Origin: Amphiscolops sp. MND2022
Lineage: Eukaryota
DNA: 64,000 nucleotides
Direction: 5' to 3'
NCBI GenBank assembly: GCA_964187785.1
Contig: OZ076409.1
Location: 58,716,001-58,780,000 of the forward strand
A model generated the notes under the pieces. That model did not search any database. It had not been told where the DNA came from and worked only from the letters and a program-made list of their open reading frames with translations. This document shows positions 1 through 64,000 of this stretch, in pieces (position 1 is the stretch's first letter; each line of letters starts with the position of its first letter). The position numbers were made by a program, and so were the translations under genes.

Positions 1-480
1 TTCAATGAACTTTGACACCGTGACTTTCAGGCTGTTGGGGTAGGGCAATGGGGGCAGAAGATGGTCGAAGCAGTGAGGCGTAGCCGAAGTGGGGATAGAG
101 AAATTCATCAACAAGCCCCAAATTTTAGTGGTTTTTGTCACTTTCGTAGATGTCAACCATCCGCGATACCTCAACAGACACGCGATGAACACCTTCAACA
201 CCAAAAGCAATGCAATCAGGAACAACCAGCTCATGTACATCGCGGTTTCCGGAAGCATTTCGAGTCTCATGAAGCAGAAAGATGCAGAGGCTGTACCTAT
301 GAAGGCGAATATTTTCGGAGTAAGAGGCCACACAAAAGTTTCGGCCGTACACACTAACTTCCTAATATAGATATCTCGTTTTCTGCGGGCTTCTGACTTA
401 TTCCACGACTCCAGACGAAGCGTATCGTCCATGGTTATAACCCGATCCACAATTCTACTGGCAGAGCCAATGGCTTCCAT
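1..480 (-). CDS. CPT1: Carnitine O-palmitoyltransferase 1-like protein, first coding exon (runs off the left window edge)
   Basis: Manual minus-strand translation from ATG 480 is open to base 1: MEAIGSASRIV...WPLTPKIFAFIG...LKVFIACLLRYRGWLTSTKVTKTTKIWGLLMNF...FDHLLPPLPYPNSLKVTVSKFIE. It matches the CPT1 N-terminus (two TM segments, LLxYxGW...TKIW, LPxLPxP). A tttcag acceptor lies upstream near 658. Not in the ORF track because it is truncated. Confidence 0.78.
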   Translation of the reverse strand, partial: MEAIGSASRIVDRVITMDDTLRLESWNKSEARRKRDIYIRKLVCTAETFVWPLTPKIFAFIGTASASFCFMRLEMLPETAMYMSWLFLIALLLVLKVFIACLLRYRGWLTSTKVTKTTKIWGLLMNFSIPTSATPHCFDHLLPPLPYPNSLKVTVSKFIE

Positions 481-1373
481 AGCTACCCAAATCGAATGTC
501 TAAGATGAATGTCAAAAACTCGAAGTTCGAACTTGGGTTCACAACTGAATGGTAAATGAGTTGTTGTCAGTTGAGGTTAAGTAGGGACTTCTAAGAAAGC
601 TAAAAGAAGAATGGAGGTTTAAGTAGAATGCCAGAGGTCCATGATTGCATGATAATCCTGAAATTTGAACTTCCCGTTTCAATGTTTGCATTAAAATGTG
701 ATAAAAATACTAAGACAAAGACAACGACTCTAAACTGTTTGAATAGTTGAGTAAAATTCACCCATTCAGAACATTGATGTCAAAGTTTGTTTAGTTCGAT
801 TGTAGTACGATAATGCGTAAACTTTGAACCTTCATTCGGACTATTATGATCTGACGATCAGTGAACCATGGTACTTCTAAAGAAACGCCTATTGGACTTT
901 GCGCTTCAGGGACGATTAAGTACGTAGCAAATTATTAAACTTTGACCAATCTGAAAAGGTTGAAGAACTCTTTGAAATTGGAAAACCCTAAATTTCCCCG
1001 AATGAAGGCTAAATTCATGACTACATGCTTGTTTTTCAACAACGAACGTCGAATCGAATTCTGAAAAACTTACAAATTTTCAAAACAAGATGGGACCGTC
1101 TAAAGTTAGCGCCCCGCTTCATGCTCAAAACGCGCAAAAGTATTTTAAAGCGTCAAGGAATATTTATTGAAAAATTCTCTATCTCACAGTGCCGAAGAAG
1201 TTCAAAAGTTTTTGAACTTCCAAGGTTTTTTTTTCACTGAAAACGTAAAAAAAACCAAAGCAAAAACCCTTTTGTAAAAAAACTCGCAAAAAAGTACCAG
1301 AGTGCCAACAAACCCAAAAGGGGGCCCTTTTGGACAAAAGGTTCCTGTGGATCACAGTAACATGTCTTTTAGG

Positions 1374-1813
1374 CAGGGCTGTTCAAAAATGAATTGTCAT
1401 AACAATAATTGTCATTTTTTCTACTGGTACTAGAAAATGTGATCATTGGAAAAAATGCAATAAAAATTGTAACATGTAAATAAATGTAACATTTTGTTCC
1501 TGCGTCATTGTGTAATTCATTTGCCGGTTTTTGAAACAGCGCTGACAAAGTATCAGAACGGAGAGGAAATTTCAAGTCTGGAAAAGGACATTCTCCAGAA
1601 AATCCATGCTACCACACCATCTTGAAAGTCAAATTTTCTTGGCAGTCAACCGAGACTTTCTGTTTTTCTTTTAATTTCAAATGTTTTACATATATTGTTT
1701 TATATAAGAAACAATGTAACAATAAATGCAATAATAATTGTTGACAATGTTAAAAAATGTAAATAAAAATGTAGACTCAAAAAATGATTGCATTTTAATT
1801 GTGAACAGCCCTG
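1374..1813. mobile_element. hAT-family MITE (440 bp)
   Basis: TIRs CAGGGCTGTTCA / TGAACAGCCCTG; perfect 8-bp TSD CTTTTAGG at 1366-1373 and 1814-1821. Confidence 0.85.
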
Positions 1814-2979
1814 CTTTTAGGATACAATAACTATCAACTTCAAGGTTCAATGATAAAGTTCAATGTGAAATACAGGTTACGACGCTGAAAATTTACAAAA
1901 CGACAGCCGAAATTCCTGAACCTATCAGATGAAGGATGAATTTTCTAAATAGACTAGCAAATTTCACTATTTTGGCAATCTCTCCACAGACCATTGCGTG
2001 ATGTACAGTAGTGATATTATTAAAAGCAAATTTCAAAATCGAATATTTCAAAAACAGCGGCGATTTTTGGAAATTGGTGAATAAAAGTTTCTTAGGTTCC
2101 TATCTAGTTTACAAATAGGTTTGTTTGAAAAATATGCGATAAAGATGTAAAACTTACATAAGTCCATTTTCAGCCGATTTTAGTTCGACATTGAGGTTTT
2201 TCTCACTTTTGCTCGCAATTTTCTGAGAAATTATGTTCAATTGACCCCCCAGATTTTCCTGAAGTTCCCGATATGTTTTGATTTTGAAATCGTCGTAAAA
2301 TCTTAAAAATGAGCTGTTTTTTCGAAAAATAGGTCTAAAAAGCTTTTGTGTTTGGATACTATTTTGAAATTTAACATAAAACAAGCTAATACTAATACAA
2401 ATTACAACATTTTTCAGTAACAATTATATTATTAGCTTCGAAATGTTTGGGAGAATTTTTCTGTCAAAATTTCTGTCTTTCAAAATCAAAAAGGTATAAG
2501 TGAGTCAAAAACTCGAAATAACTTGAACGATGTTTTAGAAACAGCTCGTGACCAATGAAATGTGCGCTTGATATCGTAATTAGCCAATGAGATTTGTTCA
2601 TTTGCTCTTTCAGATTGCTATGTTGCTTTTAATAATTTCCCTACATTACAGCTTGTAATCAAGATTGAAAGTTTGCAGCTATGCGAGGCAGCATTTTCAT
2701 TCCTTCTACCTCTCCAGATTGATAATAGTGTATGCTAATCTTAATGGCTATTTTGTTGATTTTGATTGTCTAATTTTTGCAATTAGCCAATAGGAATCAA
2801 GATGAATGCACGCTGATTTTAGAAAACAAACTTGAATGTCGTTTTGTAAGTTTTCAACGTGAATAAACTAACTAAAATCTTGGAGTATCGCGAGTCATTT
2901 GACTAACAAGGGTCGATAAATGGAGTCTTAAAAATCACATTTACGGTGTTTATAACATTTCAGCTTACGCGGAAATATT

Positions 2980-3820
2980 AAGAAGCCGGGAACGGCCCAA
3001 CTCGGCGCCCCGCTCAGGGTTCACAAAAAGCAAGTTTTTTTCAAATATGCAGAGACACTAGCATGAGAATGTGTTCCAGTGCATCAAATTTCCAGTGCAG
3101 GAAAATACTCAAATTGACACCATGAAATGGAAAATGGGCTTCTTCCCAACTGCAAACAACAAAAATCAGAATTGAAAAAAAAACATTTGGACGTTTTCGG
3201 AAGCTTCGGGCTCGCCAAATACTTTTCTCAGGTCGAAAACATGAAAATGACAGGGGTACCAATTGACAATATAAAAAATTTTCTGAAAGCCCCAAACTTT
3301 TGAATTTTTTTCCAGAATTTTTTTAAATTCTTCAGTAAATCGCATTCTGACCAAAAAACCTACGGTGGCCCTCTATGCTCTCAAAACGTTTTTTCGCTAA
3401 AAATCAAAAGGGGCACTTCGACTGAGAGAACTTCGGGGAAAAGTCGCATAGTGTAAAAAACGAAAGGGGGAACCTTTGGTCTTCCCACTACTTTTGCAAC
3501 AATAAAAAACTTTGGTTTAGTGCGAGACTGGAACCCACGTACTCCTGCTTCTCGGACCTCAAAAATCCGAGTCAACTTCTATGCCGAGTGGCACTTAGAA
3601 AATTCAAGTTACTATGAGTTCATAAAATTTTTATAAATCTGTCAGTTCGTCGGTCTTAAAAAAGACTATAGTCTGCTTTTTCACATTTCCGAAAATAGCA
3701 CTCAAAACTTCTTAATTGATATGAATTTCATGGAAAATGAAATGGAGGACCCTTCCCACCAATTTCAAGAATGTTGGTATTCGGCACGAAATGGTCATTT
3801 CATGAAGCGCCGACTAAAAA
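2980..3820 (-). mobile_element. Helentron-like non-autonomous repeat, family 1 (diverged copy)
   Basis: Starts with small hairpin gccgggaacggc plus actcggcgc and ends aagcgccgactaaaaa, as in other family 1 copies. Confidence 0.55.
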
Positions 3821-5477
3821 TTGACTTGGATAAACTCTGTGGTTATAACGTATTTTAGATATAACTTCCTCATTCCCACTCACCCTAGGCCGTCGCTATA
3901 TCCAGATTACAGTGTATTTTTGTTCAATTGGTAGTATGAGATAATTATTGTTAGAAAAGAGTCCCCGAACGACGCATAAAAGCACAAACCTCGCTTTGGG
4001 GTACCTTATTTGGGGTAAACATAAAACGTCAACAAAGCCGCTGATTTTCACAAAATAGCTGGCAACAGTTTCGAATAATTGCAAATTGTCAGGTCAGCAA
4101 GTAAAAATATACAATTTTACGACAAATTCATTGCAATTGTACGCGCCGAAGTAGAATAATCCATCAGATTGTTCAACAAAAACATAAAATGAAACCAGTA
4201 AAACTAGCTAGCACAAAAACTGGACGACCATATTTTGAGCAAAATAGTTCTTGTCAATTTTTGTACGTCAAAACATGCGCCACGGCGTGGTTTTTTTGCA
4301 ACGTATTTTGAACGTATTATAAATACAAAAAGGAGTGAATTCTATCAACCAATAGCACCATGCGCTGAAGTACACACCGGCAGCTTAAATACAAGCAGTG
4401 TTTATATAATTTATATGCATTTGCGTTGCATTGCAATATATAGCATTTGCATCCTGCCGCAAGTTACATCATGACACGATGGTCCAATTTTACACCATTT
4501 AGAAGCTGGTACATAGTACCAACAACGTATTAGGCATTGGTTGATAGTAAAAGAACGGTCGTATATGTTAATTGCTATAGCAACCCTAACAGCTCAGAAA
4601 AAAAGACGAAAAGATATTGATGAACATTCATATACTATTAAAATTATAATAATATAAGAGTAAACATCAATCGAATAAAGACTTACATCACATGTTCAAA
4701 AACATTCAGTTCTCAAGTGATATCATTATTCAACTATTATGTAATGCATTGCGTAATCAGACGACGTTATGGTTCGACCATGTCACCGATTACGTAAACA
4801 AACGACATGTCGGGTGGATCATGTCATATATTACGCAATAAGAGGTTAGGTTCACAGGTCCCTTGCACCAGAATGATAAAAGTTTTGCACCCACAATATA
4901 ACATACACATAAGTATCTTTAACCATACAAGTATAGTACAATAAACAATGAGCCCGATCTTGAACAATTTCACAAAGACCAACAATTTTGTCATACTTCA
5001 CTGGCTATTAGAGATGGTAGTTTAAGAGGGGGGATTAGTCTTTCGCGAAAATAGGTATAGCTTTTGTCAAAGATCCTAAAAGCTTTACGTGTAATGTAAA
5101 TAGGCTATTGAAAAACAAGATTACTCGGAAGCGTCAGCATCAGCATCAGCTCTCAAAATGATGTGCGTAGCAAATGCTTAATTTCGAAACTACAAAAACT
5201 CCTCCTCCTCATGTTTGCTTCTTCAATTTTCGAACTACTCGGAAAAATAGACAAAAACATCTATGTGGAAACATTAAGCTTCTCGTGATAAGCATTTCAA
5301 ATTTGAACATCTCGATTGTTTTCCAGTTTCAAATCATATCATCACAAGATTAAATCATACCACCACTTACTCCAGGGAACAACTACACCATTTGATAGCT
5401 TAGTTTACAACGTATAAGAGGAGGTGTCGAACGGCTATAGGTTTGTTTACACGGGGTCACTTGATCATTATAATATA

Positions 5478-5801
5478 CAAACGGGGTCCATGATTTTGTA
5501 TATTTCGACATTTTTTCCAGGTATTTACAGGCACAATCAACTACTTCGAAACATTACTGTGTTAAGCACATATCGATTTTGGACAACTGCTCAAAATAGG
5601 AATTGGAAAAAATCACATGCAGATACATTTCAGTACTTAACCGGTTAATTTCAACAATACTGGCGAAATCAGAAGAGATTTGTTCCTCTTTTCCTAATAA
5701 CTTGCAACTCAGCAGGAACTACGACTGCAGTAACAATTTCCTTAGTAGCAACTTACATGTGACAGCAAACGTCCTAGAAGGAAGTATTTGGACCCCGGAT
5801 G
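5478..5801. mobile_element. Possible TA-flanked MITE
   Basis: Imperfect TIRs ta|caaacggggtcca ... tggaccccggatg|ta. Confidence 0.35.
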
Positions 5802-5882
5802 TATCGTAGACCAATTAGGATGATTATGAAATGATGTTCAGGGACAGGGGCACTTCACTTGTGTCAGTGAGCTTTACTTCGT

Positions 5883-8476
5883 CTACTTGCTGCTGGTGGA
5901 CAGCAGATAGAGTAGCCCGGATGAGAAAGCGACAGTGCCAGTGTAGTTGTACATGGGCGCGAAGCTCTTGAAGATGAAGAAGGAAAAGACGAGCACTAAC
6001 GTCAAGTAGATGATGTTGTTGTAGAACAGGGAGAAACTCACAGCCTGCCAACACGCATTGCAAAATGATACTATACGATGACGTCACACTAATGGACAAA
6101 AATTACAAAAAATTGGCGAACAAGCCAGGGACTACTCAAGTCGGCGCCGCTTCAAGTAGAATTAAAGAAGTATATTATGGAGACGTGGCATCGTGGCACC
6201 CAAAAACGATGAAGATTGTAAAAAGCTTCCATGTGATTTGAAAAAAACGACGAAAAGCTTTTTCAATATCCGGTCTATTTCTTATAGCGGTGACAAATAA
6301 AATATCATAAATTACTTCTGATTTCGCTGTGAATTGTTTGTGAAAAACTGATAACCGCTTTGAAAATTCGACCTTAATCAATCACTGCTAACTCTTCAGT
6401 TTCAGTGGGACCAAAATGGTAAGTTCAATTGGAAGGGTCTAAACATCCTCTGAATAACCAGCATTGTTATTCAATTCTAGGAGAACGAACCGACGTCACA
6501 GAAATGTTCTGTAGGGATTATTTTGGATTGAAAAGCTTGCAAAATTATCGAGAATCGAATAGCGACTCGATTTTTATCTATAATCGAGGTGAAAATTAAT
6601 ATTAGACCATACCTATAGTGCCCTAAATGCAGGAGCGAAGCGAAGCGACGTGTCAGTAATTGACTAACAGTTTTGATGAAGGGTGACCTGGAAGAGCGCA
6701 AAGCGCCCCGAAAGAAGAAAGGCCGAATCATTTTGGTTTCCAAATTTACGATAAAGTTATCATATAAAGTAATAAAGTTATCATTTTAGATCCTGCATAA
6801 TTTAATCCTAAAAATCGACTCTGACTAATTTGGTTGCAATTTTCCTATTTAAATAATTCGATATGGAAATTTCCATATAAAATTATACTTTGCTATAAAT
6901 TCAAAAAATGTACAGAACGAGTTGCCTTAAGGCAACTCGTTCTGTACATTTTTTGAATTTATAGCAAAGTTCAACTGGCCCCTTATAACTATAGTTGTGC
7001 TGATACCAAACTGAATTCGGTGCTCAACAAAAGCGACGACGTGAGGTGCGAAATTGAGGATGCCATTTTCTGGGAAAAAGCTCAGCTGTCTAGTCGTGCA
7101 TTTTCCTTTTGACAGTTACTGCCAAAGTACACAATACAATGCTGATCACTACCATCTATTCAATATTGTGCAATGCGAGGCAGAAGCCGTACCTGCGATT
7201 CGGAGATCTCGTTCTTTTTCCAGTGCAACAAGTTGTCTTTCTCCCGCTTGGAGAGGTTCTTGTTTTGCTCAAACATCTTGTTTACTTCTTTGTTCACGGC
7301 CTTCTCGATCTTCTGTGCCACTCGATGTTTGATCACAAATTTCGTGTTGGTATAAGCCTGAAACCAAATTCCTAGTCAAAGTTTGAGTAAAGTTGGTACA
7401 ATTGCTGGTTGCCAGCAATCCCTTATATAAGGCTGCCATCAAACCCTCTTGAAGGTATCTATAATTACACGGCCAATCCGTTGATGTAGACTCTCTTCGC
7501 GTGAGCCAAATTCACCTAATCATCGTTGAGATGAAAGTACGGATCGAATTTGCGGATGTCGAAATGAAACATTTACCGTGTTCAACTTGTTTGAAAGCAA
7601 GCTCCGAATGTAAGACACCCCCTCAATTTTTATTGCTCCCTCTAGACTAAGGCATCATTTAAATATAAGGCGTTTTTCCTTCGCCGCCAAAAAACAGTAC
7701 CACAAGATAGAACGAACTGTGGCATTTATCCCAAATTCCATAGTCAGTCTATATCTAGTTTCGAAGAAAAAATATATTTCTCGCTCCAATATAAAACATC
7801 CCAGAATATGATGAATACAAAATTGAAAGCAACGTCTAAACGTCGAGCTGTTAAAATATCAGAATGAAACTGCATATGAAGTGTCCTGTAACCCATTTTG
7901 CAGCTGTACAAAAGTCTACATGCCTTCAATTACACAATTCATGTCAAATCAATTACAAAATTATACGATAGTATATACTAAAATATAAAACGAGCAACTT
8001 TGACTTTTTCAAGATGAAACTTTGCATGCTTTGTGGGTTGTATGGCAGAAGTTCGGAATTTTTCTACAGCCTTTCTGAAACTCAGTGTATACTCCAAAGA
8101 AATTTTGAATTCTCACATATTTGGACATTTTTTTATCAGTTACCCCACTATTTTGAACAAAAGCATCTGAACAGAATTTCTGAACAGTACAACAGTTTTC
8201 TGTGCTGTTAAAACTTATACTGACTTTAGCAATGAGGATGGCGCTGAAAATACTCATTATGGCCCATAGGATGTAGTTATCCATGGGGTCCATCATGTGT
8301 ATCCTCCAATACAACCACAAGGGGATGCTGGCTACTATGAGGGCCATGCCATAGAACACGAATCCACTCATGCCACTCAAGTTGCGACTGAAGTCGTTCA
8401 GAATGACGTCAATGTCGTCAGAAGCAGCTGCCGCCGCCGCATCTGCTTGTTGCTGTTTCTTCGAAGATGAACTCAT
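5883..8476 (-). CDS. SSR3: Translocon-associated protein subunit gamma (TRAP-gamma), 3 exons: 8225-8476, 7193-7357, 5883-6044; 192 aa
   Basis: Spliced translation at phase-0 GT-AG junctions: ...LNDFSRNLS...IVASIPLWLYWRIH...|AYTNTKFVIKHRVAQK...LSKREKDNLLHWKKNEISESQ|AVSFSLFYNNIIYL...YNYTGTVAFSSGLLYLLSTSSK*. Collinear with SSR3 hallmark motifs. Confidence 0.95.
6887..6970. repeat. Perfect 84-bp loop-less palindrome in SSR3 intron 2
   Basis: actttgctataaattcaaaaaatgtacagaacgagttgcctt|aaggcaactcgttctgtacattttttgaatttatagcaaagt. Confidence 0.95.
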
Positions 8477-10475
8477 GATTCTGTTTCTAGCACTTAGTCA
8501 GGGTTCTTCAACTGTTCTCAATTGACGACACACGAAATCTGAAAATGGGGTTCGTTTGAAAGAACAGTTGTATTACTTGTAGTCTTGTTAAAGAACAGAA
8601 TAAAACAATTTATTAAAGTAATTTATTACAATTAATTACAATTTATTTAATTCAAAAGTAAACAAGCAAACAAAACTTTTTTGATTAGATAAATATATCC
8701 AACTAGGATTCGGTAATTTTTTCATAACAATGTTTACTGTCTGTAACGTCACTGGATATAAATTCAAACCGCTTATAACGTCAGCATGGAAGACTGTATG
8801 GACTCCTTTGGTTACAGCGTATTTTTTCCGATTCGCTTTGGGCCTTTGTTATATTCGGTTTACCCTATAAAAAAGGTTTGAATTAGTTCTTGCAATGTTA
8901 TTTATTCCCAATTCTAATTTGACAATATTACTCAACACTTGAGCACAAAGCTAACCAAGAACGAAATCGTCATCAAAAAGTGCTTTTCGAGACCTCTATT
9001 GGGTCAAATTGGAAGTTCACATCTCATGGCAGCGAACAAAATTTAACCCAACTCCATTGAAGCAGATAAAACGATAACCAAGTCATTAAGGAAAATGAAC
9101 GAACATACAGCGGGGCTTAGAAACTATATTGCCTCAGTTTTGGCATTATCAAGTGAATTTTCAGCAATTGTTTCAAGTAATGCAGCAAAAATGAGCATTT
9201 TCTGCTAATATCGATTCCATATACATACTTATAAGACTTTTAAGAATCATCTTCTAATACTGAACACACAATTTCATTATACTTAATCTCATTGAATTTA
9301 GTCATTCCTTGATACGATAATTCCATTACTCATGACTTAATAAGCAATTCAATGGTCGGTCACATATTGAATGAGAAAAGCGTTCTCTAGTAAGACATTC
9401 CTGTCTTGCGCACATCTGTGATTCTTATTTAAATGGAATATTCTCAATCGTAAAGCATCCAAGCTTGGATTTTCATATTTTAATTGAAATCATCAATGGT
9501 GTGCAATGCCGAACCAAAAACTTACAAAAATCCTGATAATTTTAAACCTTGATATTTTCCGCCAATATTTCCACATGCGCAAGGAAAACCAACTGAACCG
9601 CGCTTTTTTTTCAAAATTCGCCATGCTCCAAATTCATACACAAATTAAAGTTTCGTCCACAAAATTCAACTACCATGAACTTAGGTTCGAGCGATATGTA
9701 CAAGTAGATATTTTTCGAATTTTTTATGGCCAAAAGACCCGAAAATTGTTTAATATGCCATTTTTCGACCTTTTTCATGCAATTTTTGTAGTTTTCGTGG
9801 GTTACAAATTTCCGCTAATGTACTCCTTCGCTAGCGCTAAAGCGGCTTTATTAGCGATTAGCGTCAAATCTCCAGTTACAATATCTAATAAGTTAAAGAC
9901 GAGCTATCCAGTACGCTTGTTTAAAGAGAAAGCTATATTTTCTTTAGATTTTTGGGAGTTAGAACCCACTGATCTAACAGATAGGCTATTCAGTAACTTT
10001 TTTAAGGGGAAATTGGAGTTTTTATCGGAGAAGTTCATGAGAATAAAAAGGCCAAAAATTCCACAATTACCAAAAAATTGATAAATTACTCAAAACTTGA
10101 CACTCTTACAATGTTTCGTGAGTTGGAACATATCATAAGCTCAGCGTTGAAACAATAAGCTATTGGTGCGCTTTTAGAAAATACGTAAGTTTCCATTTTT
10201 TCGACACGTTTCGGCACATTTTGCACAAAATTTGAACTGATAGGTGGATATGAAAATTCGAAAAGTTCAAAGGCAAATCTTTTCAGCATACGTTTTGATT
10301 GCCACAAAACGCAAAAAAATATTTAAAACTGGAAATTTTTTTGCTATTTTTGCGAAATTTAAGCACGTTATACTCAGCAAATTTTATCAATGAGGATCGA
10401 AACCCACGCGGCTGCAACTAGTGTAGCTTGCTATGGGGAGATAGTATCCGGAAGGGTAGAGACTTCGAAAATTAA

Positions 10476-10906
10476 CAAGACGGGAACGTCTAAAGTCGGC
10501 GCCATATTCAATGCTCAAAAAGCGCAAACTTTTTAAAATTGTAAAAAGTGGGACCCTTTGGGCTTTTTGCATCCATTAACAGTTGCAAAATATCAAACAG
10601 GGCGTTCATGTTAGAGGCTTTTGGATGCGTTCAAAATCAAGTACTAAGTACTTTTGGTAAAAGTGCATAATGCACAAAAAGTGGTACATACAGAGTGAGC
10701 TATTGTAAGATGAAACAAGACGGGAACGTCTAAAGTCGGACTAATTTCCGCTGACCGGACTTGGCCTTATGGTAGTAGTTTTAGTAGTGTCGATTGTAAG
10801 AAAAGTGCCCAGCCCAATCAGAGTGAGATTGTAGTCTGACGAAAAAAAAAGAAAACGAGCCATTGTAATAGTCGGGCACTTTTCACTAGAAAAGCGCCGA
10901 CTAGAA
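10476..10906 (-). mobile_element. Helentron-like repeat family 1 (two adjacent or nested copies)
   Basis: caagacgggaacgtctaaagtcgg at ~10476 and ~10716; end hairpin agtcgggcacttttcactagaaaagcgccgact near 10870-10902. Confidence 0.7.
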
Positions 10907-11389
10907 ATGGATCAATCCCAGAAACAGCGTAATTGGGGAATTGACTTTTTTTGCTCATTTTCAACTTTTTAGTTCTGGATTGCAGTTTACAGAGTTCAAC
11001 AACAAAACATTAGGTACTTCGCATGCTCTCAATTTTTTTTTCAAAATGGGATAAGATGATTCCAAAAGTTTCAAAATTTTTTAATCTGTGCATTTTCATA
11101 GTTCATTGCCTACTCTCGAGCTTTAAAAATATGTCGTTGCAGATGCATTTTAAAATATGTCGTGGCAGAGTTTTTGATCAATGCTGTCATTAACTCACAA
11201 CTTACTGAAATGGTTACACAGAGGCAAAGTCGTGCTTCGGAAACACTTGCGAAGAAAGTTGCGAACTTTTGAAAAGAAAACCAAATAAGCAATATCATGA
11301 GGAGAACCAAGGGTGAAGGAGTCGGACAATTTTTGCTACTGATCGATCAATTTAAAACAAAAAGTGAATGGCCCGAGAATTTTTGGTGC

Positions 11390-11885
11390 CCTCCAGTGGG
11401 TCGCATAGTTCCGAAAACCCTGAGGAGTCCTTTTTGCTGGCAAAACGTTTCGTTTCTAGTAAAAATTGAGGGGGCAGAAATGAAAACAAATCAGAGAAAA
11501 ACCGCAAAGAAAAAACACCGGTCTTCAAAAAACAAAGTTCGGAAATAGCGTGCTGGGCCTATGAAAATCTAATTTTAAGACAAAAATACTCATTAAAAAA
11601 TCTCACAATGCTGAAAACTGTAAAAGGGGACCCTAAGAGATTTTTCAACATTCATTCTGTTGCAAAATAAAAAAAATTGAAGGGGGGCCTTTTGGGGACA
11701 TTAAAAAGCTGAAAAATGGGACCCTTCTGCTTCGGAATGCTCTTGAAAAAATAGCGCATACGCACCGGTTCGAACACGAAACCTCTGGGTTGACAAGCAT
11801 CTTGCCACTAGACCACGAACGCCTGAACTGTGCGACTGGCCGGCTGAAACGAGAGAGTAGTCGCGCGGAAAAGCACCCGCACTTT
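11390..11885 (-). mobile_element. Helentron-like repeat family 1 fragment containing a tRNA-derived segment (11756-11823)
   Basis: Internal sequence matches the copy at 20645/35510. Minus strand reads ggcgttcg-TGGTCTAGTGG (A box)...GTTCGAACC (B box). Confidence 0.55.
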
Positions 11886-12552
11886 CCCATAACATTTGCT
11901 TATCACACGTGTAATAACTAGTATTTCAATTCCTCTTCACGTATATTTCAAAAAACAAAACAAACAACGATACTTCAATTTCTCAATTTGAATTGATAAA
12001 AGCACAATAACACGTCCACGGATTTATCAATAGTACTTTTGAAGAATAATAGCATAACAAATCGATGAAAATTATAACAAAACAGTTAGCAAAAGTGACT
12101 GCAAAAACTAGAAAGATGGAACGTTTTTTGCCACCTCAAATGAGAGAATGCATTTCAAAAAAGACTGACAATTTGAAATTAATCATACAATGTTAAAAGC
12201 CTGACAGTAGAAGCCGCATATGAAATGAAGAACGATTAGCATTAGGTGCAGACCATAAACGTCTAGTTACGACGTCGAACTAAAAACTACATGAAAGAAA
12301 ACCAAGGAAACGATCAGACAAGTTCATGATGTCAATCAATTGTTCCGACATATAAAACTTTCAACTGAAGAGCCGCAACAAAACATTTCTGTTGCACGCC
12401 AATACTTGCCGCGGCTTCAATGGGAACGCAACTTCTCTCAGAACCGGGTGGGCAAAATAAAGAAACATTAATTTCAAATAATGTGTGCAGAAGTAATATA
12501 TTGCTAATTTGGCCACCGTGTTAGCCTCGACTCAGGGTTCAGCGATTGACCT

Positions 12553-15500
12553 TTACCAGCGAGAGTTGTTGCCCTTTCGGTTGTTTTGCCTCTGACCTGA
12601 GAACTGCTGTGGTTGATGGTACCTCTTACCGATTCGACCTGTTAACGGAATCAGATATTCAATGTCGCGCGTTCCATGAAAACATGCGTTAAAGAACAAG
12701 AAACTGTTTGTTAAAACGCACCACCAACAAGTTGATATTATGGAGTATGCTGAATGAAGTTCGACAAATTAATGAATTTGACACAGCGAACTAAATCCTC
12801 CTCTGAATTTTTTTACACTTGTTTCCGACCATTTTCGTGATAAAATTGATTTTCCGCTGTTTCAATATAAGCAATCTAAATCCTAATCAAATTTGACCGA
12901 ATTTAACTTTTTCTTGATTTTTGCTCGAAAGCTTGCAACATATAAAAAAGGTAACATTTCGGTTAGAATATTGTTTGTTTTTGCAGAAACATAACTCAAA
13001 GTAATCTTTATTCAGTCCTAAATCATAGTAGTATTTCCACTGTAGGGTGTCTGTGCCTACAATTGATAGCACATGATCTCTCACTGTTTTATAAGCGCAT
13101 TGAAACCCTCCAAAAAGTCCCGGAATTGTTTTTTCCTGATGTTCCGTTTTTTTTTCTAGTTTTTTTTGGTTTTTTCCCGATGTCAACTTCTGTTCCAGAA
13201 ATAACTGTTCTAAACTTCGCAATTATTAAGAGGCTCCCTTCAACCGGGCAACCGCCTTTTGGGAGTCTTTTCTGGCATCGATCTATTTTTTTGGTGTTTT
13301 AAATTGATGATGTTGCTGGTAATGTAGCCAGATAAATTAATTTATTAGCCAGATAAATTAATTTATTATTATTTACTATTACCTGACTGATTGTTTCGTC
13401 TGCCTGGATTCTGATTGCCACGATTTGAGTTGTTGTTGCGTCTCTGAAATCCCTGAGGAAAGTTCTTCCGGTTCATTCCTGGTCGTTGTTGTGAAAAGCT
13501 AGTCGCTGGGTTTTGTCGTTGACCGAGACGTGATGACATATTACTGCTTTTGTTGCTCCCGAAACTTCTTCCATTGTTGAAAGCAGATGGACCCGAGGGT
13601 TTAGCCCCTGGAATGGTGGCCACGTTCATTGCAGAATAACTTTCTGAGGCCATCATAGTTTATACAAGAAAATTCAAACCAGAACCGCATGTGCGGTGAG
13701 GAGTCAAATTAGGACTTTTCCTTCTGACTCGTTAGAACCCCTTTCATACGATTTTGATGACGGTTTTTGACCATTTTTGTTGGCGGTTTTTGACCATTTT
13801 TGTGCTAATTTTGACTATGTTTCTCAAATCCCAGTTATACGATTTTGAGGCCACTGCGCACGCATCGAATGACTGCAAAATTCAATGAAAATAGTATGGA
13901 CACTTTTTGAGAAATTTGAAATTTTCATTGAAGGGTCGGGAGAAAGAAGTACGATTGCGTAAGTAGTCGAAAATTTTTTCCGACTCCTAAAAAATGAGCA
14001 TGATGAGGGTTACTGGAAGGCTAATGAAATTTATAAAGTATGGTAATGATCATTTAGGCGAAAACGTCTTTCAACTCATCCTTTGAATGACAGGCCAAAT
14101 TTCTGGCCATCATCGCTCCAACTGGAAATAAGCAGGGGAACGACCCAACTCGGCGACCCGCTCAATGCACAAAAGTGTACCCGTGGACGTGGTTTTAGTA
14201 TCACTTGATGAAAAAAGATTTTCTGAAAATCCAAAAGAGTCTGATAGTACTGAAAACCTGACCCTATAGCTTTACATTGGGCGCAAATTATGTGAAATTT
14301 TGGGGAAAAATCAATAAGGTTATACGAGAAATGAAAACGTTATATCTGAAGAGATTTAACTTTGAGAACGTTTTATCTGAATTTAAGTACGTATTAGATG
14401 TTATGAGAAACTTTTTACGCAGCACTTTTTACAGCTGTGAAAATTCTCAAGGAAACGTTATATCCGCTACACGTTATATCCGGAATTCGTTATATCCGGT
14501 TTGCGCTAAATCCGGTATGGGTTGTTTTATTGTCGAAGAGGACTCCTTAGCATTTTTTACAGCTCAAATGCGGTGTGTAGATTGCCAAAAGGGACATTGC
14601 CAAAACTGAACAACTTTTTCGGAGAGTTCAGGTGTCCCAAAAAACCGACAAAAACCCATAACTATAGTCGACTCTTTTAAGAAAAGCGCCGACTAAAAAT
14701 CAGCTCAAATGTAGTATGTAGATTGTCAAATAGCCAACAGCTTATAAAGTCTGTCACTTCGTCGGTCTTAAAAAAAGCCACTACTATAGTCGTCTTTTTC
14801 TACGAAAGCACCGACTAAAAAACTGTCAAAATCAGTAAACGGTCACCAAAATTTTCAGATGGGAAAGAATGTTTTGTTGCAACTTGAACGATGGCAAGTA
14901 ATATCTTGCAAAATTAGGCCCCTGCAGGGCACAGTATTATTTCTGCTTTTAGGCTTTCATGTTCAATAATAGAAGCATATCACTACCAGTTTATACCGCT
15001 TTTAATTCTCGGACTAAAGAAAACATAACTACTAAGCGTAGATGAAGTTTCGCATTCGCATTTGAAAGCAGGCGAAGCTCTCGGCGAACGAATAACTAAC
15101 ACTCGTTCGCTTCATCTCAATAACTCGGCGTACGAAAGCATTACCACTCGCTCGTTCCATCGCACGAGAAACGAATTGTTGTCGGCAGGTTGAGAAATTT
15201 AAATCTCACGCTTATACTCACTGCCGATCAAAATATCTGATTTTTTTCAGTAGGCACTCATAATCTCGAAAAAATTGAACAGAAAAAAGTTCAATAATTC
15301 AAATTTCAATATTATTCCTGCTATCGCAGTAACAATATGATAAGATTGGAAGCTTCCTTGCAAAGAATTGGACCTAGGCAGACTTCAGATGGGGCCACCA
15401 TACCTAGCCTAGCTTGTACTCCCAATCTGGATTTCATGGGCTTCTTTTCAACTCTTTGAGATATTCTTCCTCCGATGTTTTTGACATCTTTGGCTGATTG

Positions 15501-16655
15501 GGTTTTGAGTGCTGCTGCAGCACCGATGCCCGCACTAGCTTCTAACAGAGCCTGGGTTATGGCGGCCAGAGGGTATCCCCCCAAACTGTCTTTTTTCGGA
15601 GCACCTTTTTGGGGTTTGGAGATCTGCAAAGATATTATCAGAGGTGAGCTTAAACACGCCATCAGCGGAATGAGCCATCATTGCATCGCTAAACGCTCAA
15701 AAAAATTTCAAATATGTGTAAAATTTTGATATTATCAATTCATATCGGCGGGAAACAAACCCACGACTTCCTGCCTATACGGATGGTCCTGAAACCACTA
15801 GGTCAGTCAAATGGCCTTTAATTCTGAGCTGTAAACTTTAAAACTATTTTGATTACTGAGACTGGACTGATAAAAAACAGACGCGATTGCTACAATAAGT
15901 TGTCAACTGATCCTAGACCCCATTTCATGATTATAATTACTCTCTAATAATACGCTCTACTCTAATAATTCATTGTTATCCGGTTAATTCGTAATGCACA
16001 TCATTGTTACAGGTTCCATTGGCTTGCGCAACGATTTAGGCAGATTTTACTAACATCCATATAAATACCATTCATAAATATTTACCCAAAGAATAACCAA
16101 TATTATTTTAACAGAGGTATTTTTGGCATTGAATACATAACCGAAAACTGCTGGAATCTCATCAAGCTAGCTGTCTTCCGAAGGATAATTTTTAAATGAA
16201 TGAATTGTTAAGTCAAAATAAATCGAGAATTTTTGCATTTCTTTTCAGTTCGCTGTCCGATGAAACTTTGACATTGATTTGATCGCAAAATAAAAACTAC
16301 TTGAATATCCCACTTGTTACATAATAACTAAATAACTACTTGTTATGAAGTAGTAACGACTTGTTTGCTTTAGTAAAAACTTTCCGAACCTCTTTTGAAA
16401 TACACAACCAAGTATTGAAAACCCGCCAACCTTGAACAAATTGCTTTTGGCCTTGGAGGCAATTTTCCGGGCGACCTGAGTTTGCATTTGGGGAACACGA
16501 CCTTTGACCTTGGTAACCCCGCCACCTAACCCGGCTGCCCTGGGAATGTTGACCATTCGAGGCACAGCGGTCGATGCATGATTGGGGGCTACTCGAAGCA
16601 ATTTCGTCTGTTGATCTCGCTTCATTGAAGCAAATCTCTCGCTCAGCGATGGCAT
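12553..16655 (-). CDS. CHTOP/Fop-like basic low-complexity protein; predicted exons 16431-16655, 15404-15623, 13383-13643, 12553-12638 (263 aa)
   Basis: Phase-compatible GT-AG junctions. N-terminal MPSLSERFASM and AAALKTQ...KSRLGVQARLG resemble CHTOP SLNERF and QAALK..KQRLG..QARLG motifs, followed by an R/G/N/Q-rich C-terminus. The exon-3 acceptor is weak, so that boundary is uncertain. Confidence 0.6.
14130..14822 (-). mobile_element. Helentron-like repeat family 1 fragments (intronic)
   Basis: Start ggggaacgacccaactcggcg; two ends, gaaaagcgccgactaaaaa (~14699) and gaaagcaccgactaaaa (~14820). Confidence 0.5.
14911..15335 (-). mobile_element. Helentron-like repeat family 2, copy A
   Basis: Hairpin ggcccctgcagggc plus subTIR tattatttctgc ... 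gcagtaa; core actaagcgtagatgaagtttcgcattcgcatttg shared with the copies at 17083 and 37980. Confidence 0.7.
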
Positions 16656-16703
16656 AGCTTCTCTGAAGAAGAAAAACCAAGTGAATATGCCTTGTTTTGA
16701 AAA

Positions 16704-17010
16704 AAGACGGGAACGTCCAAAGTCGGCGCTATATCTAAAGCGCAAAAAGCGCAACGTTTTCAAAACTGTAAAAGGGGACACTTTGGGCTTTTTGAAAATT
16801 CAGTTTGTTGCAAAATATCAAAAAAAATTGAAGGTAACCCTTTGGTGCAATCCAAAAATTTTCAACAGTCTCACAAAGCCGAAAAAAGCGTGCGGTAAAA
16901 GTCTCATAGCGCCGAAACAATTGGAAAGATGTGACCCTTCTACTTTAGATTGGTTTTTTAGAGGCTTTGGATGCCTTCAAAATGAAGTACTAAGTATTGT
17001 TTTGGATAAA
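16704..17010 (-). mobile_element. Helentron-like repeat family 1, partial copy
   Basis: aagacgggaacgtccaaagtcggcgctatatctaaag start and internal aaaggggacactttggg blocks. Confidence 0.6.
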
Positions 17011-17082
17011 TTTTTAGAAGTTTGCAGAAAAGAATCGCATATTTCAACTTGATGCATATTTCCCCAAACGTTCTTATTTGTG

Positions 17083-17547
17083 AAAATAGGCCCCTCCGGG
17101 GCACACTATTATTTCTGCTTTAATCTTTCATTAATAATAGAATCATATCTGGAATACCAATACATTCCTGTTTATCATTATTTAGCGCACAATTAATCAT
17201 TGTACCAGTTTATACCGCCTTTAAATCTCGGACTAAAGCAAATATAACTACTAAGCGTAGACGAAGATTCGCATTCGCATTTGAATGCAGACGAAGCTCT
17301 CGGCGAACGAATAATTAACACTCATTCGCTTCATCCCAATGACGTCAACGTAGGAATGCATAATTACCACTCGCTCGTTCCATCGCACGAGAATTGAAAT
17401 GTCGTCGGCAGCTTGAGAAACTTAATTCTCACGCTTATAGTCACTGCCGAACAAAATATCTGAATTATTCAGTATCATGCGAAGAATTTTACTGAAAAAA
17501 AAGACATCTTGAGGTTTCAATAATATTCCTGTTATCGCAGAAATAAC
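17083..17547 (-). mobile_element. Helentron-like repeat family 2, copy B
   Basis: aaaataggcccctccggggc hairpin plus tattatttctgc ... gcagaaataa; similar to the copies at 14911 and 37980. Confidence 0.75.
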
Positions 17548-17550
17548 AAA

Positions 17551-18159
17551 CAAGACGGGAACGTCTAAAGTCGGCGCTATATCTAAGGCTCAAAAAGCGC
17601 AGAGTTTTCTAAATATGCCCAGGATGTATTCATGAAAAGCTTTGAAAACACTTTCGAGACACCCAAAGTGTGCCTTTCATGCTCGATATGACTGGAAAAT
17701 CACTTTTCCCGACTGGAAACAAAAAAAATTGAAAATTTTTCTGAAAATTTTTTTTTTGAAAAAAAACTTCGAAAACGTCGCACAGTGCCAAAAAATGAAA
17801 AGGGGGGACCCTTTGGGATTCATTAACATAATTTGTTGCAAAATATCAAAAAATCCGAAGGGGGGACTCTTTTGAGACATCAAAAAATTTCGAAAAAAAA
17901 ATTCGCACAGTGCCGAAAAAAAATTGAAAAGGGGGACCCTTTGGAGTCTTCCGGTTTTGTAGGTTACGTAAAAAAGGTGAAAAACGAAAGGGGGGACCCT
18001 TTGCAGTAAGTTTGCATTCGTCGAACTTGGCCTGAGTGAACTTATCAGTTTCTGTAAAAAGTGGTACATACGCGATGAGCTCTGTGGTCTGACGAAAAAA
18101 AAACTAGCCACTGTAATAGTCGGGCTTTTTTCCTTAAAGGAAAATGCGCCGACTAAAAA
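17551..18159 (-). mobile_element. Helentron-like repeat family 1, full-length copy
   Basis: caagacgggaacgtct-aaagtcggcgc ... agtcgggcttttt-ccttaaagg-aaaatgcgccgactaaaaa. Confidence 0.8.
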
Positions 18160-18289
18160 TGTAAAAAACCCAAACCTAAAAACTTCTAACTGAAAGTGTT
18201 GTTTTTTGAACGATTCTCCCGATTTGAACGAGTGATAAAAGTGAAAGAAAAATAAATTCCGTCTCACGCAGAAGTTTTGACAATCAATA

Positions 18290-18902
18290 GTTTTAGTCGG
18301 CGCCTTTTCCTTTAAGGAAAGAAGCCCGACTATTACAGTGGCTAGTTTTTTTTTCGTCAGACCACAGAGCTCATCGCGTATGTACCATTTTTTACAGAAA
18401 CTGATATGACTACTCAGGCCAAGTCAGGCCAATGGAAACTTAGTGCAAAAAGTCCCCCCTTTCATTTTTTTACCTTTTTTACGTAACCTACAAAACCGGA
18501 AGAGACTAAAGGATCCCCCCTTTCAATTTTTTTCGACACTGTGCGAAATTTTTTTCGAAAATTTTCTAAGGTCTCAAAAGAGTCCCCCCTTCGAGTTTTT
18601 TGATATTTTGCAACAGAATGTATATTAATGAATCCCAAAGGGTCCCCCCTTTTCATTTTTCGGCACTATGCGTTATTTTCGAAGTTTTTTTTCAAAAAAA
18701 AATTTTCAGAAAAATTTTCAAATTTTATTTTGTTCCCAGTCGGGAAACAGTGATTTTCCAGTCATATCGAGCATGAAAGGCACACTTTGGGTGTCTCGAA
18801 AGTGTTTTCAAACCTTTTCATGAATACGTCCTGAGCATATTTAGAAAACTTTGCGCTTCTTGAGCCTTAGATATAGCGTCGACTTTAGACGTTCCCGTCT
18901 TG
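18290..18902 (+). mobile_element. Helentron-like repeat family 1, full-length copy, inverted relative to 17551-18159
   Basis: ttttagtcggcgcc...gcccgact ... gcgtcgactttagacgttcccgtcttg; close to the reverse complement of the preceding copy. Confidence 0.8.
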
Positions 18903-19292
18903 TTATATACATATTTTGTGCCACAATTCTTAACCTCAATTAACAATGATACTTAAAGCAGCCTTTTTAAAACTTCTGAACCGTTTTCCCGGCAGCCCGG
19001 ATTTTTTAAAACTTGAGACTTGGATTTTGAAGATTTCAGAGTTACCTTTAGCCAACTATGGCAAGTTAACCAAAATCACATACTTCGAGTTGGCTTTTTC
19101 CTAAAAGCTGGCGGGGCGGGATAGGAAGTACATGTAAATAAGATATGTCAATTCCATTTCAAATCAAATTATAACTTCTATAATCATCACCAGAGATACA
19201 GTATTTACAATTAATAAATTCGTTTGTAAAACAAGGCCACATTATACATAATCAAAGTGAAATAATTAGATTCAATTTCCTGGGACTGGGAA

Positions 19293-20362
19293 TCATGTTT
19301 TCTGGGACTGAGAAAAGCGATCGAACGCTTGCTCTAACATGGTTCTCAGGTGCGGGTAATAGACGGAGTATTCTTTTAACCCCTCGTTGCGGATATTCTG
19401 CACATAAACCTCCAAAGCGGAACCCAAGAAAGCGACTCTGTCTTTCTCGGTGGGGTGCTCAGCAAACCATTTACTCACATCAGCAATGTCCATATTTGAT
19501 ATCACGTGAACAGGAGCAATTGACGGACAAGCTTTGGAGAAGAGAAGTAAAATCAAGCTACTCATTCTCACAAGATCTGAAGATTTCACGAGGTCAATCA
19601 ATTCTTCAGGTGAACTTTTCAGCGCTGACTTGAAAAGTCTCAGCCCTTTGAATGAGAACGAAGTCCCGGGTTTCAGAATTTTCAAAGACTGTTCGAACAT
19701 TTCTACATCGTTTTCAATGATGACGTAATTTTCAGGCCCTATTTCTTGCGCACCCATCATTATTGCAACATGGAGCATAAAAAAATCAGTAGCCGATATG
19801 AAAAGTTCGTTCATAACTGAATCTAAACAGGAATCGCAGTTGAATTTGCTCAGATAACTGGTGCTCACGCGTTCTGTGAATGATGAAAGTTCCTTGATAT
19901 ACAAAGAAGCAGATTTATTATGCTCATCTGATGACAACGACCCAAATTTCTTCACCTTATTCTGAGCTTCGTTCACGACATTTTCCTGGTGCATCGTCTT
20001 TATGATATCTTTGATGTATTTCTCAGCTTTGTCCATCCAAGTTTTAATAATCTGACAAACTGTTGATTCTAATTTATCCAATGCTGGTTGCAACACTGCC
20101 AAACAAGTCTTCGACATGCTGAGTTTCGATAATGCAGTTTCCAAGTCATTTTTGAAAGAATAAACATGGTTTGCAATGCTGATCATGAATTCTTGGGTCG
20201 AATTCACAGGTCCCAAAAGTTGCCAACATTCTGGAACACTGTTAGGCACAATTTCTTCAATTTTAATGGCAAAAAGGTTGATGGCTTTGACCACATTTCG
20301 ACATACAAGTTCCATTAAGTCCAAATCGAAAAGAACCACCGTGAGTTCTGTTGATATTGCAT
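19293..20362 (-). CDS. COG5: Conserved oligomeric Golgi complex subunit 5, last coding exon
   Basis: Acceptor ttttag at 20363-20368. Translation (N)AISTELTVV...NVVKAINLF...QLLGP...TMHQE...SLYIKEL...KWFAEHPTEKDR...ALEVYVQ...YYP matches the COG5 C-terminal half. Confidence 0.9.
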
Positions 20363-20644
20363 CTAAAATGAATAAACGAAGTAATAAAATCAGATGGCTT
20401 TTTCACATTTCTGACATTGCAGTTTCGTCCTGTGCATTTTCTGGTAGTCGAAATTTCCACAGGATATTTTGTCAAAAGCACCAAAAAAATTTTCAGATAT
20501 TCAAAAGCGTACAAACGGGCAGAAAACTATGCACTCTAAATCTCACTGCAAACCAAGTCTTCTCAGAAAAGTGCAATTTTGTGAAGCACAACATGCTGGT
20601 GCTGACCTCATTCCATTACAAAACATGGAAGTCGCTGAATTAAA

Positions 20645-20967
20645 CAAGACGGGAACGTCTAAAGTCGGCGCTATATCTAAGGCTCAAAAAGCGCAAAGTT
20701 TTAGAAATACCAGGACGTTTTTATGAAAAACTCAGAAAACAGTTTCGAAACACCCAAAGGGTGCCTTTCATACTCGATAAAACTCGGAAACCACTTTTCT
20801 CCAACTGAAAGCAGGAAAAACTTTTGAAAAAAATTCGCAAAATGTCGCATAATGCCGAAAACCTTAAGGAGTCCTATATGCCCGCAAAACGTTTCGTTTC
20901 TAGTAAAAGTCGAGGGGGTGTCGATAAAAACAAATTGGAAAAACAAAATTCGGATATAGCGTGCTGG
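20645..20967 (-). mobile_element. Helentron-like repeat family 1, left half of the copy split by the Polinton
   Basis: caagacgggaacgtctaaagtcggcgc start; resumes at 35112, collinear with the uninterrupted copy at ~11531-11640. Confidence 0.8.
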
Positions 20968-21199
20968 AGTAGTAATCGAATTCCCGTTCCTAATATATAA
21001 AAACCCTAAATTTAAGCATTTTTTCCAAAAAAATCGATAAAATTGGTGTTTTTTCACTATTAAAAAATAAAAAAATTTAAGCTCGTAAAATCATCAAAAT
21101 TTAGCATTTTTTCAAGGCAAACCATCTAAAACTAGCCTTTTTTCACAACTAAAAATTTAACAAAATAAAAATCGATGAGCAAATTTTTCCAGTGGAAAA
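20968..21199 (+). repeat. Left terminal inverted repeat of the Polinton
   Basis: Reverse complement of 34873-35105; outer 164 bp identical. Confidence 0.95.
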
Positions 21200-21619
21200 C
21201 TTTGTCACAAACCAAAATTGAACTAACCTCCATCGACGTATAATAGAATTATTACCACATCGTGAAGAAAAAATGAATACTTACCAAATGCGTTTAAGTA
21301 GAAAACACAAGTGTCCAAATTGAAAACGAGTTTTTTTCTTCATTTTTACCCATCAAAAAATTACATATAAAAATGATGAACACATTTTTCATTATTGATA
21401 AATTCAATGGTGCGCACAAGTGGACACCACAACTGTTGGAAAAATTACCACCATATAAATTTCAAACAAAATTTCACGCACCAGATGGTCGTCTGACCTT
21501 GAGGTGCATTCGGAATGCACCAAAATTTCATTTTTCACTTTTCTATCTACAGTCACAGCAAACAGCATGGCCGAAGAAATGAAACTGGCAAAGAGACTTT
21601 TTCCATTCGGACTTTCACT

Positions 21620-22030
21620 CTTAAACATGTAGAGATTACTAATAGGTCAGGAAAAAGGCCATAACTCAACGAATATTTGAGTTACAACAAAGTATAATAT
21701 ACCATTGAAAAGGTCTCGACAAGGGCTATCTATCTAGATACAATTCGAAAACCTAGTACAAATGTATACTATCTGAAACTTCGAAAAACCTGAAACCCTT
21801 AAACATGTAGAGATTATAAAAGTTCAACATATCACAGTGTATGATACATCATTGGAAAGGTCTTGAGTTGGAGATCACAGATTTTGAATATTTTCATGAT
21901 TGGGTACCCACAACTGAAACTATACCATCTCAAACCTGAAACCCTTAAACATGTAGAGATTATAAAAGTTTAAGATATTGCCATGTGTGATACATCATTG
22001 GAAAGGTCTTGAGTTTCTGATTACAGATTA
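21620..22030 (+). repeat. Degenerate direct repeats (~146-178 bp spacing) in the Polinton left non-coding region
   Basis: cttaaacatgtagagatta at ~21620, ~21798 and ~21944; cattg(a/g)aaaggtct in each unit. Confidence 0.75.
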
Positions 22031-22183
22031 TAAAAATTTTCTTAAATGAAATATTTATCATTCAAATCTGTGGCAAATTTTAATACCTTACCACCACAAA
22101 ATTAAAATATTTTTCACCAATTTTTTGAAAAATTATATTTGAAAAATTTTTAATTAAACTATTTTTTTCTTTAATAAATAGAA

Positions 22184-25100
22184 ATGGAGAATTGTAGTAT
22201 TTGTAATTTAAATTATAAAAAAGCTTTCAAGTCTGATCATCTAAAATCAGTAAAACATCTTGAAAAATTAAATCAATATTATTGTAAAAAATGTTATTTA
22301 TATATGCCTATCTCAGATAAAAGTTCTCATTCAAATTCAGATGAACATAAAAACCGCATCAATAAAATATGGTGTGAAGATTGTAGTAAATATATATCTG
22401 ATACAACAAGACATTTCCAAAGTGAAATTCATTTACGAAACCGTCAACAAAACGGTATGCAAAGCCAGCGAAGCTGTATTACAGATTTCGGTACAGCTTT
22501 GCTGCCCTCCGGTAATGGAGTAAATATAATTGTGAATGAAAACACATACATTAAACTGAAAATAAATCCAACTGAAAATCTTGAAAATCGTATAAAAGAA
22601 TTAATAAGTAAAAGGTACTTTCCTCGATTTAAATATCAATTGAGTTATCTAGCTAAATTTTCAAAAATAATCAATGGAGAAGAAGAAGTATTTAAAAGAT
22701 GGATAAAATCAGATCTAATATATAATCATACACAACAAGATACTCATAACACATTAATACAGAAATTAGATGATGAACAATTAGAAGGATCAGGTTTTGT
22801 GTTTCAAGAAATAGAAGAAGTTATATTAGAAATATATAAAGTTAATGATATTCAAGCATCTTCATATATTGAGTTACCACCAAAATATAAAAACAGCCAA
22901 TCAATAATAAATATAAAAAATAATGATCAATTGTGTTTTCTATGGTGTATATTAGCATATTTATTTCCAGTTGAGAATAATAAAAATATAACATCGAGTT
23001 ATTCAAAACATTTTGATAAATTCAACCTAGAAGGTTTAGAATTCCCTATGAAAGTCTAAGATTTTCCCAAGTTTGAAAATTTAAATATTGGACTGTGTAT
23101 AAATGTATTCGAACTCACAGGAAATGTGCTAACACCAATCCACGTTAACAAAAATTACTTACAACCACAAATAGATTTATTATTATATCAAAATCACTAT
23201 TGTTTAATAACAAAATTGCATTGTTTAATAAATAAAGATTCACATATGAAACATGTATGTAGAAGATGTTTAACAGCATTTAGTTCACAACCAGTTCTAA
23301 TTGATCATATAGATCGTTGTCAAAAACAGCAACCAACTAAAATTACATTCAGTTGGAAGGATCAGTTAAAGTTCGAAGATTATTATATGAAAGTTCCTGT
23401 ACCAATAAGAGTATATGCTGACTTTGAATGTATCAATCAACCTCAAAATACCCCCAACGCGTTATTCAAACAAATTCCAATTGCAGTAGGATATTATGTA
23501 ATTTCACCATTCGGAAATTATTACTATTCATATTTTGGAACAGATTGTACCAAGTGGTTTGTAAAGGAAATGTTAAAATTAGAACTAGAAGCAAATAAAT
23601 ATTTTAAAACAAACTTAGAATTACAAATAACTCCTCAAGAGGAAGAATCATTTCAACTTGCAGAAGAGTGTTGGCTTTGTGAAAATCCACTCGATGATAC
23701 TAAGGTTAGAGATCATGATCATCTAACAGGAAAATACAGAGGAGCAGCTCATAATATATGTAACATAAATTGTAAACAAAGGTCATCAAGTTTTGTTCCT
23801 ATATTTTTCCATAACTTTTCTGGGTATGATTGTCATCTTATATTTGAAGAACTCTTAACCGAAGCATACAATCAAAATTATAATCCAACGATAATTCCAA
23901 AATCACTGGAAAATTATGTTAGTGTACAAGTAGGTTGTTTGAGATTCTTAGATTCATACCGATTTCTTTCTTCCAGTTTAAATAAATTAGTTAAGAGTTT
24001 AGACAATTTTCCTATCATGAAATTGGAAGGAATGAGTGATGATTTATTTAAAAAGAAATTAGCTTATTCATATGAATACTTAAATCTTGATAACTTTCAG
24101 GAACCATTAAATCTAACCAAAGAAGATTATTGGTCAACATTAACACAATCTTATCCATCAGATGATGATATAAAAAGAACTCAAGAATTAATTGATAAAA
24201 ATAAAATTAAAAATGGAAGAGAATTAACAATGTTATACTTAAAAATGGATGTTCTTTAATTAGCTGATGTATTTGAAAACTTTGTGGAAAGTTCTACACG
24301 AGAATATAAAATTAATCCTTTGTACTCTTATAGTCTACCTGGTTATACATGGAAAGCAGGATTGAAGTTGACTAATATTGAATTAGATTATATAAAATGT
24401 AAAGAATTATTATTACTTTTAGAAAATAATATCCGTGGAGGAATTTCAAGTGTAATGGGAGATCGTCACGTGCAATCTGATGAAAATAAACAAATCTTAT
24501 ATATCGATGCAAATAATCTATATGGATGGGCAATGAGCCAATATCTTCCTACTGGCGAACTCGAAATATTACCTCTTAATCCGTGTAATTACACAGATAA
24601 TTACAATCTAGAGCAATTAGTAGAAGATTTATTACAAATACCTGATGATAATGAATATGGTTACTTCATAGAATGCGATTTAGAATATCCTGTTGAAATT
24701 AAAGAAAAAACAAAAAACTTTACTTTTTGTCCGTATCAAACAAAAGCAGATCCAGACTTATTCTCAGGTTATATGAATAGTGTAAATCAACCTAATTACA
24801 AACCAACATCAAAACTTATGTGTGATGTAACCAATAAATCGAAATATATGATACATTATAGGATGTTTAAGTTTTATCTTAACCAAGGGATGAAAGTAAC
24901 GAAGATACATACTATCTATAAGTTTAAACAAAGTCCATGGTTAGGTAAATATATCGATCATAATACTCAGAAACGCACAGTAGCGAAAACAAACTTTGAA
25001 AAGGATCTTTATAAATTAATGAATAATGCTTTCTTTGGGAAGACAATGGAAAATGTAAGAGATAGAACCAATCTAGAATTCATTGATCATTCTCAAATAG

Positions 25101-25972
25101 ATCAAATAATAAAAAGACAATCCAAGTTAAGTTTCAAAGGCATTGTGGATCATTATTCTAAGTTTAGTGTGTACAAGTTTGATAAAGAAAAAACAGTCTT
25201 TGATAAACCAATTTACTTGGGATTCTCTGTTTTAGAACTGAGTAAGTTGTTAATGTATGAGTTTTATTATCATACTTTAGAACCATATTGGCAAAATAAA
25301 GTTCAACTACACTACATGGATACTGATTCTTTCATACTTAGTTTTAATGCTAACAATCGAGAACTAAGAAACTTTTTACAAGAAAACAAAGATGAATTTG
25401 ATTTCAGTGAATTAGTTAAATCTCATGAATTTTATGATCCTATTAACAAAAAAGTTATAGGAAAAATGAAAATTGAAACAAGTCCAGTTTTGGTGTTAGA
25501 TACATTCACAGCATTGCGATCAAAGTCATATTCTTTCAGTTACAATAATCCGAATGGTATCACTCAAAAAGCGAAACAAAAAGGAATACAAAAAGCTCCC
25601 AAATGTGAAGAATATCAAAATTCATTGTTTAATTCAGAATCATCAAGTTCTACAAATATATCAATTAGATCTAATTTACACAACCTTACAGTTGAAAAAC
25701 AAAACAAACTAGCTTTGAATCCTTTTGACGATAAACGTTTGTATATAAATCCAATACAAAGTTTACCATGGGATAAACACACACAAAAAGGCGATTGTCC
25801 ATGTATATATTGTTTGAAATTAATTGGTTTGTATTATAAAGATTTAACTATAAATGTTGACGGTAGCAAGAAAACAGATGAAGAAATATATTGGAGTGTT
25901 TGGTATTGGAAACAAGCACTCACCCATCAACAACTTGTGAAGTTGATAAGTGATCGAGCACATGTTTTATAA
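22184..25972 (+). pseudogene. Protein-primed family B DNA polymerase (pPolB) with N-terminal zinc fingers and an endonuclease VII-like insert; two in-frame TAA stops
   Basis: The three track ORFs share one frame, separated by TAA at 23057 (FPMKV*DFPKFE) and 24257 (DVL*LADVFENF). Motifs: VYADFEC, FHNFSGYD, YIDANNLYGWAM, KLMNNAFFGK, YMDTDS; insert CWLC..VRDHDHLTGKYRGAAHNICN. Confidence 0.93.
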
Positions 25973-26097
25973 AAATAAATATTTAATTTTTTATTTATAT
26001 TTATAATTATTATCATTTGATAAAAATAAGTATATTATTTTATAAATTTATTTATCATATCAGCAAAGCTGTATTAATATATTTAAATTATATTTAT

Positions 26098-27325
26098 TCA
26101 TAATAAATCAAAATGCCTTTGTCCATCACTACTGATACTTATCAGCTTGGGTGTTAGGACTAGGGCATAAGCTATATAATCTGCTACATTAATGGCAGCA
26201 TTAAATTTGAATTCTAATCTAATAGGTTGACTCCCGATGGGGTCTTTTTGTTTGGATAAATCAAATACATAGAAATAATAATTTGTCCTGAATTTATGCA
26301 AATCAATAAATGGATTGAGTAGATTAGTTTCACTTTTTAACAAATAGAAGTTTTCAATTTCACTGTATGCTTGATCATATTTATCTCTATCATAATCACA
26401 TTCTATTCCATCATCTGGATACTTTTCTGATCCTATTTTACAAACAGCATTTGAAACAGGTAAACGATCAAATACTGCATTATCATGTGTTTGTGAATCA
26501 ATTTTATTTCTAGCTTGAAAAGCAACAATTACAAAAGTTGGTGTTGATTCTCCACTATTACCTAATTCAAATGTCCAATTATTATTCGTGTTAACATCTT
26601 TTCTAAATACAATCCGTTCCATGTAAAATAATTCAGTTGGATCTTTGTCTAATATTTGATCCATCACGAGTTGTTGGTTTTCCATTGATGGTGTGTAGTG
26701 TGGAATATGCCAGGAGATGTCTTTTATATTTATTTTTGCAGCAGTAATCGCATTGTCCCTGATAATAGGATCATTATTATTATTTCGTTTTAATGTGAGA
26801 CTGTAACCCAATCCATAAGTTATTTTTTCTTGATCAGCGAATCCAATCAAGTCTTTGTTTTATTCTCACAAAAAAGGTTCCTTTCTCTGTCTTATTGTTA
26901 GTTAGTTCTTGTCTTCTGATAGTACTACTTTCTTCAAACCCATACATCAATTGAGAAGTTTGTTGAGTGTTAGTTAAAAGTTTAATCATTAAAGAGATGG
27001 GGTGCAAATTGTCAACTTTTTCTAGGTGTTTTCCCGAACTTGTTGTCAGCTTAGCTTCACTAAATAAAGCAACGGGTCCAAAATTAACAAAACTTATTTG
27101 ATCACCATCTGCATATCTTGTATCATCATTTTTAAGAACTTCAAATTCTAATGATATGTATGAGTTTTGTAAACAAATATATGCATCTTCTCTTGGGAAG
27201 ATGATGGAAATATTTGAATTATTATTGTTGATTGTAGCTAAACTACTAGGTGAGTATTGAATAAAATCAATTTTATGAATAGGTTTATCCATAGCATATT
27301 TATTTTTCAATGAGAATAATTCCAT
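26098..27325 (-). pseudogene. Major capsid protein (double jelly-roll type), one frameshift near 26855
   Basis: Joined reading is ~409 aa and beta-rich: ...SYISLEFEV...VNFGPVALFSEAKL.../DLIGFAD...ISWHIPHYTP...PTFVIVAFQ...FYVFDLSKQ...IRLEFKF. Motifs, size and context are typical of Polinton MCP. Confidence 0.8.
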
Positions 27326-27451
27326 TTTTATAGAAAAAAAATTCAATTTTTTCTGCACAAACTTTTAGTTTGCAAACCTTTGGTTTGTATAGAAAAAACA
27401 TTTATGATGATGATTTAAATTTTATATTTATTTCATTTTTACTAAATAAAT

Positions 27452-27973
27452 TTATCCTAAAAAAGTAAACTCAGAATTTAGTTTAGTTTTGTTCGTTTTG
27501 TACACATCGTAAGTTTGTTTTAATTTGTTGTATTCATTCAGATCAATTTTATTGTCTTCTAAACATTTTGAATGTAGTTTTTGGTAGCCGTGTAGTGTTC
27601 TACCAGCAAGAGTATATTTTTTAATATTGTGTTGTTCTTTTCTTTTCAGATACTCGTTAAGAATTTTACTGATTATACATAAACCTGCACCTATACCACT
27701 TGCTATAGGTACAACAACAAGTCCAACTCCTGTGGCACTCAACGTGACACATGTTGATGATACTGCTAGTACTGAAACTCCATCAATAGATTGAATTAAA
27801 CCGTTTATAATTTTATATATTTTACATTTCTTCTTATACTTTTTAGCTTCATGATTATAAAAATTTTGAATATCTTTTATATTTTGAATTGAATTGTTAA
27901 AACTATTTATTTCTTTCAATCTAAGATCAAGATTATCTGATTCACGTAAACAAGGATACAATTTTTCACTCAT
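27452..27973 (-). CDS. Polinton membrane protein, 173 aa (N-terminal LYPxL, coiled coil, Gly/small-residue-rich hydrophobic hairpin)
   Basis: Intact ORF with TAAATG start; hydrophobic stretch GVSVLAVSSTCVTLSATGVGLVVVPIASGIGAGLCII. Confidence 0.75.
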   Translation of the reverse strand: MSEKLYPCLRESDNLDLRLKEINSFNNSIQNIKDIQNFYNHEAKKYKKKCKIYKIINGLIQSIDGVSVLAVSSTCVTLSATGVGLVVVPIASGIGAGLCIISKILNEYLKRKEQHNIKKYTLAGRTLHGYQKLHSKCLEDNKIDLNEYNKLKQTYDVYKTNKTKLNSEFTFLG

Positions 27974-27997
27974 TTAATTTTAAATAAAAACTTAATT

Positions 27998-28711
27998 TTA
28001 GTTTTCAAAAAGTATGAAATTTATCTCAGTATCGGTTAGTTTCATTCTATATTTAAGGTCAACTATATCTTTGTATTCATCTTTCTTTAAGCACTTCACG
28101 ATATCTTCTCGCGTTGAATAGTCTAAATCAGATAAATAATACACACCATCTGATGTCTTTATTTCTGTTCCGTATTTTTCCAACAAGTATTCATCACTAA
28201 AATATAAGTACTCATTAAAGATTTGGTCTTTATTTTCAAATGAGTCAAACAATCCTTTGTTGTACAATAGTTGTATAACATCTTTGATGGTTTGATTTTT
28301 ACATTTTTCCAATTCCGAAATAAGGTTTCTCTCAAAATGATTACGTAAAATGGTTAGTTGTTCTTCCACTAACTTGGCAGCATCCAAAATAATTTCTTTC
28401 TTCTTTTCTAAAAATTTGTTTTTAACATCTTGTTCTAAATATTTCAAATTTATTTTTATATCTTCTATACTCTTGTTAATGTCTAAGAATAACTTTGCAT
28501 TGACTACGATTTGTGTTTCATCGTTGATAAATTGAATTTCTTCTATGTTTTGCAAGTTATTGAACTTTTTTAATTTATCACCAAAGGTGCTTTGTAAATC
28601 ATTAAGTTTTATATTAATTAATTTGGTTTGTGATTCAAACTCTTTTTCTAAATTCTCAATCTTATCTTTTTGTAAGCTTTCGGCACTATAACCGAATTTA
28701 TGAATTGACAT
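27998..28711 (-). CDS. Polinton hypothetical coiled-coil protein, 237 aa
   Basis: Intact ORF tightly packed between neighbours; K/E/L-rich heptad pattern. Confidence 0.7.
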   Translation of the reverse strand: MSIHKFGYSAESLQKDKIENLEKEFESQTKLINIKLNDLQSTFGDKLKKFNNLQNIEEIQFINDETQIVVNAKLFLDINKSIEDIKINLKYLEQDVKNKFLEKKKEIILDAAKLVEEQLTILRNHFERNLISELEKCKNQTIKDVIQLLYNKGLFDSFENKDQIFNEYLYFSDEYLLEKYGTEIKTSDGVYYLSDLDYSTREDIVKCLKKDEYKDIVDLKYRMKLTDTEINFILFEN

Positions 28712-28728
28712 TATTTATATAAATATAT

Positions 28729-29622
28729 TCACTCATTTTGATGGAAAATATTCATACTTTCTAACGTTTTGTTGTTAGATTCAAAGTTGAATACACTTCT
28801 TAAAAGTTCTTGTTCATAATATTTTCCTTCTATTTGTTCGTTGTTTTCATCTACTAAACCATACGTAACTGGGTTAGTTAGATTAATTTTATGTATTTTC
28901 AAAAGTTCTCTATTCCAATTTGTTGTATAACCTTTACTATATAAATTGCGTTTATCAGGAACTCTTACATAGTCTCCCATTTGGAATTTGGGTTGTTTAC
29001 GCAAAGCGCCCTCGGTGTTTTTAAACTTATTACGCAGAGCGCCTTCGGTATTGTTAGGTATTAGTTTTTGATTAGTTGACATTTCAAAAGGTGTCATCTT
29101 AATAGTTCCATGGACACGATTATTATATTTTTCCAAAGCAGTATCAAGGTGATTCAACCAACAAGCTTTACCCTCAATATACATTGGTTCCTTAATTAAG
29201 TCCAGAAGTGTTCTATTGAAACGTTCAACAAAAACAGCTTTTAAATCTGAATTAGTTGAATAAATTTGAATGTTTTGCTCTTTTAAATAGTGTAAAAATG
29301 TTGTGTTGTAAAACTCTTTACCTCTATCACTCAATATTTTGTGTGGTTTTCTCTTCTCTTTTTCGATAAGACTTTTAAATGCAGTTGTTGTACTTTTTCC
29401 TGATTTATCTTCAAGAGGAATTGCCCATGCATACTTAGTATGATTGTCAATTATTGTGAAAATAAACTTGTAGTTCTTATTATATTTTGATAAGCTAGAT
29501 CTGTCTATCAAATCAATACTCCAACACTCATCTTTATAATGGGGAATTATTTTAATACGATCAAACTTTTTAATTACAGGAGAGAATATTTCTTTAGCAA
29601 TTTCTTTCTTCTTTTCACTCAT
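28729..29622 (-). CDS. Retroviral-type (rve) DDE integrase, 297 aa
   Basis: WSIDLID...IIDNHTKYAWAIPL...ILSDRGKEF...KAVFVERFNRTL, then C-terminal GDYVRV...KGYTTNW; ORF intact; fits the 6-bp TSD. Confidence 0.95.
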   Translation of the reverse strand: MSEKKKEIAKEIFSPVIKKFDRIKIIPHYKDECWSIDLIDRSSLSKYNKNYKFIFTIIDNHTKYAWAIPLEDKSGKSTTTAFKSLIEKEKRKPHKILSDRGKEFYNTTFLHYLKEQNIQIYSTNSDLKAVFVERFNRTLLDLIKEPMYIEGKACWLNHLDTALEKYNNRVHGTIKMTPFEMSTNQKLIPNNTEGALRNKFKNTEGALRKQPKFQMGDYVRVPDKRNLYSKGYTTNWNRELLKIHKINLTNPVTYGLVDENNEQIEGKYYEQELLRSVFNFESNNKTLESMNIFHQNE

Positions 29623-29636
29623 TTATTTCCTAATAA

Positions 29637-30647
29637 ATGAATAAAAAATTATATATAGGTTTATTATGTGTAATCTTTATTATAGTTTTATATATTTATT
29701 GGTATTATATTAAACCTAATTATTATAAAAAATTATACCAAAAACTAAAACAATTCAAGGGATTTAAATATTCTCATTTAACTAACAAAGAAGAAGAACA
29801 AGAACTTACTCCACCAAACACAAGTACAAATAGTCACTTTTTGGTGTATGGTACTAGTGGATCAGGTAAGACTAGTTTCCTTAAGTATTATTTAAATCAA
29901 ACTAAAACAAATTTTATAGTATTCGGTAGAGATGAAAATGAGTTTAAAGATAATTATATACCTTTGTTACAGTTAGAAAATATTGAAATAGAGAAACTCG
30001 CTAATAGAACTATAATTTTAGATGATGCAGGAGCATTCAAACAACTCAGAACTAAAGTAGAAGACTTATTTCGGTTTGGTAGACACAATAATATACAAGT
30101 TATATACCTTGCTCACTATGCAAAGGATGTTCTCCCAATAGTGAGAGAGAATTGTTTTAAATTATATATCACAATAAATAATCCAGATAGTTTCTTTGAA
30201 ACCATAATACAAACTTATTCAATCAAAGAAGATCTCAAATGGAAACAATATCGTAGTCAGTTAGAATTTGGTGTAATTGAATTTGATACTAGATCACAAA
30301 AGTATAAAATACTCAATCAAAAGTATCAACTAATCTACGATACAACTAAACATAAATGGAGTCCTGAGGATTATGTAAAGTATGAAAGTTATTTCTTTAC
30401 AGGTGAAGAATATAATAAACTTAAAATATTCCTAGAAGATATGTCAGATCAAACAATTGAAATAACACCTTTTAATGTAGCTTTTTATTATGTATATTAT
30501 TGTAAACAAAATAAAATAAAAGTGAATGAATCTAAAATAGACAATTACGTTGAACGCATGCAACAACCATTAATTTCAGATCAACTTAAAGAGGAATTTA
30601 AGAAAATTATAATTGATCAAGCAATCAGGTTTAGTAAAAGTAATTAA
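29637..30647 (+). CDS. A32/FtsK-HerA-like ATPase 1 with N-terminal transmembrane helix, 336 aa
   Basis: LYIGLLCVIFIIVLYIYWYYI; Walker A GTSGSGKT; Walker B IILDD; FRFGRHNNIQVIYLAH. Confidence 0.85.
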   Translation: MNKKLYIGLLCVIFIIVLYIYWYYIKPNYYKKLYQKLKQFKGFKYSHLTNKEEEQELTPPNTSTNSHFLVYGTSGSGKTSFLKYYLNQTKTNFIVFGRDENEFKDNYIPLLQLENIEIEKLANRTIILDDAGAFKQLRTKVEDLFRFGRHNNIQVIYLAHYAKDVLPIVRENCFKLYITINNPDSFFETIIQTYSIKEDLKWKQYRSQLEFGVIEFDTRSQKYKILNQKYQLIYDTTKHKWSPEDYVKYESYFFTGEEYNKLKIFLEDMSDQTIEITPFNVAFYYVYYCKQNKIKVNESKIDNYVERMQQPLISDQLKEEFKKIIIDQAIRFSKSN

Positions 30648-30664
30648 AAAATGGGTCTGATTTC

Positions 30665-30786
30665 TTAGTAAAAAATCACTAAGCAAATTCACTAAGAGCA
30701 TATATTTTTCACTAAGCAAATAAGGTTACACTTAAAACATCATGCTCTTAGTGAATTTGCTTAGTGATTTAGTGATTTTTTACTAA
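30665..30786. repeat. Intergenic inverted repeat with perfect 29-bp arms built from TCACTAA units
   Basis: aaatcactaagcaaattcactaagagcat (30673-30701) / atgctcttagtgaatttgcttagtgattt (30742-30770). Confidence 0.9.
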
Positions 30787-30790
30787 ATAA

Positions 30791-31744
30791 ATGAAGTGTA
30801 TAATTTGTGGAAAAAGTAATGAAAAATCTGTTTGCTCTGATTGTGAGAATAAAAAAAGATGTAAAGTGTGTAATATACTGAAAACAGATTTTTACAAATA
30901 TAGAAATGGTAAATTGTATAGTACATGTATAGAATGTTTCAATAAAAAAGTAAAATGTGAATTCTGTAATAAAGAATTCAATAAAACTTATTTATCAAAA
31001 CATTTAAAAAGATGTAATATCAATCATGATAATACAAATAATGAAAATATAAATCATAATGAAAATCATGATAATAATAATTATACAAATAATATTATTA
31101 CAAATGATGATACTGATAATAATGATAATATTATGTTCACCGGAGGCCAGCAAAGCTGTAATCGAACATTGATAGTTGGTCCATCATTTTGTGGTAAGAC
31201 CCATTTGTTATTAAACAAATTACAATTAATTCGTTTAGATAATCCTGAACAAAAGATATGTATCATTACGAGGAGTCCGGAACAATACAAAAAAATTGAA
31301 ATAGAAGATGTTTCAGTGGAAGAAGATTTAGGTGATAAAAGTATTCAAGATTTTCAAAATTGTTGTGTTGTATTTGATGATATGTTAGACTCCAATCAGA
31401 AATTAATAGATCTATTTTTTACTAGGGGAAGACATAATGATCTGGATGTTTAATATTTGTCACAGTCATATTTTGATTTACCTAAAAGAACAATTAGAAA
31501 CAATAGTAATATTATAATTTTATTTCAACAAACATTGAAAGATGTTGAACACATTTATAGAGACATAGCAGGTTTTGATATGTCTAATGATGAATTCAAA
31601 AGTTTATGCAGAGAAGCATGGCGGGATAATTATAATTATTTATTAATAAATAGGTTAGAAGATAAAAATGGGAGTAAGTATATGATATGTAATGAATCCA
31701 ATCTGCAATACCAGATATTTAATCCACAAACTGATCCTTTTTAG
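30791..31744 (+). pseudogene. A32-like packaging ATPase 2 with N-terminal Cys-rich zinc fingers; one in-frame TAA at 31451
   Basis: Repeated CxxC pairs; Walker A GPSFCGKT; Walker B VVFDD; FTRGRHNDLDV*YLSQSYFDLPKRTIRNN read in one frame. Confidence 0.88.
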
Positions 31745-32691
31745 TAAAAGTGCTTATAAGGTTTTTATGTTGATTTGTTGTAATACATTGGTATTGTAAA
31801 AGTTTATCTGCAATTGCTATGATTTGTTCACTAAGCATAGGATTATCATTTCCTCCTACTTTTTCAAAATAGAGTAGTTTTAATTGATCTACAAGCTCAT
31901 CAGGATCCGATGGAAGGAAGACATACTGATTAAATCCACTTCCTAATTGGGATAGTTGATAAGGAATATGTTGATATATGTATTGATTATTTAAATCTTT
32001 AATGAAATAATATCTCTTCGATTTTTTATCTCCATAATTTATATTATATTTCATATCATTCAAAAAAGAATAAATTTGATTCACGTTTTGTGGTTGCGTG
32101 TCTAGCTGTGCATTAGTTATAAAATATGAAAGATCCGGATCCTTCAAATTGTATTTGTTACCACTACTCAAGAAGGTTAGTGTATTATTTCTAATTAGTA
32201 CTTGTTGAGGATTAATAGGGTTAATTATGAATAAATTTGGATTACCTTCACCGAATTGCGTAACAGGTTCTAAACTAAATTGACTTTTGTTTTTGTCATT
32301 AAGCAAATTAGAAACTGTCTTGATTATAGTAGAATCAACTTGGTTGGAATTCACATGATCTGTAACAAGTTGATTATTACGGTAAGTAATTTCATCATAT
32401 TCTTTAATCGATTTTTGTAAATTTTTATTCAAAGCGTTACTCGATTCTCGTATTGCTTGTGTTGTAGTTTGAGTAGAATCACGTAACGCTTGTAATTGTT
32501 TTTCAGATTCTAGCTTGGTTTGGTTTTGACTTTTTCTGATTTTCAGTAACTGGTTCAAAAACTTCTTCCATATCATAATGAAAGTCTTGTTTCCCTAGGA
32601 GTTGTTTTAATCTTTCAGCTTTCAAAGAAGATTTTGTTTCTTGCATTTTTTTAAATTTTTCTAAATCATCTCGATTATGAATTGAATACAT
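31719..32691 (-). pseudogene. Conserved Polinton protein, frameshifted in an A-run near 32533
   Basis: N-part ...EEVFEPVT... joins C-part ...GSG...FLPSDPDELVDQLKLL...GGND...EQIIAI, a motif pair typical of Maverick uncharacterised ORFs. Confidence 0.65.
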
Positions 32692-32740
32692 AATTTATTA
32701 TTCATGAAAAATAATATTTAATTTACAGCTCGGCTGTAAA

Positions 32741-33142
32741 TCAATGAATTTTACCCAAGTACAGACCTTTTCCTTGATGAACAAATTTTATAATATCAGG
32801 AGCAGTTGCGGCTATCATTCGAGGATTTTTACTTGCTGCTGCAGTACCGATATTAGCTGCGAGTTCTAATGCTCTTCCAGGATTGTTTAAAATTTTCTTT
32901 CCGACATTCTTGGCGGCTTTTCCTATGCCTCGGAAAAAGTCACCTAATCCTTCTGCTTGTATAGTTTGATCAGATACTATAAGTGATTTATTTCTTTTAC
33001 AAGTTGAACAAGTACCTCTTAATAATTTAACAGCTGCTCCAGTTTTTTTATTTTGAGTAATATCTCCACGAATATTTGTGGTAGCGGAATAATGTTTTCC
33101 ACCAACACAATATGAATTATTTTTAAATTTATTAAAGCTCAT
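32741..33142 (-). CDS. Small basic protein, 133 aa: zinc-ribbon-like N-terminus plus amphipathic helix (putative core or membrane-lytic protein)
   Basis: YCVGGKH...GTCSTCKR, then QAEG-LGDFFRGIGKAAKNVGKKIL; C-terminal GKGLYL. Confidence 0.75.
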   Translation of the reverse strand: MSFNKFKNNSYCVGGKHYSATTNIRGDITQNKKTGAAVKLLRGTCSTCKRNKSLIVSDQTIQAEGLGDFFRGIGKAAKNVGKKILNNPGRALELAANIGTAAASKNPRMIAATAPDIIKFVHQGKGLYLGKIH

Positions 33143-33198
33143 TTATTAGAAAAAAATATTTATTTTTTTTCTAAGCAAACCTTTGGTTTGTATATATA

Positions 33199-34245
33199 TT
33201 AAATCTTGATGATTTGAATTGTAAATGTTAATGTCTCCCCGTTGAAATCAACTGGGTTATGATTGTTATCCTCAAGGAAAAATTGAATACTATCTAACCT
33301 TGTTTTGTTTATTTTTTTATACAAAATAATATTGGGTTCTTTTATAATTTTATATCCAGGAGGAGCACTAAGATTAAAAGAAAATAAAATTTGTTCTCTA
33401 ATCCCGTTAACAATTGATCCATCTACACAATCACATTTAAGATGAACTTTGTCTGTAGTTGTTATCATAACTGGTTTTTCTGATATATGAGTTCCTGCTG
33501 GATATTCCTTGTTTGTAAACCCTAAAAGTTTATTTAATTCTGAATTAAAATATATACCACTAGTAGTTGTTAAAACTGATTTCATTGATATTGTATCTGC
33601 TTCTATGTTGAGTTTAAAGTCAGAACTACCACCAGGTAAAGTACAACATTTAATAAGTTCTTGCTGGATGGTATTATTTATATCAACTAATTCATATGCT
33701 CCTGGTGGTAGTTCTATTTCAATGGAATCAGTTACAGATCCAATTCCAGAAATAACAATTGGTTTATCTTTAATGTGCAATGCACCTTCGGTATTCTGAT
33801 TAATTTGATCAATCATTTTCATCAAATAATCATAATCTGTTTTAGTAATAGTCTTAATTTCAGCATTATCATTAACTATAAGTTTTTTAATTTTTTCTAT
33901 ATCACCAGAGGTTTTATATAAATACTCAACATTTGTTACTAATTGAGTGTCAACATCATTTTCTTTTAACATTTTTTCTGTATAAAGAAGTTTAAATTTA
34001 TTGTTCTTCTCAGTAATGTTATAAACTGTATAATATACTTCTAAACTTGTTACTCCCATCATCCATTGTTCAGGTAAGTCTAGTGGAAAATAAAATGAAA
34101 AAGATTCTTTTTGTTTATTCATTTTAAATTCTAAAGTTTCTTGTGGTTTGGATAAGGTATTTTCAACAATATCCAAATTAGATTTTGCAATACTCAATAA
34201 AAGAGATTCTTTTTTATCATAGGTTACAAAATTTGATAGATCCAT
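33199..34245 (-). CDS. Minor capsid protein (penton, single jelly-roll), 348 aa
   Basis: PLDL..WMMGVTSLE...NITEKNNKF...LPPGAYELVDIN...KLLGF...HLKCDCVDGSIVNG...PPGYKI...DNNHNPVDFNGETLTFTIQI; typical Polinton mCP motif order. Confidence 0.85.
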   Translation of the reverse strand: MDLSNFVTYDKKESLLLSIAKSNLDIVENTLSKPQETLEFKMNKQKESFSFYFPLDLPEQWMMGVTSLEVYYTVYNITEKNNKFKLLYTEKMLKENDVDTQLVTNVEYLYKTSGDIEKIKKLIVNDNAEIKTITKTDYDYLMKMIDQINQNTEGALHIKDKPIVISGIGSVTDSIEIELPPGAYELVDINNTIQQELIKCCTLPGGSSDFKLNIEADTISMKSVLTTTSGIYFNSELNKLLGFTNKEYPAGTHISEKPVMITTTDKVHLKCDCVDGSIVNGIREQILFSFNLSAPPGYKIIKEPNIILYKKINKTRLDSIQFFLEDNNHNPVDFNGETLTFTIQIIKI

Positions 34246-34248
34246 TTA

Positions 34249-34431
34249 TTAGGAGAAAAATTGTTTAAATCCATTTGCGGATATCTTATTTATAAATTCT
34301 TGGTTTTGTTTTGATAATTTCTTTTTTGGATTATTTTTTTCTATTACTTTCTCATCAAATTGATTCTCATTGGTATTCATTGGTTTTTGAATAATTTTAA
34401 ATTGAGCTGAATAATTATTAATTTTCTTCAT
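34249..34431 (-). CDS. Small hypothetical protein, 60 aa
   Basis: Fills the gap between protease and mCP exactly and starts in TAAATG like its neighbours. Confidence 0.5.
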   Translation of the reverse strand: MKKINNYSAQFKIIQKPMNTNENQFDEKVIEKNNPKKKLSKQNQEFINKISANGFKQFFS

Positions 34432-34438
34432 TTAGGAA

Positions 34439-34832
34439 TTATAAATTTTGGTAGTATAAATTTAAAACTGCATTTTTGAAGCTAATTATATTTGTGGGAT
34501 AGAACACATACAAACAATAAGCTGCACAATAACTGTCGTCTTTCTGGATTTGATATTCTGAAAAGATACCATTATTAATTTGTTTTGTTATATTTAGTGG
34601 TGGTGGACAGCCATATGAATCGAAAGTTTTGGTTTGTAAACATAACCCAATGTGTTCCTTTAGTTGGATGTAAGTTAACTATACCACTGGTGGTTATAAA
34701 TTTATCATCTCTCATATATATTCTACAAGATGTGTTCATGAGTTTTAAGATTTCTTTTATTTCTACATTGGAAGTTGCTTCATTTTTTAATCCATATTTA
34801 TTAACAAATTCTTTGAATGATAAATAATTCAT
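34439..34832 (-). pseudogene. Adenain-like cysteine maturation protease, frameshift near 34626
   Basis: GIVNLHPTKGTHWV / FDSYGCPPP...YQIQKDDSYCAAYCLY gives the His-Asp-Gln-Cys catalytic set; stop at 34439-34441. Confidence 0.88.
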
Positions 34833-34872
34833 TTATTAGTTATTTTTCCATGATTATATCTTGGTCAATGAA

Positions 34873-35105
34873 TTTTCCATTGGAAAAACTTGTTCATCGA
34901 TTTTTATTTTGTTAAATTTTTAGTTGCGCAAAAAAGGCTAATTTTAGATGGTTTGCCTTGAAAAAATGCTAAATTTTGATGATTTTACGAGCTTAAATTT
35001 TTTTATTTTTTAATAGTGAAAAAACACCAATTTTATCGATTTTTTTGGAAAAAATGCTTAAATTTAGGGTTTTTATATATTAGGAACGGGAATTCGATTA
35101 CTACT
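34873..35105 (-). repeat. Right terminal inverted repeat of the Polinton
   Basis: Reverse complement of 20968-21199. Confidence 0.95.
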
Positions 35106-35511
35106 TGCTGGTCCAATGAGAAAACCAAATTTCAAGACGAAAAATAATCATTTTGCAAAATCTCACAATGCCGAAAATTGTAAAAGAAGGAACCCTTTAG
35201 ACTTTTTGAAAATCCAGTTTGTTGCAAAATATCAAAAAAAAATGAAGGGGGCACCTTTCGGAGGCATTAATTTGTTTGAAAAAACTCAGTGCCATAAAAA
35301 ATTAAAAGGGACCCTTCAGTCTTGTCCGGTTTTGCAAATGCACGAAAAAGTTTCTGGGTGAATCAGGGACTCGAACCCGCGACCATTGAATTCCCCCTAA
35401 ACCGATTAAAATCTGTTAAAATTACTAAAAAGTGGTACATGCAGGGTGAGATCTGTGGTCTGACGAAAAAACAAGTGTCTTAACTTTCTTAGGAAAAGCG
35501 CCGACTAAAAA
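35106..35511 (-). mobile_element. Helentron-like repeat family 1, right half of the copy split by the Polinton
   Basis: Resumes after the TSD and ends ggaaaagcgccgactaaaaa. Confidence 0.8.
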
Positions 35512-35526
35512 CAGCAGCAGACTTAC

Positions 35527-37778
35527 TGATGATTGCGTTTGTTTCCTCGACTGTCGGCAGCTTGGTGGCTGCTGCTCGTTCTGTGTTTTTATTGGCTGTC
35601 GAGGAGGAGGAAGAGAATGCGAGTTGGACAATGTCGAACAGTCTGCTCACAGAGCGGGAGAGATGGGCACTCTGGAAATCTTCCAGACATTTCTTCCAGC
35701 CACTGGACACTGTCTGGATTAATTTCATCTGCTGGGCCACACTTACGTCACCACCCTCAAACTCTCCTGAAAAACAACAAAACTTGGTTGGTAATTCTGA
35801 GGATATTTTCCGTCTGAGGACTTTCTGAGGACAATTCCGGTATTCTAAAAAGCACAGCAAGGAAACAAACTCATAAACAAATTTATGAACGACACACATT
35901 TTTGACCGTTCGGCCGAAGCAACATTTTATTTTCTGACGAATAGTCTTCGAAATTTGACCAACACTAAAGTCAGCACTTTGGTTGTTACCAGTGGTTACG
36001 CATTATCTCCCACAAAAATGCATTTCCGGTATCATGTCAGAAAACGACATTATTCGTTCGAAAACGGCATTTCCATTCACATGAGAAAATGGCCGAAAAG
36101 TGAACTCAATTTTGAAAATTGGCAACGAGGCTGCAAAATACAACATACTTTAAAAAGATTTGCTAATTCCAAACAAAGGGAAATGTTATGGTCCAAACCT
36201 GCAATAATTGCATCATTGCTGGACTCCAGGTCCAAATACGTGCCCACTCGGTCTCTCAACGTCAGAAATGACTTGAGAAGCTTGGGATATTCACTGTCCA
36301 CGATCTGTTTGAGCGAGCTGCTACTCGACGCACACTTGGAGTACTCGATTTTCAAACTATTTTGCACGAAAGTGAAGTAAGAAACAATCGAGACAACATC
36401 ACTGCTTTCGTCATCGTCATCAGCTTCTCGCACTAACTGCAGAAAGGATACGTAATTGGTGCTGGAATCTTTCTTCTTGGCCAGAAGCGAGATTATGAAG
36501 TGGAACTTTTGAATTGACGTCACACAAAGATTCAGGATGCTTTCGGTGTTGCTCCAGAAGTTCGACCTAAAATCAAAATGGATCTCTTACTCACTACCAT
36601 GAAATATGACTAACTAAAAGTAGCTTAAGATCTCACCTCAACAGAGCAGAATTCCCGGTCACTGGCATATTCGCTTTTCCAGGTCCGAAACCCTTGGATG
36701 CTTGGGACTTGTTCAGTTGGTTAATACTGAGTAAACGAGCAATCTCCGACCGCAGAGTCTTTTTCATATCTTCAATGATACCTTTTACACATCCATGTAG
36801 CTCGTTCAGTTGGTAAAAAACCTGAAACAAAGCTTCTAAACAAATAAAATTTTACAATACTACGTATCAGGCTTCGGAACCATAGTTCGTTTCCAAGAAA
36901 TGTGAAAATCCAAGGATGGACAAACGCGATATCCAAAAAATCCCACAAATCATTTCACCTTCATGTTTTGCAATAAATAAATATCGTTCGGAGAGGATAT
37001 CGTTCAAAACATCAATAATTTTGTTCATATGCCTCGATCAACCTTTTTATTCAAAATCTTGACACAAAACAGACGCTTAACAGCTTTTTCTAGAAGAAAC
37101 AGTTCTGCTATTCGTCAAAAATCCAATCATAAGTGTTTGAGACAAAAGTTGTGGTAGGAAAAATTTGTTCTTGATACGATATAGGCAGGTTAAAACATAC
37201 AAGGTAAGCCGCTTATAGCGTCAGAAATTATTCCGCATAACGTCATTATTCTATTAGGACTACATAGAGGTCTTCTGTTAGAGTGTTCTCTGGATATAAA
37301 GCCATCATTTCGACTCGAATTTTAGTATCTTATTATTTACTTGATCATTCATTGACAGTTCATCAGCAAGATAATTTTAATATCTTATTTTAAAAGCGAA
37401 ATCCGGATATGAGTTTTCTAGATCGAGTCGGACTCGATCTAGAAAACTTTCATATCCGGATTTCGCTTTTAAAATAAGATATTAAAATTATCTTGCTGAT
37501 GAACTGTTAATAAATGATCAAGTATCACATCTCTCACGAACCTGAATAGCGTTACCAAAGACGTTATGATTCTCTTTCTGCAAGCTGCTCTGTAAAAGAT
37601 CAGTACTGCGCTGTTTGATTTTGGCGGTTGCTTCTCTCACTAGTTTGAGTGCCGGTTGGCAAACTGTTATTTTCGACAACTCCGGACATTGACTAAACAG
37701 TTGATCCAGTTGCCATGCACTTTGTGCGGCTTTCGCCAGATCACGGTCTCCTGAAGCAGGTTGATTTTGAAAGATAAA
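35527..37778 (-). CDS. COG5: COG5 internal exons: 37542-37778, 36637-36821, 36199-36566, 35527-35766
   Basis: Phase-consistent GT-AG exons: RDLAKAAQS...GNAIQ|VFYQL...GPGKANMPVTGNSALLR|SNFWSN...LAKKKD...EYPKLL...|...HLSRSVSRLFD...LPTVEETNAII. Donor gtaagt at 35526 splices to 20362. Confidence 0.88.
37338..37524. repeat. ~187-bp near-perfect foldback (1-nt loop) in a COG5 intron
   Basis: tacttgatca...ttttctagatcgagtc G gactcgatctagaaaa...tgatcaagta; two mismatches and one 2-nt bulge. Confidence 0.9.
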
Positions 37779-37979
37779 CTAAAGAAAAATGACAACCAAC
37801 AAATTCGTGCGCAATAAAATTTCGAATTTTCTGTCTCTTTCAACCGTCAATAAAACATGTTTTTAAGGTAATCTAATATCCGCCCTTCAAGGCACAAAAA
37901 AGTTCATAAATAATAAGCGGTGTTTGGGAATCTCTCGAAAATAGCAAGGCCAAAAAAACTAGAGATGGGCCTTTTATTG

Positions 37980-38510
37980 AAAATAGGCCCCTCCGGGGCT
38001 CAGTACTATTTCTGCTTTAATCTTTATTTTTTTTTAAACAAAAAAATCATTAATAAAAGAATCATATCTGGAATACCAATACACTCCTGTTTAATCATTA
38101 CTTAGAGCACAATTAATCACTGTACAAGTTTACACCGCCTTTAATTCTTCTCGGACTAAAGAAAATATAACTACTAAGCGTAGACGAAGTTTCGCATTCG
38201 CATTTGAATGCAGGCGAAGCTCTCAACGAACGAATAATTAACACTCATTCGCTTCATCTCAATAACTCGGGGCAACGAAAGCACAATTACGAACATTCGC
38301 TCGCTTCATCTCAATGACGTCAACATACGAATGGATAATTACCACTCGCTCATTCCATCGCACTAGAATTGAATTGTCTTCGGCAGCTCTCTCGTTTACA
38401 CTCACTGCCGAACAAAATATCTGAATTATTCAGATCGTCCGAAAAATTGTTCTGAAAAAAAAGTACATGTTTCCAGATTTCAATAATATTCCTGCTAAAG
38501 CAGAAATATT
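37980..38510 (-). mobile_element. Helentron-like repeat family 2, copy C
   Basis: aaataggcccctccggggc...tatttctgc ... gcagaaata; core shared with the copies at 14911 and 17083. Confidence 0.75.
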
Positions 38511-39723
38511 AAAAAGAGAAATTACCGGAAAAAGGGGAATATTTGGTCTCAAAGTATTAGATCAGATAAAAATGTGAAATACTCAAAGACGGGACCTGAA
38601 ATACTCAAAGACGGGACCCTTCGCTTGCATTGTTGGCCCAGGATCCTCAGCCTCGTAGAATATGCCAAGGCACCTATAGATCTAGGGAATAGGACAAGTC
38701 ATTCCGACGCTATCGTGTGTCTTTAGTGCTCGGAAAAAGCTTCAGAAGTTCGGATATAGCGTGGTGGGACAAATGGAAGCGCTTGTTTTTGAACCTTTCT
38801 GCCTCTTCCTAAGTAAAACGCAATATAGTTTGGATATAACGTAAAAAATTCGTTATACCGCAATATTTTCGAACCTCCACCTCCAAAATTCGGATATTAT
38901 TGAAAAAATATCGGTGGATATTTGAGAAAACTTTATATCAGACAAGAAATGAGAATTTCGAATAGCCTCAGAGTGCCGAAAAATGTAAAAAGTTGGACCC
39001 TTTGAGATTTTTTAACATCCATTCTGTTGCAAAATAAAAAAAATGAAGGGGGATTTAATGCGAACACTTTAATGCGAAAAGAAAATTTTCGAAAGTCTCA
39101 GTGCCGAAAAGTTAAAAACACCAAGATAATCAAAGTAGATTCTTAGTATGTTTTCAAGGTTCTGGACGTCGGTTTTGTTTTGGACGAGGTTCTGACGTTT
39201 CCAGTGTGTTTCGGACATCCGAAGATCCCTAGTTAAAGATGAACAAATGAACAAAAAAAGACCATAAGTGGCTAAAAACTACCCTGACTGTAAGAGTCGG
39301 ACACTTTCTTCAAAGCGTCCAAAAATCAGCTGCCCTCTTATTCGAAGCTCTACTCTGTCTCAGATGATGCGACAGGTCAATCTTGGTGCTCCTCTTGACG
39401 ATCAATCCTTTGTGATTTTATTGCTTTTTGGAGGTGTATTTTATTAATTGGTCCTCCACTTGCTGAAGTTTGTTCTATTCGACTATCCTGGAGCGTTATT
39501 GACACTACAAGAAAGCTCTGCAGCTTTCAGCGTGACGACACAACTACCAACACTCATTTTTACACCGACCCTCTCGTTATATATTGAGCAAACATCACTT
39601 TTACCTACCACATTAGGTTTCGTATAGCACGGTCCTTGTTTAAGACGGGGTCCTATTATCTGTAATGGGTGGACCATAGAGTGTGAGTTCACTGGCCTTA
39701 CCAAAAACCTCATTACCGAAATA

Positions 39724-42700
39724 GTTGGGTACAGTTTGATATTTTCCCAAAATTTGTTTTCAAATTTATTTCCAAATAAATGAGAGGTTCATAACCAAAT
39801 TTCAATTCAAAATTCAACTACCATAAACTGTTTGCCAGGATATGTAATTGCAGTGATATTTGAACTTCTTTGATGACCCAAATGACCTCAAAAGAGTCCC
39901 CAACATTTAACCCTTTCATGACAATTTTTAAATTTTTTAACGAACAGCTTTTTAGAATTTTTTGTTCGGAGAATTTATTTTTCATTAGGATTTCCAAAAC
40001 ATCGTTGCTGGAATCTGCCAACTAAAAACGGTCAGTAAACGCCAGACATCGTAGTCAAGAAGTAAGATCAACTGGTAATCTATATACCTGCACATTTTGA
40101 ATATAAGCTAAATTTTTCAAACGCATTAGAGTTCCCAGTTTGTTTTAAAATACTATTCCATGAAAGTTGCTTTTGGACACTTCAATTATTTACTTTAAGA
40201 CAGGCGCTGTCGATCCTGATGGTTTTCATATGAATATGATCAGAAACCTTGGAGCAACCGCAATAGCATTTCCACTGAAGACATCCAATGTTGCTGAATG
40301 CTAGATCCATGCTCTGCGGCCTTGTTCTCGTTCGAGAATCGTATTTTAGAGGAAAACCAACAAGGAGCAGTACGATGATTGCTCAAACTATCTACCGCTG
40401 TCCATTGCAAGCCAATTTGGTAAGAATTTCGAGCGGATGCTATTCAGCCGACTAAATGGGTTCTTGGAGGATACATGTGTGCTATCTAGCTAACTAGGTT
40501 TCAGGAGGAAAAGAAACCTCAGATCCTTATACAAGCTTCACATCAACTTGAAGCATTTTAAAATGAAGACACAAACAACTTCACTCAACATCGAATGAGA
40601 AAAAGCGTTAGTCTATGGATCGATGGACTCTTTATGTTGGGTACAGTTTGATATTTTCCCAAAATTTGTTTTCAAATTTATTTCCAAATAAATGAGAGGT
40701 TCATAACCAAATTTCAATTCAAAATTCAACTACCATAAACTGTTTGCCAGGATATGTAATTGCAGTTATATTTGAACTTCTTTGATGACCCAAATGACCT
40801 CAAAAGAGTCCCCAACATTTAACCCTTTCATGACAATTTTTAAATTTTTTAACGAACAGCTTTTTAGAATTTTTTGTTCGGAGAATTTATTTTTCATTAG
40901 GATTTCCAAAACATCGTTGCTGGAATCTGCCAACTAAAAACGGTCAGTAAACGCCAGACATCGTAGTCAAGAAGTAAGATCAACTGGTAATCTATATACC
41001 TGCACATTTTAAATATAAGCTAAATTTTTCAAAAGCATTAGTTCCCAGTTTGTTTTAAAATACTATTCCATGAAAGTTGCTTTTGGACACTTCAATTATT
41101 TACTTTAAGACAGGCGCTGTCGATCCTGATGGTTTTCATATGAAAATGATCAGAAACCTTGGAGCAACCGCAATAGCATTTCCACTGAAGACATCCAATG
41201 TTGCTGAATGCTAGATCCATGCTCTGCGGCCTTGTTCTCGTTCGAGAATCGTATTTTAGAGGAAAACCAACAAGGAGCAGTACGATGATTGCTCAAACTA
41301 TCTACCGCTGTCCATTGCAAGCCAATTTGGTAAGAATTTCGAGCGGATGCTATTCAGCCGACTAAATGGGTTCTTGGAGGATACATGTGTGCTATCTAGC
41401 TAACAAGGTTTCAGGAGGAAAAGAAACCTCAGATCCTTATACAAGCTTCACATCAACTTGAAGCATTTTAAAATGAAGACACAAACAACTTCACTCAACA
41501 TCGAATGAGAAAAAGCGTTAGTGTATGGATCGATGGACTCTTTATGTTGGGTACAGTTTGATATTTTCCCAAAATTTGTTTTCAAATTTATTTCCAAATA
41601 AATGAGAGGTTCATAACCAAATTTCAATTCAAAATTCAACTACCATAAACTGTTTGCCAGGATATGTAATTGCAGTGATATTTGAACTTCTTTGATGACC
41701 CAAATGACCTCAAAAGAGTCCCCAACATTTAACCCTTTCATGACAATTTTTAAATTTTTTAACGAACAGCTTTTTAGAATTTTTTAATCGGAGAATTTAT
41801 TTTTCATTAGGATTTCCAAAACATCGTTGCTGGAATCTGCCAACTAAAAACGGTCAGTAAACGCCAGACATCGTAGTCAAGAAGTAAGATCAACTGGTAA
41901 TCTATATACCTGCACATTTTAAATATAAGCTAAATTTTTCAAACGCATTAGTTCCCAGTTTGTTTTAAAATACTATTCCATGAAAGTTGCTTTTGGACAC
42001 TTCAATTATTTACTTTAAGACAGGCGCTGTCGATCCTGATGGTTTTCATATGAAAATGATCAGAAACCTTGGAGCAACCGCAATAGCATTTCCACTGAAG
42101 ACATCCAATGTTGCTGAATGCTAGATCCATGCTCTGCGGCCTTGTTCTCGTTCGAGAATCGTATTTTAGAGGAAAACCAACAAGGAGCAGTACGATGATT
42201 GCTCAAACTATCTACCGCTGTCCATTGCAAGCCAATTTGGTAAGAATTTCGAGCGGATGCTATTCAGCCGACTAAATGGGTTCTTGGAGGATACATGTGT
42301 GCTATCTAGCTAACAAGGTTTCAGGAGGAAAAGAAACCTCAGATCCTTATACAAGCTTCACATCAACTTGAAGCATTTTAAAATGAAGACACAAACAACT
42401 TCACTCAACATCGAATGAGAAAAAGCGTTAGTGTATGGATCGATGGACTCTTTATGTTGGGTACAGTTTGATATTTTCCCAAAAGTTGTTTTCAAATTTA
42501 TTTCCAAATAAATGAGAGGTTCATAACCAAATTTCAATTCAAAATTCAACTACCATAAACTGTTTGCCAGGATATGTAATTGCAGTGATATGTGAACTTC
42601 TTTGATGACCCAAATGACCTCAAAAGAGTCCCCAACATTTAACCCTTTCATGACAATTTTTAAATTTTTTAACGAACAGCTTTTTAGAATTTTTTGTTCG

Positions 42701-45700
42701 GAGAATTTATTTTTCATTAGGATTTCCAAAACATCGTTGCTGGAATCTGCCAACTAAAAACGGTCAGTAAACGCCAGACATCGTAGTCAAGAAGTAAGAT
42801 CAACTGGTAATCTATATACCTGCACATTTTAAATATAAGCTAAATTTTTCAAACGCATTAGTTCCCAGTTTGTTTTAAAATACTATTCCATGAAAGTTGC
42901 TTTTGGACACTTCAATTATTTACTTTAAGACAGGCGCTGTCGATCCTGATGGTTTTCATATGAAAATGATCAGAAACCTTGGAGCAACCGCAATAGCATT
43001 TCCACTGAAGACATCCAATGTTGCTGAATGCTAGATCCATGCTCTGCGGCCTTGTTCTCGTTCGAGAATCGTATTTTAGAGGAAAACCAACAAGGAGAGT
43101 ACGATGATTGCTCAAACTATCTACCGCTGTCCATTGCAAGCCAATTTGGTAAGAATTTCGAGCGGATGCTATTCAGCCGACTAAATGGGTTCTTGGAGGA
43201 TACATGTGTGCTATCTAGCTAACTAGGTTTCAGGAGGAAAAGAAACCTCAGATCCTTATACAAGCTTCACATCAACTTGAAGCATTTTAAAATGAAGACA
43301 CAAACAACTTCACTCAACATCGAATGAGAAAAAGCGTTAGTCTATGGATCGATGGACTCTTTATGTTGGGTACAGTTTGATATTTTCCCAAAATTTGTTT
43401 TCAAATTTATTTCCAAATAAATGAGAGGTTCATAACCAAATTTCAATTCAAAATTCAACTACCATAAACTGTTTGCCAGGATATGTAATTGCAGTTATAT
43501 TTGAACTTCTTTGATGACCCAAATGACCTCAAAAGAGTCCCCAACATTTAACCCTTTCATGACAATTTTTAAATTTTTTAACGAACAGCTTTTTAGAATT
43601 TTTTGTTCGGAGAATTTATTTTTCATTAGGATTTCCAAAACATCGTTGCTGGAATCTGCCAACTAAAAACGGTCAGTAAACGCCAGACATCGTAGTCAAG
43701 AAGTAAGATCAACTGGTAATCTATATACCTGCACATTTTAAATATAAGCTAAATTTTTCAAAAGCATTAGTTCCCAGTTTGTTTTAAAATACTATTCCAT
43801 GAAAGTTGCTTTTGGACACTTCAATTATTTACTTTAAGACAGGCGCTGTCGATCCTGATGGTTTTCATATGAAAATGATCAGAAACCTTGGAGCAACCGC
43901 AATAGCATTTCCACTGAAGACATCCAATGTTGCTGAATGCTAGATCCATGCTCTGCGGCCTTGTTCTCGTTCGAGAATCGTATTTTAGAGGAAAACCAAC
44001 AAGGAGCAGTACGATGATTGCTCAAACTATCTACCGCTGTCCATTGCAAGCCAATTTGGTAAGAATTTCGAGCGGATGCTATTCAGCCGACTAAATGGGT
44101 TCTTGGAGGATACATGTGTGCTATCTAGCTAACAAGGTTTCAGGAGGAAAAGAAACCTCAGATCCTTATACAAGCTTCACATCAACTTGAAGCATTTTAA
44201 AATGAAGACACAAACAACTTCACTCAACATCGAATGAGAAAAAGCGTTAGTGTATGGATCGATGGACTCTTTATGTTGGGTACAGTTTGATATTTTCCCA
44301 AAATTTGTTTTCAAATTTATTTCCAAATAAATGAGAGGTTCATAACCAAATTTCAATTCAAAATTCAACTACCATAAACTGTTTGCCAGGATATGTAATT
44401 GCAGTGATATTTGAACTTCTTTGATGACCCAAATGACCTCAAAAGAGTCCCCAACATTTAACCCTTTCATGACAATTTTTAAATTTTTTAACGAACAGCT
44501 TTTTAGAATTTTTTAATCGGAGAATTTATTTTTCATTAGGATTTCCAAAACATCGTTGCTGGAATCTGCCAACTAAAAACGGTCAGTAAACGCCAGACAT
44601 CGTAGTCAAGAAGTAAGATCAACTGGTAATCTATATACCTGCACATTTTAAATATAAGCTAAATTTTTCAAACGCATTAGTTCCCAGTTTGTTTTAAAAT
44701 ACTATTCCATGAAAGTTGCTTTTGGACACTTCAATTATTTACTTTAAGACAGGCGCTGTCGATCCTGATGGTTTTCATATGAAAATGATCAGAAACCTTG
44801 GAGCAACCGCAATAGCATTTCCACTGAAGACATCCAATGTTGCTGAATGCTAGATCCATGCTCTGCGGCCTTGTTCTCGTTCGAGAATCGTATTTTAGAG
44901 GAAAACCAACAAGGAGCAGTACGATGATTGCTCAAACTATCTACCGCTGTCCATTGCAAGCCAATTTGGTAAGAATTTCGAGCGGATGCTATTCAGCCGA
45001 CTAAATGGGTTCTTGGAGGATACATGTGTGCTATCTAGCTAACAAGGTTTCAGGAGGAAAAGAAACCTCAGATCCTTATACAAGCTTCACATCAACTTGA
45101 AGCATTTTAAAATGAAGACACAAACAACTTCACTCAACATCGAATGAGAAAAAGCGTTAGTGTATGGATCGATGGACTCTTTATGTTGGGTACAGTTTGA
45201 TATTTTCCCAAAAGTTGTTTTCAAATTTATTTCCAAATAAATGAGAGGTTCATAACCAAATTTCAATTCAAAATTCAACTACCATAAACTGTTTGCCAGG
45301 ATATGTAATTGCAGTGATATGTGAACTTCTTTGATGACCCAAATGACCTCAAAAGAGTCCCCAACATTTAACCCTTTCATGACAATTTTTAAATTTTTTA
45401 ACGAACAGCTTTTTAGAATTTTTTGTTCGGAGAATTTATTTTTCATTAGGATTTCCAAAACATCGTTGCTGGAATCTGCCAACTAAAAACGGTCAGTAAA
45501 CGCCAGACATCGTAGTCAAGAAGTAAGATCAACTGGTAATCTATATACCTGCACATTTTAAATATAAGCTAAATTTTTCAAACGCATTAGTTCCCAGTTT
45601 GTTTTAAAATACTATTCCATGAAAGTTGCTTTTGGACACTTCAATTATTTACTTTAAGACAGGCGCTGTCGATCCTGATGGTTTTCATATGAAAATGATC

Positions 45701-48700
45701 AGAAACCTTGGAGCAACCGCAATAGCATTTCCACTGAAGACATCCAATGTTGCTGAATGCTAGATCCATGCTCTGCGGCCTTGTTCTCGTTCGAGAATCG
45801 TATTTTAGAGGAAAACCAACAAGGAGCAGTACGATGATTGCTCAAACTATCTACCGCTGTCCATTGCAAGCCAATTTGGTAAGAATTTCGAGCGGATGCT
45901 ATTCAGCCGACTAAATGGGTTCTTGGAGGATACATGTGTGCTATCTAGCTAACAAGGTTTCAGGAGGAAAAGAAACCTCAGATCCTTATACAAGCTTCAC
46001 ATCAACTTGAAGCATTTTAAAATGAAGACACAAACAACTTCACTCAACATCGAATGGGAAAAAGCGTTAGTGTATGGATCGATGGACTCTTTATGTTGGG
46101 TACAGTTTGATATTTTCCCAAAATTTGTTTTCAAATTTATATCCAAATAAATGAGAGGTTCATAACCAAATTTCAATTCAAAATTCAACTACCATAAACT
46201 GTTTGCCAGGATATGTAATTGCAGTGATATTTGAACTTCTTTGATGACCCAAATGACCTCAAAAGAGTCCCCAACATTTAACCCTTTCATGACAATTTTT
46301 AAATTTTTTAACGAACAGCTTTTTAGAATTTTTTGTTCGGAGAATTTATTTTTCATTAGGATTTCCAAAACATCGTTGCTGGAATCTGCCAACTAAAAAC
46401 GGTCAGTAAACGCCAGACATCGTAGTCAAGAAGTAAGATCAACTGGTAATCTATATACCTGCACATTTTAAATATAAGCTAAATTTTTCAAACGCATTAG
46501 TTCCCAGTTTGTTTTAAAATACTATTCCATGAAAGTTGCTTTTGGACACTTCAATTATTTACTTTAAGACAGGCGCTGTCGATCCTGATGGTTTTCATAT
46601 GAAAATGATCAGAAACCTTGGAGCAACCGCAATAGCATTTCCACTGAAGACATCCAATGTTGCTGAATGCTAGATCCATGCTCTGCGGCCTTGTTCTCGT
46701 TCCAGAATCGTATTTTAGAGGAAAACCACCACAAGGAGCAGTACGATGATTGCTCAAACTATCTACCGCTGTCCATTGCAAGCCAATTTGGTAAGAATTT
46801 CGAGCGGATGCTATTCAGCCGACTAAATGGGTTCTTGGAGGATACATGTGTGCTATCTAGCTAACAAGGTTTCAGGAGGAAAAGAAACCTCAGATCCTTA
46901 TACAAGCTTCACATCAACTTGAAGCATTTTAAAATGAAGACACAAACAACTTCACTCAACATCGAATGAGAAAAAGCGTTAGTGTATGGATCGATGGACT
47001 CTTTATGTTGGGTACAGTTTGATATTTTCCCAAAATTTGTTTTCAAATTTATTTCCAAATAAATGAGAGGTTCATAACCAAATTTCAATTCAAAATTCAA
47101 CTACCATAAACTGTTTGCCAGGATATGTAATTGCAGTGATATGTGAACTTCTTTGATGACCCAAATGACCTCAGAAGAGTCCCCAACATTTAACCCTTTC
47201 ATGACAATTTTTAAATTTTTTAACGAACAGCTTTTTAGAATTTTTTGTTCGGAGAATTTATTTTTCATTAGGATTTCCAAAACATCGTTGCTGGAATCTG
47301 CCAACTAAAAACGGTCAGTAAACGCCAGACATCGTAGTCAAGAAGTAAGATCAACTGGTAATCTATATACCTGCACATTTTAAATATAAGCTAAATTTTT
47401 CAAACGCATTAGTTCCCAGTTTGTTTTAAAATACTATTCCATGAAAGTTGCTTTTGGACACTTCAATTATTTACTTTAAGACAGGCGCTGTCGATCCTGA
47501 TGGTTTTCATATGAAAATGATCAGAAACCTTGGAGCAACCGCAATAGCATTTCCACTGAAGACATCCAATGTTGCTGAATGCTAGATCCATCCTCTGCGG
47601 CCTTGTTCTCGTTCCAGAATCGTATTTTAGAGGAAAACCAACAAGGAGCAGTACGATGATTGCTCAAACTATCTACCGCTGTCCATTGCAAGCCAATTTG
47701 GTAAGAATTTCGAGCGGATGCAATTCAGCCGACTAAATGGGTTCTTGGAGGATACATGTGTGCTATCTAGCTAACAAGGTTTCAGGAGGAAAAGAAACCT
47801 CAGATCCTTATACAAGCTTCACATCAACTTGGAGCATTTTAAAATGAAGACACAAACAACTTCACTCAACATCGAATGAGAAAAAGCGTTAGTGTATGGA
47901 TCGATGGACTCTTTATGTTGGGTACAGTTTGATATTTTCCCAAAATTTGTTTTCAAATTTATTTCCAAATAAATGAGAGGTTCATAACCAAATTTCAATT
48001 CAAAATTCAACTACCACAAACTGTTTGCCAGGATATGTAATTGCAGTGATATGTGAACTTCTTTGATGACCCAAATGACCTCAAAAGAGTCCCCAACATT
48101 TAACCCTTTCATGACAATTTTTAAATTTTTTAACGAACAGCTTTTTAGAATTTTTTGTTCGGAGAATTTATTTTTCATTAGGATTTCCAAAACATCGTTG
48201 CTGGAATCTGCCAACTAAAAACGGTCAGTAAACGCCAGACATCGTAGTCAAGAAGTAAGATCAACTGGTAATCTATATACCTGCACATTTTAAATATAAG
48301 CTAAATTTTTCAAACGCATTAGTTCCCAGTTTGTTTTAAAATACTATTCCATGAAAGTTGCTTTTGGACACTTCAATTATTTACTTTAAGACAGGCGCTG
48401 TCGATCCTGATGGTTTCCATATGAAAATGATCAGAAACCTTGGAGCAACCGCAATAGCATTTCCACTGAAGACATCCAATGTTGCTGAATGCTAGATCCA
48501 TGCTCTGCGGCCTTGTTCTCGTTCGAGAATCGTATTTTAGAGGAAAACCAACAAGGAGCAGTACGATGATTGCTCAAACTATCTACCGCTGTCCATTGCA
48601 AGCCAATTTGGTAAGAATTTCGAGCGGATGCTATTCAGCCGACTAAATGGGTTCTTGGAGGATACATGTGTGCTATCTAGCTAACAAGGTTTCAGGAGGA

Positions 48701-50645
48701 AAAGAAACCTCAGATCCTTATACAAGCTTCACATCAACTTGAAGCATTTTAAAATGAAGACACAAACAACTTCACTCAACATCGAATGAGAAAAAGCGTT
48801 AGTGTATGGATCGATGGACTCTTTATGTTGGGTACAGTTTGATATTTTCCCAAAATTTGTTTTCAAATTTATTTCCAAATAAATGAGAGGTTCATAACCA
48901 AATTTCAATTCAAAATTCAACTACCATAAACTGTTTGCCAGGATATGTAATTGCAGTGATATTTGAACTTCTTTGATGACCCAAATGACCTCAAAAGAGT
49001 CCCCAACATTTAACCCTTTCATGACAATTTTTAAATTTTTTAACGAACAGCTTTTTAGAATTTTTTGTTCGGAGAATTTATTTTTCATTAGGATTTCCAA
49101 AACATCGTTGCTGGAATCTGCCAACTAAAAACGGTCAGTAAACGCCAGACATCGTAGTCAAGAAGTAAGATCAACTGGTAATCTATATACCTGCACATTT
49201 TAAATATAAGCTAAATTTTTCAAACGCATTAGTTCCCAGTTTGTTTTAAAATACTATTCCATGAAAGTTGCTTTTGGACACTTCAATTATTTACTTTAAG
49301 ACAGGCGCTGTCGATCCTGATGGTTTTCATATGAAAATGATCAGAAACCTTGGAGCAACCGCAATAGCATTTCCACTGAAGACATCCAATGTTGCTGAAT
49401 GCTAGATCCATGCTCTGCGGCCTTGTTCTCGTTCGAGAATCGTATTTTAGAGGAAAACCAACAAGGAGCAGTACGATGATTGCTCAAACTATCTACCGCT
49501 GTCCATTGCAAGCCAATTTGGTAAGAATTTCGAGCGGATGCTATTCAGCCGACTAAATGGGTTCTTGGAGGATACATGTGTGCTATCTAGCTAACAAGGT
49601 TTCAGGAGGAAAAGAAACCTCAGATCCTTATACAAGCTTCACATCAACTTGAAGCATTTTAAAATGAAGACACAAACAACTTCACTCAACATCGAATGAG
49701 AAAAAGCGTTAGTGTATGGATCGATGGACTCTTTATGTTGGGTACAGTTTGATATTTTCCCAAAATTTGTTTTCAAATTTATTTCCAAATAAATGAGAGG
49801 TTCATAACCAAATTTCAATTCAAAATTCAACTACCATAAACTGTTTGCCAGGATATGTAATTGCAGTGATATTTGAACTTCTTTGATGACCCAAATGACC
49901 TCAAAAGAGTCCCCAACATTTAACCCTTTCATGACAATTTTTAAATTTTTTAACGAACAGCTTTTTAGAATTTTTTGTTCGGAGAATTTATTTTTCATTA
50001 GGATTTCCAAAACATCGTTGCTGGAATCTGCCAACTAAAAACGGTCAGTAAACGCCAGACATCGTAGTCAAGAAGTAAGATCAACTGGTAATCTATATAC
50101 CTGCACATTTTAAATATAAGCTAAATTTTTCAAAAGCATTAGTTCCCAGTTTGTTTTAAAATACTATTCCATGAAAGTTGCTTTTGGACACTTCAATTAT
50201 TTACTTTAAGACAGGCGCTGTCGATCCTGATGGTTTTCATATGAAAATGATCAGAAACCTTGGAGCAACCGCAATAGCATTTCCACTGAAGACATCCAAT
50301 GTTGCTGAATGCTAGATCCATGCTCTGCGGCCTTGTTCTCGTTCGAGAATCGTATTTTAGAGGAAAACCAACAAGGAGCAGTACGATGATTGCTCAAACT
50401 ATCTACCGCTGTCCATTGCAAGCCAATTTGGTAAGAATTTCGAGCGGATGCTATTCAGCCGACTAAATGGGTTCTTGGAGGATACATGTGTGCTATCTAG
50501 CTAACAAGGTTTCAGGAGGAAAAGAAACCTCAGATCCTTATACAAGCTTCACATCAACTTGAAGCATTTTAAAATGAAGACACAAACAACTTCACCCAAC
50601 ATCGAATGAGAAAAAGCGTTAGTGTATGGATCGATGGACTCTTTA
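39724..50645 (+). repeat. Tandem array of 12 near-identical ~910-bp units; each unit is AT-rich sequence plus a decayed LINE RT fragment
   Basis: gttgggtacagtttg recurs at 39724, 40636, 41546, 42456, 43365, 44275, 45185, 46095, 47007, 47917, 48827 and 49737. Units contain DPDGFH and NYLPLSIASQFGKNFERML...QGFR remnants. Confidence 0.97.
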
Positions 50646-51926
50646 TATTAAAGCAACAGAAGGTAAAGAATTGAAGCAGAATTTTCGTTTTAGTGAGATT
50701 TTTTGAAGAATCGAGAAGCATTCACCGAGTTAACACGTTTCAGCTCCTGTTTAAAAGATCGATCGTGGAATCCAACAACGTTTTGTCGGTGCTTCTGTTC
50801 CTGTTGTTTTTCAGCTTTTAGATACCGAACCTTGTCACTTCAAATTCGCCGACGAAAGTGCTATAATGATCCAAGGCTGCAATGTAAATGACATTTCGAA
50901 GAAACTCTACCACTCATGCAGAAAAAATTGAAAACTGGTGCAACAAATGGAGAATGGGAGTGAATGGTTCTAAAACAACTGATTTTACTAAACGTAGACA
51001 AAACTATCAGTTCTTTAGTTTAACAATCAAATATGTGCAATCAAAAGACTAATGAAATCACTCGTCCTATTGATTGATGACAACCTTAGTTATTAAGAGC
51101 ATGCGTGCAGAAAGTCAGCAGCAAGGCAAAACGTAGATGGGATAACGAGTCTTCGCCTGTAAGTGGAGCCTACCTATTCCAGCATTAGTTCAGCTATACA
51201 AAGTAATCATTGTTCCACAGCTCTTATAAGCACCTATTTCATTTAAGAAAAATAAAAACATCAAAATGTGGGAATCGTTCTATACACTCAGTTTTCCGCC
51301 CCGCCATAGCTATACACCAAACACCAGAAACTGCGAAACCTTGATGGGAGTACCACCACTTGATCTGCATAACGACGGCACCAAAGCACAATTTCATATC
51401 GAAATGAAAAAGGCAACGATTTGGTTTGTACCTGGTTTCAGCGAGTTAGCCATTGGAAAGTTTTTTAGCCATTGGAAAGTCAGCAGCAAGGCAAAACGTA
51501 GATGGGATAACGAGTCTTCGCCTGTAAGTGGAGCCTACCGATTCCAGCATTAGTTCAGCTATACAAAGTAATCATTGTTCCACAGCTCTTATAAGCATCA
51601 CCTATTTCATTTAAGAAAAATAAAAACATCACTCAAAGTGTGGGAATCGTTCTATACACTCAGTTTTCCGCCCCGCCATAGCTATACACCAAACACCAGA
51701 AACTGCGAAACGTTGATGGGAGTACCACCACTTGATCTGCATAACGACGGCACCAAAGCTCAATTTCATATCGAAATGAAAAAGGCAACGATTTGGTTTG
51801 TACCTGGTTTCAGCGAGTTAGACATTGGAAATTTTTTTCAGTAGCTGGATGCGCCTGGAAAATGTGGAAGAGGGAATCACCAATGCGCGCTTGAGGCAAT
51901 TCAGATCATTATCATGTCTTCATGTG
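50200..51926 (+). mobile_element. Old degenerate LINE ORF2 remnant (source of the array RT fragment), with a ~365-bp tandem duplication at 51110-51830; resumes at 61922-62200
   Basis: Continues past the last array unit with SVWIDG, KFADE and WCNKWRMGVNGSKT remnants. Confidence 0.7.
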
Positions 51927-51949
51927 CTATTTTATCTAAACATGTAATA

Positions 51950-52475
51950 CACCGTTTCTAATTTAGATGAACAAAATTTCAAGTTAGATGAATTCACCAA
52001 TAAGATGTAATCGTTCCATTTACATGTGCCCGCTGATCGGTGTCAATTTAAATGAATAAATTTCATTTTAGATGAATATGCGAGTGGTGATAAAACTAAA
52101 TACGCAACAAAATTTGATTTTAATTGGATGAAATTCCATTTTAGATGAATTAATCACCAATTTCCAATAACTTCTTCTTTCACTGAGACTGAGAATTTGG
52201 TGCGTTTACCGTAAGCAACTGCTGCTTGATTCTCGGCCTTTCATTTTATTCAAGTAAATTGTAATTTTATTCAATCAAAGTGACAATTTGGAATGACTCT
52301 GTTTTAATTGGCTGCCGAGTTTTGTTAGCTTTCTGGTTTATTCAACTAAAATTAGCTTTCATTCATCTGAATTGGAATTGTGATAGCATTGATTTATACT
52401 GATTGTCATTGGTGGAATTAGGAAGCACGGAGTTCAACAAAGTTGAAATTTTGTTCATCTAAATTACAAACGGTG
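51950..52475. mobile_element. MITE with 33-bp TIRs (CAC...GTG), flanked by TA
   Basis: ta|caccgtttctaatttagatgaacaaaatttcaa ... ttgaaattttgttcatctaaattacaaacggtg|ta (1 mismatch); internal tttagatgaa subrepeats. Confidence 0.8.
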
Positions 52476-52802
52476 TATTAATCTACGTATGCTATACTCT
52501 GGTTTTGTGTAACTTGGTTGAGTTACGCTGGTTAGGGTAATGTGCGTAATTCCGTTTACTTTATTATGGCCTACCAACCTTGTTTGATGTTATGTATTAA
52601 GCCTTCTTATGTTTTTTAAAGCTTAATATGGATCAACATCCAGCCAAGTGGTCTTGTACCGGGTCTGGCACCAAGTTAGTCAAGCTGCCAAGCCAATACG
52701 ACAACCTGCTTCCCAGTCCTTTAAGGATGCTGTTTCCTTGGCAACAACAAGGGGCAGAATTTATTTCAATTCATCTCAAAAACACATGGCAGTTCTTACG
52801 AT

Positions 52803-53774
52803 GTGGCGCGAGATGCTCACAGTAATACTGTCTATAATTGTCAGCTAATTCGAGGATTGTACCAGGATGTGACTGTACAAGATGTCACCTTTGAAAATCG
52901 GCGATTTCCACGTCGTGATTCCGCGCAGGCAGCCGGATTTTCTGTGTCTTCAGAGCATCGCGACATCCTCACAAAGTTGGACGCCAGCAGAATCGTATCG
53001 GTGACGGAGAAAGGAGCTTGGGCAGAAGAGAAAGTGAGAAAAGCCCTCATCAGTAAGTTTGCAATAGATAACTCCTGGTTCCCCGTCATGTGCCGCACAG
53101 GCTCTAAAAATCTGGTACGATACAACAACGTGGGCTTGTACGCCAAGGGTTTCCATCTACTATCAATCTTGGAGGACGCAGATGATAGTGGTAATGTAGC
53201 TCTACCCGGTGCCTGGGCGCAATACAACACTATTGATATCACCGTGGCTGTGGCCGCGCCAGCATTGGCGGCGTGGAACGACGCGATCATTAGTTCGCTC
53301 CAACTTTTTGCTTTTACCGATAGTTTATCGAATTACTCTATGGTAAGCGGAAGTTGTTTCTTACTTGGAGCAAGCTCACTGAAAAAAGTTGCTTTCAATT
53401 CCCCTGTTAAATTGCAAAGACGCATACTTAGAAGCCTTATTGCTGTTTCCGGACTAACCTTCAATAGGCGGAACCACCCATCACAGTGGGCGCAACGTTA
53501 CCTGAAGTGTATAAAGTCAAACAAAATAGTTATATGGCACGACTGTATTAACAACTCAGTCAGCAAACACCAGAATCACCCAAATAGACCGATCTACCCT
53601 GTTCCCCAATTGATAGAAGATCTAAATATGTGGAAGCAGAAAATCGCTGCAATAGTGTATCTGAGGAGACTTGGAACATCAAACATGGAACCTCACGGAA
53701 CTCAAACTCCTCGATATCAATGTGCGAAACCAGGGAAACTTGCGAAAACTGATCCAAAAGAGGCGCACTCATAA
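52803..53774 (+). CDS. Retroelement-associated ORF; C-terminal half resembles a divergent SGNH/GDSL hydrolase-like domain
   Basis: 323-aa open frame; FLLGASSL...AVSGLTFN...IVIWHDCINNS spaced like SGNH blocks I-III; lies directly upstream of LINE ORF1. Confidence 0.45.
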   Translation: MARDAHSNTVYNCQLIRGLYQDVTVQDVTFENRRFPRRDSAQAAGFSVSSEHRDILTKLDASRIVSVTEKGAWAEEKVRKALISKFAIDNSWFPVMCRTGSKNLVRYNNVGLYAKGFHLLSILEDADDSGNVALPGAWAQYNTIDITVAVAAPALAAWNDAIISSLQLFAFTDSLSNYSMVSGSCFLLGASSLKKVAFNSPVKLQRRILRSLIAVSGLTFNRRNHPSQWAQRYLKCIKSNKIVIWHDCINNSVSKHQNHPNRPIYPVPQLIEDLNMWKQKIAAIVYLRRLGTSNMEPHGTQTPRYQCAKPGKLAKTDPKEAHS

Positions 53775-53907
53775 ACGGAAACTATCGAAAAAAGCCAGAG
53801 CCAAAATGAAACGCTCTACTAGCACTTAAGGTTTGTCATATTTCATTTGTTTTCGCGTGACTTTAAAGAGGCACAGCTGCCTCGGAGTTGCAAGAAAGCA
53901 GTGAAAT

Positions 53908-55192
53908 ATGCGACCCAAAAGGCTAGAATCTGCCCATGAACACGCATGTGGCGACTGTAAAGCTAAAGTTACGGAAAAATGTATCCAATGCGATGGCTGT
54001 GACCTGTGGTTTCACACAGACTGTGTCAAAATCACAGAAGTACAACGGACTGTCCTCGACGAAGTAAAAAACTCCCTCTGGTGCTGCTCAAAATGTTTGG
54101 AAAAGGTTTCGTCTTTCCTGAAAAGCGGTGTCCATAACATCAAACATTACCTCGAGCAGAGTAAAAAATTGACTCGAAACACAGCAATTGAAGAAGGACA
54201 TCTCAACGAGCTAAAGAAAAACCTCACCGAAAATACAAAAGTAATGAATAAAAGTCTAGAACTGCTCGAAAAAGCTCAAAATAAATGAAGTCAACAAAAT
54301 CAACACCGTTATACCTATACTTAAATCAGTTGAAATGAACACGTCAACAATGAACACAAAAACTTTCGCAGATGCAGACAACTGAAAGTAAAGTACTGAA
54401 CCCCACTGAAGCTGAAACTGAACAACGGCCTAAACCAACCCGAAAAACAGACTCCTCGAATATATTGATAATTGAAAACGTCACAAAAAAAGAATCTGTC
54501 AAATCTAGCTCGTGCATTAAAAAAGAGGTATCCAAGTTTTTTTCCACGAATCTAAATAGAGCAAGCGTTAGCGCTCGCTAACGGAAACGTTTTTCTTCAT
54601 TTAACGGAAGCTTCCGTGGTAACAGAACTTCTTACAATCTGGGATCCCAATTGTTTCGGTAACGCAACGAAAGCACGCAGACCAAAACAAGCTGCCCATA
54701 GATTAGTTATCAAAGGCTTTGACATTGAGCTCACTGACCAAGAAGCGAATGAAGACCTCAAAAAAGAATACCTGACGCTGAACTGAAATGTTTCACAAAA
54801 AGAGACGGGACACGCTTGTCAACTGCTACCATTGAATTTACTAATGAACAATCTCACTCCACCGGTCTGAAAGTGGGCATCTTCATGCGCAATCAATACA
54901 ATAGAACGTTACCATATCTAGAAAAACCAAAGATATCTCGATGTTACAACTGACAGTGCTTTGGCCATAATGCTACGCTCTGCAACAAGGAGAAGCGCTG
55001 CTCCAGATGTGCAGAGGAAGGGCACGTCAGTCACTCGTGCCCAGAATCAAACGAAATTATAACTGTCAACTGTAATGAAAAGCATGTGAGCTATAGTACT
55101 GCCTGCCGCTTCTATCACTCGACCCTTATCAAAATGTACACAATGAAAAATTTGGAGATTCCAAAGTGGTTAGCCAACTACCAGGGACATGA
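53908..55192 (+). pseudogene. LINE ORF1 (PHD finger, coiled coil, CCHC zinc knuckles), disrupted
   Basis: PHD CGDC...CIQCDGCDLWFHTDC...WCCSKC; knuckles RCYN*QCFGHNATLC..RCSRCAEEGH...C at ~54940-55110. Confidence 0.85.
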
Positions 55193-57950
55193 CTGAAAGC
55201 AATAGTCTGAAGACCATGCTTATTAACATTAATGGACTTTCGATTCACTCCAAAGCAGCTGTGGAAAATTACACCGATGAACAAGGGATTGGAGTGTTCG
55301 CATTATGCGAGACTGGCAAACTGTTAGGACAAAATGACTTGAAAAACTATCACATATAACAAACACCAAAGAAAAGAGTCAGTATCTCAATTCACGACAG
55401 TCAAAAATTGACGGAACTGAAATGCCTAATGACCGAAAATATAGACATTATTTTCGCTCTAATCATAAGAGAAGAGAAAACAAAAAGGTCGTAGGAGCCG
55501 CCTACATACCACCCGATGATCAAACTTCACTTGATCTGCTGTTAAAATCACTAACAGCTTGTGTCGCCTTCTGTAATGAACACACTATAAACAATCTGAT
55601 ATTCATAGAGACTTCAACTGCCGCCATGAAGCGTGGAACAACACCACTCGAAACAAAAACGGCCAGCTCTTTCATGAATACATAAAATCAGCAGAGCATC
55701 TAACAGTAGCAAGCGCAAACACTCCAAACTTCAACTGCAAAAAGGCTCCAGCATAATAGAACTCTGCATTACCAGTCCAATCTTCTACCCTCCTTGAGTA
55801 ACATCATGGCAGACAACACAATCGAACTCTTCACAGGTGCACCCAATTGGGGTCACTTTCCTGTCACATGGGAATGGCTGGTATCCAACTCAGCCAAGAA
55901 ACAAGTCAAATGGGATACAATTAACTGGGAAAACTGGTGTCAAACGCTGGATGAGATGAGTCTGACAATGTTACGAGATAGTGAAATCTCAGATGACGCT
56001 TTTCAAACTTGGCTTTCCAACAAGGATCTACTAAAGCAATGCATGATCGACGTCATTGACACGAAAGTTATCACCCGTCACTCGAAGCCTTATTGGAATG
56101 AATGTCTCAGTTACCTCTCAGAAGATCTTCGACAAGTCAAAAAAAGGTGAAACAGCGGGAAAACGACAGCCACTGGGCTCAGAACTCTTCAAATTGGAAT
56201 TTAACCGCTCAGTCAACACCTGGTTACAAGACAACTCAAAAAATCTGAACAAAACATCAGGGCCAGACTTCTGGAAAAAATATCAACGGTTCATTGTGGA
56301 CAGAAACAAAACTTCCGGGGCTCTCAAAAACCATGAAGGAAAACATGTCTCTTCCGCAGAAGAATAGAAGTTCTAAAAAGATCTTTCTTCACCGGGGAAC
56401 ACCTTATAGGCCAGAATTTCAGTGAAACTGATCGACTGCAAGCTGTGATCACCAAAACTAGGCTTCTCAGCAAAGACGCACTAGATGAAAAAGCTGCTTT
56501 CTCAACGAACCCGTTACACTTCATGAAATAGAAATCGCACTGAAAAAATCTTGAGACTGCATGCAAAGCTTTCGATCCTGATGGTTTTCATCCAAAACTC
56601 ATTAAGCACTCCGGTCCCCGTTGCCGATTGATTCTTCAACATCTCTTCTGCAAATCACTGGAATGCGAAAAATGGGTTTGGCGAGAAGGAAAGGTTGTTT
56701 TTCTCCCAAAAAATGGCAGAAAAGATTATCTAGAACCAAAAAATTTCAGGCCAATAACACTATTAAGTGTCATTGGAAAGCTTTTTGAATCAATCATCGC
56801 GGCAGGAAATAACTGGATACCAACTAGAAATAATGCTTTTGATGACAATCAGAAAGGTTTTCGAAGCGGACGAAAAACATCGCGAATGCTGTATAAAATT
56901 TTCAGCGACATCAGTGGTATCAACTACCAAACACGCCGAGCTGCCCTAAATGGGATTGACCTTGAAAAAGCTTTTGACAGTGTGGACGTGAACCTAATGA
57001 CTAATAAACTTAGAAACGCAGTTGTCGGAAAACTTGCCCGACTGATTCATGATTATCTTTCTTCCCGGGCTATCCGCATTCAAATCGATGACACCGTATC
57101 GCCGCAGTTTAGTTGTGAACTTGGCCTACCGCAAGGAAGTATTCTATCCCCACTACTCTATCATTTTTATAATCGATATAGTTAGCGGCCCTACACTTAC
57201 CCACTACAAATATGCCGTGACACTACACTCATAGTCGAGTCAAATACAGCATCAGATTCGCTTCTGAAAGCGTCTGAAGCTATCTAACAGGTCAAGAAAT
57301 GGTACTTCCGGAATAGAATTATGATCAACGTCTCCCAAACTGTTTTTCTTCCCATCAACTTCTTCAAAGAGGAATTGGAACAAGCTCAAAATTTCACCCA
57401 CAAAGACTCGATGGTAGTGAAAGAAAGAATGACTGTCACGGTAATAGAAATTGGCGCTGTCAACGAAACAATCATGACCACAACATGAAAAGGCTGGGCT
57501 GAATGGGCCGAACTCAAGCAATTTTGTCAGATAACAAACGGTTTGAATTGCAAAACAATCGTTAAACTATACAGATGCGCTATTCAACCAAAAGTCTTTT
57601 ACGGTCTTCCGGACTGGAATAATTAAAACCTCAGTAAAATTAGCGAATTAGAAAACACTGTTCTTCACACAGCCACTGGAGGCTACAGCAAACCGGTTGT
57701 CAGGAATCTGGAACTGATGACAGGGGTCAAACCTGTAGACATCCAAATTCAAATACTGACAAACAAATTCTTATCCAAAGTTCTCAGCACAAATGACTAC
57801 ATGAAAAAATACTTTCTTGAAAATGTTGACACAAACCCGAAAGTTAGAAGCGACATAAAGATCCTTGAATGTTTTTTTTGCATGGAAATTCAACTCAAGA
57901 ACAAACAGAAACATTGACATAAATGAATTGACAGCCTACACCCTTACATA
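55190..57950 (+). pseudogene. LINE ORF2 (APE endonuclease plus reverse transcriptase), copy 1; disrupted and 3'-truncated by the duplication
   Basis: MLININGL...FALCET; AYIPP; FRPITLLSVIGKLFE; QKGFR; IDLEKAFDSV; GLPQGSILSPLL; broken YKYADD. Confidence 0.9.
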
Positions 57951-60900
57951 CAACCCGAAAAACAGACTCCTCGAATATATTGATAATTGAAAACGTCACA
58001 AAAAAAGAATCTGTCAAATCTAGCTCGTGCATTAAAAAAGAGGTATCCAAGTTTTTTTCCACGAATCTAAATAGAGCAAGCGTTAGCGCTCGCTAACGGA
58101 AACGTTTTTCTTCATTTAACGGAAGCTTCCGTGGTAACAGAACTTCTTACAATCTGGGATCCCAATTGTTCCGGTAACGCAACGAAAGCACGCAGACCAA
58201 AACAAGCTGCCCATAGATTAGTTATCAAAGGCTTTGACATTGAGCTCACTGACCAAGAAGCGAATGAAGACCTCAAAAAAGAATACCTGACGCTGAACTG
58301 AAATGTTTCACAAAAAGAGACGGGACACGCTTGTCAACTGCTACCATTGAATTTACTAATGAACAATCTCACTCCACCGGTCTGAAAGTGGGCATCTTCA
58401 TGCGCAATCAATACAATAGAACGTTACCATACCTAGAAAAACCAAAGATAACTCGATGTTACAACTGACAGTGCTTTGGCCATAATGCTACGCTCTGCAA
58501 CAAGGAGAAGCGCTGCTCCAGATGTGCAGAGGAAGGGCACGTCAGTCACTCGTGCCCAGAATCAAACGAAATTATAAGTGTCAACTGTAATGAAAAGCAT
58601 GTGAGCTATAGTACTGCCTGCCGCTTCTATCACTCGACCCTTATCAAAATGTACACAATGAAAAATTTGGAGATTCCAAAGTGGTTAGCCAACTACCAGG
58701 GACATGACTGAAAGCAATAGTCTGAAGACCATGCTTATTAACATTAATGGACTTTCGATTCACTCCAAAGCAGCTGTGGAAAATTACACCGATGAACAAG
58801 GGATTGGAGTGTTCGCATTATGCGAGACTGGCAAACTGTTAGGACAAAATGACTTGAAAAACTATCACATATAACAAACACCAAAGAAAAGAGTCAGTAT
58901 CTCAATTCACGACAGTCAAAAATTGACGGAACTGAAATGCCTAATGACCGAAAATATAGACATTATTTTCGCTCTAATCATAAGAGAAGAGAAAACAAAA
59001 AGGTCGTAGGAGCCGCCTACATACCACCCGATGATCAAACTTCACTTGATCTGCTGTTAAAATCACTAACAGCTTGTGTCGCCTTCTGTAATGAACACAC
59101 TATAAACAATCTGATATTCATAGAGACTTCAACTGCCGCCATGAAGCGTGGAACAACACCACTCGAAACAAAAACGGCCAGCTCTTTCATGAATACATAA
59201 AATCAGCAGAGCATCTAACAGTAGCAAGCGCAAATACTCCAAACTTCAACTGCAAAAAAGGCTCCAGCATAATAGACCTCTGCATTACCAGTCCAAATCT
59301 TCTACCCTCCTTGAGTAACATCATGGCAGACAACACAATGGAACTCTTCACAGGTGCACCCAATTGGGGTCACTTTCCTGTCACATGGGAATGGCTGGTA
59401 TCCAACTCAGCCAAGAAACAAGTCAAATGGGATCTTGATACAATTAACTGGGAAAACTGGTGTCAAACGCTGGATGAGATGAGTCTGACAATGTTACGAG
59501 ATAGTGAAATCTCAGATGACGCTTTTCAAACTTGGCTTTCCAACAAGGATCTACTAAAGCAATGCATGATCGACGTCATTGACACGAAAGTTATCACCCG
59601 TCACTCGAAGCCTTATTGGAATGAATGTCTCAGTTACCTCTCAGAAGATCTTCGACAAGTCAAAAAAAGGTGAAACAGCGGGAAAACGACAGCCACTGGG
59701 CTCAGAACTCTTCAAATTGGAATTTAACCGCTCAGTCAACACCTGGTTACAAGACAACTCAAAAAATCTGAACAAAACATCAGGGCCAGACTTCTGGAAA
59801 AAATATCAACGGTTCATTGTGGACAGAAACAAAACTTCCGGGGCTCTCAAAAACCATGAAGGAAAACATGTCTCTTCCGCAGAAGAATAGAAGTTCTAAA
59901 AAGATCTTTCTTCACCGGGGAACACCTTATAGGCCAGAATTTCAGTGAAACTGATCGACTGCAAGCTGTGATCACCAAAACTAGGCTTCTCAGCAAAGAC
60001 GCACTAGATGAAAAAGCTGCTTTCTCAACGAACCCGTTACACTTCATGAAATAGAAATCGCACTGAAAAAATCTTGAGACTGCATGCAAAGCTTTCGATC
60101 CTGATGGTTTTCATCCAAAACTCATTAAGCACTCCGGTCCCCGTTGCCGATTGATTCTTCAACATCTCTTCTGCAAATCACTGGAATGCGAAAAATGGGT
60201 TTGGCGAGAAGGAAAGGTTATTTTCCTCCCAAAAAATGGCAGAAAAGATTATCTAGAACCAAAAAATTTCAGGCCAATAACACTATTAAGTGTCATTGGA
60301 AAGCTTTTTGAATCAATCATCGCGGCAGGAAATAACTGGATACCAACTAGAAATAATGCTTTTGATGACAATCAGAAAGGTTTTCGAAGCGGACGAAAAA
60401 CATCGCGAATGCTGTATAAAATTTTCAGCGACATCAGTGGTATCAACTACCAAACACGCCGAGCTGCCCTAAATGGGATTGACCTTGAAAAAGCTTTTGA
60501 CAGTGTGGACGTGAACCTAATGACTAATAAACTTAGAAACGCAGTTGTCGGAAAACTTGCCCGACTGATTCATGATTATCTTTCTTCCCGGGCTATCTGC
60601 ATTCAAATCGATGACACCGTATCGCCGCAGTTTAGTTGTGAACTTGGCCTACCGCAAGGAAGTATTCTATCCCCACTACTCTATCATTTTTATAATCGAT
60701 ATAGTTAGCGGCCCTACACTTACCCACTACAAATATGCCGTGACACTACACTCATAGTCGAGTCAAATACAGCATCAGATTCGCTTCTGAAAGCGTCTGA
60801 AGCTATCTAACAGGTCAAGAAATGGTGCTTCCGGAATAGAATTATGATCAACGTCTCCCAAACTGTTTTTCTTCCCATCAACTTCTTCAAAGAGGAATTG

Positions 60901-61921
60901 AAACAAGCTCAAAATTTCACCCACAAAGACTCGATGGTAGAGAAAGAAAGAATGACTGTCACGGTAATAGAAATTGGCGCTGTCAACGAAACAATCATGA
61001 CCACAACAAGAAAAGGCTGGGCTGAATGGGCCGAACTCAAGCAATTTTGTCAGATAACAAACGGTTTGAATTGCAAAACAATCGTTAAACTATACAGATG
61101 CGCTATTCAACCAAAAGTCTTTTACGGTCTTCCGGACTGGAATAATTAAAACCTCAGTAAAATTAGCGAATTAGAAAACACTGTTCTTCACACAGCCACT
61201 GGAGGCTACAGCAAACCGGTTGTCAGGAATCTGGAACTGATGACAGGGGTCAAACCTGTAGACATCCAAATTCAAATACTGACAAACAAATTCTTATCCA
61301 AAGTTCTCAGCACAAATGACTACATGAAAAAATACTTTCTTGAAAATGTTGACACAAACCCGAAAGTTAGAAGCGACATAAAGATCCTTGAATGTTTTTT
61401 TTTGCATGGAAATTCAACTCAAGAACAAACAGAAACATTGACATAAATGAATTGACAGCCTACACCCTTACATACAACCAAGTGGAAATCGAAAATTATG
61501 AATTAGGACTTTGGCAGAGACACTGGACCCATCAATGTGAGACCCCGCAAGTTCCACTCAACCACAAAATTCAAATGCAGTTCAGATTTCCTCGGAAAGA
61601 AGTAGGCACCTTCAGACTGATATCAGGCCACTGCAAATTAAACGTTTTCTCTACAAAATTTGGAAAGCACCCTCTCCAAGATGCTCCTGTGGCGTTAATG
61701 AAGAAACAGTGGAACATTTCTTACTCTTCTGCAACATGTTCAATGAGCCTAGAGAAAAATGGCAAATTCGAGGCTCCCTGTCGGAAGCTCTCCAAAACAA
61801 GAACTTGACTGATTTTATCAAAGAAACAGAACGGTTTAATTGAACTCATGAGAACTTGCGTCATCTCATCTTGTTTGAACAACTAAGATTGTTAACTGCT
61901 CGCAAAAAGGAGCTACTAGAA
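57951..61921 (+). mobile_element. Tandem duplicate of the LINE segment 54436-57950 plus the genuine 3' end (C-terminal Cys/His motif)
   Basis: Restarts at caacccgaaaaacagactcc with most lesions shared with copy 1; ends RLISGHCKLN...CSCGVNEETVEHFLLFC. Confidence 0.9.
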
Positions 61922-62657
61922 TGGTTCCAGCGAGTTAGTCATTGGAATTTTTTTTCAGTAGCTGAATGCGCCTAGAAAATGTGGAAGAGGGAATCACCAA
62001 TGCTCGCTCGAGGAAATTCAGATCATTATCATATCTTCTTGTGAACTCCACGACGTATTACGTCTGACATACAACGACTAAATCTTGACAAGGACCGACT
62101 ACGGAGCTACATAGAAGCTGAAACTACAAGAACTGAGAAACTACAAACTGAGTACGAAGAAACTGAACATTATTAGTCTGATGACCTTGAATAAAACCAT
62201 CTTCCCGCAAATAGGATTTTTTTAAGGAATTATAAAGACAGGCGCGAAACGACGAAAGCGGGTAGGGCGGCCGATTATGCTAGGTGGTCTACTGGTTATC
62301 ACTGAATTTGATAAATTTGATCACCACTTGGAACCAAAATTGTTCTACAATATCACTTGAATGCAAGATCAGTCTGTTCGACTGATGACTCTAATTTTCA
62401 AAATTTTCGCCACGCCTTTTCGTTAGTTTTAATGAGGTATTCACAGTATTTGTCAATTAAATTTTTCTAACGGTCAGTACATAGTTTTTTTTCAATGATG
62501 ATGTACTGCTTGATTCCAATCTTTCGAAAAATTTTTCCTTCGTTATGAATTGAGCAGCGAAAATTAGTTTTTTGAAACTTATTCCAAATATTATACAATT
62601 GTAAATTCTCACAAGATCCTTTAGTTTATTCAAAATTTTTAGTTGCATGGATGTCAT

Positions 62658-63364
62658 TTTTAGCCGGCGCTTCATAAAGTGAAACGCGACTATTATAGTG
62701 ACTCTTTTTTCATTTTTTTTCAATTCACATGAACTGACCGAAATAGTTCTTAAAAGTTCTACAAAATATTATTGCACCATTTGGCCTAGCGAACTGAACC
62801 AAAAAAGTTTTTCCTGTTTTCCCGCGTAACATACCGGGTGAGACCAAATGGTCCCCCCTTTCAATTTTTTTCGGCACTGCGAGACTTTTTTTCGGAAAAT
62901 TTGTTCCGGGTCCCCACCTTCAATTTTTTGCTGTTTTGCGACAGAATGGATGTTGAAAAATCCCAAAGGGTCCCCATTTCAGTTTTTCGGCATTGTGAGA
63001 CTTTTTTCTGAAAAATTTTTCTCTCCAAAGGGTCCCACTTCAATTTCTTTGATATTTTACAACATATTGGGTGTTTAAAAATCCCAAAGGGTCCCCCTTT
63101 TAAGTTTTTCGGCATTGTGAGACTTTTTTTCGAAAATTTGTTTTTTCCTCCAAAAGGTCCCCCCTTCAACTGCGACAAAAATGTTGACAATTTCGGAAAT
63201 GTCCCCTTTTAGCGCCCCAGGGGCTCGCGCTAGCGGGCCCCGGTGCGCCATTCGGTCCATTTTTTGGGTTTTCGATTTTCGAGTACTGTAAATTGACACT
63301 TGGAAGTCCTTTTGCTATTTTTGAGCCTTGGATATGGCGCCAACTTGAGCCGGCCCCGGCTTAT
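62658..63364 (+). mobile_element. Helentron-like repeat family 1 copy
   Basis: ttttagccggcgcttc ... ggcgccaacttgagccggccccggctt; internal cccaaagggtcccc blocks. Confidence 0.65.
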
Positions 63365-63524
63365 TGAAAACTTTCGTGACAAGTTGGCTCAAATACCATC
63401 AGCGCCGAGTTGTGTTGGCCGGTAACCGACACTAATTTATATACTAAAAAATTCGGTCACTACTATGAAGTATTTAACTGGTCACCATTTCGCAGAATTT
63501 TCATTACAATTGTTATCTGGGTTC

Positions 63525-63784
63525 TTGAGTAGCACCTGAGCTTGAAGCTGAACAGGTTCCAACCGACGGTGAAGATTTTACCGTTGCCATTATTAAGAAA
63601 AGACGAATGGAACAGCAAAGTAACACTGGAAGTGGGTTTTTGAACAGGAAGTTCTTGCTACCGACGTTCAGCATTGTTGACCACTTTTTCTCAACTGCAA
63701 AACTTACTTTCAGCGATCGACGCCAGAAACTGTTGCCTATGCATATTGAGGAACAACTATTCCTGAAAAGCAACTCACGCTTCT

Positions 63785-63786
<2 letters not shown>
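63525..63786 (+). pseudogene. hAT-like transposase C-terminal (dimerisation region) remnant
   Basis: FLLPTFSIVDHFFSTAKLTFSDRRQKLLPMHIEEQLFLKSN resembles the PTS..ER.FS...R..L....E..LFL..N motif. Confidence 0.6.

Positions 63787-63788
<2 letters not shown>

Positions 63789-63862
<74 letters not shown>
63789..63862 (+). repeat. (GA)37 microsatellite
   Basis: Uninterrupted GA dinucleotide run. Confidence 0.98.
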
Positions 63863-63867
<5 letters not shown>

Positions 63868-64000
63868 CACTGCGCAGTTTCAGTTTTCAGGTACATGGTT
63901 ATCACTGATGATGAGAGTGATTACAATAAAAAAGCTTCAATAAAACTTTTTTTCAATTTTCTAGATACTGTATCTGTCCAACACTAGCTCCGAGTCTTTG

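Follow-up and report, generated by a model that had tools for sequence, protein, structure and literature searches.

Integrated virophage-like elements with helper-matched promoters are described from protists, namely mavirus and the EMALEs of Cafeteria, and Gezel-14T (PMC10945749; 10.1101/2022.07.28.501842). As in the genome studied here, element types that differ in GC content and motifs are described within one genome; unlike here, the hosts are protists, the motifs are of the mimivirus type, the helper is known and dependence has been shown by experiment. Animal Polintons/Mavericks and adintoviruses share with the present locus a protein-primed DNA polymerase B (pPolB), an rve integrase, a capsid protein, an ATPase, terminal inverted repeats and a 6-bp target duplication (PMC8097293; PMC8502044). 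For these animal elements no particle-forming conditions are known, and a virophage role has been raised as a possibility for the vertebrate ones, apparently without promoter evidence (PMC8097293); unlike them, the genome considered here has two kinds of Polinton separated by a helper-type promoter. Also comparable are the entomopoxvirus-associated PLVs AHEV_PLV1 and CBEV_PLV1, proposed hyperparasites of poxviruses in animals, which resemble the present element in their PF21738-type capsid, small protease, A32 ATPase and mu-core-like gene, and differ in having no rve integrase and in being found with occlusion bodies rather than as many germ-line copies (PMC11296320). AHEV_PLV1 branches beside mavpol2 and has PF21738 as its best capsid match (PMC11296320), and the window capsid is tied to the mavpol2 lineage only indirectly, by its own PF21738 match; the main text of that source makes no mention of promoters, transcription, motifs or TAAAT. 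We found no report of helper-matched promoters in animal Polintons, such promoters being known for protist virophages.

Poxviruses provide the second term of comparison. Their late and intermediate promoters share with the present element TAAAT(G) at the start and a T about 10 nt upstream, and with relatives a TAAA that has an A-run upstream (PMC11980589; PMC4542343; PMC6211774), and in vaccinia late promoters TAAAT(G) lies over the start codon with the T 10 nt upstream (PMC11980589), which corresponds to position -13 of the Polinton starts. Unlike in poxviruses, the motif occurs here in a 14-kb integrating element in which neither a gene for an RNA polymerase nor one for a capping enzyme was found, and on nearly all genes, those for polymerase and integrase included.

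The window, a stretch of 64,000 nucleotides from Amphiscolops sp. MND2022, holds a decayed Polinton/Maverick (Polintoviricetes) provirus (Table 1), recognized by its terminal inverted repeats and flanking 6-bp target duplication (TGCTGG, 20962-20967 and 35106-35111), its pPolB and rve integrase, and its double jelly-roll capsid and A32-like ATPase. The pPolB pieces gave no PF03175 match and are named by similarity, with 29-35% identity to PF03175-positive ORFs. The pPolB frame of 1263 codons is interrupted by stops at codons 292 and 692, that of ATPase 2 by one at codon 221, and the ORFs for the capsid protein, the 32691 product and the protease are either split or short; this copy is broken and unlikely to act alone as an inducible provirus. 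The 133-aa product is likely core-protein-like, as judged by eye, and the 348-aa product is likely a minor capsid protein from its size and position. The ORF starting at 34832 likely encodes a cysteine protease, given catalytic-type residues in its L031 homologue; profile library searches with the minor capsid and protease candidates gave no match.

Table 1. Features of the Polinton copy in the window and start contexts of the corresponding genes in other copies
Feature	Position	Strand	Window copy	Start calls in other copies
Polinton provirus, decayed copy	20968..35105	.	14,138 bp, 27.5% GC, AGTAGT termini	
Left terminal inverted repeat	20968..21199	+	repeat pairs I1 (93%), I12 (92%)	
pPolB, two internal stops	22184..25972	+	T-run then TAATAAATAGAAATG at start	in-frame ATG within TAAATG, 12/18 readable starts
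Major capsid protein (MCP), split	26098..27325	-	PF21738 E=3e-14; TATAAAAATG start	TAAATG 20/21
173-aa protein, hydrophobic stretch	27452..27973	-	TAAATG start; weak SLATT-like match in homologues	TAAATG 14/14
237-aa protein	27998..28711	-	TAAATAATG start	strict TAAATG 0/14; TAAAT overlapping ATG or one base before, 12/14
rve integrase, intact	28729..29622	-	E=2e-11; TAAATG start	TAAATG 18/19
Putative interlocked two-way promoter	29620..29639	.	two back-to-back TAAATG between integrase and ATPase 1	
A32-like ATPase 1, intact	29637..30647	+	PF04665 E=1e-5; CTAATAAATG start	
Intergenic hairpin	30665..30786	.	-49 kcal/mol; ends at ATPase 2 motif	
Zinc finger + A32-like ATPase 2, one internal stop	30791..31744	+	TAAATG start	TAAATG 18/18
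Conserved gene, split	31719..32691	-	TAATAAATTATG start	TAAATTATG 12/18; TAAATG 5/18
133-aa basic protein	32741..33142	-	CTAATAAATG start; no family match	TAAATG 18/19
348-aa protein	33199..34245	-	CTAATAAATG start; no family match	TAAATG 16/16
60-aa conserved ORF	34249..34431	-	TAAATG start	TAAATG 14/16
Candidate cysteine protease, short	34575..34832	-	CTAATAAATG start; first gene inside right repeat	TAAATG 12/12
Right terminal inverted repeat	34873..35105	-	repeat pairs I1, I12	

The original prediction held that eight of the twelve starts lie within TAAATG (27973, 29622, 29637, 30791, 33142, 34245, 34431 and 34832), four of them as CTAATAAATG, with close variants at pPolB, 32691, 28711 and MCP, and all of these coordinates and contexts proved correct. 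Of the element's 486 remaining ATGs, only 15 lie within TAAATG (Fisher p=2.5e-9), and when the 30 bases upstream of each start were shuffled in 20,000 runs, the enrichment that the prediction had proposed to check was borne out, the mean being 1.0 TAAATG start and eight being reached in a single run. CTAATAAATG occurs four times in the element, always at a start (29630+, 33149-, 34252-, 34839-), and a T-run lies 10-11 nt upstream of the motif. The predicted 14-nt distance between the divergent integrase and ATPase 1 ATGs was also found (29623-29636), and the complement of each motif appears to provide the T-run of its partner; among 20 copies this spacer is 14 nt long in 13, 22-34 nt in five and uncalled in two. 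Similarly short divergent spacers (17, 19 and 26 nt, by subtraction from a published table) are known from salmon gill poxvirus. Two other promoter types were tried and rejected, as the baculovirus-type TAAG lies within 60 nt of only two of the twelve window starts and the mimivirus-type AAAATTGA upstream of only one.

The pattern recurs within the genome in relatives that form two large families. In 20 other copies of the first family, TAAATG was found in 154 of 193 start calls, a figure that counts about six internal-ATG calls for ATPase 1 as misses and comes from related copies, so that such counts and the z-scores are not independent. Because MCP starts in other copies nearly always have TAAATG, the window MCP start is a local variant. 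Conservation in this family peaks at -3 to -1 (0.96-0.97) and again at -14 and -13 (0.93 and 0.91), with 0.60-0.89 elsewhere within -30 to -4. In a second family, with 45% capsid identity, TAAATG occurs in 18 gene clusters, at 10/10 starts in MCP, integrase, ATPase and five further clusters; among them are two polymerases that have no BLASTP match to each other and both start within TAAATG (9/9 and 4/4). The upstream T frequencies of this family at -14, -13 and -12 are 0.70, 0.83 and 0.80; T peaks at -14/-13 in the first family and at -13/-12 in the second. Thus TAAAT(G) over the start codon is combined, as in poxvirus late promoters, with a T about 10 nt upstream amid further T residues, and the T-run and TAAATG at each gene likely constitute a promoter of the poxvirus post-replicative type.

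The host start context had been set beforehand as the check that might refute the prediction, and the motif is absent from it. TAAATG was found at 0/11 host tubulin and histone starts, a small control (12 tubulin and 4 histone rows, with three non-start matches and two duplicates removed), all 11 of which have a purine at -3, and at 0/75 starts of GC-rich Polintons of the same genome, 68% of which have a purine there. The GC-rich set, a set of 18 starts, and the start lists of the outside relatives and AT-rich elements were hand-picked among the listed ORFs, with nested antisense ones and most of the truncated ones excluded. The two kinds of Polinton also differ in that host polyadenylation signals are avoided by the GC-rich elements and not by the motif-bearing families: sense-strand AATAAA stands at 2.5-2.9 per kb in the latter (observed/expected 1.03 and 1.26) and at 0.38 per kb in the former (ATTAAA 0.55, GTAAG 0.34). 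GTAAG is also scarce in L248 (2 vs 6.8 expected), which tells against the helper reading. TTTTTNT does not discriminate, because it is somewhat under-represented in the motif families (0.69 and 0.48), the GC-rich elements (0.78) and other AT-rich elements (0.54) alike.

Three elements from outside sources, whose capsids belong to the same family, show T(A)2-7 ahead of the ATG at 10/12, 8/12 and 5/11 starts (null 2.9, 2.1 and 1.4), together with an upstream A-run, a combination resembling the vaccinia intermediate type as described; strict TAAATG is at 0/12 and 0/11 in two of them. The PF21738-positive L232 has the motif at only 3/12 starts. Elements that lack this type of capsid also have looser forms (T(A)n-ATG at 11/12 starts in L064, TAAATG at 4/5 in L055 and 3/5 in L044), and since the motif is also short and AT-rich, it need not point to Poxviridae.

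Perfect intergenic hairpins number 3 vs 0.2 expected in the window, 10 vs 1.3 in the first family and 1 vs 0.7 in the second, with none in L015, and a rule of hairpins in intergenic regions throughout was therefore rejected. Mimivirus transcripts are hairpin-terminated. Hairpin termination is also described for the yeast elements (PMC6211774).

Because nearly every gene starts within a poxvirus late signal, these genes are likely read by a putative poxvirus-like helper and not by the host cell, and we consider it fairly probable that the elements are endogenous viruses of a virophage-like kind, for whose transcription a poxvirus-like RNA polymerase is provided in trans. Alternatively, they might be autonomous nuclear elements in which host RNA polymerase II, perhaps aided by an element-encoded factor, reads the motif as a compact core promoter or as a start signal. 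Their very many copies (of 16,331 candidates, 132 were scored as integrase matches), a number easier to reach for such an element, their many open frames, the several genes without known function and the failure to find a helper gene in the assembly would suit this explanation. However, T occupies -3 in 96% of the orthologous starts of the first family, opposite to the host starts, the divergent spacer is only 14 nt, 13 sense-strand AATAAA lie in the window pPolB span, and the motif families do not avoid such signals. If a TATA-like box were fused to the ATG, transcripts would by textbook rules start within the ORF, and this alternative is thus unlikely.

Helper-virus genes, among them those for RNA polymerase and late transcription factors, were sought in the assembly, where profiles for Pox_VLTF3, Capsid_NCLDV, Pox_D5 and Pox_Rif gave no matches (three of the four having no positive control), and the nine Rpb2 matches all lie in three intron-split places, a result from which a divergent or unassembled gene could be missed. 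Viral contigs scanned with integrase or capsid queries yielded nothing, or only L041, and a phage search yielded nothing. The controls and the upstream T-run make a large cytoplasmic DNA virus the best-supported source of transcription, but no helper gene was found in the assembly.

To our knowledge, the yeast pGKL1/2 elements have neither capsid nor integrase. They are otherwise similar in being protein-primed, AT-rich linear DNA with a TAAAN initiator, and differ in encoding their own poxvirus-related polymerase and capping enzyme (PMC6211774). It might be supposed that a persistent cytoplasmic linear element of this kind, rather than an infecting virus, provides the polymerase, and a resident helper would account for the copy number; yet the yeast promoters are described as resembling the early poxvirus type (PMC6211774), here the match is to the late type, and the assembly has no extra Rpb2-like gene, with the reservation given above, which makes such a source quite improbable. 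Equally doubtful is the idea that the motif was left by an ancestor that depended on a helper and is now disused: no helper was found and the window copy is decayed, but the motif is conserved where the bases beside it vary and the sequences upstream of it are not homologous, and it is present in two distantly related families, also on a polymerase gene that has been exchanged.

Stop triplets directly before the ATG in both families are 313 TAA, 3 TAG and 4 TGA, and ORFs preceded by TAA themselves end in TAA in 165 of 313 cases. It is highly improbable that the pattern is produced by AT-rich composition, by coupling of stops to starts or by polyadenylation signals that overlap in a compact genome, for although TAA is a stop codon, and is that of the upstream ORF in 20/158 second-family cases, and AATAAA lies within four window starts, coupling is rejected by 1/155 first-family cases and the near absence of TAG and TGA, no gene precedes integrase, ATPase 1, protease or pPolB on the same strand, and the equally AT-rich L045, L064 and L068 reach only 0/11, 2/12 and 2/11.

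On the favoured reading, a large cytoplasmic DNA virus infecting together with the element would contribute its RNA polymerase, which would read the Polinton promoters, initiate within AAA and slip; the 5' poly(A) leader added in this way would take the unfavourable T at -3 out of the mRNA. The genes would be transcribed singly in the helper's factory, pPolB would copy the genome, the A32-type ATPases would fill capsids and the integrase would put new copies into the host germ line, where integrated copies would stay silent until a helper arrives. An antiviral benefit to the host is possible. More tentatively, the whole PF21738-type lineage of animal Polintons, with relatives in scallop, bryozoan and Hydra, may consist of endogenous virophages of poxvirus-like viruses.

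If this holds, the motifs at start codons would preserve a fossil record of pox-like viruses that infect invertebrates and await discovery, and animal Polintons would sort into helper-dependent cytoplasmic and autonomous nuclear kinds. The 30-base element could be tested directly in a reporter, offers a sequence marker for scoring animal genomes of any kind, and predicts a poxvirus-like virus infecting this host. The virophage model, so far drawn from protists and two insect samples, would also come to include germ-line families of very high copy number.

Among the 12 start codons of the Polinton, eight are contained in TAAATG, as compared with 15 of the 486 other ATGs preceded in this way (p=2.5e-9), and local shuffling of the upstream bases reached eight starts in 1 of 20,000 runs. 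The sequence CTAATAAATG occurs four times in the element, each time at a start. The original prediction of TAAATG at these starts thus withstands comparison both with other ATGs and with shuffled sequence, and the motif, which also includes an upstream T-run, recurs in related copies and in a second, AT-rich family.

The element is flanked by the target duplication TGCTGG, has a GC content of 27.5% (flanks, 32-45%), and encodes pPolB, a PF21738 capsid, an rve integrase, two A32-like ATPases, and several genes without a family match. The window copy is decayed: the pPolB frame has stops at codons 292 and 692, ATPase 2 has a stop at codon 221, and the ORFs of the capsid, the protease, and gene 32691 (named by its start position) are split or short. 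An integrase search of the 1.07 Gb genome scored 132 matches among 16,331 candidates. The size of the genome, its introns, and its histone arrays suggest that the host is an animal.

Features of the window (window positions)
Feature	Position	Strand	Description
Fold-back element	17549-18904		Built of nested inverted repeats
Lone ORF	19293-20315	-	340 aa, host-gene-like, ~650 bp left of the Polinton insertion
Polinton	20968-35105		14,138 bp; AGTAGT ends; terminal inverted repeats of ~230 bp each
Higher-GC stretch	21600-22010		Rich in short direct repeats, lying between pPolB and the left terminal repeat; may be a host repeat that was inserted here
A-run/T-run/TAAATG block	27326-27400		Precedes a gene
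A-run/T-run/TAAATG block	33143-33198		Precedes a gene
Tandem array	39724-50670		At least 12 units of ~910 bp, 99-100% identical

In the first family, comprising the relatives of this element and sampled as 20 of 132 copies with integrase identities of 81-92%, TAA lies directly before the ATG in 154 of 193 start calls. These include every call for ATPase 2 (18/18), the minor capsid candidate (16/16), gene 27973, which encodes a 173-aa protein (14/14), and the protease (12/12), as well as 20 of 21 for the capsid and 18 of 19 for the integrase; two further genes (0/14 and 5/18) mostly have TAAAT shifted by one or two bases. Across the nine motif genes, conservation is maximal at positions -3 to -1 relative to the start codon, with a second peak at -14/-13, where T reaches 83%, and at the capsid start TAAATG is retained although the sequences upstream fail to align between copies. 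No pPolB start was obtained at 2 of the 20 loci; among the 18 readable ones, 12 have an in-frame ATG inside TAAATG, five read TAAATAG, and one is altered. The spacer between integrase and ATPase measures 14 nt in 13 of the 20 copies, so that the complement of each motif forms the T-run of the opposite motif. In addition, a block of A-run, T-run, and TAAATG, in some cases preceded by a CAAACC hairpin, precedes different genes in different copies (the window element and loci L004, L006, L010, and L012), as if, to judge from sequence, the promoter block moved between genes.

The second family, reached through a polymerase search, has ~65 matches and a capsid 45% identical to that of the first. 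In 10 copies, TAAATG is the majority form in 18 of 31 ORF clusters, eight of them at 10/10, and is found in 159 of 244 ORFs overall, the clusters scoring 0 being mostly of 45-80 aa; T frequency is 0.70 at -14, 0.83 at -13, and 0.80 at -12. Members (host contig C2:54124011-54138744, L029 and L031; L212-L229) bear one or other of two polymerases without mutual BLASTP similarity, which on sequence grounds is replicase exchange inside one family, and the motif is present at the starts of both.

The host genes sampled do not share TAAATG: it occurs at none of 11 tubulin and histone starts, all of which have a purine at -3. Histone tandem repeats of ~3.63 kb exist in many copies (host contigs C33, C67, and C4:21.12-21.17 Mb). 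GC-rich Polintons of the same genome have the motif at none of 75 hand-picked starts, with a purine at -3 in 68%. Metagenome pPolB elements of equal AT-richness have it at 0/11, 2/12, and 2/11 starts. The triplet preceding the ATG is TAA in 313 cases, TAG in 3, and TGA in 4, while the same ORFs terminate in TAA in 165 of 313, and this TAA doubles as the stop of the upstream gene in 1 of 155 cases in the first family and 20 of 158 in the second. Relative to synonymous-codon shuffles, sense-strand AATAAA is not avoided in the two motif families (2.9 and 2.5 per kb), where GTAAG stands at 1.00 and 0.74; in GC-rich Polintons AATAAA falls to 0.38 per kb, with ATTAAA (0.55) and GTAAG (0.34) both under-used. 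Because the copies are kin to one another, all these contrasts are indicative rather than independent tests. The GC-rich elements (L021-L028, L032-L039; GC ~41%) also under-use TAAAT, have mostly co-oriented, often overlapping genes, and carry a capsid candidate without a Pfam match. Overall, selection maintains an element of two parts, joined directly to the start codon and limited to one kind of Polinton, whose start context is unlike that of the host and whose coding strands are full of host polyadenylation signals.

Among 83 pPolB loci on viral and metagenome contigs, the majority lack the motif; L055 (4/5), L044 (3/5), and L057 (2/3) have it, as scored on start contexts alone, irrespective of capsid type. 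Capsid relatives are abundant (5,330 of 8,000 scored), scallop, bryozoan, and Hydra proteins among them. In three PF21738-capsid elements, T(A)2-7 precedes the ATG at 10/12, 5/11, and 8/12 starts, with an A-run around -26 to -20, and strict TAAATG is confined to L250 (5/12); a fourth, L232, with a weaker PF21738 match, scores 3/12. L248, L250, and L251, of the same capsid family, lie on contigs of bacterial genome bins, probably as eukaryotic contamination.

According to the portions of the sources available, TAAAT(G) covers the start codon in vaccinia late promoters, with a T 10 nt upstream, and intermediate promoters have TAAA and, 15-19 nt upstream, a stretch rich in A and T (PMC11980589); polymerase slippage at the initiator produces a 5' poly(A) leader (PMC6211774), and salmon gill poxvirus retains the late element (PMC4542343). 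In protists, virophages rely on promoters of their helper, and reactivation is limited to the type whose motif matches (PMC10945749; Gezel-14T preprint; 10.1101/2025.10.09.676808). Egoviruses, the closest poxvirus relatives, are tied to gut protists and donated genes to Trichomonas polintons. Entomopoxvirus-associated PLVs include one PF21738-type capsid adjoining mavpol2, the main text as available containing no promoter analysis (PMC11296320); "promoter" is likewise absent from the text examined of a 2026 mosaicism preprint and the adintovirus paper. A full-text literature search, with most subscription papers outside its scope, returned no report of the TAAATG motif in animal Polintons.

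These likenesses lead us to think it rather probable that the genes are read by a poxvirus-like helper polymerase. Against this stand the shortness of the motif, its looser forms outside the PF21738 capsid family (T(A)n-ATG at 11/12 starts in L064, which has no PF21738 match), and a copy number high for a helper-dependent element. Searches of the host assembly found no helper virus genes, as expected for a non-integrating virus, and the helper stays hypothetical. Under helper-dependent transcription, a poxvirus-like polymerase supplied in trans would transcribe the Polinton genes in the cytoplasm, where replication and packaging would also occur, and integration would rely on the element's own integrase. 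Germ-line copies would then wait until a helper infects again, or else decay, as the window copy has.
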